DNA of 64,000 nucleotides from an uncultured delta proteobacterium. GTDB taxonomy: Bacteria > Desulfobacterota > Binatia > UBA9968. Each line of letters opens with the position of its first letter. Within the stretch, counting starts at the first letter, position 1. A program made the position numbers and the translations under genes. The notes below the pieces were generated by a model, which saw nothing but the letters and a program-made list of their open reading frames with translations, was not told the origin of the DNA and did no database searches. The stretch spans positions 32,001 to 96,000 of the forward strand of contig CAWJBB010000040.1 in assembly GCA_963840855.1 (NCBI GenBank), read 5' to 3'. Below, piece by piece: positions 1 to 64,000 of the stretch.

Positions 1-714
1 ACGCCCAGCGAAAGCTCCAAGATCAAAGCGATGGGCATGGGCACGCTGATCAAACGCTATCTTGTCCGAAAAGGCTTCGACACAGTGGAAGAGGTTCATC
101 TGATCGAGCCCTTGGTCAACCTCCGGCCCTATGTCGCGGTAAGACTGAAAAAACGCAGCGACCAGGAACCCTGGGACGTCATGCAGGGCATTCTCGATTA
201 CGGCGACCGGGTCGGTAAAATGGTCGTTGCGGTAGACGAAGACATCAACGTCAAGGACCCTGTCGCTGTCATCTGGGCGATTACACACCGCTCTCAGCCT
301 CATAAAGATTTCAAGATCGTCGGCGACCGCCCATTCGGCGCCACACCCATCGGCATGCTGGCGACCCACCCGTCGAGCCGCTACGACAACTGCGAGTCAT
401 CGGTCTTGATCGACGCCACGCGCAAAGCCGACTTTCCGCCGTTGTCGCTGCCGAAAAGAGAATTTATGGTGCGCGCCCGGGAGATATGGGAAGAGCTGGG
501 GCTACCGAAGCTACAACCGCAAGAACCGTGGCATGGCTATCTCATGGGATTATGGCCCGACGAGCTCGCCCAGGAAGCCGACCTCGCCGCCCAAAGCGAA
601 CATGAAAAAGTTTGGGAGAAGCTCAGCCAAACCCGCGTTTCGGTGGGCGAAGGCGATACCCTCAAGACCATGCGCGCGCGCTGGGGCAAGACGCATTCGG
701 GCCGATCGGTGTAA
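1..714 (+). CDS. UbiD-family (de)carboxylase, C-terminal part (5' end outside window)
   Basis: Frame open from base 1. UbiD C-terminal motifs VVAVDEDINVKDP..VIWAITHR and VLIDATRK..FPP. Confidence 0.85.
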   Translation, partial: TPSESSKIKAMGMGTLIKRYLVRKGFDTVEEVHLIEPLVNLRPYVAVRLKKRSDQEPWDVMQGILDYGDRVGKMVVAVDEDINVKDPVAVIWAITHRSQPHKDFKIVGDRPFGATPIGMLATHPSSRYDNCESSVLIDATRKADFPPLSLPKREFMVRAREIWEELGLPKLQPQEPWHGYLMGLWPDELAQEADLAAQSEHEKVWEKLSQTRVSVGEGDTLKTMRARWGKTHSGRSV

Positions 715-717
715 ACG

Positions 718-1269
718 ATGAAACGCCCGATCACCCTGCGCGTCAACGGCGAAGAACAACAAGTCGAGATCGAGCCGAACCGGTTGCTGCTGCAAGTTCT
801 GCGCGACAACCTCGGCTTAACCGGCACCAAAGAAGGCTGCAGCATCGGCGTTTGCGGCGCTTGCAGCGTCATCATCGATGGGCGCCTGGTGAGCTCGTGC
901 TTGACCTTGGCCGCCGGCTGCGCCGGCAAGAACATTGAAACCATCGAAGGCCTCGCCAAAGACGGTAAGCTTCATCCCTTACAACAAGCGTTCATCGAGT
1001 ACGGCGGCTTTCAATGCGGCATCTGCACGCCCGGTCAGATCATGGCGGCGAAGGCATTGCTCGACGAGAACCCAAATCCAAGCGAAGATGAAGTCAAGGA
1101 ATGGATGTCGGGCAACCTGTGCCGCTGCACCGGGTATTACAAGATACTCGAAGCCGTCATGGCAGTGGTGGAGAACAAGATCGATGCCAATTTCGCCTTT
1201 CGCAAGCGCGAGCAAACCGCCAAGATCCAAAGCCTGGACGTTTACAAGCCGGTCGCGAAAACGACCTGA
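718..1269 (+). CDS. (2Fe-2S)-binding small subunit, xanthine dehydrogenase/CoxS family
   Basis: GTKEGCSIGVCGACSV, QCGICTPG and GNLCRCTGY motifs. Confidence 0.95.
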   Translation: MKRPITLRVNGEEQQVEIEPNRLLLQVLRDNLGLTGTKEGCSIGVCGACSVIIDGRLVSSCLTLAAGCAGKNIETIEGLAKDGKLHPLQQAFIEYGGFQCGICTPGQIMAAKALLDENPNPSEDEVKEWMSGNLCRCTGYYKILEAVMAVVENKIDANFAFRKREQTAKIQSLDVYKPVAKTT

Positions 1270-1307
1270 TCTTGGGCAAATAGATGCTGCGATGAGCGTA
1301 ATGGAGT

Positions 1308-1394
1308 CCGTCATACCCGCGTAAGCGGGTATCCAGGGCATGACAGCGAGGCAAGGAAACAAACCTGGATTCCGGCTTCCGCCGGAATGACGGG
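1308..1394. repeat. REP/REPIN-like inverted hairpin pair
   Basis: CCGTCATACCCGCGTAAGCGGGTATCCAG ... CTGGATTCCGGCTTCCGCCGGAATGACGG: two palindromes in inverted orientation in the S-L intergenic space. Confidence 0.75.
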
Positions 1395-1478
1395 AGAGAG
1401 AGATTCCGACCTCATACCTAGAAATCACCGTCAATCACGAATGTGCGTCACAGAATGAGATTTTGAGAGATAAGCATC

Positions 1479-3770
1479 ATGGCAAAGGCAGAAAAATTCT
1501 CCGTCGTCGGCCGGCGCGTGCAGCGGGTCGAAGGTTTCGATAAAGTCACCGGCGATTCCAAGTTCATCGCGGATATCTATTTACCGGGAATGCTCGTAGG
1601 CAAGGTTCTGCGCAGCCCCTTTGCCCACGCGCGCATTCGTCACATCGACACCAGCAAAGCCGAAAAGCTCCCCGGCGTGCGCGCCGTGGTGACCGCCGAG
1701 GACACCATCAAACGGCCCTGGGGCGCGTTTTTCGCCGACCAGTATATTCTCTCCGTGGGCAAAGCCCGCTACGTCGGCGAAGAAGTCGCCGCCGTGGCCG
1801 CCATCGATCCGGATATCGCCGAGGAGGCCGTGGATCTGATTGAAGTGGATTGGGAACCGCTGACCGGCGTCTTCGACGCCGAAGAAGCGATGCAAGACGG
1901 CGCGCCGCTGGTGCACGACGACAAGCCCAATAACATCGCCATGACCATGGACATCGAGCGCGGCAACATCGCCCAGGCCTTCGCCGAGTCCGATGTGATC
2001 GTCGAAGACACGTTTCAGAGCATGCCGCAGTGGCATTGCGCCATTGAAACCATCGGCAGCGTCGCCGAGTACGCGCCCAACGGCAAATACACGATCTACA
2101 TGAACACCCAGACGCTGTTTAACGCGCGCTATCGGATTGCCACCGCCCTGGGCGTGCCGGAAACCGACGTGCGCATCATTCAAAGCGCCGTGGGCGGCGG
2201 GTTCGGCGGCAAATCCTGCGACGATAATAACGCCCTGGTCGCCGCGGTTCTGGCGCGCAAAGCGAAAAAGCCGGTCAAGCTCATCAACACCCGTGAAGAA
2301 GAATTCCTTGCCGGCTGCCGGCCGCGGGTTTTTATGAAAATCAACGTCAAGCTCGGTTTTAAAAAAGATGGCCGCATCCGCGCCAAGCACATCAAGGTGA
2401 TCGCCGACAATGGCGCCTATTCGGCCAAAGCGCCGGCCATTACCGGCGTGGCGGCGATGCGCCATGACACCTGCTACAAATATACCGACGTAAAAACCGA
2501 AGCGCTGTTGGTTTACACCAACAAGATTCCCACCGGCGCGTTTCGCGGTTTCGGCAATCCATCCGCGGAGTGGGCGGTGGAGCAAGCGATCGATCTCGGC
2601 GCTCATGAGCTTGGCATTGACCCCATCGAGATCGCCCGCATAAACGCGGCCGAGACCGGCTATGTTTCGCCTCACGGCAACCGCGTCACCAGCTGCGAGC
2701 TAAAGCAGTGTCTCGATATGGCCGAGAAGATGATCGACTGGCAAGCCAAACGCGCCAACAAAGCGCCGGACACGGGGCTCGGCCTGGCATGCACCGTCCA
2801 TGTCAGCGGCAAGCGCCACTTCGGCGACTATGACGGCAGTTCCGCGACGATCAAGTTGAATGAAGACGGCAAAGCCCTCATCCTCAGCGGTGAAGGCGAA
2901 TGCGGCCAGGGCGTGCACACGGCGATGTGCCAGATCGCAGCGGAAGAATTGGGGGTCAGGGTCGAGGACGTAGAGATATCCCGCGCCGATACCGATCTCA
3001 CGACCTTTTGCCTTGGCGCCTTCGCCAGCCGGCTCACCTACGTCAGCGGCAACGCCGTGAAAAACGCCGCCGCCAATGTGAAGCAGCAACTGTTCGAGCA
3101 AGCCTCTGAGATGTTGGAGGCCAACTCCGAAGATTTAGTCGCCGGCGATGGGCGTATTTTCGTCAAGGGCGCCGAGGGCAAATCGGTCACCGTCGCCGAC
3201 GTGGCGCGGGCGCGGCTATTTCGCCACAACGGCGCGCCCATCGTCGGCTCGGGAAGTTTCGACGCCGACTCGGTGTTGCCGGATAGCACCCGCTTCGGCA
3301 ACGAATCGGGCGCCTATAACTATGGCGTTCAGGCCGCCCATGTTCACGTCGACCGCCAGACCGGACAGGTCAAAGTGCTCAAGTTCGTCATCGCGTCGGA
3401 CTGCGGCACGGTGATTTATCCCATTGGCGCGGAAGGCCAGGTCGAAGGCGGTTTCGCGCAGGGTATCGGTTATGCTCTCACGGAGGGGCTGCAATTCGAC
3501 GAAGGCCGGCCGGTGAATCCCAACTTTTCCGACTACCGCATTCCATCGATGCGCGACATGCCGCCCCTCGAGCATGCCTTCGCGGATTCCTATGAGCCGA
3601 CGGGACCATTCGGCGCCAAGGGTCTGGGCGAGTTGAACATGGACCCCACCGCCGCCGTGATCAGCAACGCGATCTTCGATGCGGTGGGCGTGCGAATAAA
3701 AACCTTGCCGATTACGCCTGAAAAAATTCTCAAGGCGCTGCGGGAACAAGAAAAGGAACGTAAGCAGTAA
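1479..3770 (+). CDS. Xanthine dehydrogenase-family molybdopterin-binding large subunit
   Basis: 763 aa. RSPFAHARI, GGGFGGK, AFRGFG, GQVEGG..QGIG and GPFGAKGLGE motifs. Confidence 0.95.
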   Translation: MAKAEKFSVVGRRVQRVEGFDKVTGDSKFIADIYLPGMLVGKVLRSPFAHARIRHIDTSKAEKLPGVRAVVTAEDTIKRPWGAFFADQYILSVGKARYVGEEVAAVAAIDPDIAEEAVDLIEVDWEPLTGVFDAEEAMQDGAPLVHDDKPNNIAMTMDIERGNIAQAFAESDVIVEDTFQSMPQWHCAIETIGSVAEYAPNGKYTIYMNTQTLFNARYRIATALGVPETDVRIIQSAVGGGFGGKSCDDNNALVAAVLARKAKKPVKLINTREEEFLAGCRPRVFMKINVKLGFKKDGRIRAKHIKVIADNGAYSAKAPAITGVAAMRHDTCYKYTDVKTEALLVYTNKIPTGAFRGFGNPSAEWAVEQAIDLGAHELGIDPIEIARINAAETGYVSPHGNRVTSCELKQCLDMAEKMIDWQAKRANKAPDTGLGLACTVHVSGKRHFGDYDGSSATIKLNEDGKALILSGEGECGQGVHTAMCQIAAEELGVRVEDVEISRADTDLTTFCLGAFASRLTYVSGNAVKNAAANVKQQLFEQASEMLEANSEDLVAGDGRIFVKGAEGKSVTVADVARARLFRHNGAPIVGSGSFDADSVLPDSTRFGNESGAYNYGVQAAHVHVDRQTGQVKVLKFVIASDCGTVIYPIGAEGQVEGGFAQGIGYALTEGLQFDEGRPVNPNFSDYRIPSMRDMPPLEHAFADSYEPTGPFGAKGLGELNMDPTAAVISNAIFDAVGVRIKTLPITPEKILKALREQEKERKQ

Positions 3771-3838
3771 GCGGTAACCAGGAAGCCGTTGGGATGACGC
3801 CTGCTGCTCACTGCTCACCGCTCACTTTGTACTAGAAA

Positions 3839-4699
3839 ATGATCAAGTTTGATTATTTACAACCCAAGACGCTGAAAAGCGCTCTCGGCCTCTTGGAGAA
3901 ACATGGCGATGAGGCGCGCGCCATCGCCGGCGGAACATCCTTGCTGATCATGATGCGCCAACGCTTGCTGATGCCGAAGGTCGTCGTAAGCCTCGCCGAT
4001 ATTCCGAAATTCGACCGCATTACCTACAGCGCGAAGAATGGCCTCACCATCGGCGCCGGGGCGCGCCATCGCGACATCGAGCTTTCGCCGGTCATCAAAC
4101 AGCACTATCCCCTGCTGCACGAAACCTTTCACAAGGTCGCCCAGCCGCGTATCCGCAATATGGGCACCATCGGAGGCAATCTCGCCGCCGGCGATCCGTT
4201 GACCGATCCCGGCGCAAGCCTGATCGCCCTGGATGCCGAGGTCGTGCTGGCGAGCCGAACCGGACAACGGGTCCTCAAACTGGACGAATTTTTCGTCGAT
4301 TATTATCAAACCGCCCTCAATTCCGGCGAACTCTTATCCGAGATTCGCGTGCCGCCGCCCAACCGTCCGCTTTGGGCGCATATCAAATTCACGCCGCGCA
4401 GCGTTGAAGATTTCGCCACCGTTGGCGTGGCCTTGACGATGCGCTTGAAGAACGGCGTCTGCGACGATATCCGTCTCGGTCTCAATTCCGTCGCATCGAC
4501 CATCGTCCACGCCGCCCGTGCCGAAAATATTCTGCGCGGCCAGGAAATCACCGATGGCAAGCTCCAGGAGATGGGTGACGTGGCGGCCACGGAAGTCGAT
4601 CCCATGGACGACAACCGCGGCTCGGCAGACTACAAGCGCGAAATGGTCAAAGTGCTGGTGCCGCGCGCCGCGCAAGAGGCGCTTCAGCGTGCTGGGTAG
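3839..4699 (+). CDS. FAD-binding medium subunit (CoxM family)
   Basis: AIAGGTSL, IRNMGTIGGNL, RGSADYKR. No [4Fe-4S] insertion. Confidence 0.93.
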   Translation: MIKFDYLQPKTLKSALGLLEKHGDEARAIAGGTSLLIMMRQRLLMPKVVVSLADIPKFDRITYSAKNGLTIGAGARHRDIELSPVIKQHYPLLHETFHKVAQPRIRNMGTIGGNLAAGDPLTDPGASLIALDAEVVLASRTGQRVLKLDEFFVDYYQTALNSGELLSEIRVPPPNRPLWAHIKFTPRSVEDFATVGVALTMRLKNGVCDDIRLGLNSVASTIVHAARAENILRGQEITDGKLQEMGDVAATEVDPMDDNRGSADYKREMVKVLVPRAAQEALQRAG

Positions 4700-4704
4700 T
4701 GGGT

Positions 4705-4850
4705 TTAATGTTCAACGTTCAAGGTTCGATGGCTTCGCCTGTTCAATGTTCTAAAGTTCAAGGTGGGGATGGGTCGTTGAACCTTGAACCCGGAACCTTG
4801 AACCGTGCCGGATCCGACACGTTGAACTTTGAACATTGAACCTTGAACTG
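4705..4850. repeat. GTTCAAN heptamer tandem array and its inverse (TTGAACC), forming a long imperfect hairpin
   Basis: gttcaac gttcaag ... ttgaacc ttgaacc, directly after the operon end. Confidence 0.7.
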
Positions 4851-5078
4851 GCATGTAAAACCTGATGAAGCGGACTGCAGCCCCGCTCGACGCTGTGCGG
4901 TCATTCGCCCAAGAATTTTTTGAGCCGTTGGACAAAACTGACTGCCCTCGGCTAGCCTCGGCCGACACTAGCCGAGAGCGCTACGATGGAATGATGGAAA
5001 AGCAAATGCGCGCCGAGCGCGAGAAGCAGTTCTCTCGCTTCTCGTGAATACACCCCTCGCGCCACGTAAAGCCAAACC

Positions 5079-6338
5079 GTGACTCCACCTTTCTTTTACG
5101 GCTGGGTCATTGTCGGCATTGCCATGCTCGCCGGCTTTCTGGGATCGGGCGTGAGCAACGTCACCATGGCGGTCGCTCTCAAACCCATCACCGAGGATCT
5201 TGGCTGGAGCCGCACACTCACTTCGTCGGCGATAACCATCGGATCAGTGGCGGGCGGCCTTTTGGCGCCTGTGGTTGGTCCGCTCGCCGATCGGCTGGGA
5301 CCGCGCATCCTCCTTCCATTCGGAGCCGCTCTAGTCGGCACCTTCGTTATGTGTCTCAGCCTGACGTACGAGCCCTGGCAATTTTACGCCACCTTTGTCC
5401 CCGGGCGAGCGCTGGCTGAAACGCTGCTTACCGGTGTGGTGCCCATGACTGCGGTAACCAACTGGTTTTATTTGAAACGCCCCAGGGCTATCGGTCTGGT
5501 TGCGTTGTCAGTGCCGTTGGGCTCCTTCGTATTGTCTCTGGTCTACCAGTTCATGATCGCAGCCTACGGATGGCGTAGCGCCTTTATGTTGCTTGGCATT
5601 GCTCTTTGGCTATTTGTCGTTGTGCCCGGCCTTTTCCTTTTACGCCGGCAGCCGGAAGATCTGGGGATGCTGCCCGATGGCGCCTCGCCGGCGGCTCAAA
5701 AATCAAAGCAAGACGATCCAGGAACGGAGCGCGCGACGGCAGCCGCCGAGCAAAGCTGGAGCTTGAAGGACGCACTGCGCACCCGGACCCTGTGGCTACT
5801 GATCGCCGCTTCGACGTTCTATTCAATTTCTACCGGGGGCATTGCCTTTCACATGGTGGCGTATTTTACGGACATGAAAATTCAGCCCGCAGTTGCCGTG
5901 GCGGCGCTAAGCGTAATGGCATTAACCGGGGCATTCGGCAGCGGCTTGTGGGGATCTCTGGCGGAAAAAATTCATCCGCGCGCCCTGGGCGTGATCACGA
6001 TGCTGCTCTCGGCGGCGGCCCTGGTGCTGCTGACCCAAGTGCGAGTCGCGGCCGCGGCGTTTGTCTTCGCGATTGTTTTCGGACTGAGCGCGCGCGGTGG
6101 TTTTGTTCTGATGCATATTCTATTGGCCCGCTACTTTGGACGGCGCTCCTTCGGCGCGATCACTAGCGCTCTTGAGCCTTTTCACAAGGGCGGCCTGGGA
6201 CTGGGAGCTCTGTTAGCAGGCATGGCTTTTGATCTAAGCGGTAGCTATCAGATGGTTTTTTTGCTTTTCATCGGGAACTATCTGATTGCCGCCACGCTTA
6301 CGCTCGTGGCTCGCCGACCGCTACTGGCGCCGCGCTGA
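5079..6338 (+). CDS. MFS transporter
   Basis: FFYGWVIV N-terminus, GPLADRLGPR motif A, about 12 hydrophobic segments. Confidence 0.9.
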   Translation: MTPPFFYGWVIVGIAMLAGFLGSGVSNVTMAVALKPITEDLGWSRTLTSSAITIGSVAGGLLAPVVGPLADRLGPRILLPFGAALVGTFVMCLSLTYEPWQFYATFVPGRALAETLLTGVVPMTAVTNWFYLKRPRAIGLVALSVPLGSFVLSLVYQFMIAAYGWRSAFMLLGIALWLFVVVPGLFLLRRQPEDLGMLPDGASPAAQKSKQDDPGTERATAAAEQSWSLKDALRTRTLWLLIAASTFYSISTGGIAFHMVAYFTDMKIQPAVAVAALSVMALTGAFGSGLWGSLAEKIHPRALGVITMLLSAAALVLLTQVRVAAAAFVFAIVFGLSARGGFVLMHILLARYFGRRSFGAITSALEPFHKGGLGLGALLAGMAFDLSGSYQMVFLLFIGNYLIAATLTLVARRPLLAPR

Positions 6339-6477
6339 ACGGCAGCGAGCTGATCGTTGCCGGTATATGATCGCGCTAACGCCCAACGCGGCGAAAGCTT
6401 GCTCGGGCTTTCTCATCTGGATGATCTGTCGAACAAGGGTTTATAGGAACCGGACTCAGCGCCGGACAGAATTCTTT

Positions 6478-7617
6478 TTACTTTCCCGCGCGCGGAAAGC
6501 CGTAAGCTTCCACTACTTTTGTGAGATATTCCTGAGTGTTCGTATAGTGATTCCAATCGACTAGCGATAGTTTCTTGCCGCGCACGGCCTGCTCCTGGAC
6601 CGTTCCCCGGACAAACAGCGAGCCTTCGTAGGGCCCGTGATCATCCAATATCTTTTGCCCCTCGGGAGAGGCCACGAACTCCAACAATAGAAGTCCGGCG
6701 TAGGGATGCTCGGCTGAGTTCAAGACACTCCACGACTCGTTGAGGCGCGCGGGGACCGGCTCCAAAAGCTTATAACCCAGAGTGTCGATCTTGTCTTTGC
6801 TTTTGGCTCTTAGATAGGAATCGTAGTTAACACCGAAGGCAATGGCATGCTCGCCGGCGAGCACACGGATGATCAGAGCGGTATGACCCCGGCCCCATAC
6901 CGGTTTCTGGGCGGCGAGCTTGCGGGCAAAATCGAGCGCTTTTTCAAGACCCCACGCTGGAACAAGGGCTGAAATGTTAATGGGACGAATATCGAGGACG
7001 AATTTCCGGTCTCTAAATTCCGGTTTGAGAAAGTCCTCCCAAGTGTTGGGCACTTTTTCCGCGGAGGTAAGCTTCTTATTGTAGACGACCACCTGTATCG
7101 AGCTTCCGATAACGACGATGTTGCGGTTGATCGGGTCCACCATTTGAACAGGAATCTCAAGCACCTTTTGCTCGGCCATCCCCAAGACGTCGAACTTTTT
7201 TTGATAAGGGAGATAGTCGTTGTAATAGTCGGAGATCGGGTCGTTTACGTCCACGCCTTTAGTCAAGCCCGCCTTCAGCTCTTGAAGCAACCGTAGATAA
7301 ACCTCTCCGGTCGGCACACTCTCGGCGCGGGTCTCGATGAAAGGGTACTTTTTGCTGAAGGCGGCGAGCATATGCTTCAGCGGATCCTCGGTCAGAGAGA
7401 CCACCGCGCGCAACTTGCCTTCCTGCTTCGCCCTGCTGACGATCTCATCGTGGCTGGGAACAAAGATGTACCCTTTGGCCTCGGCTTCCTGTTTGGCTTT
7501 GACCAGCGCGGCACTGGCCGATGCGCCGAGAGCGCTCGAGGGGACGATTGCAGCCGGGGCGATGACAATGAGAGAGACAAGGGACGATGAGCAAAACATC
7601 ATCAAACGTCGCTTCAT
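6478..7617 (-). CDS. ABC transporter substrate-binding protein (Fe/thiamine-like cluster)
   Basis: Signal peptide MKRRLMMF.., then AKQEGKL, YNKKL..PNTWEDFL, SPEGQKIL. Start placed at ATG 7617. Confidence 0.8.
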   Translation of the reverse strand: MKRRLMMFCSSSLVSLIVIAPAAIVPSSALGASASAALVKAKQEAEAKGYIFVPSHDEIVSRAKQEGKLRAVVSLTEDPLKHMLAAFSKKYPFIETRAESVPTGEVYLRLLQELKAGLTKGVDVNDPISDYYNDYLPYQKKFDVLGMAEQKVLEIPVQMVDPINRNIVVIGSSIQVVVYNKKLTSAEKVPNTWEDFLKPEFRDRKFVLDIRPINISALVPAWGLEKALDFARKLAAQKPVWGRGHTALIIRVLAGEHAIAFGVNYDSYLRAKSKDKIDTLGYKLLEPVPARLNESWSVLNSAEHPYAGLLLLEFVASPEGQKILDDHGPYEGSLFVRGTVQEQAVRGKKLSLVDWNHYTNTQEYLTKVVEAYGFPRAGK

Positions 7618-7862
7618 GATGTAACCTCTATCTTTCCTCTTTGCGTCAGACTCTCGCGTCTTGCCAGGTGGAGTTGCGACGTAGCCGATTGCCCAGCTAG
7701 CAGGTTGCTGAAGGAAGAGCCCATATCGCCTCGTTTTAATCATACGGTAAATACCTTGGGGAAGACTATATGCACCACCGAAATCCTGTCAACAAAAAAT
7801 GATTCAGCCAAAGTCACGGCTGCGCGTTGCGTTCGAAGTCAGAACGTATCCGAACGTATGGT

Positions 7863-7937
7863 CACGTCGTGCAGCGGGGCGTGCGCAGGGTGGATGATGT
7901 TTTCCTCTCGGCTGATGACAGCCAAGAGTATCTCAAT
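7863..7937 (+). pseudogene. RAYT (Y1 HUH transposase) N-terminal stub
   Basis: Translates HVVQRGVRRVDDVFLSADDSQEYLN, cf. HVMNRGAARQATFASDADHQAFL in the intact RAYT at 47733. Confidence 0.55.
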
Positions 7938-8018
7938 CGGCGGGCCACAGAACAGGGTTGCAAGAGCAGTCCGGGCTAGCGATTCGAAGCGAATCGTCGT
8001 AGGATCCAGGAAATCGAT

Positions 8019-8360
8019 ATGAAGATTGCCTATCTGGTTGCGATAGTCCTCATGGTCTGCGCGTGCTCCGCCAACAGCGTCCGGTCCGGGGCGGAACTCG
8101 TCCGGGTAACTAACAGAGAGCCCGGCCGGGAATGCAAATTTTTGGGCGATGTGACTGGTAGTCAAGGCAATCGTTTCACGGGAGGTTTTACCTCGGACGC
8201 GAACCTCGAGACTGGGGCTCGCAACGACCTCAAGAACAAGGCGTTCCAACTCGGCGGCAACGTCGTCTATGTTCTGACTCAACGGGAGAGCCAGACGGGC
8301 AACTCGCGAGATCGGAAGAATGTGACTCTCAGCGGCAATGTGTATCGGTGTCTTGACTAG
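8019..8360 (+). CDS. DUF4156-like lipoprotein
   Basis: Lipobox VCAC, then CKFLGDVTG, GARNDLKNKAFQLGGNVV, GNVYRC. Confidence 0.75.
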   Translation: MKIAYLVAIVLMVCACSANSVRSGAELVRVTNREPGRECKFLGDVTGSQGNRFTGGFTSDANLETGARNDLKNKAFQLGGNVVYVLTQRESQTGNSRDRKNVTLSGNVYRCLD

Positions 8361-8515
8361 CCACAAGCTCCTCAAAGAGGTTTGCGCCGGAAAGCACGCA
8401 GGAATATGAGTTCACTGCGCCGCGATAGCCATGAAAAAAAAGGGGGACGGAGTGGAGCAGTGACGAACAATAGACCTGAAACCGGCCCGGAACGCGTTCT
8501 TCCCCCGTCCACATA

Positions 8516-8977
8516 GTGATCGAAATCAACGAGCGTGTAGAGGTGCCAGCGGCGCCGCGGATCGTGTGGGACGTGCTGTCGGACCCGCGCGCCGTGGTCG
8601 ACTGCGTGCCTGGGGTGAAACTGGGCGACCGGCTGGAGGACGGCTCGTACGATGCGACCCTGACGGTGAAGTTCGGACCGGCCAAAGTGACTTTTCGCGC
8701 CAAGGTCGCGCTGGAGCTGGATGGCACAGCGATGATCGGGCACGTATCCGCGCGCGGCAGGGACGATCAGGGCGGTACGCGGGTGAAAACGGCGATGACC
8801 TTCAAGGTCGTGGCGGGGCAGGCACCGGGCTCGTCGGCCGTTCCCATCGACGCGCAGGTCGAGATTTCCGGCCGGCTCGCCTCGCTGGTGGAGTCCGGCG
8901 CCGCGCTGGTGGTCAAGCGCATGACGGGCGAATTCACGGAGCGCCTCGCCGCGCGCTGCGCCAAAGCAAGCGCGTAG
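8516..8977 (+). CDS. SRPBCC/CoxG-family protein
   Basis: VWDVLSDP..VVDCVPG, VKFGP, ISGRLA..G pattern. Confidence 0.85.
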   Translation: MIEINERVEVPAAPRIVWDVLSDPRAVVDCVPGVKLGDRLEDGSYDATLTVKFGPAKVTFRAKVALELDGTAMIGHVSARGRDDQGGTRVKTAMTFKVVAGQAPGSSAVPIDAQVEISGRLASLVESGAALVVKRMTGEFTERLAARCAKASA

Positions 8978-9044
8978 AACGCTCCGCGATCAACGCGCAT
9001 CCTGCATCACCCATTACTTATCGTGTGGGTAAAGGAGAGAAAGA

Positions 9045-10701
9045 ATGAAGGTGTACCAGAGGCTCGCCGCCGATTTCGTCGCCGAAGGCGTCACCTACAT
9101 CTTCGGCATCATGGGCGACGGCAACATGTACTGGATGCACGAGCTGGACAAGCTCGGCGGCGTCAAGATGCTCGAAGTGCGCCATGAGGGCGCCGGGCTC
9201 GGCATGGCCGACGGCTGGGCGCGCGTGACGCGCACCCCGGGCGTTGCCACCACGACCTGTGGGCCGGGCGTCTCGCAGCTTGCCACCGCGCTGCTCACCG
9301 CCAGCCGCGCCGCGTCGCCGCTGGTCGCATTCTGCGGCGAATTCCCCTCCAATGACGACGAGTACCTCCAACGCATGGACCAGGCGGCATTCGCCGCCAG
9401 CTGCGAGACCGGCTTCATCCGCATCACGTCCCCGGAGGTGGCGGACGACTGCGTGCGCAAGGCATTTTACCTCGCCAAGCTCGAGTCCCGCCCGATCATG
9501 CTGAGCGCGCCGATGGACGTCCAGCAGATGGCGTTCGAGGACGACGACGAGCCGTACAAGCCGTCCTCCACGGTGCTCCCGAAGCGGGTGGTCCATCCGG
9601 ATCCCGCAGAGATCGAAAAAGCCGCCGACATCATCGCCGGGGCGAAACATCCGGTAGTCCTCGTTGGGCGGGGCGCGAAGTGGTCGGGCGCCGGCGACGC
9701 CGTGAAGAAGCTCTCCGGGCGCATCGGCGCGCTGATCGCCACGTCGCTGATGGCGAAGGGCTGGCTCGGCGAAGACGAATTTCACGCCGGCATCTCTGGG
9801 ACCTACGGCACGCGTGCCTCGATGAAGCTGTTCGAGGAAGCCGACTGCGTCATCGCCGTCGGCGCCAGCATGGGGCGTTACACCACCGAGCACGGCTACC
9901 TCTACCCCAATGCGCGCTTCGTCCACCTCGACTCCAAGCCGCACCTTGTGATGAGCGGGGGCCGTTCCGCCGACTGCTACGTGCAGACGGACGCAAAAGC
10001 CGGCGTGGAAGCGCTGGAGAACGCGCTCGCGAAGCGCTCTGTCAAAATGACCGGGTTTCGCACCGGGGAAGTGAAGCAGCAGCTCGCCGCCCAGCATGTG
10101 GACCGCACGGAATTCCCGATCGAGCCGGGCGCCGTGGATCCGCGGGAGATCTGCCTGGCGCTGGACGAGATGCTGCCCCCCGAAATAGGCGTGGTCACCG
10201 GCAGCGGCGCCACCGCGGGTTTCTCGAACATGCTGTTCAACAAGCCGCGCTCGCTTGGTGCTGCCCGGGCATTTCTTCGGCTGCATCGGGCAGATGCTGC
10301 CGGCGGCGATGGGGGCGGTCGCGGCGAGCGGCAACAAGCCGCACGTGCTGTGTGACGGCGATGCGAGCGTGATGATGCACGTCGGGGAGTTCGAGACGGC
10401 GGTGCGCTACGGCATGCCGCTGATGGTGGTGTGCCTGAACAACCAGGCGCTGGGCTCGGAGTACTACAAGTTCGACGCGCACAAGATGAAAGCCGACCTC
10501 GCGACCGTCGCGTCGCCGGACCTGGGCGCCGTTGGCAAGGCCTTCGGTGGCAGGGGCCGGCTTGTGCGCAGCGTGGATGAGCTCCGCTCCGCGACCAGGG
10601 AATTTCTGGAGAATCCCGCACCGACGATGCTCGACGTCCGGATTTCCCGCAGCGTGATCACCCTGCCCTACCGGCGCATCCACTACGGCCGGGACGAGTG
10701 A
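9045..10701 (+). pseudogene. Thiamine pyrophosphate-binding protein (acetolactate synthase-like), frameshifted near 10255
   Basis: EVRHEGAGLGMADG and TCGPG in ORF 9045. The GDAS...NN TPP motif is in the overlapping frame 10255-10701. May be a sequencing error. Confidence 0.8.
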
Positions 10702-10848
10702 CGAGGGACGAGTGTCGAGGGTCGAGTGACGAGTGATAAGAGTAGCCGTCGGTCAAAAAACAACGCGCCCCGGGGATTTTTGTCCGCGAGGGCGTCAACC
10801 CGCAACGAAAGGGAGTTCGACCGGCGCGGTCGGTGTTGCCTAGTAGGT

Positions 10849-10935
10849 GCTTAGGTTTCGAAGCTGGGCTAACTCACTCGTCGCGGGACAATTCATCTGC
10901 GTTCCGAGCCGGCGCATGAAAAGCAATTTCGTATC
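10849..10935 (+). mobile_element. IS91-like (subtype B) terminal segment ending in oriIS-like AAAAGCAATTTCGTATC
   Basis: About 87 bp closely similar to 23415-23502, which ends the IS91 remnant starting at 21046. Confidence 0.6.
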
Positions 10936-11020
10936 GTCAGATTACCGATGCAGCCAAGGGGTTTTTAATTCGTCACGTGGTGGGCGAAGCTGTTGTCAAT
11001 CAACGTGCGCAACAGGGAAG

Positions 11021-12163
11021 GACGTATAGGAAATTTAAACAACCTTTTTTTCTGATCGGAGCTTATCGCCGAACCCGCGAGCCGTCAAGCGCACGTGCTT
11101 TAGTGAAAATCCCGGTGTTGCTTCGGATGGCTCGGGCGACGCAGCGGTCCGAAGCGCGCGATTGGGTCCCCGTCGCTGTGCTCGCTCGAACTCAGAGCGA
11201 GCGGCGCCGTCGGCTTGGGTTGGCAAGCGGCTTTCTGCTCCTCAGATCGTTTGAAATAGATCGACTCGACGCGCCGGCGCACGGCGCGGCGGGCCGCGGG
11301 TCGGCAGGCCCAGATGGCTGAGGATCTTGATGATTACCGGCGGATCATCGATGGCGGCGATAATCTTCAAGGCACCGCCGCAGTTCGGGCAGTGCTCCAC
11401 GTCGATGTCGAAGACCCGTTTGAGCAGCCGGGCCCAGCTCATGCGCGGGGTTTCTTCCTGGGCAGAGGCGTGATCGGTCGGGGGCGCGGCGGCACGCTCT
11501 GCCGGAGCGGGAACGATTTTACTGCGCAACTTCGCGTTGGGCGCCAGCACGCCGTGGAAGCGAATCAGATGTAAACGCGGGCGCGGCACCAGCGCAGCCA
11601 AGCGCTCCATGAACTCCAACGGCTCCATGACGATATGAGTGGTGCCGTCTTTGTAAGGACTCTTCAGTTGCAGCACGACTTGCCCGGCGTGATTACGTTT
11701 GAGCCGTTCGTTGGCGATGGCCGGCCGGGTGATATAGCGGCAGAGATGCTCGAGTTCTGCACGCTGATCGGCGCGCCAGCGCACCGCCGCATGCAGGCTA
11801 AAGCCGTGCGCGTTAACACGCAGCTCTGGGGCCGATGCCTTAGCTGCGCTCGGCAGGCTTTGCAAGCTCAGCACTTTCTGTCCGGCGCGTGGGCCGAGGG
11901 CGATACGATAAGTGCACGAGGCGGCTTGCAGAGACTTGAGCGCCCCATCGGAGTCGGTTTCGGCGAGGTAGGTCCGCTCCGGTTCTTCGATGAGAGCGCC
12001 CAGGCGCGTCAATAGGCGCATGGTGCGCGTGATGATCTTCAGCAGCACAGCCTCTAGCTCATCGGTAGAAGGAGCCGCAGCCTCGTGGAAGAGCGGCACG
12101 CCGTCGCGGTTTAGGTAGACGCCGTCGAGCACCAGGCAATGCAGATGAATATTCAAATTGGCC
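11021..12163 (-). mobile_element. IS91/ISCR remnant A1: oriIS, 3' region and 5'-truncated transposase (11242-12163)
   Basis: NLNIHLHCLVLDGVY (HUH), LCRYITRPAIA, RFHGVLAPN, CPNCGG. Minus-strand end GTTTAAATTTCCTATACGTC matches the IS91/ISCR oriIS style. Confidence 0.9.
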
Positions 12164-12401
12164 GGTTCAACCGCGACGCGCGAGCGAACAAAGGACTGTC
12201 CATCGACGCGAACGCGCACTACTTGTAGCTCCTCGAAATCCAGAACGGCGCCCGCCGAGCTAGCCCTCCGACAAGCGACTAACCACAGCATGCCGTTATT
12301 AGGTGTCGCCAGGGCTAGCAATGCCTTTGGGCAGACAAGGCTGTAGTCCCTGCTCGCCGGGCGCGCTGACGCGACGCGACGGCAGCGCTATGATCGCCGC
12401 C

Positions 12402-12945
12402 ATGAAAACAAGAACATCGCTCCTCCTGCTGTGCTTCTTCACGTCGTCCGGTGTCGCGCAGAGCGACATTCAAAAGCGCGTCGACGAACTTTTCGGCGAG
12501 GGCGTTTTCGGCGTCAAATGGGGCGACTCTTTCGACACCGTTAAGCTCGCGCATCCGGGCGGCAAGACCGACACATCGAACGCCGTGGTCACGCTTTACA
12601 CCGTCGAGGACGGCCGCACTGTTCTACAACTCGAACGACGCAGACGCGACGACATCGCGTTCACGTTCCAGGGTGGCCAGTTGCGAGGAATCTCTGTGGA
12701 GTTCCCCGACTGCGCGGATGTGACGTCGAAGCTGTGGGAAGTTCTCGGTTCTATCACCGAGAAGAACGAGCAGCCGCCCTCAGGCTGGTGAGTTCGGCCT
12801 CATTAAAATGGGAATGTGGCGCGGCACGAACGTCACCGTGAATGTGGCGGCGACCTATTCGTCGCTGTCGATCGCATGCTTCATGAGCGTGGCGACCGCC
12901 ATAGAGCCCGTCGAGGCGTCTCGTTCGGATCTCGGGCTGGAATAG
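12402..12945 (+). CDS. Secreted hypothetical protein, apparent frameshift near 12785
   Basis: Signal peptide MKTRTSLLLLCFFTSSGVA, FGVKWG motif. Plausible continuation EFGLIKMGMWRG.. in another frame to 12945. Confidence 0.45.
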
Positions 12946-13487
12946 TCAACGTCCTATCGGATCGACTGCGCCCGTCTTGAGCATTCCCAACCGTCCCGCT
13001 CGAAACGCCGATTTGATTTGACCCAGAGTCTTTCCCAAGAACAACCATTCACAGGAAAGATCCGGCGCAAGGCGCGAGAACGCCAAATCCTAGAAGCGTC
13101 GGTAGTCGCTGAAGCAATGGGCTCGGAGTCGGCATCGCCTGGACTGGTTCGCTGGAGGCTAGGAGCGGCTTCCAAAGATTCGCCCGAAGCCGCGCCGGCA
13201 AGCGTTTCCGCTCCGGCGTTTACCCAGTTACCCAGAAAGCTACCCAACCGCCTCGGCGTTAGCGGCCCCAGTTCTGCTCGAGCCGCCCATAAGGCGACGA
13301 TGAGCGTGCGAGTTTGGACAGCGGTTGTAAAAGAAAGCTTGGGGCGCCGACGACCGTCGCAGGACGCACAAACCAAACCAGGCGGTCACCCGAGACTAGC
13401 GCACCCCGCGCCGGCGCAGATAGAGGACTAGATCCTCCAGCTTGTCATCGCCCAATACGCACTCGACGGTCGCGAAAGTTCCGCCTA

Positions 13488-16400
13488 TCAAGGGAACACG
13501 ATTTGAAGTTGTCCTCGCGAGAAGTATGGCTCCAGCAATGCCCACTGCACCGAGTGGCGGACCGGTGGCTCGATCTCCGCTTTCCCGCCCCTACTCTCAA
13601 TGAACTCTGCGCACGAGGCGATGAAGCTTTGCCACAAACGATGCTGCACGTCGGCCCCGTAGAAGTCGCCGATCGTGTAGACCGCGCGCTCCCACCGATC
13701 GACAGCTTCGGTATACACCTCCCAGCCGACCGGCGTCCTACGGATCCCGAACGCGCGACACCCACTCAATGGGTGCCTTCCAGCATTATCGGTCATGATG
13801 GTCGAGAAGACCCAGCCGGCCCGATCGTCATCGACATGGTAGGCGGTAACCATCAAGTCGAAATCATCTGGACCGAAGGCGTCAATGTGAATCATCGCAC
13901 CGCGCGGGTCCTGGCTCTCCCAGATCGCCTTTTCCTCCGCATCCACGGGCTCGAAGTTCGCTAGCCGCAATCCATTCCACGTCTCTGCGTCGGCCAAGTC
14001 GTCGATGTGGCGCCGAATGTATTCAAACAGAGCGCGGTGATCCATGACTGTCCCGGCTTCGGTTGGGAACGTGATGATCTTGGCCCGGTACGAATCCATA
14101 TTGATGTCATGGCCCCTAGCTTCTTCGATGCGCTGGATAGGCCAGAATGGGTCGGCGGCGCCCGGAGAGGGCGTCACTTGTGCTTCTTTCTGGCGCGCAC
14201 GAGTGAACCAAGCGGGAGGCCACTGACCTAGCCGGTTATTGGGAAAGTCCCAGAGGTAAAGCCAGGGTCCAAGCAGCCGTTGCGGCTTCGTGGGATCCGT
14301 CAGGAGTTCACTGGAGCCGCCGGCATTGGCAGGCGTGACAGGTACGCCGAGGGAATTGGCGACTGCCCCTACCAGGTTGGGTGAGGCCGCTCGGCCCTCG
14401 TCGCTGTAGGCCAACTCGCGAGCGAAAGGAGGGACCCCGGGCATATAGTCGCCTGAGATAGTCCTCCCGTCCCCGCTGGTGGGGAAGGCGTCAGTGCCGC
14501 TCGCGCCACCGCCGCTCGTGCTTACGCCCGATGACGAAGCGCCGCCCGCACGAGAGCCACCCGAAACGCCGCGTTGATCCAAGTCACGCCCATGATTGAC
14601 CCATGCGCCGTCGCCGGAAATGCCTGCCTTCGAGCCGCCGCCGGCTGATCCGGAACCGCCACTGCCGCCACCCCCATTATTGGCGTTGAGCACCTTCCAC
14701 ATATCGGCCGCGGCTTTGCCCATTTCCGTCGCCTGGTTGGTAGCGGCCTGAAAGTTGGCGCTGGCGATGCGGCCTGCCTCGGTGGCCGCTGATAGCGTGC
14801 CGGAGGAGGCCGCCTGTATCGTCGCCTGGGTTCCAGCCAGCCCGCTCATGTCCCTGAACATGTTTGCCGTGGCGAGGGCGCCCAGCGACGCCGTGAGACC
14901 CGTCGGGTCCGGAAGCGCGGTCGGGTTCATGATATTCAGCACCGGCGCCGAAAGCTGGCCAGGTCTCAGGTCGTCGGACGATCCACGGCTCCCGGTGCCG
15001 ATGACCGCGATTTCGGTTGGCTGGAGCGGAATTGGTGAGTCTTGCCAGTTCCAGAAGCGTGTGACATCAAGCTTTTCGGCCGAGTTGGAACGGCCGAGAA
15101 CGGCTTCCGCGAAGACCCCGCCCGTCGGCACAGGGATAAGCCGCTCGTCCGCCTTGTCGAAGTCTATACCTCGCTCTTCGAGAAGTTGTCCCCATGTCTG
15201 TTCAACGACGAGCCCACTTGCGTCACTAGTTTCCGCTGGCGCGCGGAGCACCAAGAAATTACCGCTGACCGCGACCGGGTTTGGTTCGACTTGATCGACT
15301 AACGGCCGGCCAAGCCACGTGACGCTGGACAACAATGACACAAGCGACGCCGAGTCCAAATTGGCTAGGACAGCGCGTGTGTAATAGACACGGTTAGCGT
15401 GCAGGTGCGCATGCAACTCGGCGCGGCGATCGGCACTGTCACCGGCAAGGAACGCTGCTACCTGCATGTTCGTGCCAGAGATGAGCGACAGTGGCACGAC
15501 CGCTAGCTGACGGTGGCCCTCGGATTCATAACGAAGGATCATGGATCCGACAGACTCTGTGCTTGTGTCGCGTGCAACGTGTATCGAACTGATCGTTCGC
15601 AATGGGATGGGAGTGGCAAAGTCGATTTGGTCTGTGGCACCCGGAACGACGAATGTGGTTGCCTCCGCGGACACGCCTTCCTGATCAATCCGGACGCGGT
15701 CGATCCCGACGTCCTCAAACCCCAGCGAGACCAGGACCGCGTCACCAGGGACGATTTCAGCAACCGGTCCTGGGCGAACGACGGTAAACCTTTTCGGCAA
15801 TGGAGTTGCTGGCGTTGCCGGGTCGCCCGCGGACGGAGGCGCAATGGCGCTGCTGGGCGAGCCGGCGGCTGAGTTAACGTTGTCTGCCATGCGCGCCATG
15901 AACCTCCTGGAAGTCATGACCTCCGTGGCCAGGTCGCCGACGCTAAACGGCTGAGAGATACGCACGCCGCTCCGTATTTCGATGCGTCCACGCTCGTCGA
16001 AGAGGAGCTGAGCGACGCGCTCCGAAAGCGCAGCGGCACGCAGCTGAAAACGAAAACGTGCGACGAGGTCGGCAGCATCAGCACCGGAGAAGTCGAGGAG
16101 CTCGAACGGTACAAACAATACGCGCTCGAATTTGTTGAGCTGGACCGTCACGCGGTAAAGCTGGACAACTTCGTAATACTGAACAGTCAGCGCATGCATG
16201 TGGTTGTAATTTGCGACTATCCGCGTACTGACTTGTTCGTGCTCGGATTGTGACACCTCCCGCACCGCGCTCGCGCGACGGTTGCGGACGGAGGTCGCGT
16301 GCTGCTCCGTCCGGTCGTTGACCGTCTGCGTCATCTCCGCCATGACGGATCGCGACCCAACCGACCAGGACGTGCTTAAAGCTTCTGATTTCGTCTCCGA

Positions 16401-17447
16401 CTCTTGGCTTGAGCTGGAACCACCGCCTCCAAAGCCAAAGACGCCTGTAATGCCTTGGTATACGCCCGCGACACCGCCGCCAGCGCTTGCAGCCCAACCG
16501 CTTGCATCACTCGTTGACTTGGCCCAGCCGCTGGCGAAGGACCCGCCTGACTGCATTTCATTGGCGACCGCATTTTGGATTTCACTGGCGGCGCGTGAGT
16601 GACTGGTCGCGTTATCGAGCTGCTCACGTTCATCGACGCTCTCGGTTGCGCTCGCCTGGGTCCGCCTCGCCCAATCGATGACCGCGATCCGCGTAGCCTC
16701 TCCCGGAGCGAGCGCGAGCGAGTGGACCATATGTCCGAGGGTGATTCCCTGAGCGAACCAAGATTGGGAGTAGGTCGCAATGGCGCCCACTGCCGGTGCC
16801 CCGAATGCCGATCCCGATCCGGTCAGCTGCGTCAACGATAACGGCTCGCGCAACGGCGTCTGATTACCTGGAGAGCCAGCTCCGAGCATGACAAGCTTGT
16901 CGTAGTAGACTCGCTCCGTCGGGTATTGGCCCATCTTCGGCCGAAGCTCTTCGGCCGTGTCGTCAACCGTCAGGACGGTTCCGGCTGCGAAACTCACGAT
17001 TTCGTGCGCCATTTGCCGCGGCGGCCAAAGGGCGAAATCGCGGACTGTCGGCGTATGTAGGGCGTCAGCCAGTGCTGTGGCATCAGCCGTTGAAAGGCCC
17101 CGGAGCACGTTTAAAGGAGATCCGGGGATATCGGACAACGCTACGTCAGCGGCCTCCGAATCGATGATATCGCTAGCAATCATCTTCAAGGATGAATCGG
17201 CCGCGCTGCAGGCCGCACTGCCCTGGCCAAAAATGGCTGACGACCCCAGATCGAAAATGGTTCGTACGTGGATGCGCTCTAAAGCCGTTGCGGCTTCAGT
17301 GCCTACGCCTTGGAGTTCGGTGACCGGCTGCTGCAAGATTTCCCGAAGACTAAGGTTCACGCTTGATGAGCGGACGAATTGTTTGAACGTCGGCTGCACG
17401 GTGGGCTCTCCTTTATGGTCCGATACTTCGTGTGCTGCCAAAATCAA
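13488..17447 (-). CDS. Large (1319 aa) uncharacterised multidomain protein, candidate toxin/effector
   Basis: Long ORF with HhH-like N-terminal repeats, a Ser/Gly-rich hairpin segment, blocks NYNHMHALTVQYYEV and PTGGVFAEAVLGRSNSAEKLD, a Gly/Ser linker and a distinct C-terminal domain. Confidence 0.8.
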   Translation of the reverse strand: MILAAHEVSDHKGEPTVQPTFKQFVRSSSVNLSLREILQQPVTELQGVGTEAATALERIHVRTIFDLGSSAIFGQGSAACSAADSSLKMIASDIIDSEAADVALSDIPGSPLNVLRGLSTADATALADALHTPTVRDFALWPPRQMAHEIVSFAAGTVLTVDDTAEELRPKMGQYPTERVYYDKLVMLGAGSPGNQTPLREPLSLTQLTGSGSAFGAPAVGAIATYSQSWFAQGITLGHMVHSLALAPGEATRIAVIDWARRTQASATESVDEREQLDNATSHSRAASEIQNAVANEMQSGGSFASGWAKSTSDASGWAASAGGGVAGVYQGITGVFGFGGGGSSSSQESETKSEALSTSWSVGSRSVMAEMTQTVNDRTEQHATSVRNRRASAVREVSQSEHEQVSTRIVANYNHMHALTVQYYEVVQLYRVTVQLNKFERVLFVPFELLDFSGADAADLVARFRFQLRAAALSERVAQLLFDERGRIEIRSGVRISQPFSVGDLATEVMTSRRFMARMADNVNSAAGSPSSAIAPPSAGDPATPATPLPKRFTVVRPGPVAEIVPGDAVLVSLGFEDVGIDRVRIDQEGVSAEATTFVVPGATDQIDFATPIPLRTISSIHVARDTSTESVGSMILRYESEGHRQLAVVPLSLISGTNMQVAAFLAGDSADRRAELHAHLHANRVYYTRAVLANLDSASLVSLLSSVTWLGRPLVDQVEPNPVAVSGNFLVLRAPAETSDASGLVVEQTWGQLLEERGIDFDKADERLIPVPTGGVFAEAVLGRSNSAEKLDVTRFWNWQDSPIPLQPTEIAVIGTGSRGSSDDLRPGQLSAPVLNIMNPTALPDPTGLTASLGALATANMFRDMSGLAGTQATIQAASSGTLSAATEAGRIASANFQAATNQATEMGKAAADMWKVLNANNGGGGSGGSGSAGGGSKAGISGDGAWVNHGRDLDQRGVSGGSRAGGASSSGVSTSGGGASGTDAFPTSGDGRTISGDYMPGVPPFARELAYSDEGRAASPNLVGAVANSLGVPVTPANAGGSSELLTDPTKPQRLLGPWLYLWDFPNNRLGQWPPAWFTRARQKEAQVTPSPGAADPFWPIQRIEEARGHDINMDSYRAKIITFPTEAGTVMDHRALFEYIRRHIDDLADAETWNGLRLANFEPVDAEEKAIWESQDPRGAMIHIDAFGPDDFDLMVTAYHVDDDRAGWVFSTIMTDNAGRHPLSGCRAFGIRRTPVGWEVYTEAVDRWERAVYTIGDFYGADVQHRLWQSFIASCAEFIESRGGKAEIEPPVRHSVQWALLEPYFSRGQLQIVFP

Positions 17448-17788
17448 TGATCAACTGTGCGTTGATGATTGGAGTCCGGGTTTAGCTAGAACATGTGGAC
17501 ATCGCATAGGTGTTGCACGCCCACCTTAACGGCTTGACACAACGTTTCTGCTGATTCGACCTCCCAGAAAAAAATGCCGTTCGCGAATCTCTCTTTTTTG
17601 TCGCAGGAATCACATCCTGCGTTTTGCGTCGCACTGTTTCAAGTCGCTTGCATCCCGTCGCGTCGTACCTCGTCCATAGGGTCGACAAAGGACTGCTAGA
17701 GCGCGATAGAGGCCTTCGGCGACTGGGTATAGCAAGATTCCGGCTCAATGCATCGGCTAGAGTTATCGCTAGCAACATCACGCGCGGT

Positions 17789-18676
17789 TACGAATAGGAT
17801 TTTTAAACGACCTTTTCTATGGCGGAGCTATATCGCAACCCCGGCAGAGTTGTCAATTCCTGTTCTGCTTGATGAAAAACCCACTGTTGTACCGGTCCGC
17901 TTGGCCGGAGAGCAGTCGGGAGGCAAGCGAAAGGTTTCTTATGGAGACGCTCGGTCGAACTCAGAGCGACCGGCGCCGTCGGCTCGCGTTGGCAACCGGT
18001 TTTCGGCTCCTCAGATTGTCTGGAATAAATCGAATCGCTGCGCAGGGGAGCGTGGCGGGGCGTGCGTGGGCAGGCCCAGATGGGCGAGGATTTTGACAAT
18101 CACCGGCGGATCTTCGATGGCGGCGATGCTCTTCAAGCTGCCGCCGCAGTTCGGGCAGTGGTCGATGTCGATATCGAAGACTCGTTTGAGCAGCCTGGCC
18201 CAACTCAGGCGCGCCGGCGCGTGATCGCATGCGGGCGCGGTTGCTTGCTCTACCGGACTGGGGACGATTTCATGACGCAGCTTTGCGTTCGGCGCGAGCA
18301 CGCCATGGAAGCGGATTAGATGTAAGCGCGGACGGGGCACCAGGGCGGCCAGGCGCTGCATGAATTCCAGCGGCGCCATGACGATATGGGTGGTGCCGTC
18401 CTTGAACGCGCTCTTCAGTTGCAACACGACATCGCCGGCGCGATTACGCTTGAGCCGTTCGTTGGCGATCGCCGGGCGGGTGATATAGCGGCATAGGTGC
18501 TCTAGTTCCTTGCGCTGATCGGCGCCCCAGCGCACCGCCGCATGAAGGCTGAAGCCGTGGAGTTTGGTACACAGCTCCGGGGCGGATGGCCTGTCTGCGC
18601 TCGGCACGCTTTGCAAGCTCAGCACTTTCTGTCCCGCTCGCGGACCGGGCGCGATGCGGTAGGTGCATGAGGCCGC
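17789..18676 (-). mobile_element. IS91/ISCR remnant A2: oriIS, 3' region and 5'-truncated transposase (18011-18676)
   Basis: Paralogous to A1 (AASCTYRIA..LCRYITRPAIA..DLFQTI*). End GTTTAAAAATCCTATTCGT. Confidence 0.9.
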
Positions 18677-18677
18677 T

Positions 18678-18948
18678 GGGCGGTGAAGATTTGCGACGTT
18701 GGCCGCTTGCAAAACGGAAGGCAGCACTCCGCGGGCTGCTCGAAGTTGAGCGCGGCGGCATTCAGTACGTCGAGCACACGGAAGGTGATGGCGACAAGAT
18801 GTTCGAAGCGGTGTGCAAGCTCGGGCTTGAGGGCATCGTATCGAAGCGGGCTGGGTCGTTTTACCGATCTGGGCCGTCGAAGATGTGGATCAAGGTCAAG
18901 AACCCGAAGGCACCGGCGGCCACGCGCGTTCTTGAGGGAGGGCTTTAA
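18678..18948 (+). pseudogene. ATP-dependent DNA ligase (LigD-type) C-terminal fragment
   Basis: DLRRWPLAKRK, GLEGIVSKR..YRSG..WIKVKNP. N-terminus lost at the IS91 junction. Confidence 0.8.
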
Positions 18949-19068
18949 GCTGCCTTGCTACGATGTGGGATCACTTCGCATTCACCTGCCCAAATGGCGG
19001 CGATCCGTCACCGGAGGCCTGGGCCGTTTGTTCGCTCCGCTGAGCAATTTCCGCCAATCGCGTAGCAC

Positions 19069-20056
19069 CTACCGCTTTTTCCGGTTAGGATGACTGAAAT
19101 TAAGTACCCAGCTGAACAAGCTATTTCCCAGTTTGCTTACAATCAGAGCGGACGAATCGTTTTTAATGAGATGACCGTCCGGCCGAATAAATTGATCAAA
19201 GTGAAACTTATTACGAGCAAGAGTAGTTACGAATTCTAATGAAGGGAAGCGACTAAGAACATGCTCAACGCGCATGCTTGGGTCTTTGTCGTGTTCCCAG
19301 TGACGTAGAAACTGATGACGGATTTGGTCACTTCGTTGGAATGACTCCTTATTGTTTCGCGGGGACAACATTAGGAGGAAATCGGCGAACTCTATCGACT
19401 CAGGTTTCATATCTAAGTCGAAAATTACCGTTATGGGTTCTCCATCTCTCGCTGAAGAGTCCAACAACGATCGAAAAAAATTCGATAACTCGCTGCAAAG
19501 ATCTTTTGCAAATATCGCATCCTCAGGTTCGTGCCAAACGAACATGCGGAATGTTCTCTCGCTATCGTCCAATACGTCCCTGGCGGACAAATTACTTTGG
19601 CGACGATATATTCCTACGGTTCCAGGTGTAGCTTTCTGTTTCTCGGATTTGGCCTCACCCAAAGTCAGTTTTGCTGCTTGGCGTGTCGCACCAAGCTTCT
19701 CGATTGCGCGCACGATCTTGTCGCGGTTCGCGATATCCTCCGTATGTTGACCCTGGAAACCAAACGGAATCCTATCTGCTTCGAGTCGTGACGTCTTGGT
19801 TGCGACGAGCTTACGATGTTTTAGCCCAAAACGTGCTTCATCGCGCACAAAGTTCGACTTGACTGATGTCTCGCTCCAGATGACTACAACGGCGCGAGCT
19901 TTGGAAAATGCAGCCTGAATTGCATCGGTGAAATCATCAGAAGCTAAAAGCTCGACGTCCCACCAAACCTGAAAGCCCAGCGATTGCAAATATTGTCCGA
20001 GTTCTTCGGCTAGAGCGCGGTCCTGGGCGTGCGTAGGAAATCACTACGTCAGACAT
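19069..20056 (-). CDS. TIR-domain protein with a +1 frameshift near 20027
   Basis: MSDVVISYAR / QDRALAEELGQYLQSLGFQVWWD..VVVIWSETSVKSNFVRDEA. One extra C separates the first 10 codons from ORF 19069-19989. Low GC. Confidence 0.75.
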
Positions 20057-20115
20057 GAATCCCACTATATCTGTTTTACGAGATATTCGAGAATATCCAT
20101 GTGGCACCCTAGTGG

Positions 20116-20358
20116 CTATCTGAACTCGCTGGCAAACGCGGCCGCAATGGCCGGATCAGCGAAACGCCACCGAATAACCGCACCATCAGCATCGTGCGTG
20201 CCATGCCCGCGCTGTGGCTTGATGCCATGCTGTGCATGAAAGTCGTACATCGCATCGAGTCGCGTAACCAGGCCGCCAGGCGGAACGATGATGTCGACGT
20301 GGTGCGGAAATTCCTGTTCAGTCCGCCATGCTTTTAGTTGGCCTTTGTAGCGGGACAT
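20116..20358 (-). CDS. Small hypothetical protein
   Basis: 80-aa ORF, FPHHVDIIVPPGGL..LDAMYDFH..RWRFAD, with coding-like composition. Confidence 0.55.
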   Translation of the reverse strand: MSRYKGQLKAWRTEQEFPHHVDIIVPPGGLVTRLDAMYDFHAQHGIKPQRGHGTHDADGAVIRWRFADPAIAAAFASEFR

Positions 20359-20546
20359 CTCGATGACTTTCTAAGTGGGTACGGACTCATGGAATGACAG
20401 GTGCTGTCACACCGCGCACGTTGCTAAGATACCGCAAGGAGGACGAATTTTTTTCAAAAGGTAGGTTTTTGACGAACTCACCGCGCCGAATCGCCAGATG
20501 ATACTTCCGAACATTTTTTTGGGAGGCGTTCATGATGAAATCATTA

Positions 20547-20822
20547 GACGTATAGGACATTTAAACAACCTTTTTTTCTGATCGGAGCTATATCGCCAGC
20601 CCGGCGAGTTGTCAATCGTCTTTCTGTTGATGAAAATCCCAATCTTGCTTCGGCTGGCTTGGGCGGCGTAGTGGTCGGTGGCGCGCGAAGTGTTCCAGAT
20701 CGCGCCGCACGCTCGAACTCAGAGCGAGCGGCGCCGTCGGCTTGCGTTGGCAAGCGGTTTTCGGCTCTCAGATTGTCTGGAATAAATCGACTCGCTGCGC
20801 CGGCGAGCGCGGCGGGGCGTTG
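20547..20822 (-). mobile_element. IS91/ISCR remnant A3: oriIS, 3' region and last ~17 codons of transposase
   Basis: Similar to 11021-11290. Encodes APPRSPAQRVDLFQTI*. End GTTTAAATGTCCTATACGTC. Confidence 0.85.
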
Positions 20823-20865
20823 GTGGCGAGCCAGCCTATAGGCGGATGCGGCTCCTGGGTGACGG

Positions 20866-21045
20866 CTAAATAGCCGCGGGCTGGTCGAGCTCGAAGCCGA
20901 GGTCCTCGATCATGCGGTGCGCGTCCGAGGCTTCTTGACCGGGTGTCGTCAGATAGCCATTGACAAAGATCGAGTTCGCTGGATAGAGGCTGAGCGGCTG
21001 CAGCGAGCGCAGATTCACTTCGCGGCCGCCGGCGACCCGAATCTC
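20866..21045 (-). pseudogene. bioB: Biotin synthase C-terminal fragment
   Basis: Manual translation [52 protein letters not shown] (BATS domain). Not in the ORF track. Confidence 0.8.
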
Positions 21046-22012
21046 TATAAATACCTCGGCTGCGGGGATCTAAGAAAAGGCTTTGCCCGGATCAAGTGCA
21101 AGGAATGCCAGCATGAGGTTCTTCTCGCCTTCTCCTGTAAGGGACGCTACTTCTGCCCCTCATGGCATCAAAAAAGAGTGTTGATGTTTGGGGAATGGAT
21201 CACCGAAGATATTCTTTACCCGCTACCCCATAGGCAATATGTTTTTACGATTCCTAAGATGCTCCGTCCCTATTTCAGATTCGATAGAAAGCTCCTGGGG
21301 AAGCTCAGCCAATGCGCCTATCAGTCTCTCAAAGAGTTCTTCCAAACAACCCTCAACCGGAAAGAAGCCATCCCCGGGGTGGTAGTCTCGATCCAAACCT
21401 TCGGCGACCTGATTAATTTTCACCCCCACCTGCACTGTCTGGTCACCGACGGCTGCTTTATGGCCAACGACTGGTTTTACGTTCTGCCGGAAATTGACGT
21501 CAAAAAGCTGGAAAGCCTTTTTCGTCACAAAGTCCTAAAGCTCTTGCTCAGCGAGAAAAGGATCAGCGAGGAGCTGGTCGAAAAGCTCCTCTCCTGGAAA
21601 AATTCCGGTTTCAGCGTTCACAATCAGGTCAAAATCAAAAGCCGGGACCGCCGGGGGCAGGAAAGCCTGGCCCAATATATTCTGCGTTCCCCATTTTCTC
21701 TGGAGGAAATGACTTACCAGCAGCAGACGAAAACGGTTCTCTATCGCTCTAAGATGAACCCCGTCCTCAAGAAAAACTTCGCCGTCTTTCCCGTCTTGGA
21801 TTTGATTGCAACCCTCACCACGCATATCCCCAACCAAAGGGAAGCAACTGATCGGCTACTACAGCAATGTATCAAGGGAAAAAAGGAAAAAAGAGAAGCC
21901 CGAAGACAAAACCGAGATTAGCGAGATCGATGCCCCGCCGGCATCCAAGAAATTAAAAAAGCGCTGGTCCTACTTCATCAGGACAGTTTATGAACCAGAC
22001 CCGCTTATTTGT
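21046..22012 (+). pseudogene. IS91-family (subtype B) transposase, truncated at both ends, frameshift near 21840
   Basis: [42 protein letters not shown] (HUH), SGFSVH, WSYFIRTVYEPDPLIC. Confidence 0.88.
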
Positions 22013-22062
22013 TTCCATAACTGGCACTTGGGGTAACATCCATCGCTCTCTCCTTCCTTTCT

Positions 22063-23079
22063 CTAGTTGCCTTTTGCCTTATCCCTCGGGAACAAGTCCC
22101 GCATTTCGGGAATGACCCACAATGGGGGTTGACCATTGGCCACGCGCTGAATATTCGCGTAGCCATTGTGAAACCGCTTGCGAAAACTATCGAACGTGGG
22201 GCCGGCGCTGTGTGGCGTCAAGGTAACATTGGGCAGGGTCAGGAGCGGGTTCGTTGGATCGGGCGGTTCCTTGGCCTGCGTATCGAGCCCGGCTCCCAGA
22301 ATGCGCCCCTGGCGTAGGGCGTCAATCAGCGCTTCTTCCTGCACCACCTCACCGCGACACGTATTGATCAGAATCGCCTTGGGCTGCATGCGTGTCAGGG
22401 CCTTGGCATCGATCATGTCTCGCGTGGCGTCATTGAGTGGCACATGCAAGCTCACCACATCGGCCGTTTCCAGCAGCGTCTCGAGGGGAACGTAGCGCAC
22501 GTTCAGGCGCGCTTCTTCCTCAGGACTGCGCCGGATCGGATCGTAATAAATGATGGTGACATCAAAACCCTGCAGGCGACGGGCCACCTGCTGGCCAATA
22601 TTGCCCATGCCCACCAGCCCGACGGTTTTCCCCTCCAGCTCAAGAACGTCCACGGTGCGTGGTATTCCCCGGTGCCACCGACTAGCGGCCACATTGGGAT
22701 GGAAAGTTACCAGCTTACGGTATACCGCCAGAATGAGCATTATCGTATGCTCCGCCACTGCCACTGAGTTGGCACCGCCGTTAGAACAGATGGGGATGCG
22801 TGCGGCACGGGCGCCAGCGATATTGACCCGATCATAGCCGGCACTCAGCACCTGCACCAGTCGCAGCCGCGACGCCCGGGCATAGGCCTTATCCGGCAGG
22901 AAGCGCACAAATCCCATAAGGTACTCCGCCTCCTGCATAGCGGCAGCAATGTCCTCGGCACTGGCGTCCGCTGGCAGAACATGCAACGTAAATCCCGGTG
23001 GCTTCATCGCCTGCGCCTGGGTCAGCAGGTCCGCTGGCAACTCACCCCCTTGTGTAAAGACAATTGTTTCTTGCGCCAT
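22063..23079 (-). CDS. D-2-hydroxyacid dehydrogenase
   Basis: GLVGMGNIG, SLHVPL, LINTCRG, LTPHSAG. Confidence 0.92.
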   Translation of the reverse strand: MAQETIVFTQGGELPADLLTQAQAMKPPGFTLHVLPADASAEDIAAAMQEAEYLMGFVRFLPDKAYARASRLRLVQVLSAGYDRVNIAGARAARIPICSNGGANSVAVAEHTIMLILAVYRKLVTFHPNVAASRWHRGIPRTVDVLELEGKTVGLVGMGNIGQQVARRLQGFDVTIIYYDPIRRSPEEEARLNVRYVPLETLLETADVVSLHVPLNDATRDMIDAKALTRMQPKAILINTCRGEVVQEEALIDALRQGRILGAGLDTQAKEPPDPTNPLLTLPNVTLTPHSAGPTFDSFRKRFHNGYANIQRVANGQPPLWVIPEMRDLFPRDKAKGN

Positions 23080-23135
23080 GATTGTCTCCATCCCCTTCCA
23101 ACATGCGCACCGCTTCTCATGGCAGCGGACGAACC

Positions 23136-23502
23136 TCGATCCATAACTACGGTTCGACCGTTCGAGTCCCTCACGGCCCTGAGGGAGGATCGAAGGGTAA
23201 ACTCACCGCCCCGAGGAAGATCGAGGGACAGCCTCAGCCAAAGGCTCATCCGCCTTAGGTGGAAGTTAATTTAAAAGCTTCTGTACCCTAACCCGGAGCC
23301 AATGTCGATCCTTGCTCACTCAAGCCGATTAAGTTTGACATAGGACCACCTTATCGGATACTGTTCTCCGCCCAAAACGGCCATGGGAGGGCCCGTTTGC
23401 TCTTTCCAGTAACTGCTTAGGTTTCGAGGGCTGGGCTAAGCCACTGGTAGCGGTGCAATTCATCTGCGTTCCGAACCGGCGCGTGAAAAGTAATTTTGTA
23501 TC
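23136..23502 (+). mobile_element. IS91 subtype B 3' end: last transposase codons, 3' region and oriIS-like AAAAGTAATTTTGTATC
   Basis: Repeated at 28090-28330 and 31476-31785. Terminal part repeated at 10849-10935. Confidence 0.7.
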
Positions 23503-23581
23503 ATCGATCGAGTTCGAGATCGTCCCCGTGGTCCCGTCCGCCGAAACCCGCCAAGCCATCGAGCCGCTGCTCTAGGCGCAC

Positions 23582-23722
23582 ATGAAAGCGCGCAGATCGG
23601 TCGTCCACCTCACTCACCTCGGCGCCGCCGGATGGGAGATCACCGACGGCAAGCGTGTGATTCTGCTCGATCCGTATCTCTCTCGATTGCGGATCACCGG
23701 ACAGTTTGGGACGTACACCACG
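23582..23722 (+). pseudogene. MBL-fold metallo-hydrolase N-terminal fragment, preceded by a DUF3303-like C-terminal fragment (23505-23574)
   Basis: LTHLGAAGWEITDGKRVILLDPYLSR, then an abrupt junction. Upstream IEFEIVPVVPSAETRQAIEPLL*. Confidence 0.6.
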
Positions 23723-23772
23723 ACGACGCGGGCGCGCGTGCGCGTCTCGTTCATCCGAGGATACCCGGGCGG

Positions 23773-25185
23773 CTACGTGACCCGCGCCGGCCATACCGGC
23801 GCGTGGTACCCGAGCGGCACGGTCGGTCGCGCCCAGCGCGGCGGCGTTTCGGAAAGGCGCAGAACCGGCGCGAGATGGTGCAGCCGACCGACCGGAGTAT
23901 CGCTCGCCATCGACCAGCGGTCCAGCTCCGCTGGGGTGAATTCCTTTGGCACGTCCTTCAGCTCGGCCTCCGGCACCTGGCCGCGTCCGACGAGCCAGCG
24001 TCCAGTCTGAACGAGCGAGATCCGCACAAGCCAGCTGCCGCCCTCGCGCGCGCGGCGCGCGAGCGCCACCATCGCGCCGAACGCCATCAGATAGCCGGTG
24101 AGGTAGTCGATCGCCGATACCGGATAGAACTGCGGGCCCGGCGTGGTACCGGGGAACAGCTCGCCCTGGCGGCTGGTGATACCGCTGACCGTTTGCACCA
24201 CCGTGTCGAAACCGCGCCGCGACGCCCACGGCCCGATGTGGCTGAAGGCGCACAGCGAGACGAACACGATGCCGGGCCGCAGCTTCGCAAGTGACTCGGG
24301 CGAGAACCCGCGATCGCCGAGCGTGCCCGGCCGGTAGCCCTGGGAGAACACGTCTGCCTCGCGGACCAGTCCGCGCAAGGTCTCGACGTCCTTCGGTTCG
24401 CGCAGATCTAGGTGGGCTGAGAACTTGCCATGGCCGGTGTCGTACTCCTGGTAGCCGAGATTCGGCAGGTGCTTCGCGGTGATCTTCAACACATCGGCAC
24501 CGTGCTCGGCGAGCGTGCGTGCGCAGGTCGGCCCGGCGAGGACGCGCGTGAGGTCGAGCACACGAATGCCCGACAACGGCCGATCGCCATCGGGGAGCTT
24601 TTCCGCCGGGCTGTCGCCGATCTTGATGATCTCCATCAGCGGCAGCGAGGCGATCGCGGCGGCTTGCGGATGCTTGGCCCACTCGTCCATGGTGCGCACC
24701 ATGCCGCCGGCGCCCTTCGCGGCGATGATCGCCTCCTCGAGTGCGAGCGCGTCCCACTCGGCCACTGCTTTGCGCACCGCCTCGCGATCTTCCGGCACGC
24801 CGAGCACGCTGAGCGCGGCGGCACGATGGTTCGGGAAGTTGCAGTGGAGATAGCTCCAACGGCCGTTCTTGGCGGGATAGACTCCCATCACCACGTTGCG
24901 CTCAGTCGACACGGGCGCGCCGTCCAGCTTCATGTAATGCCCACTGCGGAGCGAGGCGGTCGCTTGCCGGGTATCGACCGCGACCTCCTGTCGACGCCCG
25001 GTGCGCAATTCCCACAGCTCGGAGACGGCGAGGCCGACCGCCGCGAGCGCGGCGGCGCTGGTCTCGCCGATGCGGAACGGCGTGGGCAGGATTGGATCGG
25101 CGACTCCGGTGATTTCGACGGCGCGGGCGCGCTCGGCGTTCCACCCGGCGACGGGAAGAATCGTGCGCAGCGCAGCGTGGCTCAT
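23773..25185 (-). CDS. CoA-transferase family III (CaiB/BaiF), two-domain type
   Basis: RPLSGIRVLDLTRVLAGP..LAEHGADV, ADVFSQGYRPG, RRGFD. Start MSHAALR overlaps the upstream stop. Confidence 0.9.
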   Translation of the reverse strand: MSHAALRTILPVAGWNAERARAVEITGVADPILPTPFRIGETSAAALAAVGLAVSELWELRTGRRQEVAVDTRQATASLRSGHYMKLDGAPVSTERNVVMGVYPAKNGRWSYLHCNFPNHRAAALSVLGVPEDREAVRKAVAEWDALALEEAIIAAKGAGGMVRTMDEWAKHPQAAAIASLPLMEIIKIGDSPAEKLPDGDRPLSGIRVLDLTRVLAGPTCARTLAEHGADVLKITAKHLPNLGYQEYDTGHGKFSAHLDLREPKDVETLRGLVREADVFSQGYRPGTLGDRGFSPESLAKLRPGIVFVSLCAFSHIGPWASRRGFDTVVQTVSGITSRQGELFPGTTPGPQFYPVSAIDYLTGYLMAFGAMVALARRAREGGSWLVRISLVQTGRWLVGRGQVPEAELKDVPKEFTPAELDRWSMASDTPVGRLHHLAPVLRLSETPPRWARPTVPLGYHAPVWPARVT

Positions 25186-26336
25186 GGCTTCTCCTCGAAC
25201 AACGCGAGATCGATCGCGTCGCCCATCGCGCGATAGCCGAGGTCGCTCGGGTGAAGGTGATCGCCGCAATCGTACTTGGGCAGCATCCGGGTCGGGTGGT
25301 CCGGATCGCGCAATGCCCGATCGAAATCGACGATCGCGTCGAACGCGTCCGTCTTCCGCAGCCACTCGTTGACCTCCTGGCGAATCGCTTCGCGCTTCGG
25401 GTTCCACGCGCCGGGAAGGAACGTCTCGTTCTCGAACGGAGTGAGCGTGGCGACGATGACTTGTATTCCACGCGCGTGGCCGCGCACGGCGAATTGCTTC
25501 AGCCCCCCGATCATCTGCGGCGCGGTAACCTCTTCCTCGGGTTTGCCGTTACGGTTCCGCAGATCATTGGTGCCCAGCATGATGACGGCGTGGGTGACGC
25601 CGGGCTGCGCCAGCACGTCGCGGTCGAAACGACGCAGGCCGCTGTCGCCGCGGATATCGTGCAGGATACGGTTTCCGCCGAGCCCCTGGTTCATCACCGC
25701 CATCGGCCGTCCGCTCTGCCGTGCCATGAGCCGGCGCGCGAGCTGAGAGGGCCAGCTGTGATGACCGTCATGGGTCGAGATGTTGGCGTCGGTCAGCGAG
25801 TCGCCGACCGCGACGACGGCGCCCGTCTCTCGCGGCGCGACGACATCGATGCCGGACACGAAGTACCAATCATCCGTCAGGCGGCCGACCGGCATGATCT
25901 CTGCGGCGGAGAAATCTCCCGGCGGCGAGATGTAGTTGGTCTGTCGCGCATAACGCCCGGTGATTCCGAAGCTCGCCGGCAGATCGGCCGGCAGGTGCAC
26001 GCTGACGGCGAGGTCCGACAACGGCGCGAATGCGAGCTCGACTGGATCGCTGACGACGAGCGCGCCGACGGCGATCGTGGCGCCGGCTTCACCACCGAAC
26101 GTGATCCTCCGGCTGGAGCCGGGCACGACCGCGGGCCCCACGCTCCGCAGGCCGACGCAGGCTGCACCGATCGCCAACGGCCGCGTGCCGTACGCATTCG
26201 AGATGCGCACGCGTAGCGCGCTGCCGCCGATGCTGACGCGCGGAATCATGCGCAGCGTGTGGTTGCCGAACGCCGCGCCTTCCGCGGGCGCCGGCGCCGC
26301 AGTCCAGGTCCCGACCCAGTGCGTGTTGTCCCTCAT
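25182..26336 (-). CDS. SGNH/GDSL hydrolase
   Basis: GDSLTD, NQGLGGNR, GTND, DHLHP blocks. Confidence 0.92.
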   Translation of the reverse strand: MRDNTHWVGTWTAAPAPAEGAAFGNHTLRMIPRVSIGGSALRVRISNAYGTRPLAIGAACVGLRSVGPAVVPGSSRRITFGGEAGATIAVGALVVSDPVELAFAPLSDLAVSVHLPADLPASFGITGRYARQTNYISPPGDFSAAEIMPVGRLTDDWYFVSGIDVVAPRETGAVVAVGDSLTDANISTHDGHHSWPSQLARRLMARQSGRPMAVMNQGLGGNRILHDIRGDSGLRRFDRDVLAQPGVTHAVIMLGTNDLRNRNGKPEEEVTAPQMIGGLKQFAVRGHARGIQVIVATLTPFENETFLPGAWNPKREAIRQEVNEWLRKTDAFDAIVDFDRALRDPDHPTRMLPKYDCGDHLHPSDLGYRAMGDAIDLALFEEKP

Positions 26337-26473
26337 GGTGCCTCACTACATCGTCAGGGCTTTTTCCGTCGCATGCGCCGGGCTTCTAGTCGTTGCGCCA
26401 TCTCGGGCATGTGCAGGAGGAGCGTGTACGGCCGATGTTGGGCCGACCCGCTCGGCTCTGCATGAAGGCGTCA

Positions 26474-27256
26474 TCACTTCCCGGCGTCGGCCGCGGCCTG
26501 ACGCATCGTCTTCAGATAGGCCTCGCCGCTCTGCTGGAGCAGTCGGTTCACGCCGCTGTGGAAGTACTGCACGCCCAGTCCCAGGAACTTGGGAATGAGG
26601 TTGTCGGGGCAGCTACACCCGGCGATGCGTCCGGCGCCAGTGATGATCTTGACGCCACGCTCCATCGCCTGCTGCACGTCCGGGTGGGCCTGCTGGCCGG
26701 TGAGCCCCATCGATTGCGAAAGGTCCCCGGACCCGATGAAGTACACGTCCACCCCTGCCACCGTAACCAGATCCGGCAAGTTCTCGATGGCCTCCATTTC
26801 TTCGACCATCACGCACACGAGGGTCTGGCGGTTGGCTTCCCGGGCATAGTCCGCGGTGGCGCCCTTGAAGCCGTAGCCAGCCGGACGACCACCGCTGAAA
26901 ATTCCTCGATGACCCTCCGGGCCGTACTTCACTGCATCGACGGCGGCCCGGGCTTCGTCCGCCGTGTTGACGTGGGGAACCTGCACGCCCCAGGCGCCCC
27001 GATCCAGGAACGGGGCGATGATTTCGGGCTTGTTCCCGACCGGGCGCACGATCGGCGCCATGCCGCTCAGCTCAGCGGCGGCGATGCACGCCTCGGCGGT
27101 GTCGACCGTGATGGAACCATGCTCGTTGTCGAGCAGGATCCAGTCGAAGCCGAGGTGACCGAGCATCTCCACCACGGGCGGCGAGGGGAAGGTGCACATG
27201 ACGCCGAAGGCAGCCTTCCCGGCGTAGAGCCGTTGCTTGAGCGTGTTCTCGCGCAT
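26474..27256 (-). CDS. HpcH/HpaI aldolase family protein
   Basis: GFDWILLDNEHG, LDRGAWGVQVPHV, FIGSGDLSQSMG. Confidence 0.92.
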   Translation of the reverse strand: MRENTLKQRLYAGKAAFGVMCTFPSPPVVEMLGHLGFDWILLDNEHGSITVDTAEACIAAAELSGMAPIVRPVGNKPEIIAPFLDRGAWGVQVPHVNTADEARAAVDAVKYGPEGHRGIFSGGRPAGYGFKGATADYAREANRQTLVCVMVEEMEAIENLPDLVTVAGVDVYFIGSGDLSQSMGLTGQQAHPDVQQAMERGVKIITGAGRIAGCSCPDNLIPKFLGLGVQYFHSGVNRLLQQSGEAYLKTMRQAAADAGK

Positions 27257-27359
27257 GATCGTCTACACCCTCCTCGGGCGCTTGCCCTCCGCTAGCTCGA
27301 TCAGCGCGTCGTGGATGCGCCGGTCGATCTCGATGCCCTCACGCGCGCGGCGCGCGCGG

Positions 27360-27393
27360 TACTTCATCCGAAAAGTTTATGAAACAGACCCTC
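27360..27393 (+). mobile_element. 34-bp IS91 subtype B transposase stub (YFIRKVYETDP)
   Basis: Matches 21971-22004 (YFIRTVYEPDP) at nucleotide level. Confidence 0.65.
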
Positions 27394-27399
27394 ACTCGG

Positions 27400-27966
27400 C
27401 TACCGCGGCGGCGTCCAGTCCTTGTGGAGGACACGACGCACCATCGGTTCAAAGGTCGCCATCGGCTCGCTCGCGTAACCGGCGTCGAAGGAGACCTCGT
27501 CGTAGAGCGCACAGAATTCCGCGGTGCGTTCGAAGTGCGGGCTCCCCCGGTACTGCTCGCGCGCGTTATCATCGATCTTCAAGTGGTGCCCGTAGAAGTA
27601 CACCTGGAACACCGGATGGTGCTCGAGCATCCAGCAGTTCGCCTCCGACACAAACGGCCGCAGCACCGCGGCCACGACCTCGCCATGGTTGAACGGCCCG
27701 AGGGACTCGCCGATGTCGTGGAGCAGGGCACACACCACGTACTCCTCGTCGCGCCCGTCGCGCAGGGCGCGCGTGGCCGCTTGCAGGCTGTGCTGGAGGC
27801 GATCGACCGGATAGGCCTCGTCCGCTTTGAGATTCGTCAGGAGCCCGATGAGCAGGTCGGGGAGTTTCCGGATGTTATCCTCGTGCACGCGGGCGAGCAC
27901 CGCGAAATCCGCATCGGTCCCCTGGTCCATCCGCCGGAAGTGCATCTTGCCGATGTCACTCGCCAT
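27400..27966 (-). CDS. HD-domain phosphohydrolase
   Basis: RLQHSLQAATRA..ALLHDIG..NHG. Confidence 0.88.
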   Translation of the reverse strand: MASDIGKMHFRRMDQGTDADFAVLARVHEDNIRKLPDLLIGLLTNLKADEAYPVDRLQHSLQAATRALRDGRDEEYVVCALLHDIGESLGPFNHGEVVAAVLRPFVSEANCWMLEHHPVFQVYFYGHHLKIDDNAREQYRGSPHFERTAEFCALYDEVSFDAGYASEPMATFEPMVRRVLHKDWTPPR

Positions 27967-28069
27967 ACCGTTCTCCTTCGCGCGTCACCGCGCAACCGAA
28001 CCCAGACGTGGTACGTGGACGCAAGGATCTGCAGCCTGCCTCGACCCGGACCAGGTTGTACGATTGGCA

Positions 28070-28330
28070 CCAGTCAAAGAGATTACCTTCGATCCATCCT
28101 ACGGTTCGACCGTTCGAGTCCCTCACGGCCCTGAGGAGGATCGAAGGGTAAACTTACCGTCCCGAGGAAGATCGAGGGACAGCCTTAGCCAAAGGCTGAT
28201 CTGCCTTAGGTGGAAGTTAATTTAAAAGCTTCTGTACCCTAACTCGGAGCCAATGTCGATCCTTGCTCACGCAAGCCGTCTAAGGTTGACCTAAGATCAC
28301 CTTATCGGATACTCTCCGCCCAAAACGGCT
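28070..28330 (+). mobile_element. IS91 subtype B 3' segment, copy 2
   Basis: PVKEITFDPSY followed by about 240 bp nearly identical to 23136-23380. Confidence 0.7.
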
Positions 28331-28404
28331 CTGGCGGTTGAAATATAGATTGCTCGATAATTGACTGCTAAAGCAACAACCACCCACATCTGGAGAAAAA
28401 AACG

Positions 28405-29769
28405 ATGACGACCAGCACCACCAGCGTCACTCCCGATCTGATCCACTACATGGCGAATGCCAGCACGTCTCCTGTTCCGTCCCAGGTCTTGGTGAAAGCC
28501 AAAAACCACGTACTGGACACCATTGCCGCCATGGTCTCTGGCACCACCATCAAACCCGGCATTTTTGCGATCCGCTACATCGGGCAACAAGGAGGGAATC
28601 CCGAAGCCCAGGTGGTGGGCAGCGGGATTGTTACCTCGGCTATCAATGCCGCTCTGGCCAACGGGATGTTGGCCCACTCCGACGAGACCGACGACTCCAA
28701 TGGCTCGGCCGGGATTCATCCAGGCTGCGCCGTAATCCCCGCTGCCCTCGCGATGGCGGAGCGGGAAAACGCCAGCGGTGAGGCCTTCGTACGTGCGGTG
28801 ATTCTGGGCTACGACATCGGCTCGCGTACCACCAAGGCCCTGGGTCGGGACGCGATGCGCGCGAGAAACCACCTGCCCTTCAGCATCGGCGGCACCCTGG
28901 GCGCCACCGCGGCGGCGGGCTCGCTCGCTCGCCTCAGCAAAGAGCAGTTCCGGCATCTGCTCTCCTGCGGCGCCCAACAGGCTTCCGGAGTGATGACCTA
29001 CGCACGAGATACGGAGCATATCGAAAAGGCCTTCATCTTTGGCGGAATGCCCGCCCGCAATGGCGTGACTGCCGCCACTATGCTACAGAGCGGCTACACC
29101 GGCGTTGACGATGTCTTTGTCGGGGACGGCAATTTCCTGGCCGCCTTTGCCGACTCCGCCACGGCGCAGGAGCTGACGGCGGAGTTGGGCAGCCGCTACG
29201 AGGTCATGCTGACCAACATCAAAAAGTACTGCGTCGGGTTCCCCATCCAATCGGCTATCGAAGGGCTGCTCGGCCTCATGGCGGAGCACCAGCTCAGAGC
29301 CGACCAGGTAGAGCGCATCACCGCCCGCCTTCCCGAAAGCGGCGCTCGTACCGTAAATGACCGGGAGATGCCCGATGTCAACTTGCAATACGCGTTCGCC
29401 GTGACTCTGCTGGACGGCAAGCTTACCTTCGAGGCGGCCCATTCCTTTGAGCGCATGAAAGACCCCAGGGTGCTCGATCTGAAGAAGAAGGTCACGCTCA
29501 TTGGCGACCCGGAGTTGAGCCGCGCACGACCGGAAGGCCAGTCCATCGTCCAGGTAATCACGCGAGACGGTCGCCGGTTGGAAAAGCGGGTGACCACCTT
29601 CAAGGGCCGGTCGGAGAATCCACTGACCAGTTACGAAGTCGAGGAAAAAGCCCTGGAACTGCTGGAGCCGGTCCTTGGCCAGTCGCGCACCCGGCAGTTG
29701 ATGGACGCCGTTGGAAAGCTGGAAACCCTTGCCAGCGTGCGGGACCTCCGCCCGCTGCTGAGGGCATAG
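28405..29769 (+). CDS. MmgE/PrpD family protein
   Basis: AALANGMLAHSDETDD, HPG, GMPARNGVTA, KKYCVG, GRSENPL. Confidence 0.93.
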   Translation: MTTSTTSVTPDLIHYMANASTSPVPSQVLVKAKNHVLDTIAAMVSGTTIKPGIFAIRYIGQQGGNPEAQVVGSGIVTSAINAALANGMLAHSDETDDSNGSAGIHPGCAVIPAALAMAERENASGEAFVRAVILGYDIGSRTTKALGRDAMRARNHLPFSIGGTLGATAAAGSLARLSKEQFRHLLSCGAQQASGVMTYARDTEHIEKAFIFGGMPARNGVTAATMLQSGYTGVDDVFVGDGNFLAAFADSATAQELTAELGSRYEVMLTNIKKYCVGFPIQSAIEGLLGLMAEHQLRADQVERITARLPESGARTVNDREMPDVNLQYAFAVTLLDGKLTFEAAHSFERMKDPRVLDLKKKVTLIGDPELSRARPEGQSIVQVITRDGRRLEKRVTTFKGRSENPLTSYEVEEKALELLEPVLGQSRTRQLMDAVGKLETLASVRDLRPLLRA

Positions 29770-29822
29770 GTTCAGGTGGGTGCCGATGAGAATTCGCTCT
29801 CTTCTCGTGGCGGCCATGCTCT

Positions 29823-29839
29823 AAAAGCAAATTCCTATC
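29823..29839 (+). mobile_element. oriIS-like end AAAAGCAAATTCCTATC
   Basis: Best match to the IS91 oriIS core (AAATTCCTAT). Same motif as 10919, 23486 and 31769. Confidence 0.55.
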
Positions 29840-30089
29840 TGTCACGTTTCCATTTCTGGAATTGTCACGGCTGGGACGAGTGACGAACCACGAGGGGGGA
29901 GTGTGGAGCGATATTGGTAACCGGCTATGCCGGCGTTAGGACTCCTTCACTTTGTCACACAGGGCTCGCCCTGCTTCGTCCCCGTGTCGGCAAGTTGTCG
30001 CGAGCAAAAAGCTCGAGCTGGTGCTCTTCGGAATCATCCTTAACCGTTAGTGGCCACCGACCCGGTTCGGTGGTCCAAGTTCGACGTAG

Positions 30090-31388
30090 CTAGTCGGGCG
30101 AGGGAACGTCGCGCGGGACTTCGGCGTCGAGGCCCATCGCGCGACGGAAGGCCTGCCGGATCTCCTCCGGCTGGCCGGTCAAGAAGGGGAAGTCCTTTCG
30201 CTGGACGAGTCCCGGCGTGCGCTCGCGCCGCTTGTCGCTGTTCGCTCGGGAGTAGCCGCCGACGAAATACTCTCGGCCGATAATCGGGAGCCGCACGCAG
30301 GCGTTCTGCGCCGGATCGCGGATCACCGCCTTGGGCTCGCCGCCGCGGGCCACGAGCTCGGCCTGCTCCAGCATCCGCTTGCGCATTATGATGACGCCGC
30401 GGTCGCTCTCGCCCAGGTGCTCCTGGGTCCGGTCGGCGAGGGTACCCTGGCCCACCCAGGCGACGAAGTCCTGGTTCATTACGTGCGTGGTGATCCAGCG
30501 CCCCGTGCGTGCCTCGTTGATCGGGCTGTACCAGTACGGGATGCGGTCCTGCGTGAACGGCTCCATCTCGTTCGGCACCCGGTCGAAGAACCAGCCCACA
30601 CTCAGCATGTTCTCGTCGTCGATGGGCACCCGCCATTCGAAGTGGCCGCCGGTGAAGAGGCAGTTTGGCCACAAGCAGGTGCGCCCGACGGTCCACAGCT
30701 CGTCCGACTCTGACTGACCTTCCAGAACACGACGGTAGACGAAACCGTACTCGAACTCATCGAAGCCGATCTTCAGATGGGGCGGCGGCTTCGGCCCCTC
30801 GTCACCCTGCAAGACACGCGTCCAGTGGCTGTGCAGCCACTCGAAGTGCACAGGGTCGATCGAGTTCTCCTGGCACTGAAACCAGTTGCAGGGGACTTCC
30901 GAGAAGACGATCTGCACAAAGCCGTTGCGCCAGGTGAACGGCTCCCAGGTGGGTACGAGCGGCGCTGGCGGCGGACCCAGGTACGCCCACAGCAGGCCCG
31001 CCTTGGCCTCCACGGGATACGCCTTGATACGCACGCGGTCCTTGAAGCGAGCCTCGGGATTCGCGACCTCCTCGAAGGGCTGCTGCAAGCACTTGCCGTT
31101 GTGATCCCACACCCAGCCGTGGTAGTGGCAGCGCAGCCCGCAGCCCTCGACCCATCCATAGGATAGGTCGGCGCGGCGATGGGCGCAGTGCCGGTCTAGG
31201 AGACCATAGGTGCCGGCCTGGTCCCGATAGAGGACGAGATCCTCGCCCAGCAGACGCACGGGCTTCGTCGCCTTGTCGTCCAACTCGGCCACGGCGGCGA
31301 TTGGCATCCAGTAGCGCCGAAGCAGCTCTCCCATCGGCGTGCCGGCGCCGACCTGCGTTAACCTCAGGTTCTGTTCGTCGCTCAACAT
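30090..31388 (-). CDS. Rieske non-heme iron oxygenase alpha subunit (phthalate 4,5-dioxygenase-like)
   Basis: GTPMGELLRRYW, CAHR..CHYHGW Rieske motif, ENSIDPVHFEWLH. Confidence 0.92.
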   Translation of the reverse strand: MLSDEQNLRLTQVGAGTPMGELLRRYWMPIAAVAELDDKATKPVRLLGEDLVLYRDQAGTYGLLDRHCAHRRADLSYGWVEGCGLRCHYHGWVWDHNGKCLQQPFEEVANPEARFKDRVRIKAYPVEAKAGLLWAYLGPPPAPLVPTWEPFTWRNGFVQIVFSEVPCNWFQCQENSIDPVHFEWLHSHWTRVLQGDEGPKPPPHLKIGFDEFEYGFVYRRVLEGQSESDELWTVGRTCLWPNCLFTGGHFEWRVPIDDENMLSVGWFFDRVPNEMEPFTQDRIPYWYSPINEARTGRWITTHVMNQDFVAWVGQGTLADRTQEHLGESDRGVIIMRKRMLEQAELVARGGEPKAVIRDPAQNACVRLPIIGREYFVGGYSRANSDKRRERTPGLVQRKDFPFLTGQPEEIRQAFRRAMGLDAEVPRDVPSPD

Positions 31389-31475
31389 CGGTTCGGATCC
31401 TCAATCTCGATTTTCGAAGGTGGACGTATCCTAAGAGATTACTTTCCTGCTTGTGCGTGGTCGCACGCAGACAGG

Positions 31476-31785
31476 CGATCCATCTACGATTCGACCGTTC
31501 GAGTCCCTCACGGCCCTGAGGAGGATCGAAGGGTAAACTCACCGTACCGAGGAAGATCGAGGGACAGCAAGCTAATCTAAAAGCCTCTTAACGCAATTAA
31601 GCGGCATCTGTCCAGTCCTGTCCGCAAGCCAAGGCGAAGTTGACATAACGCCGCCGTATCGGATAGGCTCCGCCACACTAGTCCTTCATCTTTGCGCTGC
31701 ATCGGGATCTTGAACCGACTCTAGCGCAATCACGGAGGCGGTTTGTGATATCTCGACGGCTACTCTCCAAAAGCAAGTTCATATC
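31476..31785 (+). mobile_element. IS91 subtype B 3' segment, copy 3, with oriIS-like AAAAGCAAGTTCATATC
   Basis: Diverged copy of the repeat at 23136 and 28090. Confidence 0.6.
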
Positions 31786-31844
31786 ACCTAGGCTTCTCCT
31801 CTTTGAACTAAAAGCAGGAGGTTGTCATGAAAAAATCTGCGATT

Positions 31845-31992
31845 CAGAGACCCAGAGTTTTTAGCTGAGACGAAAAAGAGGGGATGGCCTGTCGGACCTG
31901 TAGCTGGTGAGGAGCTTGAATCGCTGGCCAAAGAGGTGATCGCGCAGCCGCCTGAAGTTGTCCAACGGCTCAAAAAACTCTTGGGCGAATAA
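31845..31992 (+). pseudogene. Bug/TctC binding protein C-terminal fragment
   Basis: RDPEFLAETKKRGWPVGPVAGEELESLAKEVIAQPPEVVQRLKKLLGE*, parallel to the C-terminus of 32242-33273. Confidence 0.7.
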
Positions 31993-32241
31993 CCACATAT
32001 AGAGACAAACGTGCGCCGATTCATCGGCAGTTTCCCTTTACGACATTCACCGGCTGGGCTCAGCCGTCAGGGAGTATTCCGGAGCGCGCGAATGACCTTA
32101 CCACTGGCGGTAGGGTCTAACTCGACTCGCTCCATATAGTAAAGCCGAGGCCGCTTGGTTTCGTTGTGACCTATGGTTTTCTGACTGTGACATGTTAAAG
32201 GGATTTATCGTTGCATTCATGCTTCTGACTGAGGAGGCGAT

Positions 32242-33273
32242 ATGAAAAAGACTGGCCTGTTGTTTGTGCTCGCATTGCTCTGGAGCGATTACGCTACGGC
32301 GCAAACTCCCTACTTTCAGGGTAAAACGATCCGAATCATCGTCGGCTATCCAGCCGGCAGCGCCCACGACTTATGGGGGCGGCTGATCGCGACACAGATA
32401 AACAAGTTTATTCCCGGGAGTCCAGCCACCGTTGTGCAGAACATGCCCGGCGCCGGGTCGATGACCGCGACCAACTACGTTTACAACGTGGCCAAGCCTG
32501 ATGGCCAGACCGTCGTCGTCAATAACGCGGCGCTTTACTTCGAACAGCTGCTAAAACGGAAAGAAGTCCAATACGATTGGTCGAAGTTCACCTGGGTTGG
32601 CAGTATGACCCCCACCTCTGTGTTGCTGTACATGTGGGCTGCCGCTCCGTATAAAACCATCCACGATGTGCGCATCGCCACGGTGCCGCCCAAGTGCGGC
32701 GCTACGGGCACGGGAAATATCAGCTACTATTTGCCGAAGCTACTCGAAGAAGCCATCGGCGCGAAGTTTCAATTGGTTTCGGGTTATGAAGGGGGCGCGA
32801 GCATCGAATTAGCCGTGGAGCGCGGCGAAGTGCAGTGCCGCGCCTTTTCCGTTCAGACTTTCTTCGGCCGCGAGCCGTTTAACACCTGGCGGAGCAAGAA
32901 CCTGGTGCGGGTGTTGGTTCAAGGCGGCAAGAAGCGCGACCCGCGCTTGCCCGAAACGCCCCTGTTGAGCGAGTTGATGGATGAATACAAGACTTCCGAA
33001 GCGAATCGCCGTTTAGTGACCGTAGTGGTGGCATCGGGGGAATTCGGCAGCGCGCCAATGCTGGCGCCGCCGGGGATTGCTGCGGAGCAAGTTAAGATTT
33101 TGCGCGCAGCTTATGCCAAGGCGCTGACCAGCCCGGACCTTATCGCCGACGCGAAGAAGCAAGGTCTCGACGTCGAGTTAATTCACGGCGACGATCTCGA
33201 AGCGCTCGCAAAAGAAGTCATGAACCAACCCGCCGATGTCATCGCGTCGATGAAAAAAGTCATGGGCGAGTAA
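32242..33273 (+). CDS. Bug/TctC tripartite tricarboxylate transporter substrate-binding protein
   Basis: GKTIRIIVGYPAG, VVQNMPGAGS, KPDG, LAVERGEV. Confidence 0.9.
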   Translation: MKKTGLLFVLALLWSDYATAQTPYFQGKTIRIIVGYPAGSAHDLWGRLIATQINKFIPGSPATVVQNMPGAGSMTATNYVYNVAKPDGQTVVVNNAALYFEQLLKRKEVQYDWSKFTWVGSMTPTSVLLYMWAAAPYKTIHDVRIATVPPKCGATGTGNISYYLPKLLEEAIGAKFQLVSGYEGGASIELAVERGEVQCRAFSVQTFFGREPFNTWRSKNLVRVLVQGGKKRDPRLPETPLLSELMDEYKTSEANRRLVTVVVASGEFGSAPMLAPPGIAAEQVKILRAAYAKALTSPDLIADAKKQGLDVELIHGDDLEALAKEVMNQPADVIASMKKVMGE

Positions 33274-33311
33274 ATTTTTAATGTCCCTTTCGGGAATGGC
33301 TGAAAGCCCCG

Positions 33312-33349
33312 TCAGCCTGATGTCATTAAAAAAATTCTGCAACACCTAG
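33312..33349 (+). mobile_element. IS91 transposase micro-stub (QPDVIKKILQHL)
   Basis: Equivalent to DPPVIIKILSHL in remnant A1, i.e. the segment missing from the subtype B copies. Confidence 0.45.
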
Positions 33350-33468
33350 AAAAATGGTAGGTGTCAGGCTTTGGTTATTTGGTATTTCTCCTCTCGCCCT
33401 CTGCAGATGGACGCGCGGTTCCCTCCTCTAGAACTTCCTTGTCTCACACAGAACCAGAAAAAGCACAT

Positions 33469-33609
33469 AATGAAGCTCCTCGGAGCAAAGCTCCGAGGTA
33501 TCTTTGTGAAATTCTTCGAAGCCCTTCAACCCTCCTTCGCCAAGGCTACGGAGGGTTCTCCTCACGTTCATCCTCGCAGCAAGCTGCGAGGTATTCGGCG
33601 AAGGAGAAT
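33469..33609 (+). repeat. ~140-bp triple-hairpin element, copy 1
   Basis: CCTCGGAGC-AAA-GCTCCGAGG ... CCTCGCAGC-AA-GCTGCGAGG. Near-identical copies at 36551 and 60228. Confidence 0.85.
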
Positions 33610-33764
33610 CAAAGCTGACACCATTGTTACTTTTCTGTCACCCTCGGGCGGTAGAAGTGGAATCGGGCATGAAATACACTGACGGCGCAACTGCGCGACG
33701 GATATTCTAGGGGAGGCGTGTCAGCCTAGCCGAAGCCCAAGAGCCTGTTCAAGGGAGCGGAATT

Positions 33765-34865
33765 ATGAAAGCCATTCGCATTCACAAATTTGGTCCCACC
33801 GCGGAAGTGCTTCAGTACGAAGAGGTTCCGATTCCGGAGCCCGGCCCCAACGAACTTTTAATCAAGGTCGAAGCGGCTTCGCTGAACAGGGCGGATTTGG
33901 CTCTGTCCAAGGGCACCTATCGCATCGCTCCCGAGGAGCTGCCGGTCACCCCTGGCCGAGAGTTCGCGGGAACTGTCGCCAAGCTTGGCGACGGAGTTCA
34001 AGAATTCAAGGTTGGCCAGCGAGTAGTGGCATACACCGGCACGGGAGGCTACGCAGAGTACGCGCTCGCTAAGGTCTCAGAGACTCTGCCAGTTCCCGAC
34101 GGCGTTGACTCGGCAGCCGCGGCAGCGATGCCCACAGTATTTCTCACTGCCTGGTTCGGTTTGTTAACGGATGGCAAACTAAAGGCGGGCGACTGGGTGC
34201 TCGTGCAGGCCGGCAGTAGCGGCGTCGGCATCGCCGCGATTCAAATTGCAAAACAGCTAGGCACCAAGGTCATTACCACTTCCAGCGGTGATGACAAATG
34301 CAAGAGGTTGCGCCAACTCGGATCTGACGCGGCGATCGATTACACGAAGCAAGGTTTCGTCACGGAAGTCATGCGGATCACCACCCCAGCCGAGGGTCGG
34401 GATCAGGCTGAGCACTACCAGGAGCGTCGCCACCCCGACGTCATGGAGGGCGTGAATGTGCTTCACAGCTGGGGCATCGTCCCAGCGGTTCGTCGACGGC
34501 CATTCCCCACGTATCGCGGCGTCGATGTCGTACTCGAGATGATTGGCGGCGACATCTACCGCAAGAGCTTAGAAGTACTGGCGCCAGGCGGCCGCTTGGT
34601 CTCACTCGGCGGAGCCTTCGGCGCAGTACCCGACCCACCGCCCGCTCTAACCGATGGGCGCAAGGCGAGCCGCTTCTCCATCACGAACTATCTCAAGGCG
34701 AATCCGGAGGAGTTCCGCGAGTTGGCTAACCTCCTTAACCTCGTCCAGGAAAAGAAATTTCAAGTGATCATCGATCGGAGTTTTCCCCTGGCAGAAGCGC
34801 GGGCAGCGCAGCGCCACCTCGAAGGACGCGGCCACTTCGGCAAGGTCGTACTCAAGATGAGCTAA
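33765..34865 (+). CDS. NADPH:quinone oxidoreductase (MDR family) with a ~43-aa in-frame insertion
   Basis: TPGREFAG, GGYAEY, AGSSGVG, GVDVVLE, HFGKVVL. Confidence 0.88.
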   Translation: MKAIRIHKFGPTAEVLQYEEVPIPEPGPNELLIKVEAASLNRADLALSKGTYRIAPEELPVTPGREFAGTVAKLGDGVQEFKVGQRVVAYTGTGGYAEYALAKVSETLPVPDGVDSAAAAAMPTVFLTAWFGLLTDGKLKAGDWVLVQAGSSGVGIAAIQIAKQLGTKVITTSSGDDKCKRLRQLGSDAAIDYTKQGFVTEVMRITTPAEGRDQAEHYQERRHPDVMEGVNVLHSWGIVPAVRRRPFPTYRGVDVVLEMIGGDIYRKSLEVLAPGGRLVSLGGAFGAVPDPPPALTDGRKASRFSITNYLKANPEEFRELANLLNLVQEKKFQVIIDRSFPLAEARAAQRHLEGRGHFGKVVLKMS

Positions 34866-35123
34866 AAGAGCAAAGAGCCAAAAGCAAATTATCAGAGGTC
34901 AGACGTGAAAAGGGCGCACTGTCAGGCTTTGGTGAAGTATACCATCCCCGGAAATTCTCCGTCTTCGCCGGACGAACAGCATGGTCCAAAACCCTCCGAA
35001 CGCGGCCGCAAATGTTCAATTCCCCCTATGTGAAGGGGGCCTGAGTTGTAAGTTGATGGTTCATCGCCTCAACAATTTTACGGTTCGGTTGATTGTAACC
35101 ACAATTCAGACTACACTCTCCCT

Positions 35124-35417
35124 GTGAATCGGGTTGTATTCGCTCCCGCAGCGTTGCGCCAGTACAAGCGATTACCGGCTGCAGCCCGAAGTCTGCTTAA
35201 GAAAGAAATTCGTGAGCAACTCGCATTTCAAGACCCAATGGAAGAAACGCGCAATCGATTCCGGCTGCGCCGGCTTTCTCCGCACGCGGATTTTGAGCTT
35301 CGCGTTGAACCTTGGAGAGTGTTCTACAGGGTACGGGAAGAGCTGGTTATCGTGGAGCTGGTCGGGCGCAAAAAAGGCAACGTGTTGTTGATAGGTGGAA
35401 AGGAGTTTGAATTATGA
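35124..35417 (+). CDS. RelE/ParE-family toxin
   Basis: FELRVEPWRVFYRV..VGRK. Overlaps the downstream antitoxin. Confidence 0.8.
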   Translation: MNRVVFAPAALRQYKRLPAAARSLLKKEIREQLAFQDPMEETRNRFRLRRLSPHADFELRVEPWRVFYRVREELVIVELVGRKKGNVLLIGGKEFEL

Positions 35418-35662
35418 AGATCGAAAGCTTGCGCGAAGTTAAGGCCAAGCTGAGCAAGATCGTTAAGGAATTGCCATCGGAAAAATCCGTCGTGATTACA
35501 AAAAACGGCCGCCCTTGTGCGGTGCTTTTTCCCGTGACGGAAGAAACGGATCTCGAAAGCATGTTGCTCGCCCAGCGAAAAGATTTTTGGCAATTGCTGG
35601 ACCGCGCGCACAAGGAAGGAGAAAAGAAAGGCTTCACCCGGCTTGAAGATGTTCCGGACTGA
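35414..35662 (+). CDS. Phd/YefM antitoxin
   Basis: LREVKAKLS..VVITKNGRPCAVL. Confidence 0.88.
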   Translation: MKIESLREVKAKLSKIVKELPSEKSVVITKNGRPCAVLFPVTEETDLESMLLAQRKDFWQLLDRAHKEGEKKGFTRLEDVPD

Positions 35663-35725
35663 TGCACGTTCACTTTCAGGTGATAGTCTTGAAAGATCTT
35701 CTGGGTCAAATCCCGGGGGACTTTT

Positions 35726-35752
35726 GTTGCGGGTTTGCGCAATTGAGCAAAC
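35726..35752. promoter_or_regulatory. 27-bp site with imperfect palindrome (copy 1), candidate ArsR operator
   Basis: GTTGCGGGTTTGCGCAATTGAGCAAAC, repeated at 36077 with one mismatch. Confidence 0.5.
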
Positions 35753-35774
35753 ATGGGTTTAATTAAAGGGCGCC

Positions 35775-36074
35775 ATGGAAGAAAGCGTCTACAGACAATC
35801 GTGCCTCTGTCGTCTCTTGGGCAACCCACTGGCCTTTGCGATTATGAACGTGCTTAGCGAGAGTAAAGAACTGAACCCGAGTGAGATCGCGCGAGCCGTT
35901 GGCCGCAGCGTGTCGCGGGTGAGTCACGTTTTGGCGGCACTGCGACTGGCCGAGGTCGTGCGATACGAAACGGACGGGAGACAGGCGCGCTATCGTTTGA
36001 AGCACCCTCGCGAGACCCGCCAGCTTCTCCAGGCACTAGAAAAATTTATCGATTCTTCTTCGCCCTTTCAGTGA
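35775..36074 (+). CDS. ArsR-family winged-HTH regulator
   Basis: RLLGNPL..PSEIARAVG..VSHVLAALR..YRL. Confidence 0.8.
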   Translation: MEESVYRQSCLCRLLGNPLAFAIMNVLSESKELNPSEIARAVGRSVSRVSHVLAALRLAEVVRYETDGRQARYRLKHPRETRQLLQALEKFIDSSSPFQ

Positions 36075-36076
36075 CA

Positions 36077-36103
36077 GTTGCGGATTTGCGCAATTGAGCA
36101 AAC
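36077..36103. promoter_or_regulatory. 27-bp site, copy 2
   Basis: GTTGCGGATTTGCGCAATTGAGCAAAC, 3 bp after the ArsR stop. Confidence 0.5.
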
Positions 36104-36183
36104 GTGCGGTCTCATCTGAGACCCGAATGGATCCAGTCCGCGGTGAGGGTCGTAGCGGAGATCCGACGGAAGGAAGAAAATTG

Positions 36184-36555
36184 ATGAAGAAGGAAAAACA
36201 GGAAAAAACGACAGTTACTGTAAGATTGACCGACGAGGAAGATCAGATCCTGAACCGTCTCTGCGCGCTTAAAAAGACGAGTAAGACCGGATACCTTGCT
36301 CGCCTCGCTAAAGACCAGGCCAGGCGAGAGCTGCTCGGTTTCGCCGCCGAAGAATACCTAGAGGGAAGGGCGTCTCTAAGCGAGCTGGCGAAAAAGACCG
36401 GCCTGGATGTACCCACCATTATGGATGAGGTCGCCAGCGTCAAAGGGCAGGACAGGCGGGCAGTGGAGGCTTTTTTGTCGGCCGTGGAAACGATCTCGAG
36501 GTTAAATAAAGATCCAGAGTTCTATAATCTAGCCATCAACGCCCTCAGAGAATAA
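36184..36555 (+). CDS. RHH plus UPF0175-like orphan antitoxin-like protein
   Basis: TVTVRLTDEE (RHH), YLEGRASLSELAKKTGL. Confidence 0.55.
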   Translation: MKKEKQEKTTVTVRLTDEEDQILNRLCALKKTSKTGYLARLAKDQARRELLGFAAEEYLEGRASLSELAKKTGLDVPTIMDEVASVKGQDRRAVEAFLSAVETISRLNKDPEFYNLAINALRE

Positions 36556-36691
36556 AGCTCCTCGGAGCAAAGCTCCGAGGTATCTTTGCGAAATTCTTCG
36601 AAGCCCTTCAACCCTCCTTTGCCAAGGCTACGGAGGGTTCTCCTCACCTTCATCCTCGCAGCAAGCTGCGAGGTATTCGGCGAAGGAGAAT
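36551..36691 (+). repeat. ~140-bp triple-hairpin element, copy 2
   Basis: Near-identical to 33469-33609. Confidence 0.85.
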
Positions 36692-36782
36692 AAATGCGGT
36701 CCCACGGCGACAGCAAGTTCCAGCAAGTTGGCACCGTGCGTCGGGAAGGAACGAACCGATGAAACGGAGAGCTGAAAGGGAG

Positions 36783-36998
36783 GAAGTGATCACCGAATAT
36801 CCGAATGATGTTCCTTTGCCCAGTTCTTTGCTTTTAGGATTCTTGGGGGACCGTCCGATTCATATCGTTGTCGCGTGATGACCCAACCAAGACCTGTCAT
36901 ATTGTGACTGTCTACGAACCCGATCCTGGTGAGTGGTCCGATGACTTTAGGACGAGGAGATTATGATGAAATGTCTTATCTGTAAGCAGGGGGAAACC
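36783..36998 (+). pseudogene. Truncated duplicate of the DUF4258/YgiT junction at 39739-39956
   Basis: About 216 bp near-identical, with a 2-bp deletion. Confidence 0.85.
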
Positions 36999-37090
36999 TG
37001 TTTTATGACGTCTCCGAAGAGGATTCGGTGGTTTATGTTCGAGCGATCCGGCGAAAGCCAAGAGGCAAGACAACGGAGGAAATTTTGTGA
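36999..37090 (+). pseudogene. RelE-like toxin C-terminal fragment
   Basis: VFYDVSEEDSVVYVRAIRRKPRGKTTEEIL*, overlapping the Phd start. Confidence 0.6.
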
Positions 37091-37338
37091 AAACGGTTAC
37101 GCCTCGTGATCTACAGAAAAAAGTAAAAGAATGCGTTGATGCCTCGCAACGCGAACGCGTGGTAGTCACGCGGCGAGGACAACCCGCCGCGGTCTTGGTC
37201 GGGATCGAAGGAAGCGATTGGGAGGACGTCGTGCTGCAGAGCTCTACCGGGTTTTGGAAACTTATTGAAGAGCGAAGAAAGCAGCCCACGATTTCTCTGC
37301 GGGAATTGAAAGCCCGATTGAAGAAACGCAAGGGCTAA
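37087..37338 (+). CDS. Phd/YefM antitoxin
   Basis: VVVTRRGQPAAVLVGIE..FWKLIEERR. Confidence 0.85.
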   Translation: MKTVTPRDLQKKVKECVDASQRERVVVTRRGQPAAVLVGIEGSDWEDVVLQSSTGFWKLIEERRKQPTISLRELKARLKKRKG

Positions 37339-37348
37339 TTCTCGGTCA

Positions 37349-37382
37349 TTTCGACATTTTGAGAATTCTCAAAACGTCAAAG
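37349..37382. repeat. 34-bp palindrome, consensus TTTCGACGTTTTGAGAATTCTCAAAACGTCGAAA
   Basis: Copies at 39504-39537 and 48746-48779, half copy at 40429. Confidence 0.7.
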
Positions 37383-37746
37383 TGTCGAAGGGAGGGGGGA
37401 TGGTGTGACCACGGCCACGCCTTCCTCACCCAGCCCGCCTCTTGCCAGAATAGACCCTTCTCATCTACATTGAGTCCCGCCGATGCGGCAGACCGCCGGG
37501 CTTCCCTCCCCGGGCGTCCTGGTACGAATGCGCTCGTGAACCGTGAACGATAGGGTTTGATAGCGCGTTACCTTGAACCTTGAACTGCCGTAGGGCTTTG
37601 AACGGAGCGCCTGGGTTGCACGGCTTGAACTACTGGAACGGGCCGATCCGAATGATGAACGAAGCGCGGGGGTTAAACGTTTGGAACCGGGGCAGTGACG
37701 GCGTCGCTCTTCCCCGCGTCCGAGCACTAATCTCTGAGCCAACGTA

Positions 37747-38172
37747 TCACAGAAACGGGTTCACAGCTCTGACTGTGCCGTATAGCCGGTCATGTTGGAA
37801 ATCCTCCGATAGTAGTTCCTCCAGATTATAGTATTCGGCGTAAGCCCAAAGATGGGCGTCAAACCAGCTCAGCTGATAGGCAGCGGCGCCGCGGAAGGCC
37901 AAGCGCAAGAGCGCTTCGTTGGGATAGAGTATGGTGAATTGGGCGAGAAATTCTTCGGCTTCGCGTCGCGCTTCCGTGGCGCTCAGAAGAGACCGATCGC
38001 CCGTGAGTGGACGGGTTGCCGCAGCGACGAATTCAATGACCGCTTGGTGGGGCACCCGAATCGAATTCTCTTCGATGCCGCGGCGCAAAAGCGCGTATGC
38101 GATTGCCTGTTTTTCCGGAAATCGTGGATCGAAACGGTAGACGAGTATGTTAGTGTCGACCAGTGCCGCCAC
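37747..38172 (-). CDS. PIN-domain (VapC) toxin
   Basis: ALVDTNILVY, QAVIEF, SWFDAHLWA, LSEDF. Confidence 0.9.
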   Translation of the reverse strand: MAALVDTNILVYRFDPRFPEKQAIAYALLRRGIEENSIRVPHQAVIEFVAAATRPLTGDRSLLSATEARREAEEFLAQFTILYPNEALLRLAFRGAAAYQLSWFDAHLWAYAEYYNLEELLSEDFQHDRLYGTVRAVNPFL

Positions 38173-38461
38173 GGGAATAAAGTTGCTCCCGTATCCACCC
38201 GCGTCCGGCTTTGGCGGTGCGAAGCAGAGCCGGGTCAAGCGATTTCTCGCGCTGTTTTTGCCTACGGGTGGCCAGATCGAAAAATCGCAGGCGGAGCGAT
38301 GAGCCGTCTTTTTTTGTGTCGCGTTGTTTCTTCGCTACAGGTATGACCCGCATGACATCACCCGCGATCTCCCATTGGATTTCGTCTCCGGGTTTTATGC
38401 CGAGCTGCGCCGCCAAGACCTTGGGCAGGGTAACTTGCAGCTTGCTCGTGACTTTACTCAT
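38150..38461 (-). CDS. AbrB/MazE antitoxin
   Basis: MSKVTSKLQVTLPK..GIKPGDEI. Confidence 0.88.
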   Translation of the reverse strand: MSKVTSKLQVTLPKVLAAQLGIKPGDEIQWEIAGDVMRVIPVAKKQRDTKKDGSSLRLRFFDLATRRQKQREKSLDPALLRTAKAGRGWIREQLYSRGGTGRH

Positions 38462-38504
38462 TTCCTTACTCTAGCAAGGAATCAATCCTTGTCAAGTATC
38501 CCCC

Positions 38505-38612
38505 GGTGACGACTCACGAGCACGAACACGATTCACGATCACGATCTTTATTCGACCACGATGACGGCTTTGTCCGGACACGTTCACGGCCTTTCCCCAG
38601 CCCCCACGATCA
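38505..38612. repeat. CACGA(T/C/A) hexamer tract with ~45-bp core GACGGCTTTGTCCGGACACGTTCACGGCCTTTCCCC
   Basis: Core recurs at about 40785-40835 and 41677-41720. Confidence 0.7.
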
Positions 38613-38797
38613 TAGACTCACTCCAAATTATTGTCCGAAAGTGTCCGATATTGGACAGCAACCATTCAGCATTGGGATTGGCGCGTTGTGTGGTTCACAA
38701 AATACTTCACCCAGCGCTAAAACTCTCAACCTTTAACTCGTCTTTCCAGGTCCTAAAAATCAGTGTAGGATACAAGCGTTGTTGAAAGGATCGGGAT

Positions 38798-39085
38798 GTG
38801 GTTTTTGAACGGTTCGTGTTTAGAGTCCACGCGATCCAGCGAATGTACCAGCGGCGGATCAGTGAGGACGAAGTTCGAAATGTGATCGGGACTGGCGATA
38901 CGATCGAAGATTACCCGGATGATTTTCCCTACCCTAGTCGTTTAGTGCTGGGATGGCACGGTGCGCGACCCATACATGTGGTGGTTGCGGACAATCCCGA
39001 TGATAAAGAGAACATTGTCATTACGGTTTATGAGCCCGATCCGTCCGAATGGGAGACAGATTTCAAAAGGAGAAAAGTGTCGTGA
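38798..39085 (+). CDS. DUF4258 protein (putative toxin)
   Basis: HAIQRMYQRRI, IEDYPDD, PIHVVVA, ITVYEPDP. Confidence 0.85.
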   Translation: MVFERFVFRVHAIQRMYQRRISEDEVRNVIGTGDTIEDYPDDFPYPSRLVLGWHGARPIHVVVADNPDDKENIVITVYEPDPSEWETDFKRRKVS

Positions 39086-39309
39086 AGTGCGTTGTTTGCA
39101 AAAAAGGTGAAACCAAGGCTGGAACGACGACGATTACACTCGAAAAGAACGGTGCCACTCTGGTATTCAAGAGCGTCCCCGCTCGAGTGTGCGCCATCTG
39201 TGGTGAAGCGTATGTAGATGGAGAGATTACGGCCCATCTTCTCAAAACCGCTGAAGAGGCCGCCCGCTCCGGGATTCAAGTTGAAATCCGCCAGTACAAT
39301 GCAGCCTGA
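39082..39309 (+). CDS. YgiT-type zinc finger (MqsA-like) antitoxin
   Basis: KCVVCKKG..VPARVCAICGE. Confidence 0.88.
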   Translation: MKCVVCKKGETKAGTTTITLEKNGATLVFKSVPARVCAICGEAYVDGEITAHLLKTAEEAARSGIQVEIRQYNAA

Positions 39310-39639
39310 CCGCTGAGGTCGTGTTTGAGGCAATTCGGGAACTGATGAGGCCACCGACTCCTAAGCGCAGAAAAATCGGGTTTCTGGTGGAAGAAAAGGC
39401 CGCGTCGTATGGACGGCGGTAATGTTATCCCATGTTTCGGAATACACGCTACGTAACACGCCCCACTCCCGCCTGTTGCCTAATGCCTCGTGCCTATTTT
39501 ACATTTCGATGTTTTGAGAATTGTCAAAACGTCGAAGTTCCGCCAGGAAGTCACGAAACACGGCTCTTTTGGTCCGTGAGATACGGGGCTTGTGTCGCCT
39601 CCACTAAATCGCTTAAGATCCGCAACAAACATCTTTCCT

Positions 39640-39924
39640 ATGAATTGCGATCGTGTGATGTTTACCGGACATGCCGTTCAACGCATGTTTGAGCGCCGGA
39701 TTCAAAAGGAGCAGATTCGGGACTTGCTTCTATCCGGCGAAGTCATCGCCGAATATCCGAATGATGTTCCTTTGCCCAGTTCTTTGCTTTTAGGATTCTT
39801 GGGGGACCGTCCGATTCATATCGTTGTCGCGTTTGATGACCCAACCAAGACCTGTCATATTGTGACTGTCTACGAACCCGATCCTGGTCAGTGGTCCGAT
39901 GACTTTAGGACGAGGAGATCATGA
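39640..39924 (+). CDS. DUF4258 protein (putative toxin)
   Basis: HAVQRMFERRI, EYPND, PIHIVVA, VTVYEPDP. Confidence 0.85.
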   Translation: MNCDRVMFTGHAVQRMFERRIQKEQIRDLLLSGEVIAEYPNDVPLPSSLLLGFLGDRPIHIVVAFDDPTKTCHIVTVYEPDPGQWSDDFRTRRS

Positions 39925-40148
39925 TGAAATGTCTTATCTGTAAGCAGGGGGAAACCCGTCCGCAGAGGGTCACGGTACCTCTTCAACGCAGTGGAACGAC
40001 GATCATTTTCAAGGAGGTCCCAGCTGACGTCTGTGAAAACTGTGGAGAATACTACCTTTCAGAAGAGATTACTGGACGCCTCCTGGAACGGGCAGAGCGT
40101 GCTGTGCAAGGTGGCACAGAGGTAGAAATCGTCCGTTTCGCCGCATAG
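39921..40148 (+). CDS. YgiT-type zinc finger antitoxin
   Basis: KCLICKQG..VPADVCENCGEYY. Confidence 0.88.
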   Translation: MMKCLICKQGETRPQRVTVPLQRSGTTIIFKEVPADVCENCGEYYLSEEITGRLLERAERAVQGGTEVEIVRFAA

Positions 40149-40284
40149 GCAAACCTTTCGAGCCTTCGCTGGCAATAAGCCAGCCAACTTTCAGCTGTTG
40201 TCATTCCGGTCTTTCGGGAATTCCAAGGAACGTGGTAAGAACCGTGCTCGTGTTTTCGTGCTCGTACTTTGGGAGGGAATCGAA

Positions 40285-40748
40285 ATGAAAAGCGTAGAGG
40301 ACCTGGACGTATTCAAGCTGGCGCATCAACTAGCGCTCAAAACTTACTCGACGACTAAGATTTTTCCAAGGGCGGAGACGTTCAGTCTCGTGGATCAGAT
40401 GCGCCGGGCGGCAGCTATCCGCCACTCATTTTGACGTTTTGGGAAAAATCGAGGTCAATCTTTAAACGATTTGAACGGAGCGCAGCGGTTGAACGGCTGG
40501 AACGATTGGAACGGCTATTTCTCCAAAAGGAAGGCGCCATGAGGCTCGGTACTAAGGAGTATCGCCAATTCGTTGGTATCGCCCGTGGATCGGCAGGCGA
40601 GGTTTGCTACCAATTGCTGCTCGCGCGCGACTTGAAATATATTTCGAACGAGACCTACCAAGAACTTAGGACCGGTTATGACCGTGTGATTCAAATGCTC
40701 TCCCGGCTTTCCCAGTCTTTGGCCGGGGAGTCACGTCCACGACTGTGA
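40285..40748 (+). pseudogene. Four-helix bundle protein (23S rRNA IVP/bAvd-like), split by a repeat-containing insert at about 40414-40529
   Basis: EDLDVFKLAH..FP..E.FSLVDQMRRAA / EG..EYRQFVGIARGSAGEVCYQL. Confidence 0.85.
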
Positions 40749-41037
40749 TCACGGTAGTTCTTTTCCCCATCCCCCACGATCACGACCACGATGACGGCTT
40801 TGTCCGGACACGTTCACGGCCTTTCCCCATCTCCCACAAACAGGACCCACGCACACGATCCACGATCCCCTTATCCTTCTGCCCCATCCTCCCCCCCAGT
40901 CCCCCCACGAGCACGAACCACGAGTCTCGATCACGGGTTTTGGACCAATGTTTTAGACGAGTTGGATGCGTGCCAGGCTTGAGATATATTATGAGACGGA
41001 AAGGTGAAGGGGGCATTTCTGGAAAAGGAGCGATCTC

Positions 41038-41265
41038 ATGAGTCACACAACCTCTGTCGTGCATAGCGATCCAGAGATCCTTGGCGGGACTCCCGTATTC
41101 GTTGGCACACGTGTGCCGCTGCGAAACCTCTTCGATTATCTTGAGCGAGGACACGGCCTCGATGAATTTCTTGACGCGTTTCCGTCGGTTTCTCGGGAGC
41201 AAACGATCGCGGTTCTGGAATCCGCCCATGAGGTTCTGACGGCCGGTGCGCGTCCTCCTCGATGA
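41038..41265 (+). CDS. DUF433 antitoxin
   Basis: DPEILGGTPVFVGTRVP..FPSV. Confidence 0.9.
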   Translation: MSHTTSVVHSDPEILGGTPVFVGTRVPLRNLFDYLERGHGLDEFLDAFPSVSREQTIAVLESAHEVLTAGARPPR

Positions 41266-41548
41266 ACAAGTAGATCACTCTACTCGCCAGACGGCGAACC
41301 CCTCCCTTATTTTCAGGCTGTTCAAAAAGATCTCAGAGGCGAGGCGCGCGAAGATCGATAAGCGGAGGCGTACTCTTCTTGTACGTTGACGCGAAATCGG
41401 TCGAGCGCAACAAAGCATATGAGTCTTTTTCAGCAGCCTGGCAGTTGCTTCGAGTAACGTCTTGGAGGACTTGCTGCCGCTAGTGCCTGGCCTCCTCACC
41501 GCGATTTCCAAGAGCCAACCCGGTAGTTTACTGCGGGTCGAAATCTAA
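41246..41548 (+). pseudogene. DUF5615 PIN-like toxin, disrupted
   Basis: Start MRVLLDEQ and end ..SNVLEDLLPLVP..PGSLLRVEI*, separated by a MITE. Confidence 0.65.
41314..41440. mobile_element. 127-bp MITE with terminal inverted repeats
   Basis: CAGGCTGTTCAAAAAGA ... TCTTTTTCAGCAGCCTG (15 of 17 complementary). No coding capacity. Confidence 0.75.
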
Positions 41549-41874
41549 CGCCCAACAGCAAGCGAACGGTAGATTCTTATCCTTTCCGTAGTCCCCCCAC
41601 GAACACGAGTCACGATCACGACCACGGCCTTTATCCTTCAGCCTTTATCCTTTCCCTAACCCCCACGCCCACGCTCACGGCTTTGTCCGGACACGTTCAC
41701 TGCCTTTCCGAAACCCCCACGCCCACGTTCCACGATCACGACCCACGATTCTGCAACCCTTTGCCTTTGTCCTTTCCGAAGCCCTCCACGACCACGAACA
41801 CGCTCACGATCACATCCTCCCCATCACAATGCGATCTGTCATTTCGACCACCACACCAACCACTGCCTACTGAT

Positions 41875-42354
41875 TTATCCGACGTCCGCTGCTTTGCGGC
41901 CCTTCTCTGTCAATGCCCAAACGCCTGTTCGAGTCTCTTTAACTGGTTTCAAGAGTCCTTCATTGCGCATGATGTGGACTTCCCATTCCGCACTCTTTTG
42001 CCAACGTATTGTTCCTGACTGAATGTCGGATTTGTCGAAATCAGTGAGCCTGTCCCTCATCATGGGCTCGAGCTCTTTCAAAACTGTTCCCCTGTCGGAT
42101 TCGCCACCGTGTCGTTTGAGAACTTTCAAGATAGGATCTCGGAACTCATCCTGTGGAGTCTTGGAATCGTTGCTTCTTCTCATTTTTACGGTCCTTACGA
42201 TCGCTTCTGATGCTTCCGATTTCAGTTCCGTCACGGTGACAGGCGAATTTAGACCTGCTATGCGGCGTAATACTGAATTGGGAGTATCCTCAAACGGTTG
42301 TGCATGTTTCTGCAACCACGCATATACATCATCATCAATTCGAATTGTAGGCAT
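41875..42354 (-). CDS. SeqA_N-like RHH plus Mrr_N-like winged-helix protein
   Basis: MPTIRIDDDVYAWL..PFEDTPNSVLRR and PILKVLKRHGG..RWQKSAEW..GVWALTEKG. Confidence 0.7.
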   Translation of the reverse strand: MPTIRIDDDVYAWLQKHAQPFEDTPNSVLRRIAGLNSPVTVTELKSEASEAIVRTVKMRRSNDSKTPQDEFRDPILKVLKRHGGESDRGTVLKELEPMMRDRLTDFDKSDIQSGTIRWQKSAEWEVHIMRNEGLLKPVKETRTGVWALTEKGRKAADVG

Positions 42355-42424
42355 TATTTGCTCCGGTCAGGTGTTTAAATGTTACAGTATATTTAGTGTT
42401 CCTCTGTGTCAAGGCAAGCGAGAG

Positions 42425-43874
42425 CAGGGTGAATTCGTCCTAGCGAGAAACATCAAGATAGTTAAAGAGGTAACACGACTTCTGGACATTTCCCCCCGCA
42501 TCGTGTATAACAGCTATCGCTTACACGATGGCGGAACCATCATTCTTAAACCTTGACGAAGTGCACGTGCGCCCGGTGGAGCACAGCGAAGAGGCGCGTC
42601 ATCACGAACTGATGGCAGCGCATCACTACCTGGGTTTTTTGCCCAAGATCGGTCAGACCCTGTGGTACGTGGCAACCTACCACGGTCAGTGGGTAGCGTT
42701 ACTGACCTTTTCCGCCGCCGCCTGGAAATGCTCCGTGCGCGATCGGTGGATCGGTTGGGACTTCCACCGCCAATATGATTATGCCCGGCTCAAATTGATC
42801 GCCAACAACAGCCGTTTTTTAATCTTGCCCGACTGGCATCGTCGCAATCTGGGCTCCAAGATTCTCTCGCTGTGTCAAAGGCGGCTGCGTGCCGATTGGC
42901 TGGAGCGCTTCGGCCATCAGCTGGTACTTTTGGAGACCTTCGTGGACCCACGTTTCCACGGCACCGTCTATCGTGCGGCGAACTGGTCGTATCTGGGCCT
43001 GACCCAAGGATACCGGCGCACCCGCACGGGCTACACTACGACGAGGCTATCGCCCAAAAAAGTGTTCGTCACACCCTTGCAGGCCAATGCCCGCAAGCTG
43101 TTAGCGCAGCCTTTGCTTAAATCCCCTTATCGTCAAGGAGTCCCCAAGATTATGCTGAGCGCCCAACAGATGCGATCATTGCCTGACTTTTTTCTCGACA
43201 TTCCCGATCCGCGCCGCGCCCAAGGACGACGCCATCCCCTCTGTGCAGTGTTGGCCATTGCGGCTGGGGCCATCCTGTGTGGCATGCGCGGCTACAAAGC
43301 GATGGCCGACTGGGCGCAAAGTCTCGGCCCCAATGCCAGAGCACGGTTTCGTTGCCGCTATGTCAACGGTCGGTATCTTGTGCCCAGCGAATCGATCCTG
43401 CGCAATGTCCTAATTCGTGTGGCTCCGGCTGATCTCGACCGCTCTCTACAATGCTGGAACGCCGCCTTCGGCCAACACGACACCCGTCTTGCCATCGACG
43501 GTAAGACGATGTGCAACGCCCTGGATCAAAACGGCGATCAAACCCATGTCATGAGCGTGCTCGGCCATCAGAGCAAGGCCTGCTACACCCAAAAAAAGTC
43601 GGTGCTCTGCCCGTAGCGGGCAATTTTGAAGAACTCAAGCAAACCAACGAGATCGGTATGGCTATCCCCCTGCTCGATAGCCTCGATCTAACCGACAAGG
43701 ATATCACTGCCGATGCTTTACTGACCCAGCGCAAAGTGGCCAACTACTTGGTCGATCTACGCCACGCCCACTACCACTTCACCGTCAAAGCCAACCAGCC
43801 CACGCTGCTCGACGACCTTAGGTTGTTCTTCCAGGACCGAAAACAACCCGACTTCGTGATGCACGACCCACCCG
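42425..43874 (+). mobile_element. ISAs1-family element with DUF4338-fused transposase (CDS from 42528, -1 frameshift at A7G 43591-43598), 3' end cut by IS21
   Basis: HHYLG, RDRWIGW, NNSRFLIL, LETFVD..GTVYRAANW (DUF4338). IPDPRR.QGRRH, AIDGKT, TNEIG, ITADALLTQR, TVKANQPTL (ISAs1 DDE). CAGGG left end. Confidence 0.85.
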
Positions 43875-43978
43875 TGTTCGATTTCACTGAAGGGACCCAC
43901 CCGATTTCAACGAAGGGGACCACCCAATTCAGCGGAGCGAAGCGACGAAGTTATCTTGACTGTCTACAATAAGCCTCC

Positions 43979-44734
43979 CTAGTTTTTCAATCCTGATTTT
44001 TTCTCTGTGAGTTTTTCTCTATAGGACTTCTCTCCTTTCAAGGTGATTTTCTGAGATGGATGAATCAGCCGATCCACGATGGCCTCGGCGATCACCGGAT
44101 CTTCAAACAGTTTGAGCCATCCCTGGGGCTCAACCTGGGAAGTGACGATGAGGGGAGCCTTGCGGTAGCGCTCTTCGAGGATGTCCATCAGGGAAGTGGC
44201 TTCCTCGTGGGTATAGTTTCTTAACCCCAGGTCATCGAGGATCAAAACCTTGGCCTTGATGAGACTACGGATGTAGTTGAGGTAACGGCCGGCGGCCCTG
44301 GCAGCTTGGATTTCCTCGAACAGGAAGTTGACTGGCAAGAATTGCGTGGGATGACCTTCCTGGCACAGCCGTTTTCCCAAGGCTATCGCTAGATGAGTCT
44401 TTCCCAAACCGGTTTTACCTAAAATCAAAAGATTCTCCAGGTTATGGAGGAAGCCGAGCTCGCAGAGTTCTTTGATCTTGGCTTTGGTCAGATCCTTGTG
44501 GAACGCTAAATCTAAGTCTTCCAGATCGGCGCGGAACCGAAAGCGGGCCTTGGTCACCAGCGCCTTGGCGGTTCGGTCTTTGCGCGACAACAGTTCATCT
44601 TCGAGCAGCAAGCGTAAAAACTCCAGGGGATGGAGCTGCTGGGACAAAGCGATCTGGGCTTGCCGTTCGCAGGCTTCATGGATGCCAAACAGGCGCATCT
44701 GGTGGGAAAGGTTTCTGACTTGATCAAGCATCAT
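43979..44734 (-). CDS. istB: IS21 helper ATPase
   Basis: GKTGLGKTHLA, VLILDDLG, AIVDRLIH. Confidence 0.95.
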   Translation of the reverse strand: MMLDQVRNLSHQMRLFGIHEACERQAQIALSQQLHPLEFLRLLLEDELLSRKDRTAKALVTKARFRFRADLEDLDLAFHKDLTKAKIKELCELGFLHNLENLLILGKTGLGKTHLAIALGKRLCQEGHPTQFLPVNFLFEEIQAARAAGRYLNYIRSLIKAKVLILDDLGLRNYTHEEATSLMDILEERYRKAPLIVTSQVEPQGWLKLFEDPVIAEAIVDRLIHPSQKITLKGEKSYREKLTEKKSGLKN

Positions 44735-44893
44735 GGCGGGGAGACCTCCTGGTGAAACGGCTGTTTTGGGGGGTACCCAAGGTATGGGTCAAAGCGAGAT
44801 CGTCGTTTATAGGGCCTCTGTGGAGGTCGTTTTTCTCTGCTCCCTGCTCTGGGAGGTAAAAAATCAGGTTGGGGCTGGATTTTAAGCTCGTGC

Positions 44894-46413
44894 TCATAGC
44901 AGTTCCTCCTCCACCGACGGCAGCGACAGTTCAGGATCTGAGCCCGCGTTGGCAGCGTATTGGTGTAGATGCACGGTATCCAGCTTTCTCTGCGGGGGAA
45001 GAAGCGTGGGTCTTTGGCCATGGGTAACAAAGTAAAGGGCGCAGTCTTGGATGTAGGCGAGCCGTGTCTTGTTGAAGCTCATCGCCCGCTGGCAGGCATG
45101 GTCCAAAGCTTCAGCCGTGATGGGATAGCGTTTGGCAAGCCGCAAGATTCCTTGGACCCGTCTTAGATGGCGCAATGGATGTTGGCCTGAGAGCAGATCA
45201 TCGAGTAACTTCTCGACATGGGGGCCAAGCTTTTTGGCCTGTTCTTGAGCGTGACGGACTTCAAAGCGCGCCACGCTCAGCTTGGCTTCGGGATAATGGA
45301 AATCATAGGTGGAGAACTGTCCGACCCCCATCAGTCCGTGTGAGCGGTAAGGGGCTGGCTGTCCTCACTAAACACTTCCACAATTTTCTCGGTGAGCCTG
45401 ACCCTGACCCTTTGGCTGACGTAGACAAAGGGGACCGAGTAGAAGTTTTTCTCCACTTGGATATGGCAGTCGGGATGGACTTTAGCCTGGCGCCACTCGC
45501 TTAACTCGAAGGGAGAGGGTGGCAGGGCCTTTAATTGCTTTTTCTCTTGCTCGAAGCGCTGGTTGCGGCTCACCCCGTAGTCTTTCATCACCTCGCGGTT
45601 CAACCGATGAAGATATTCCCTGAGGGTTTGATTGAGATCTTGGAGAGAATAGAAGACCCGGTTACGGACCTCCTGGAAAGAACCCTCTTTGGATCACTCC
45701 GATGTGGCATTCCCCAGAGCCCTTGTCCCGGGCCTTGTAGGGTCTGGCCGGCAGTACCGCAAAGCCCATGTGATTGGCAAAATCACAGTAGGTGGGATTT
45801 ACATCGGGGTCGTACAGATCGGCCTTGTGGACACCGCTCTTGAGATTGTCCACCACTACGTAGGGGGTTATCCCACCAAAGTAGGCGAACATGCGCTGCT
45901 GGACCCCGATGAAGGTGGAAAGCTTCTGATCTAGAACGAATTCCCCGAAGGTATACGAGCTGAAGGGCAGAACCCCTAAGAAAAACTGGGTCAGTGTCTT
46001 GTTTCCCGTCCCTCGCTCGGTGATAAACAGACCGTCTGAAAAATCGATCTGGGTTTTTTCCGCAGGCTTGTGATGAAGCCGGATAGTCACTTGATCGGGT
46101 GAGGCTTGCACACTAACCTTTTCCCGAAACTGCCGCCAAAACTTTACATACGCTGATCTCGGGGGCCACCTCCCGCTGGATCTGCTTGACCGTGGTCCCT
46201 TTGCCATAGACTTCCTGGCGGACATACTCCCAGTCAACTGTCTCAACCCAACCACCGCTCTCACTGGGCGGCTCTGCGGTGGGCTCCAAAAACTTCCGCA
46301 CCGTCCTGCGCGAAAGCCGAAGTATCCGGGCAATACGGCCGAACGGAGTGCCCCTGTTCGGACAGAGATTTGATTTGAGCTCGCATACGAACGCTGGTCC
46401 TTTCTTTGGCCAT
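44894..46413 (-). pseudogene. istA: IS21 transposase with several frameshifts
   Basis: QIDF, VVDNLKSGV, ARPYKARDKG..E, KVHPDCHIQV..YSVP spread across at least three frames. GGAGGAGG RBS before ATG 46413. Confidence 0.9.
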
Positions 46414-46566
46414 TAACTGGATCCTCCTCCAGTTGGCCAAGGTAGCATCGTTCGTCGGCTGGCTCAGAAAACGAAGGGGACCACCTGAAATTGGGTGGGT
46501 CCCTTCCTTGAAATCAGGTGGGTCCCTTCGTTGAAATTGGGTGGGTACGTTCCGTGAAATCGGTCA

Positions 46567-47663
46567 GTCGGATGCAGAGACATGTACGCCGACTGCAGTG
46601 ATGAGTCGTGTAATATGGTGAGAGACTTCTTCGCTCGCGTCATTGCCACGTAAACTTCCCGATCTCGGTCGGCTTCGGCGAGATCGAGTGTGTGTTTGTC
46701 CTTCGTAATGGCGAGATTGTTTACGTCGAGCACAAATCTTATCTTCTCTCCACTGAAGAGCCTCGTTCTTAGCGCGGGCGCTACATCTATCGCGCGGCCT
46801 GTTCCTGCAGTATAAACATGGTCGAACTCGAGGCCCTTTGCCTGGTGGAAGGTTAGCATTAGTACCGCATTTTCCTCGAATGTTTCTACTTCTAGGTCGT
46901 CAAGTGGAGCGCTATTTAGTAGAGCGCCGAAGACATTGAGCAGTTGCCAGAAACGCTCCGGCCATACGAATTTGTTCTTACTCTTGGAGACATCGAGCGG
47001 GAGATCCAGTGACTGGCGTGTTAGGCGAGTAGCCGCGATGTTTGCCTCGAGTAATTGAGTAAACAACGCTTGTCGAAATAGAGCGGGGGTAAATCCGGTG
47101 TTTCTAAAGAAGGGAAGACAAAGGAGACGCGAAACGAGTCCTGCCAGCGTCAATCTCGTCTTCTTCTGGGAGGCATACGCGCGGACAAGGTTCTCGCGAA
47201 TCTGAGCAATAAACTCCAAAACGACTCGGCGTTGCGGGGCGGCGGCGCCAATCTTTCCGCGTTCACCTTTGACGTAGCGCTTCTGAAACTCAAGATGCGA
47301 AGTGTTAATCGGAAAAGTTGGCGACTGGGTATTAGCATAAGCCTGGCGGTTTGGGTGGTCATGGTAACTCGCTGCTACCATCACTTCCCGGCCGCCCTTT
47401 CCGGCCGGAGCAAGCGAGATCGGGTCAATGAGATACGAAATAAGCCCCAACAGTTGTGAGACCGGACTGTCGGAGGTCGCGGCAGTCTTGTTGCGCGGGT
47501 TGTAAACGCGAAGATCGGCAGATTCCATCGCATTGCGCAGTGTCAATGCTGGCGACGGACGGCCTTTTCCGCCTCTTTCACTGCTGCTGAAAATCAATAT
47601 TGATGCCGAAGGAGGTGTCTTTCCAGAACTTCCAGGTATTTTGCCTGCTCCGATGTTTTCCAA
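46567..47663 (-). pseudogene. UvrD/SF1 helicase C-terminal fragment
   Basis: LTFHQAKGLEFDHV and REVYVAMTRAK motifs. No Walker A. 3' end runs into the IS21 IR. Confidence 0.8.
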
Positions 47664-47732
47664 TTCACGAGAGGTCTAAGGGGTCAAGTCTAGAGTTGAC
47701 TAGTTATACCCTTTCCTGGTAGTGGTCATACC

Positions 47733-48692
47733 ATGTCGCGTCCATTGCGGATCCAGTTTCCCGATGCGGTGTATCACGTCATGAACAGGGGTGCCGCAAG
47801 ACAGGCGACGTTTGCGAGCGACGCTGACCATCAAGCCTTCCTCGACACGGTGGCCGAGGCGCACAGGCTGTGGGGTATCGAAGTCTTCGCGTACTGTTTG
47901 ATGGGGAATCATTACCATCTGTGTCTTAGAACATCGAGAGGAAACCTTTCCCGGGTCATGCGCCACCTCGACGGCATCTATACCCAGCGATTCAACCGGA
48001 GCCATGGCCGCGACGGCCCGCTGTTTCGCGGTCGCTACAAGGCGATCCTGGTTGAGCAAAGCGAGTATTTGGCGGCTGTGATTCGTTGCATTCATTTGAA
48101 CGCGGTTGCTGCGGGGATTGTAAAGCTGCCCGAGGATTATCGCTGGGCGAGCCACCGATATTATCGTCGGAGGAAAGGGGCACCGAGTTGGCTCAATACC
48201 ACGGAAGCAGTGGAACAGATCGGCGGGAGGCAAGCGTTTCATGAGTTCGTGCTATCGGGGAACGAGGAATCATTGAAGCGTTATTATGAAGCTAAGCGTC
48301 AAAGTCCGATACTCGGCAGCGAAGAGTTCATTGAGGGGATAAGAGAGCGGGGTGCTGCAGAAGTGCGGGAGTACGCACGGTATGAACGGCGAGTGGTGCA
48401 GACGGCACCGGAACGTGTTATCGGCGAAGTGGCGCGGCAGTACAAAGTGGCGAGGGAGGAGATTTTTCGCGGGATACGGGGACGGGAAAACGAGGCGCGG
48501 AAAGTGGCGATGTACCTGGTCAAGCGCTGCTGCGACCGGACGTTAGCCGAGATGGCGGAATACTTCAAAGTGGGTAATTATTCGGCGGTGGGGTGGAGTT
48601 GCCGTGCGATAGAATCCAAGATGGCCAGAGAAAAGAAGCTCAGAGATCGGATCGAAAAGATAATCGGAAGTATCCATCAACGGATGCTCTAA
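47733..48692 (+). CDS. REP-associated tyrosine transposase (RAYT, Y1 HUH) with DnaA C-terminal-like HTH
   Basis: MSRPLR..YHVMNRG, YCLMGNHYHL, GPLFRGRYK, YRWAS, ARKVAMYL. The usual RYIHxN reads RCIHLN, so the catalytic Tyr may be lost. Confidence 0.9.
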   Translation: MSRPLRIQFPDAVYHVMNRGAARQATFASDADHQAFLDTVAEAHRLWGIEVFAYCLMGNHYHLCLRTSRGNLSRVMRHLDGIYTQRFNRSHGRDGPLFRGRYKAILVEQSEYLAAVIRCIHLNAVAAGIVKLPEDYRWASHRYYRRRKGAPSWLNTTEAVEQIGGRQAFHEFVLSGNEESLKRYYEAKRQSPILGSEEFIEGIRERGAAEVREYARYERRVVQTAPERVIGEVARQYKVAREEIFRGIRGRENEARKVAMYLVKRCCDRTLAEMAEYFKVGNYSAVGWSCRAIESKMAREKKLRDRIEKIIGSIHQRML

Positions 48693-48976
48693 GGCTGCTC
48701 AAAGTTTCAAGGTTCAAACGTTCAAGGATAGATTCCGACAGGGAACTTCCACGTTTCGGTAATTCTCGAAACGTCGAAATGAGCAGCATTATTAATTGAA
48801 GAGGGATTGCGGGATTCGGGTTATAGATGTGGAGGTCAGGCATGATATTGGCTATTTGGGAGAATCTGCGGGTGTCGGGCATTTAGTTATTTAATTCCCA
48901 CCATGGACTCGATCATCGAGGCGATTGCAAACCGCTTGAGAATCCGTGGAGACGCCTTTCACCCATGCAATAGCCA

Positions 48977-49150
48977 GTTCCAATCGTTCCAGCCGTTCAA
49001 TCGCTATGCTCCGTTCAAAGCGCTCTAGCCCAAGACAGGTTTCAAGCGTTCCAAAGTTCCAGTGGTTCCATTCGTTCCACCGCTTCGTTCACCAATTAGG
49101 AGTTCCGTTCCAATCGTTCCATTGCTTGATCAGTTCGAAAAGTTCCAGAC
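48977..49150. repeat. GTTCCAATC-type REP-like cluster
   Basis: GTTCCAATCGTTCCAGCCGTTCAATCGCTATGCTCCGTTCAA. Inverse copies at about 40471-40512 and 37598-37640, partial copy at 60511. Confidence 0.7.
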
Positions 49151-49406
49151 CTTTCAGATTGTCCGCATAACGCACGTAGCGAAGCTTGCGGCGGATCGGT
49201 AGAAATCAACGGCGTAACTAGGCGGGTGGCACAAGCACAGAAAAAGAAAATGAAGTATATCATCGGGCGTCCTCGTAAAATTCCCTTCCCCGAAACCGCG
49301 CCTGATTTTGACTAATTACGGGCTGGTCCCCTAAGTCCTTCCCTTCTCCGAATTCCAAAAATTGACGTGTTTGTGATAGCAACGACAACAGGCTAGGAAC
49401 TACTCC

Positions 49407-49880
49407 GTGGCGACCCTTCTATATTTCGATACGAATGTGCTTTGTCGCCCTTTTGATGACCAGACAATAAGAAGGATTCGGAGGGAGACCGAGGCCTTTG
49501 AACGCATCCTAGAAAAGATACTAGCCAAAGAGGCTGCCTTTGTTACTTCTGATATTCTCGTTTTTGAGATTCGAAGGATTATCTCGCCGGTCAAGAGAGC
49601 CAAGGTATCGATCTACCTTCGTTTACGTCAGGGCCATCACGCTGCAACGACGGAAACTTTAGCGATTGCAAATGAGATCATTAGAAATTTCAAGCTGTCA
49701 CCGCGGGATGCGCTGCACGCCGCCAGTGCCGTGCTGGGGGAGGCCGAGTATTTCCTGTCCTGCGACGACGGCGTCACGAAAAGGTTTAAGACAACGCCGC
49801 TTTCTGTTAACATCCAGAACGAAGATCGCACCTTGGAAGTGATGAATCCGGAAGATTTCATTGCGAAGATGGGATGGTAA
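49407..49880 (+). CDS. PIN-domain toxin
   Basis: LYFDTNVLCRPFDDQ, DALHAASA, FLSCDD, NPEDF. Confidence 0.88.
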   Translation: MATLLYFDTNVLCRPFDDQTIRRIRRETEAFERILEKILAKEAAFVTSDILVFEIRRIISPVKRAKVSIYLRLRQGHHAATTETLAIANEIIRNFKLSPRDALHAASAVLGEAEYFLSCDDGVTKRFKTTPLSVNIQNEDRTLEVMNPEDFIAKMGW

Positions 49881-50095
49881 TAATGGGTAAACCCGCCGGC
49901 AAAGTCGAAGACGCTCTAATCCAGGAAGGCTGGAAAACTCTCGTAAAAAAAATGGGAGTGGCTAAAGCGACTCGTTTTCTGGTTGCCTTCGAGCGTGGAG
50001 AAGGAGACTCCGTAAAAGAAATCAAGCGTTTCTGGCGTGGCAAGTCACTGGATGAAATTTATCGCATGGTCAAACGCGAAAAGATAACGCCCTAA
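49874..50095 (+). CDS. Small putative antitoxin
   Basis: EGWKTLVKKMGVAKATRFL..G.GDSV. Overlaps the PIN gene. Confidence 0.65.
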   Translation: MVIMGKPAGKVEDALIQEGWKTLVKKMGVAKATRFLVAFERGEGDSVKEIKRFWRGKSLDEIYRMVKREKITP

Positions 50096-50118
50096 CGTCA
50101 AGTTTCAGTTTGATCGTC

Positions 50119-50319
50119 GCAAACTCCGATGCGGGTCGGCCCGGCGCAAGGTATTGATCAGCGATAGAAGATTATATAGATGGCGCGGTCTAGAGGCTTA
50201 GAGCGGGTTTTTTCGGTGTGAAAAGCCACTCTAAGACACAACCGATGCCGCGCGCCAACCGCCATTTTCTACCTGGTCACATCTGGCACATCACTCACCG
50301 CTGCTATCAGAAGAAGTTT
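50119..50319 (+). pseudogene. RAYT leader and N-terminal stub (MPRANRHFLPGHIWHITHRC from 50245)
   Basis: Typical RAYT N-terminus. Near-identical stub at 51878. Leader similar to 55722-55841. Confidence 0.75.
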
Positions 50320-50418
50320 GTCGCGGTCGGCTGCGCCGGTTTGACATCGATAGCGCAGTCTCTTAGCATTGGTTTGGATTATCAATCATGGTCGAAATCA
50401 TTTAGAGAGGGTTGGCTT

Positions 50419-50703
50419 ATGACAGAGTCGGCAGAGAAAATAGATCATCCCTATATCGTTTCTCGGGCGGACTACTGCGGCGGCAGTCCTGTGATCAAAG
50501 GCACGAAATTTCCTGTTCGCTCAGTCGTCAACTACGTTCTTCGCCAAGGCATCTCACCTGAAGAGTTGGTTGGAGAGTTCTCCCATCTAACCCTCGCGCA
50601 AGTCTACGACGCCCTTTCGTACTACTATGATCACAAAGAAGCGGTTGACCAGGATCTTCAAGAGAACTCGCAAGAGAATCACAGACCCGTGACCGGGGTC
50701 TAA
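50419..50703 (+). CDS. DUF433 antitoxin
   Basis: HPYIV..CGGSPVIKGTKFPV..QVYDALSYYYDH. Confidence 0.9.
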   Translation: MTESAEKIDHPYIVSRADYCGGSPVIKGTKFPVRSVVNYVLRQGISPEELVGEFSHLTLAQVYDALSYYYDHKEAVDQDLQENSQENHRPVTGV

Positions 50704-51050
50704 TGGCCAAGATTACCCTGCTGTTGGATGAGGATGTCCGTCCAATACTGGGCGAAATTCTCCGGCAGCGAGGGTACGATGCCGTGCATGTCTTAGATGC
50801 TGGCCGCACAGGACAAAGTGATGCCGAGCAACTGGCTTATGCCGTCAGCCAACGGCGCACAATCCTCACTCATAACATTCGACACTTCAGGCTCCTGAAC
50901 CAAAGATACCACGAAGAAGGCAGGCAACACTTCGGGATCTTACTTTCAGCGCAGGTACCGCTAAAAGATCTATTGCGCCGAGTTCTTCGGTTTTTGGGGC
51001 GCCACACCGCAGATGACGTAAAAAACAATGTCCTCTGGTTGGATGAATAG
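50703..51050 (+). CDS. DUF5615 PIN-like toxin
   Basis: LLLDEDV, SDAEQLAYA, ILTHN..F, HFGIL. Confidence 0.88.
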   Translation: MAKITLLLDEDVRPILGEILRQRGYDAVHVLDAGRTGQSDAEQLAYAVSQRRTILTHNIRHFRLLNQRYHEEGRQHFGILLSAQVPLKDLLRRVLRFLGRHTADDVKNNVLWLDE

Positions 51051-51149
51051 AGACCAACTGATCGGCAACGGAACCTCCGGCGGGTCGCCCATTAGCACGG
51101 AGAGGACTTGATTTATGAAGGATCGAAATGAGCGGTCACAGATAAAACT

Positions 51150-51806
51150 ATGATCACAGATCGGCGGCCGACGCTCGACAAATTACGCCGCGAATACGAT
51201 AGCAGTCATCGCCTGGAGAAAATTCGCGCCCCGGCTTCTGCGAACTTGGCTCCCATGTTTGGCGCGCTTGAAGCGGCCAGGGATGCGGCAGCACCCGAAC
51301 TAATGAAAAATGTCTGCACGCGGTTTCTCGCTTCGCTTTCAGCCTTTTACGGCATTCCTTCGCCGAACTTAAAATTGCTCGGGCCTCGTCCGCATTCGAC
51401 TCACGAAGGGCGCTTGGCCAATGAACTCTTCGGCGACTACCAGATCAAGGTTGCAAAAATTCGACTTTGGACGCGGACCCCAATGAAAAGGCAGTGGACA
51501 TCGAGTAAGACGATATTGTCTACGCTTTGCCATGAATTCATGCACCACTTGGATGTGACTTCTCTTGGATTTCCAAACAGCTTTCATACCATCGGTTTTT
51601 ACGAGCGGACCCACCGACTTTATCTTGCTGCCATGGGTCATCCCTACTATCCTCTTAAGTGGCGCCGGGTTGGCTTTGAAGGCCGGCAGATTATTGACTG
51701 GCAGGAGACAAAGCGACACGGGCCGAAAGTCTTGGGGCGAAAGAAAGTGAGAGGGACCAGCTGGCAGCAGGTCAGACCAGCGCAAGCCATTGATTCACAG
51801 GAATAG
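51150..51806 (+). CDS. Hypothetical protein with HExxH motif (SprT-like zincin)
   Basis: TLCHEFMHHLD..SFHTIGFYER. Confidence 0.7.
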   Translation: MITDRRPTLDKLRREYDSSHRLEKIRAPASANLAPMFGALEAARDAAAPELMKNVCTRFLASLSAFYGIPSPNLKLLGPRPHSTHEGRLANELFGDYQIKVAKIRLWTRTPMKRQWTSSKTILSTLCHEFMHHLDVTSLGFPNSFHTIGFYERTHRLYLAAMGHPYYPLKWRRVGFEGRQIIDWQETKRHGPKVLGRKKVRGTSWQQVRPAQAIDSQE

Positions 51807-51877
51807 GCACGAGGCGAGAGGCAACAGGCAATAGTAGGACAAGAACATTTCAGACTGCTCACTATAAGAAATACACG

Positions 51878-51985
51878 ATGCCGCGCGTCAATCGCCATTT
51901 TCTGCCTGGTCACATCTGGCACATCACTCACCGCCGCCATCAGCAGGCATTTCTACTGAAATTTGCGCGCGACCGCCGCCGTTGC
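51878..51985 (+). pseudogene. RAYT N-terminal stub
   Basis: MPRVNRHFLPGHIWHITHRRHQQAFLLKFARDRRR. Confidence 0.75.
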
Positions 51986-52011
51986 GCCTCGGGCAGACTG
52001 TAGGGTCAATC

Positions 52012-52608
52012 ATGGCAAAAATCTTGGATCCGCACGGCCTTCACGACTGGAGCGCCGAAGAATATGTCCATGATTGGGCAACGCGCCAGGATCGCTACGA
52101 GGACGAGCGACGCCCGCAATTTCAAATGATTGCAGATGCGATTCCTTTTAGCAGGGACGCGTCGATTCAGATTCTGGACGTGGGCGCCGGTTACGGCGCC
52201 CTAACCCAATTTCTCTTGGAAGAGTTTCCGAACGCTACAGCCCTCTGCCAGGATGGCTCGGACGAGATGGCCAAGCTCGGTCGCTGGCGCATGGCCAAAT
52301 GGAAAGGCCGGTTTGATTATGTGATTGCGGATTTCAGTAAGCGGGGCTGGAACCGGGCGATTCATGGATCCTTCGATGCGGTCGTTTCAACCATCACCAT
52401 TCACAACGTTCGTGTTCCCGACATCATCGAGTCCATCTATAAAGACGTGTTTCAACTCGTAAAGCCGGGCGGCTGTTTTCTCAATCTGGACCTGGTTTTT
52501 GTTCCTTTGGCAAAACAACTCGGTTGGTTGCGGGCTGCCGGATTCAGCGATGTCAAATCGTATTGGCAAGAGCGGAGAGAAGCGTTGTTCGGGGGGAGGA
52601 AGATTTAG
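52012..52608 (+). CDS. Class I SAM-dependent methyltransferase
   Basis: ILDVGAGYG, FDAVVS, VKPGGCF. Confidence 0.88.
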   Translation: MAKILDPHGLHDWSAEEYVHDWATRQDRYEDERRPQFQMIADAIPFSRDASIQILDVGAGYGALTQFLLEEFPNATALCQDGSDEMAKLGRWRMAKWKGRFDYVIADFSKRGWNRAIHGSFDAVVSTITIHNVRVPDIIESIYKDVFQLVKPGGCFLNLDLVFVPLAKQLGWLRAAGFSDVKSYWQERREALFGGRKI

Positions 52609-52767
52609 GGGACAGTCAGAGGCGCTTCCGACAGCGTTATTGCCTCGTTGCGCGCAATTAACTCGCTACAACACGCTGGTCAAGTGCGCTTCCGGACGTC
52701 GATTTTTCGCACGCCTCGCCATTGAACCTTTTTTGACGAGCCTGAGAAGAGAGGAGGTACGGTCGTT

Positions 52768-53121
52768 ATGCCGGAGCAAATATCGAAATATCCAGACGTA
52801 ACGCTACAGGTTTTGAGAGAGAGCGGTGCCGTTTGCGGTCAAGGGGCGCCGCAAAACATCCTAAAACAATGTCCGCGGGACCGTTTCTGTTCACTTCGAA
52901 CGGGGGAAATCTGTGTATATGGCATAAATGAGATTCCGAAAATGACTCAGATTACTTCCCAAGAGTTGGCTAAAGTTGTTTGTCCGCAAGCTCAAAAGAC
53001 TGCCCTGTTTTCTGCGGGCATCTCGGGATTGGAAGCGGCTCTAATTTTCGCGGTGTTTCTTTCGGGACTCACCGTGGGCAAGTATCGGCGGAAACCACGG
53101 TTGCCCGTTTCGTCACCCTAG
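52768..53121 (+). CDS. Cys-rich hypothetical membrane-anchored protein
   Basis: GAGGAGG RBS, five Cys, C-terminal hydrophobic segment. Confidence 0.55.
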   Translation: MPEQISKYPDVTLQVLRESGAVCGQGAPQNILKQCPRDRFCSLRTGEICVYGINEIPKMTQITSQELAKVVCPQAQKTALFSAGISGLEAALIFAVFLSGLTVGKYRRKPRLPVSSP

Positions 53122-53482
53122 CTCCTCTTCTTCGAGGCGCGTGCCGGTCGCCCGCACGACGCATCGAATCATCAGCGTTGCATCCTCTCCAGTTGGAGGC
53201 TCGTTTACAATCGCGTTACCGGGAGATAAGCGAGATTGCCCAACGACTGCGGGTGCGCGACATATCGACGGTTAGCCATGGAGAGAAGCGCATCACGATG
53301 AGTTTGCGGGACAATAGCCGCGCCGGCAGTGAGATGAAAAGGGTCCTGAAGAAGACGTATTCACTCATTCAAGCCTGACCTCATCCCATCCATTTCAAGT
53401 CTCTTAACTCGAGTTTGAGAACGAGAATACGTTCGGGGTGAATTGGCCGCCGCGCCGAGGCGCAGCGGCAGCGGGGGGCTTC

Positions 53483-54556
53483 ATGAAGCCGATAAGGACT
53501 GGTTTTACGCGCGCCGTGGAATTGTTTCTTGCAACGTTAGTTATTGGGCTCTGGTTTTTACCACAGGATCTCTCGGCGCAGACGCCATTTTATCAAGGCA
53601 AGACCATCACGCTAATCCAGGGACGGGAACCCGGAGGCTCGGGAGATATGAGCGTTCGGGCCCTGATCCCTTATCTGCAAAAGTACATTCCTGGAAACCC
53701 AACGGTTGTGACCGAATTCATCCCGGGCGCGGGCGGGCGAAAAGCCGCCAATCATCTGTACAGATCAGCCCGTCCGGACGGGCTGACGATAGGAAATATT
53801 GGCGGAGGCTTGATTCTCAACGCGGTGCTCGGCGAACCTGGAGTTCAGTACGATCTCGGCAAGTTCATTTATCTCGGCACTTCCGAGAGCGCTATCGTCT
53901 GGGTTTTTTTGACCAGGAAAGAAGCCGGCCTCGGCAGTCTCGAAAAGCTCCGCAGCGCCGGCAGCGTGAGAATTGGCGCCCAATCGGTGGGTCATATCAT
54001 CTATATGTGTGGCCGGCTATTTGCCTATCTTTTAGGGGTGAAAGACGCGAAGTTCGTCACCGGCTATTCGGGCCCCGAACTGGACATCGCGCTCAGCCGA
54101 GGAGAAGTGGACGCGCGAGCCAATATTGCCGATACCCTATTGAAGCGTACCCCCGAGTTTCTCGAGCGCGGCCTCGTGGACCTCCATGCCACGCTGGAGG
54201 CGCCGAAAGGCAGGAGGCATCCCCGCTTTACCCACCTTCCTGAGCTCGAGACGTTCGTCCAATCCGAAAAAGAGCAAAAAGTGTTGGCGATGTTTCGCGC
54301 ATTCAGGGTTGCCGGGACCCCTTATCTACTCCCTCCGGGAACGCCGAGGCAACGCGTGGAGATGCTGCAGGAAACGATGCGGAAGATTTTCAACGATCCC
54401 GATTTTCAGAGGGATTACAAGAAAATGACCGGTGAAGATCCAAGCCCTGTGACCGCCGACGTTCTGGAGAAAATTGTCAGAGAGATTCCGCGCGATGCAG
54501 AGACGGTCGAGTTCTTCAAGAAGTTTGCGGGTGCCGGGCCGCTGCCCCAACGCTAA
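53483..54556 (+). CDS. Bug/TctC substrate-binding protein
   Basis: FYQGKTITLI, PGAGGRKAAN, RPDGLT, ALSRGEVD. Confidence 0.9.
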   Translation: MKPIRTGFTRAVELFLATLVIGLWFLPQDLSAQTPFYQGKTITLIQGREPGGSGDMSVRALIPYLQKYIPGNPTVVTEFIPGAGGRKAANHLYRSARPDGLTIGNIGGGLILNAVLGEPGVQYDLGKFIYLGTSESAIVWVFLTRKEAGLGSLEKLRSAGSVRIGAQSVGHIIYMCGRLFAYLLGVKDAKFVTGYSGPELDIALSRGEVDARANIADTLLKRTPEFLERGLVDLHATLEAPKGRRHPRFTHLPELETFVQSEKEQKVLAMFRAFRVAGTPYLLPPGTPRQRVEMLQETMRKIFNDPDFQRDYKKMTGEDPSPVTADVLEKIVREIPRDAETVEFFKKFAGAGPLPQR

Positions 54557-55051
54557 GGCTGCGCCGGCTCGCGGGTCAGACCGGCGCGAGCCGCAGCGGC
54601 CGTTCAAGGTTCAATGTTCCAAGCATGCCCTGAAACCTGTCGACTCTACCATGTGATCGTTCGAGATAATCAGCGGCAAAGGACATTTCTTTCGAAAATT
54701 TCCAAAAGCTTTTCGGTCATTAGCCGGCTGTACTCCGCGTTTGCAGCAGCTCGCGGTGAGAATATTTGGAAAGCTCTACTTCAGCAACTGAGGTCATGAC
54801 GCAACACGCAAGCCTGACACTAACGAGCGGTCCGCTAGGCCTGGAGCTGTGAGTCGAGAAGCTCCCGCGCCGGATCACAATCCAGGAAAGCCACTAATCT
54901 CGTTTGATCCCGCTGCAAACTCATTGACAACTCGCCGATCAAAGCGGTAAGTGTTTCAAATTGTGAGTTTCCAAACGACAATTATATTGACCACCATACT
55001 CGTCGACCGAAGACTACTGCCACCCGTCACCGAACAGAGAGGAAATATGAC

Positions 55052-55684
55052 ATGGATACGATAAACCGGAACGATGCCTACACTGTTACTTCGCTGGACG
55101 ATCTCGCGAAGATTTATGCCAAGCCGTTGCCCCACATCGCCACCAAGGAAACCGACCACATCACCGAGGTCGGACGCGCCTTCATCGCGGCGTCACCGTT
55201 TCTGGTGCTTGCGACCTCGAACGAAACCAGCATCGACTGTTCGCCCAAGGGCGATGCGCCGGGCTTCGTGCAACTGCTCGACGACCGCACACTGCTGATT
55301 CCCGACCGGCCAGGTAACAACCGCATCGACGGGATGAAAAACCTGCTCGTCAACCCGAAGGTCGGTATCGTTTTCATGGTCCCGGGATCGAACGAAACCT
55401 ATCGGGTGACTGGCAGTGCGACGATCAGCACGGACCCGGGGTTACTGAAGCGATTCGAGGTGGGCGGCAAGCCGCCGCGCGTGGTCATGGTCGTTGCTGT
55501 CGAACAAGCCTTCAATCACTGTCCCAAAGCCTTCGTGCGGGCGAAGCTGTGGGAGGCGACGGCGCGGCCGAGCGGTGCGCCGAGCCATGGCGACTTCGCC
55601 GCCGCCCGCGACGGCAAGGATGCTGCCTACGCCAGGGATTACAACGAGAAATATGCCGAGCGCCTGAAGACGGAGCTTTACTGA
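55052..55684 (+). CDS. Pyridoxamine 5'-phosphate oxidase-like FMN-binding protein (MSMEG_1061 family)
   Basis: DCSPKGDAPGFV, IPDRPGNNRID, HCPKAFVRAKLW. Confidence 0.9.
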   Translation: MDTINRNDAYTVTSLDDLAKIYAKPLPHIATKETDHITEVGRAFIAASPFLVLATSNETSIDCSPKGDAPGFVQLLDDRTLLIPDRPGNNRIDGMKNLLVNPKVGIVFMVPGSNETYRVTGSATISTDPGLLKRFEVGGKPPRVVMVVAVEQAFNHCPKAFVRAKLWEATARPSGAPSHGDFAAARDGKDAAYARDYNEKYAERLKTELY

Positions 55685-55721
55685 CAGGCTGCGACACGAG
55701 GAGAGGCAGAATCTCAGACGG

Positions 55722-55860
55722 GCAAACTTCGGGTCGGCCGGCGCAAGCTATTGATTTGACAATAGGACGTAGCATAAAGGCATCGTTTAAGAGCTTAGAC
55801 CCGGCTTTTGAGGCTGCAAATAAGCCTCTAAAATTAAACGAATGCCGCGCACTAACCGGT
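55722..55860 (+). pseudogene. RAYT leader and first 6 codons (MPRTNR)
   Basis: GGGTCGGCCGGCGCAAGCTATTGAT matches 50132-50158. ATGCCGCGC at 55842. Confidence 0.6.
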
Positions 55861-56022
55861 AGTTCTTAACTGGTCGCAACGAAGGCGACGGTTTGGCTGT
55901 GAAGACTGTGTGATCAAAATTGGGAGACAACTTGGGCTTGAAGCGACGATGGATTCCCGCGGTCGCCGAAAACGTTCATGAGAAGACTCCCGACCCCTTT
56001 TTGATGTCTCTCGACCGATATC

Positions 56023-56475
56023 ATGCGGTTTTTCAGGCGTACTCCAGTCAGGACTTTTCTCATCTATCCTTTGGTTGTTCTTGCGTGGGAATTGCTGACG
56101 CATGCCGGGCGCATTGATGTAAACCGCTGGTTTTTGCCGCTGCTGCTCTGGGGCTACTTACAGTATCGCATGTGCGGGAAGTATCGGATGACGCGCGGCG
56201 GCGGCGGTCCCGGCCCGGATGTTCCGGGGGAGAGATTGGTCGATAGCGGCCTCTACGCCTACACCCGCAACCCCATGTATCTCGGCCATATCATTTTTCT
56301 CACTGGGCTGGCTCTCACTCTCCAATCTTGGCTCGGTGCGTTGATCACTCTACTGGTTGCGATCTGGTTTCACTTTCGCGTGCTTGCCGACGAAAAGAAT
56401 TTAGCTTGCGCTTTAGACGCGCCCTACGTTGCCTACACCAAGCGTGTTAAGCGCTGGATACCGAGGCTCTTTTAG
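56023..56475 (+). CDS. Isoprenylcysteine carboxylmethyltransferase/PEMT family membrane protein
   Basis: LVDSGLYAYTRNPMYLG..Y.KRVKRWIP. Confidence 0.85.
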   Translation: MRFFRRTPVRTFLIYPLVVLAWELLTHAGRIDVNRWFLPLLLWGYLQYRMCGKYRMTRGGGGPGPDVPGERLVDSGLYAYTRNPMYLGHIIFLTGLALTLQSWLGALITLLVAIWFHFRVLADEKNLACALDAPYVAYTKRVKRWIPRLF

Positions 56476-56511
56476 TTCCCATTTTGGGTTCACGTTAGAG
56501 AGGCAGGCTTT

Positions 56512-57507
56512 GTGAACATTCTTCTATTGGGGCCGGCGAGGGACGATCCTTCGACCATAGATCAAGCGCTCGGGGCTCGCTTATTGGGGCAGACGCTGGC
56601 CGGTAATCAAGACATCGTCGTTTCCGAGGAGGTCTTCCGGCGAGGCCACGGCGATCTTGAGAGAAAGCTCGCCCGTTGGCGAGATAAAATTTCGGCCGTG
56701 ATCGGGACGACCAACGTTTTCGAGTCAACTCGCCTGGGAGAACTCGCTGCAAAAATGAATCTCTTGTGCTTCGTCGCCAATAACAATCCGGCGGTTTGGC
56801 AAAGGCGGAGACAGGTGTTTCATATTGGACTGCCGACCAGCCAGACGACGGCCGCCGTGGCGGCGCGCATCGAGAGAATCCGGTGGCGACGGGTTCTGCT
56901 GCTCCATGACCAGACGCAGTTTCAAAGCCGAGTAGCTTCTAGCATGAGGGATGCGTTGGGAGCACACGGGGTGGACAGCCGATCCCAGCCGGTATCGTTC
57001 GAAGAAGGCGTTCAGATCTCACGCGAGTGGCGGCCCGACTTAATTTACGTTATTTTTTCCAGCGAGCCGAAAGCCGTGCGCCTTTTGGGGATGATCAGAA
57101 GCATTTCGCCGGGAATTCCGATTTTGTTCGGCCGTACGCTCTTGAGAGAGAGCTTCTTGGAAATCCTGAGCGATTATCCGGGTGAGTGCTGGTTCGTCGA
57201 CATGTTCCATCGGAACGGCCATCAAACGGCGGCACAGAGTGAGTTTTTTCAGGAGATGGAGGCGAACGGTGTAAAAGTACCGACCGCAAATCATGCCTTC
57301 GGTTGGGACGGCCTGGCACATTGCGCAACGGCTCTAAACGCTGCCGGAGGTGATCCGTCCCGCGCGATCGACTATCTGGAATCTGGCGTCAGGCTAGAAG
57401 GGGCTAGCGGTGCGTGTTGTTTTAGCCCTGAGAATCATAACGGACGCTTCGAGCCGGGGCCTCATACGCTTACACGGTGGCACCGTCATCAACTCGAAGA
57501 TGTGTGA
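56512..57507 (+). CDS. Periplasmic binding protein type 1 (LivJ-like) fold, no obvious signal peptide
   Basis: SAVIG, VFHIG, AFGWDG, LEGASG..FSPENH. Confidence 0.6.
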   Translation: MNILLLGPARDDPSTIDQALGARLLGQTLAGNQDIVVSEEVFRRGHGDLERKLARWRDKISAVIGTTNVFESTRLGELAAKMNLLCFVANNNPAVWQRRRQVFHIGLPTSQTTAAVAARIERIRWRRVLLLHDQTQFQSRVASSMRDALGAHGVDSRSQPVSFEEGVQISREWRPDLIYVIFSSEPKAVRLLGMIRSISPGIPILFGRTLLRESFLEILSDYPGECWFVDMFHRNGHQTAAQSEFFQEMEANGVKVPTANHAFGWDGLAHCATALNAAGGDPSRAIDYLESGVRLEGASGACCFSPENHNGRFEPGPHTLTRWHRHQLEDV

Positions 57508-57570
57508 TTGATTCGGGTTTAGCAGAGCGGGGAATAGCGAACGTTGGCGAACTGCCGCGCTGCGCCGCAG

Positions 57571-58650
57571 CTAGAGGGCATAGAAGGTCTTAGGGTTGTC
57601 GTAAACTAGCTTCCGTACCGCCGAATCTGGGATCTCTCCCCGGTCGGCGGCCTGCTGTAAGGGGATGATGAAGCCATGCTCCTGGGAAGGATCCTCGTGG
57701 CAGTAGTCGGACCCAACGAGCAGGTTGTCTTCACTGATATACTGGAAGACCAAGGAGAGATTTTCGTCCATCTGGCAAGCGACGTAAATACGGTTCATAG
57801 TGAAGATGTCTTTGGGTGGGACTTGACGGGGGGTATGCTTCTTCTCCGCCCGCCTGATGGTGTGCTCCACGAAGGGAAGCCATGAGGCGCTCGCCTCGAT
57901 GCAACCGGTCCGAAGTTTCGGGAACATCGCCGGGATTCCACGTTCCAAGAATGAGTGGATACCGGTAATGGCCGTAGCCTTGCTGCGGAGGAACGTTGGG
58001 GCGGCAGCGCGTAACCAGCGACGCTCCAGGGCGGTGCCAGTCCCGGTATGGAAGCAGATCGGCAGGTCCAGCCGCTCCGCCTCTTCATAGAGGGGGAAGA
58101 AATAATCTTCGGCCGCGTAATGGCCCGCTTCCTGGTCCCCCTTCTTAGACACACCACAGGCTCCGTGATCCTTGGCCCAGCGCAGCTCCTCCACTGCCTT
58201 GTCCTTCGTCTTGAGGGGAGGTATGCAGATCCAGCGCAGGCGACCCTTGGAGAGAGCACAGCGATCCGCAAGCCATCGGTTGTAGCTGCGGGTAAGGGCC
58301 AATTCCACCTCCGGCCGTACTGCCGGATCGCTGATGAACAATGTCGGATAGATGACTTGGATTTCGGTCCCGAGCTCATCCATGTGCCTCAGACGCGCTT
58401 CTACATCGAGGAGTTCCCGCGTTTCGACCGTGGTCTTGGACTTGGCGTCGCTGCGTGCCGACCTACGCTCCTTGTGTCCGTCTATCAACCAGTACGGGAA
58501 AGGCGGGCGGGCCGGATCGGGATCGGGAGCAGACCCTTTCGTGGGCTTAAAGCCTTGCTCCTCCGGGGTCATGTATTCCCAGGTCGCATCAGTTTCGTCA
58601 ACGTGAGTGTCAGCGTCGATTATCCGTAGTGTTTCCATCTTTGTCGCCAT
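57571..58650 (-). CDS. Amidohydrolase_2 family protein
   Basis: IIDADTHVDE, QVIYPT, YNRWLAD, CFHTG, VGSDYCHED. Confidence 0.92.
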   Translation of the reverse strand: MATKMETLRIIDADTHVDETDATWEYMTPEEQGFKPTKGSAPDPDPARPPFPYWLIDGHKERRSARSDAKSKTTVETRELLDVEARLRHMDELGTEIQVIYPTLFISDPAVRPEVELALTRSYNRWLADRCALSKGRLRWICIPPLKTKDKAVEELRWAKDHGACGVSKKGDQEAGHYAAEDYFFPLYEEAERLDLPICFHTGTGTALERRWLRAAAPTFLRSKATAITGIHSFLERGIPAMFPKLRTGCIEASASWLPFVEHTIRRAEKKHTPRQVPPKDIFTMNRIYVACQMDENLSLVFQYISEDNLLVGSDYCHEDPSQEHGFIIPLQQAADRGEIPDSAVRKLVYDNPKTFYAL

Positions 58651-59091
58651 TTCGCTTTCTTGCTTTTTGCCCAAGTGCCTACATGCGTAGAGCGTTGCGG
58701 AGTTATCGTCGTGGATCTTTCAGCGCGCGCTTTCGCTCTGTATAGAAAATTAACCACCCTTTTTTCGGCCGAGAGATATCACCGGACCGGGGAGTCGTCA
58801 ATTGCACAAAATGGTGAGGGGGAGAATGGGGTTACTCATGAAAAGCTTTGTCAAAGATGTTTCGTTTAGATGCACCTTTTCACGGGAGGGGTAGGGTTAG
58901 TCTCATCACCCACAGATGGTTCTTCTGGTCTCCGGATCTGCACATGCGAGCCGGTGCGGTTGACAGACGTCGTTGAGACGAGCTATCCAGGGACCCAGGC
59001 TGGTATGGCTTGCAGAGAATATTCCCGCTGGAGTTTTTTTTGGGCGGCCTCACAGGTATCGCGGACCGATTTGGTCTGAGGAGGACGACCG

Positions 59092-60165
59092 ATGAAAGCA
59101 AGTAAATGCAAACTTGATGTCCGGGCTGGCGCCGTCATGTGGGCAACGTTGTGCATATTCTTGGGCCAACCATCCCAGGCTTTGCCCCAAGAGTTTTTTT
59201 ACCAAGGCAAGACCATCACAGTGATCAGCGGCCGAGAACCAGGGGGGTTGGGAGACCTGCGGCACAGGGCCATATTACCCTACTTGAAGAAACATATTCC
59301 CGGACAGCCGAATATCGTGACGGAATATATGCCGGGCGGTGGAGGCCGGAAGGTCGCAAATCATATCTACCGAACCGCTCAGCCGGACGGTTTGATCATC
59401 GGATCTCCTCCGGGCGGCTTCATCTTGGCAGCAGTTCTGAAAGAACCCGGCGTGAATTACGAACTCGACAAATTTACGTACTTCGGCAGCGCCGAGTCCG
59501 AGGATCACTACGTGTTTCTCACGAGAAAAGAGGCCAATCTGGGCACGTTGGACCGTCTCCGCGCCACTTCCGGAATAAGAATCGGCGGGCAATCGGTGGG
59601 CCATACAATCTATACATTGGGCCGATTGTTCGCCTATATTCTGCGCCTGAAGGAGCCCAAATTCATCACCGGATACTCAGGACCGGAGATGGATCAAGCG
59701 CTCTTGCGCGGCGAAGTCGACGCCAGAGTGAGCGCTGTCCCCTCGTTGCTGCAGCGCAGTCCCGAATGGATCGAAAAGAAGCTCGTTGACGTTCACTCAA
59801 TCTTGCAGATTCCCAAAAGCAGCAGGCATCCTCACTTTGCTGATCTGCCCGAACTCGAATCGTTTGCCAAGACGGATAAGGAGCGCCTGCTGCTGGATAT
59901 CTACCGGTCCTTCAGTATGGTCGGCGCGACCTTTATCACTCCGCCGGGCACGCCTCCGGGGCGGAATCGGATCCTGCGGGATGCGATCACTGCTGCCTAC
60001 AGAGATCCGGAGTTTTTCAAAGGCTTTAAGACGGTCACCGGCGAAACGCCTTCTCCTATTATGCCGGACGAATTCGATGTCATCATCAAGAAGCTTCCTC
60101 GCAATCCCGAAGACGTGGATCTTTTCAAAAAAATCGCCGGCGGGGGTCCGCTGCCCGGCCATTAG
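59092..60165 (+). CDS. Bug/TctC substrate-binding protein
   Basis: Paralog of 53483-54556. Confidence 0.9.
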   Translation: MKASKCKLDVRAGAVMWATLCIFLGQPSQALPQEFFYQGKTITVISGREPGGLGDLRHRAILPYLKKHIPGQPNIVTEYMPGGGGRKVANHIYRTAQPDGLIIGSPPGGFILAAVLKEPGVNYELDKFTYFGSAESEDHYVFLTRKEANLGTLDRLRATSGIRIGGQSVGHTIYTLGRLFAYILRLKEPKFITGYSGPEMDQALLRGEVDARVSAVPSLLQRSPEWIEKKLVDVHSILQIPKSSRHPHFADLPELESFAKTDKERLLLDIYRSFSMVGATFITPPGTPPGRNRILRDAITAAYRDPEFFKGFKTVTGETPSPIMPDEFDVIIKKLPRNPEDVDLFKKIAGGGPLPGH

Positions 60166-60227
60166 ATACCAAGTTGCACACAAATCGGGATATGGGGGCT
60201 GAGGGACGTTGCGGCTGTAACAGCTGT

Positions 60228-60367
60228 AATGAAGCTCCTCGGAGCAAAGCTCCGAGGTATCTTGCGAAATTCTCCGAAGCCCTTCCACCCTCCTTCGCCA
60301 AGGCTACGGAGGGTTCTCCTCACCTTCATCCTCGCAGCAAGCTGCGAGGTATTCGGCGAAGGAGAAT
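60228..60367 (+). repeat. ~140-bp triple-hairpin element, copy 3
   Basis: Near-identical to 33469 and 36551. Confidence 0.85.
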
Positions 60368-60631
60368 AAAAAGGGGGGCCGTGCTGGGGTTTTGTTTCTT
60401 GATAATCCGGTAGCGTCGAGCGAGCGATTCCGGAAACATTATAGCAATTGACAAATAGCATGAGACAGATGCGAGCTCGGGCGCCATGCAAAACGGCTAA
60501 GAAGCCGTTTGTTCCAGTCGTTCCAGCCGTTTTACAGATATTCATGCGGCAACGGGAAGAAAGATGAACCCGAGGATTCACCGGGGGCTCTCGTCACTTA
60601 CTCTGGCCAAAACAAAGTCTTGAAGCAGCGA

Positions 60632-60796
60632 ATTTCCCCCGAAGGAGAACGGGTCGTGGGTTACGATAATCACTGGCCGAAAGGACACCATCGCCATGTG
60701 TTGGGGGAAGAAGGTCCGTACACCTATCGAGGGATTGACCGTTTGATTTCGGACTTTAGAGCCGACGTTTCAGCCCTGAGGAGAAGAGGACAATGA
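60632..60796 (+). pseudogene. DUF6516-like toxin C-terminal fragment
   Basis: GERVVGYDNHWPKGHHRH..LISDFRADV. Confidence 0.65.
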
Positions 60797-61161
60797 AAGT
60801 CAGGAAAGTAAAGATCGGCATTCGCAATTTCGATGAGACGCTGGACGAAGTGGCGGAGACGGCCAAAGCCGCAGCGGCAGGGAAAAAAGTGAAGCCCAAA
60901 GGGCACAGACTGTTTTTCACCAGTCCGGAGGCTCTCCGACGATTCCTGACTCCGAAAAAGCTTGAGCTCATCCGTTTGATCCGAAAGCGCCACCCCAGTT
61001 CCATCAACGAGCTTGCCGCACTTGCGCATCGTGACTTTAAGAGGGTCTATCAAGATGTCAGGAGCTTGACCGATGCAGGTATGGTCGATTTGATGAAGAA
61101 CGGGGGGCGCAAAACAACTCCCCGCGTGGCAGATGAGCTCCATCTGGAGATCGTGGTGTGA
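60793..61161 (+). CDS. HVO_A0114-like HTH antitoxin/regulator
   Basis: LTPKKLELIRLI..PSSINELA..RDFKRVYQDV. Confidence 0.8.
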   Translation: MKVRKVKIGIRNFDETLDEVAETAKAAAAGKKVKPKGHRLFFTSPEALRRFLTPKKLELIRLIRKRHPSSINELAALAHRDFKRVYQDVRSLTDAGMVDLMKNGGRKTTPRVADELHLEIVV

Positions 61162-61176
61162 ATACGCTCCTGGGGT

Positions 61177-64000: not shown

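Follow-up and report, generated by a model that had tools for sequence, protein, structure and literature searches.

How do pieces of one mobile element come to lie, again and again, between intact foreign genes? The window, i.e. the whole stretch of 64,000 nucleotides analysed here, comes from an uncultured soil bacterium (Ca. Binatia), whose own genome, referred to as G000, is metagenome-assembled with 8.3% contamination. The preliminary description read the locus as Helitron-like internal gene capture by IS91 elements with recurrent breakpoints. Pieces of an IS91-type element do recur there in the same orientation and in element order between intact cargo genes (dehydrogenase, HD, MmgE/PrpD and Rieske), as the following parts illustrate:

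20548..20826, minus strand: ori end of a second, ISCR-like IS91-family element, with other copies at 11021-12321 and 17790-18727
20866..21045, minus strand: biotin synthase C-terminal tail (BATS domain, E 5.5e-11; 83.5% to a copy on contig C50), a non-IS stub fused to the truncated transposase
21046..22012, plus strand: IS91-family transposase remnant, element positions ~409-1403 of 1795, ending in YEPDPLIC, without 5' end or ter
22063..23079, minus strand: D-2-hydroxyacid dehydrogenase cargo, start toward tail 1, GC 0.595, 97% copies in G044 and G066
23132..23504, plus strand: tail 1, with the last transposase codons, two palindromic inserts, a promoter-like site (23335-23362) and the ori motif (23486-23502)
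23507-23575, plus strand: DUF3303-like C-terminal tail, a non-IS fragment 3' of ori 1 (sub-cut-off Pfam match)
23582-~23734, plus strand: metallo-beta-lactamase-fold N-terminus, a non-IS fragment 3' of ori 1 (sub-cut-off Pfam match)
23773..27358, minus strand: high-GC block (0.66-0.69) of CoA-transferase III, GDSL hydrolase, HpcH aldolase and a cut C-terminal gene fragment
27360..27393, plus strand: transposase stub YFIRKVYETDP, 34 bp, 87.5% to the unit-1 transposase
27400..27966, minus strand: HD-domain cargo, start toward tail 2, GC 0.649, 89% copy in G052
28067..28330, plus strand: tail 2, from the KEIT codons to the promoter-like site (28286-28313), 93% like tail 1
28405..29769, plus strand: MmgE/PrpD-family cargo directly 3' of the tail-2 promoter-like site, GC 0.624
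29800..29839, plus strand: ori-only remnant with motif 29823-29839 (ori matrix score 26.3; weak by HMM alone)
30090..31388, minus strand: Rieske oxygenase (LigXa-like) cargo, start toward tail 3, GC 0.658, with tail-bearing copies of 90-92% in G042, G079, G081 and G083
31433..31786, plus strand: tail 3, with KEIT codons, a 30-bp palindromic insert (31446-31475), a promoter-like site (31640-31667) and the ori motif (31769-31785)
31827..31992, plus strand: hollowed solute-binding-protein gene, leader fused to C-terminal tail, matching C40:124594-124367 and 123473-123322
32242..33349, plus strand: TctC binding-protein gene with a 37-bp transposase stub behind it (33313-33349), together an eroded gene and tail module

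The two fragments within 23507..23734 are weak Pfam matches (E 0.0056 and 0.18, both under cut-off). Non-IS stubs are present within the same island as the IS91 pieces. In G044 the tail is followed by an intact leader of the solute-binding-protein gene that is hollowed out after tail 3.

The borders first reported for unit 1 (transposase ending at 22012, tail resuming at ~23132-23136, ori motif ending at 23502) and for unit 2 (stub 27360-27393, tail resuming at ~28067-28070, ori motif ending at 29839) were confirmed. Unit 3 ends in an ori motif at 31785 as described, but its tail resumes at ~31433 (KEIT), ~43 bp earlier than the claimed 31476. Moreover, it has no upstream transposase piece and is therefore not a case of internal capture.

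Assignment of the repeat to the IS91 family holds, since the remnant at 21046-22012 contains Y2_Tnp (PF04986) and Zn_Tnp_IS91 (PF14319) domains over cut-off and a conserved ori-like motif lies 3' of the stop. With model NF033538 (cut-off 125), the window fragment scores 119.1 and an intact relative from metagenome locus L223 scores 169.7. The same relative reaches 141.7 with NF052416, where the cut-off is 925, and so falls outside ISCR clade Ia. The unit-1 transposase is 5'-truncated, being cut at YKYLGCG and fused to the bioB tail, and is frameshifted near 21838. The terIS expected upstream in an IS91 element is absent from this copy; 5' element regions occur in relatives and in two separate remnants on contig C40. 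No intact transposase of this type was found in G000, whereas metagenome loci L223/L227 contain one of 435 aa. The motif ~210 bp 3' of the transposase stop, conserved in 64 distinct ends, we take to be a putative oriIS from its position and its resemblance to the IS91 ori. It is followed by A-Y-T (53, 58 and 46 of 64 ends per position), which may belong to the target or to the element, as no empty site was found. A genome-wide scan with the ori matrix at score 15 is noisy (55 matches against 36 in the reversed sequence), and the matrix was therefore applied only near known pieces. Hairpins at the three window ori ends are no better than in shuffled sequences. Remnants number at least 42 per genome, and within the order 40 of the 123 genomes contain matches. 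To describe the window pieces as non-autonomous remnants of one IS91-family element, lying in the same orientation and joined to foreign catabolic genes, is right.

Judged by comparison with related genomes, the conserved unit is the gene with its tail and not transposase, gene and tail together. In other genera, too, a tail lies on the start side of the dehydrogenase, HD and Rieske genes, mostly without a transposase stub, and these modules share 89-97% DNA identity between genera, compared with 73-79% for rpoB. The dehydrogenase gene of G044 joins the tail without a stub and has a different other flank, while the HD copy of G052 is accompanied by a degenerate tail piece and no stub. The Rieske and tail junction is present in four genomes; left flanks are visible in four of five loci and none is transposase. 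The transposase remnant begins at element position 409 in G000 and at 940 in G066, so that no fixed unit boundary is seen. Each window cargo gene is single-copy in G000 and none is enclosed by a ter-side end, which speaks against the proposed Helitron-like composite occurring at several sites with fixed boundaries.

The stub at 33313 is, on sequence comparison, the eroded remains of a module that reaches the ori in four metagenome contigs, as its junction with TctC runs on to the ori in loci L157, L161, L217 and L220. A 90% cluster containing the HpcH aldolase includes a Ca. Rokubacteria protein, and a Rokubacteria origin of the high-GC block 23773..27358 is probable; the block has no match in the other 300 sampled genomes of the class. 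The PrpD cargo has no copy in the other 122 genomes of the order, and native donor contexts or flanks of the cargo were not found in the order and class genomes compared.

Tails are predominantly co-oriented (69:13 in genomes, 52:10 in metagenome loci) and usually sit after another ori. Replication-strand bias was considered as a cause and rejected, since orientation and strand are not associated either for this type (22:20) or for the second one (13:15). The tail in G044 is chimeric at the -35 box: its left part resembles tails 1/2 (47/57), its right part tail 3 (77/96 vs 70/104). Unbroken pieces are mosaic as well. The competence genes comEC, dprA and comM are present, such genes being found also in 8-10 of 14 control genomes.

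On balance, these comparisons favour a reading in which the tails would be shared recombination handles and ready-made promoters that move gene and tail modules between related genera, the region being a hypervariable island composed of such modules. An IS91-family element would have inserted beside a gene and later lost the transposase bulk and the ter end, leaving the gene fused to an ori-side tail of 250-450 bp. Comparison between genomes shows that such modules pass from one genus of the host family to another, and that another phylum was the probable source of at least one block. As the best fit to the data, an incoming module would recombine homologously with a tail already in place, and the other end of the module would join the chromosome by sequence-unspecific illegitimate recombination. 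Pairing of this kind would force co-orientation and make the tails mosaic; if the resident piece reached further than the incoming tail, a short stretch of collinear transposase would survive to the left of the new gene and mimic internal capture. The 34-bp stub at 27360..27393 would then be what is left of the tail that belonged to the block on its left. Tails are indeed mosaic and junctions are shared on one side, and the order of events given here for a crossover at a homologous anchor is a proposed one. Rolling-circle mobilisation in trans from the ori may seed modules, but G000 has no intact transposase of this type.

The reason why the tails are kept might be a predicted outward sigma70-type promoter that drives the neighbouring gene, for which the support is statistical. 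The site (TTGACA-16-GATACT, 23335-23362 in tail 1) faces out through the ori and lies in conserved columns. Where it is kept, the downstream gene is in sense in 56:18 cases (own genome 23:2), and where it is lost in 19:28; metagenome loci give 22:5 with the site and 1:4 without. Outward predicted sigma70 hexamers followed by genes in sense correspond to the arrangement of ISCR1. A weaker leftward promoter may possibly exist too, given an orientation bias of 19:9 (own genome 10:2) that was unreplicated in metagenome loci (5/11). Alternatively, the conserved motif could serve for binding of the transposase.

A more far-reaching version can be offered only tentatively. Transposase-less IS91 tails might have been domesticated across Ca. 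Binatia as an integrase-free cassette system, each tail being a universal recombination handle and two-way promoter. Single catabolic genes from other genera or phyla would be plugged in, expressed at once and exchanged as gene plus tail, with an occasional true insertion of the type seen in L204.

We consider it unlikely that the modules arose by one-ended rolling-circle transposition, in which a helper would start at the ori, read through the tail into the cargo, stop at a surrogate terminator and insert the module, the arrays being piles of insertions. This process is established for the family (PMC13181058; PMC3189936), most pieces keep the ori followed by the conserved A-Y-T, and the intact transposase of L223/L227 could be such a helper. 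However, G000 lacks an intact helper of this type, and random insertion would not yield local co-orientation. Internal breaks show no enrichment of A-Y-T (28/176 vs 22.5 expected; 6/53 vs 6.8), and no transposase-type cleavage motif was recognised there. Among 163 ori ends, none has the remainder of an interrupted element in the next 60 bp; locus L039, outside this set, is one exception.

Similarly improbable as the general explanation is true internal capture, with cargo inserted in or replacing part of an element and stub, cargo and tail-ori moving as a non-autonomous rolling-circle unit, with or without a hotspot. In the window, each of the three broken pairs is collinear and lacks 80-124 bp, and the transposase and dehydrogenase junction is common to G066. 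Pairs and breaks were counted separately in genomes and in metagenome loci, related genomes being non-independent samples. Collinear pairs in genomes are at chance level (7/19, null 6.9), and outside the window none of 16 cargo-separated broken pairs has a tight gap, which together with the stub-free copies of the same cargo and tail argues against internal capture as a rule. Among metagenome loci, three of seven pairs are tight collinear replacements (null 1.16, p 0.044), whereas in 21 of 28 cases the upstream piece just stops at the ori. L204 shows an almost clean insertion of 3.3 kb in the element; L186 (break at 1398) and L234 are internal-break cases whose two halves have one and the same unbroken relative as best match, and L086, L088, L183 and L224 are internal cases with larger losses. 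True internal insertions exist as a minority. The tight pairs and the loci L204, L186 and L234 speak against the module reading, as does the PrpD gene between promoter and ori, which fits insertion within one tail.

Nor did the proposed hotspots hold up. Breaks at YExDP account for 2 of 92 distinct internal right-hand breaks, both from the window itself, plus 1 of 12 in the metagenome sample. Resumption does not cluster either (11 at KEIT-DP in 28 bp vs 33 in the 75 bp just upstream, metagenome sample). A DPSY hotspot was rejected: a modest left-end excess at 1510-1540 in genomes (16/163, ~2x the 1250-1600 average), confounded by a poorly aligned linker, is absent from metagenome loci. Breaks are spread along the element without a motif. 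As to whether stub and tail stem from the same copy, a test by rank correlation was powerless, its controls being equally low. The best-match allele test for units 1 and 2 leans to two different copies, a suggestive result that is weak because the controls are mosaic.

That the pieces are passive debris of full elements, repeatedly inserted in an island and worn down by deletions, without any part in gene traffic or expression, is very unlikely. The spread, motif-less breaks, the plain internal deletions in several pieces and the non-IS stubs agree with it, but it leaves unexplained the co-orientation, the exact gene and tail junctions across genera, the crossovers within tails and the site-dependent sense bias.

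A chimeric assembly through repeats is the least credible explanation: although donor-like genes are common in soil metagenomes, and the stub junctions at 27359 and 27393 and the exact HD and tail junction are unbridged among the contig matches listed, the tails are only 68-93% alike, and independent genomes or contigs repeat several of the junctions, making wholesale chimerism unlikely. The junction at 22012 recurs in G066, which is another genus; that at 23136 recurs in G044, and in run X4 contig 17 spans it (22101-23183, 10 differences); tail and PrpD are joined, with a longer tail, in contig 18 of the same run; Rieske and tail are joined in G042, G079, G081 and G083, and TctC and stub in the four loci named above. 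In four soil runs, contig depth was lower across the body of the transposase; this was not counted as evidence.

By analogy, a role of such remnants in recombination and as promoters is already known. Partial fragments and miniature right-end derivatives of IS801 in Pseudomonas syringae are described as arising mostly from reorganisation and as offering homologous regions for recombination, less as carriers (PMC3189936). Like these, the tails are variable-length ori-side fragments beside accessory genes; they differ in transposase subgroup, host, catabolic cargo and exact gene and tail junctions that cross genera, and are known here from sequence. The oriIS of ISCR1, a full-length element tied to class 1 integrons, carries tested outward promoters (PMC6218425). 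The tails resemble it in that a predicted promoter points outward from the ori region towards co-directional genes, but here the site survives in transposase-less remnants. IS91/ISCR elements, often partial, are reported beside degradation genes, with an essential ori and a leaky ter (PMC5737581, PMC9676059, PMC13181058); unlike the one-ended cases described there, a cleavage-like motif is missing from the internal breaks, and the host is without an intact transposase of this type. In homology-facilitated illegitimate recombination, one homologous anchor and one illegitimate join swap resident for foreign DNA (PMC2884548). That process has been demonstrated by experiment only in other, naturally competent species, while here we infer it, with a multi-copy IS remnant as the anchor. 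Helitrons are rolling-circle relatives that gather host DNA, truncation and read-through creating new ends (PMC4778049). The locus differs from them in having no Rep-helicase, no Helitron ends and no multi-copy composite. The contrast drawn in the preliminary description, with read-through for IS91 and internal capture for Helitrons, is overstated, since the Helitron mechanism tested in that source is terminator read-through, as in IS91.

Helitron-style capture in bacteria is not established by these data. If the favoured reading is true, it would account for the way in which a soil lineage that is widespread but uncultured acquires genes for catabolism and transport from distant donors. Defunct transposon ends would provide both homology and expression and thereby make illegitimate uptake semi-directed. 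The island would then be a natural large-sample case for the idea that was proposed on IS801 fragments.

The pieces of the IS91-family element in the window were placed on an element profile of 1795 positions (YETDP codons at 1380, KEIT codons at 1527, stop codon at 1563, TTGACA at 1628, ori at 1775-1791). A tail is an ori-side end piece and a stub a short leftover gene piece.

Pieces of the element in the window (profile positions in brackets)
21046-22012, transposase remnant (409-1403)
23132-23504, tail 1 (about 1533-1793)
from 27360, transposase stub of unit 2 (1361-1395)
28067-28330, tail 2 (1518-1672)
29800-29839, ori remnant (1752-1791)
31433-31786, tail 3 (1527-1792)
33313-33349, further transposase stub

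The coordinates in the preliminary description hold except for tail 3, which begins near 31433, with a 30-bp palindromic insert preceding the DP codons; its cargo families (dehydrogenase in unit 1, HD and PrpD in unit 2, Rieske in unit 3) agree with the window gene families. The element belongs to the IS91 family. A nearly complete relative (L001) shares 82% protein identity, and the intact 435-aa transposase of the metagenome loci L223 and L227 passes the NCBIfam IS91 model. The nearest relatives of the window transposase come from Ca. Binatia and deltaproteobacterial MAGs, for which reason the host is regarded as Binatia-like. The tail DNA has matches in 40 of the 123 genomes of the order. 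No intact transposase of this type is present in the source genome G000 (7.1 Mb, 93 contigs, 94% complete, 8.3% contaminated), in which the window occupies C40:32001-96000. The transposase gene at L223:3986-5326 (-), in a full-length element flanked by infB- and truB-like genes (by inspection), is a candidate helper.

Palindromic short repeats of at least three families enter the element at recurring points, some of them in frame within transposase genes. Several of these points are close to a breakpoint (about 1391, 1445 and 1536). They are also found in L001, L043, L048, L049 and L056.

Palindromic repeat inserts in the window
23149-23263
28101-28210
31446-31475
31485-31565

In total 185 pieces were mapped, 42 in G000 and 143 in 60 regions and 20 small loci of relatives, once 9 pieces that cross-matched a second IS91 type had been removed and the 40-bp ori remnant added by hand. 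Since the relatives' regions were picked around matches, G000 alone is free of this selection bias. With reversed sequence as a control, a single match appeared (E 0.42). The window's contig, C40, makes up 5.8% of the genome and holds 20 of the 42 G000 pieces. A second sample comprised at least 120 metagenome loci with the KEIT-SY motif, 80 of them with long flanks. Genes were called with a hexamer model made for this analysis and checked against the Pfam-confirmed window genes only.

Wholesale chimeric assembly is an unlikely origin of the mosaic. The stub junctions on the left side of unit 2 are bridged by none of the contigs listed from read assemblies of four metagenome runs, out of 24 available. 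In one soil run, a contig covering 22101-23183 bridges the junction of dehydrogenase and tail, and a second joins a longer tail to PrpD. The transposase-dehydrogenase junction is identical in the related genome G066; the ori at 29838 is 4 bases shorter in 4 of 4 runs examined.

The proposed recurrent-breakpoint hotspot was not borne out. Only 2 of 92 distinct internal right-hand breaks fall at 1385-1410, both of them the window's own, and 1 of 12 transposase-body breaks in the metagenome loci listed (L186, 1398). Left ends at 1510-1540 (16 of 163 in the genomes) are about twice as frequent as the 1250-1600 average, and in G000 12 of 42 lie at 1518-1563 and 13 of 42 at 1602-1624. Among the metagenome loci listed, 11 of 69 left ends lie at 1500-1527 and 33 of 69 within the 75 bp of 1425-1499, so that the density is no higher at 1500-1527. 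This pattern is a gradient towards ori in which the promoter region is retained, and not a cleavage hotspot. The bases following ori are A in 53, Y in 58 and T in 46 of 64 distinct ends; this A-Y-T motif is not enriched at internal breaks (28/176 vs 22.5 expected; 6/53 vs 6.8), with junctions placed within a few bases. Genes unrelated to any IS have also left stubs in the same island (bioB, DUF3303-like, lactamase-fold, binding protein), and the element is therefore not alone in being broken.

Helitron-like internal capture had been proposed on the basis of collinear pieces separated by cargo. Neighbouring pieces at most 10 kb apart are indeed co-oriented (69:13 in the genomes, 52:10 in the metagenome loci listed), and in 41 of the 69 co-oriented genome pairs the upstream piece terminates at ori. 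Among cargo-separated broken pairs in the genomes, 7 of 19 are collinear (chance expectation 6.9); the three tight collinear pairs, those with a small gap, all lie within the window, against 0 of 16 elsewhere (0.95 expected). In the metagenome loci listed, 28 anchors have a further piece upstream at a distance above 200 bp: 21 of these pieces end at ori, 5 are collinear and 2, probably representing a single event, are non-collinear. Here 3 of 7 broken pairs are tight (1.16 expected, p 0.044). The best case of a true internal insertion is L204 (1-3684 as oriented), with a near-clean 3.3-kb insertion of three genes (by inspection binding protein, dehydrogenase-like and amidohydrolase-like) at the element's KEIT codons; in L186 and L234 one unbroken relative is the best match of both halves. 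From these counts and loci, the appearance of internal capture is real but a minority outcome. Hotspot-driven Helitron-like capture is not supported; the mosaic itself is real and well supported.

All element remnants on C40 are on the plus strand at 42.8-118.7 kb and on the minus strand at 124.6-358 kb; the skew does not clearly switch where the orientation flips (C40:119000-124600). A second, ISCR-like IS91-family element (30 matches across G000, also at C1:66500-99900) is present as co-oriented, 5'-truncated ori ends, running opposite to the first type in the island.

Ends of the ISCR-like element in the window
11021-12321 (-)
17790-18727 (-)
20548-20826 (-)

Between these ends lies an ORF of 1319 aa (13488-17447, -) with no Pfam match, followed by a TIR-domain gene (19069-19989). 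At C35:32771-34500, G000 has an IS91-type transposase gene with an internally deleted 5' part and a tyrosine-recombinase-like gene upstream.

From comparison with related genomes, the conserved unit is a gene together with its tail. G044 has a 97% identical dehydrogenase that meets its tail at the same junction and lacks the stub. In G052 the HD gene (89% identity) has a tail piece of weak score at its start side, and again there is no stub. Copies of the Rieske gene with 90-92% identity occur in G042 (two loci), G079, G081 and G083, each time with a tail piece at the start side; the left flanks differ and, where seen, none is a transposase. In the five module-sharing genomes measured, rpoB identity is no more than 73-79%, so the modules move between genera. 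GC content is 0.65-0.69 for the HD gene, the Rieske gene and the CoA-transferase block; PrpD has 0.62 and the dehydrogenase 0.60 (host genes, n=774: 0.573 +/- 0.028), and the 90% cluster of the HpcH aldolase contains a Ca. Rokubacteria protein. In G042 the Rieske gene adjoins the genes for CoxG and a TPP enzyme that the window has at 8516-10355; G000 is 19 kb longer there, between two copies of a short GACGAG-rich repeat (10685-10743 and 29867-29911).

The window TctC gene and the 33313 stub match four metagenome contigs whose tail continues to ori: this stub is what erosion has left of a tail belonging to the module on the left. The 27360 stub is interpreted in the same way, as a former tail of the CoA-transferase block that was overwritten when a module of HD gene and tail came in.

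The tails themselves are mosaic. Upstream of the -35 box that of G044 resembles tails 1 and 2, and downstream of the box tail 3. Of 10 pairs of unbroken pieces whose coding ends agree to 93% or more, 8 fall below 90% in the tail. For the transposase side of unit 1, the closest unbroken relative (96%) has a tail that is 69% alike; for the tail, the closest relative (96%) is 77% alike on the coding side. Both values fall short of every control pair (10 and 5 pairs) and lean towards two source copies for transposase and tail.

The tail carries a conserved promoter-like site, TTGACA-16-GATACT at 23335-23362 (score 10/12). Downstream genes are in sense 56:18 where it is kept (G000 23:2) and 19:28 where it is lost (Fisher p 1e-4, kin not independent). 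Among the metagenome loci listed, the next gene is in sense 22:5 with the site versus 1:4 without it. Three leftward cargo genes begin 44-101 bp from their tails, and left ends at 1500-1575 have a leftward bias (19:9; G000 10:2). Since this bias is absent from the metagenome loci listed (5/11), a leftward promoter in the tail can be offered only hypothetically.

Elsewhere in the window, dense small toxin-antitoxin-like gene pairs occupy 35100-41300, with duplicated segments (36783-37001, 39739-39959) and histidine-rich repeats (38498-41749). A 2.6-kb two-gene element bracketed by inverted repeats of about 50 bp (43879-46562) is presumably an IS21-type insertion sequence, and a gene start present twice (50227-50313, 51860-51946) looks to us like that of a REP-associated tyrosine transposase.

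The modules may have been seeded by rolling-circle events, with the helper located elsewhere, and then spread by recombination anchored in the tail, the far end being joined illegitimately; selection would retain the tail's predicted promoter. The competence genes comEC, dprA and comM are present, and are common in control genomes too. Published work describes ori, ter and one-ended transposition (PMC13181058, PMC13393415), homology-assisted illegitimate recombination (PMC2884548) and support for read-through capture by Helitrons (PMC4778049). A search that lay mostly outside the subscription literature found no publication on this element in Binatia. For IS801, PMC3189936 describes miniature ori-side fragments, most fragments arising by reorganisation and serving as recombination regions; other papers report outward promoters of ISCR1 (PMC6218425) and catabolic genes linked with IS91 elements, some of them partial (PMC5737581, PMC9676059). 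A role of IS91-family remnants in recombination is already known, and the present mosaic is a new form of this known role.
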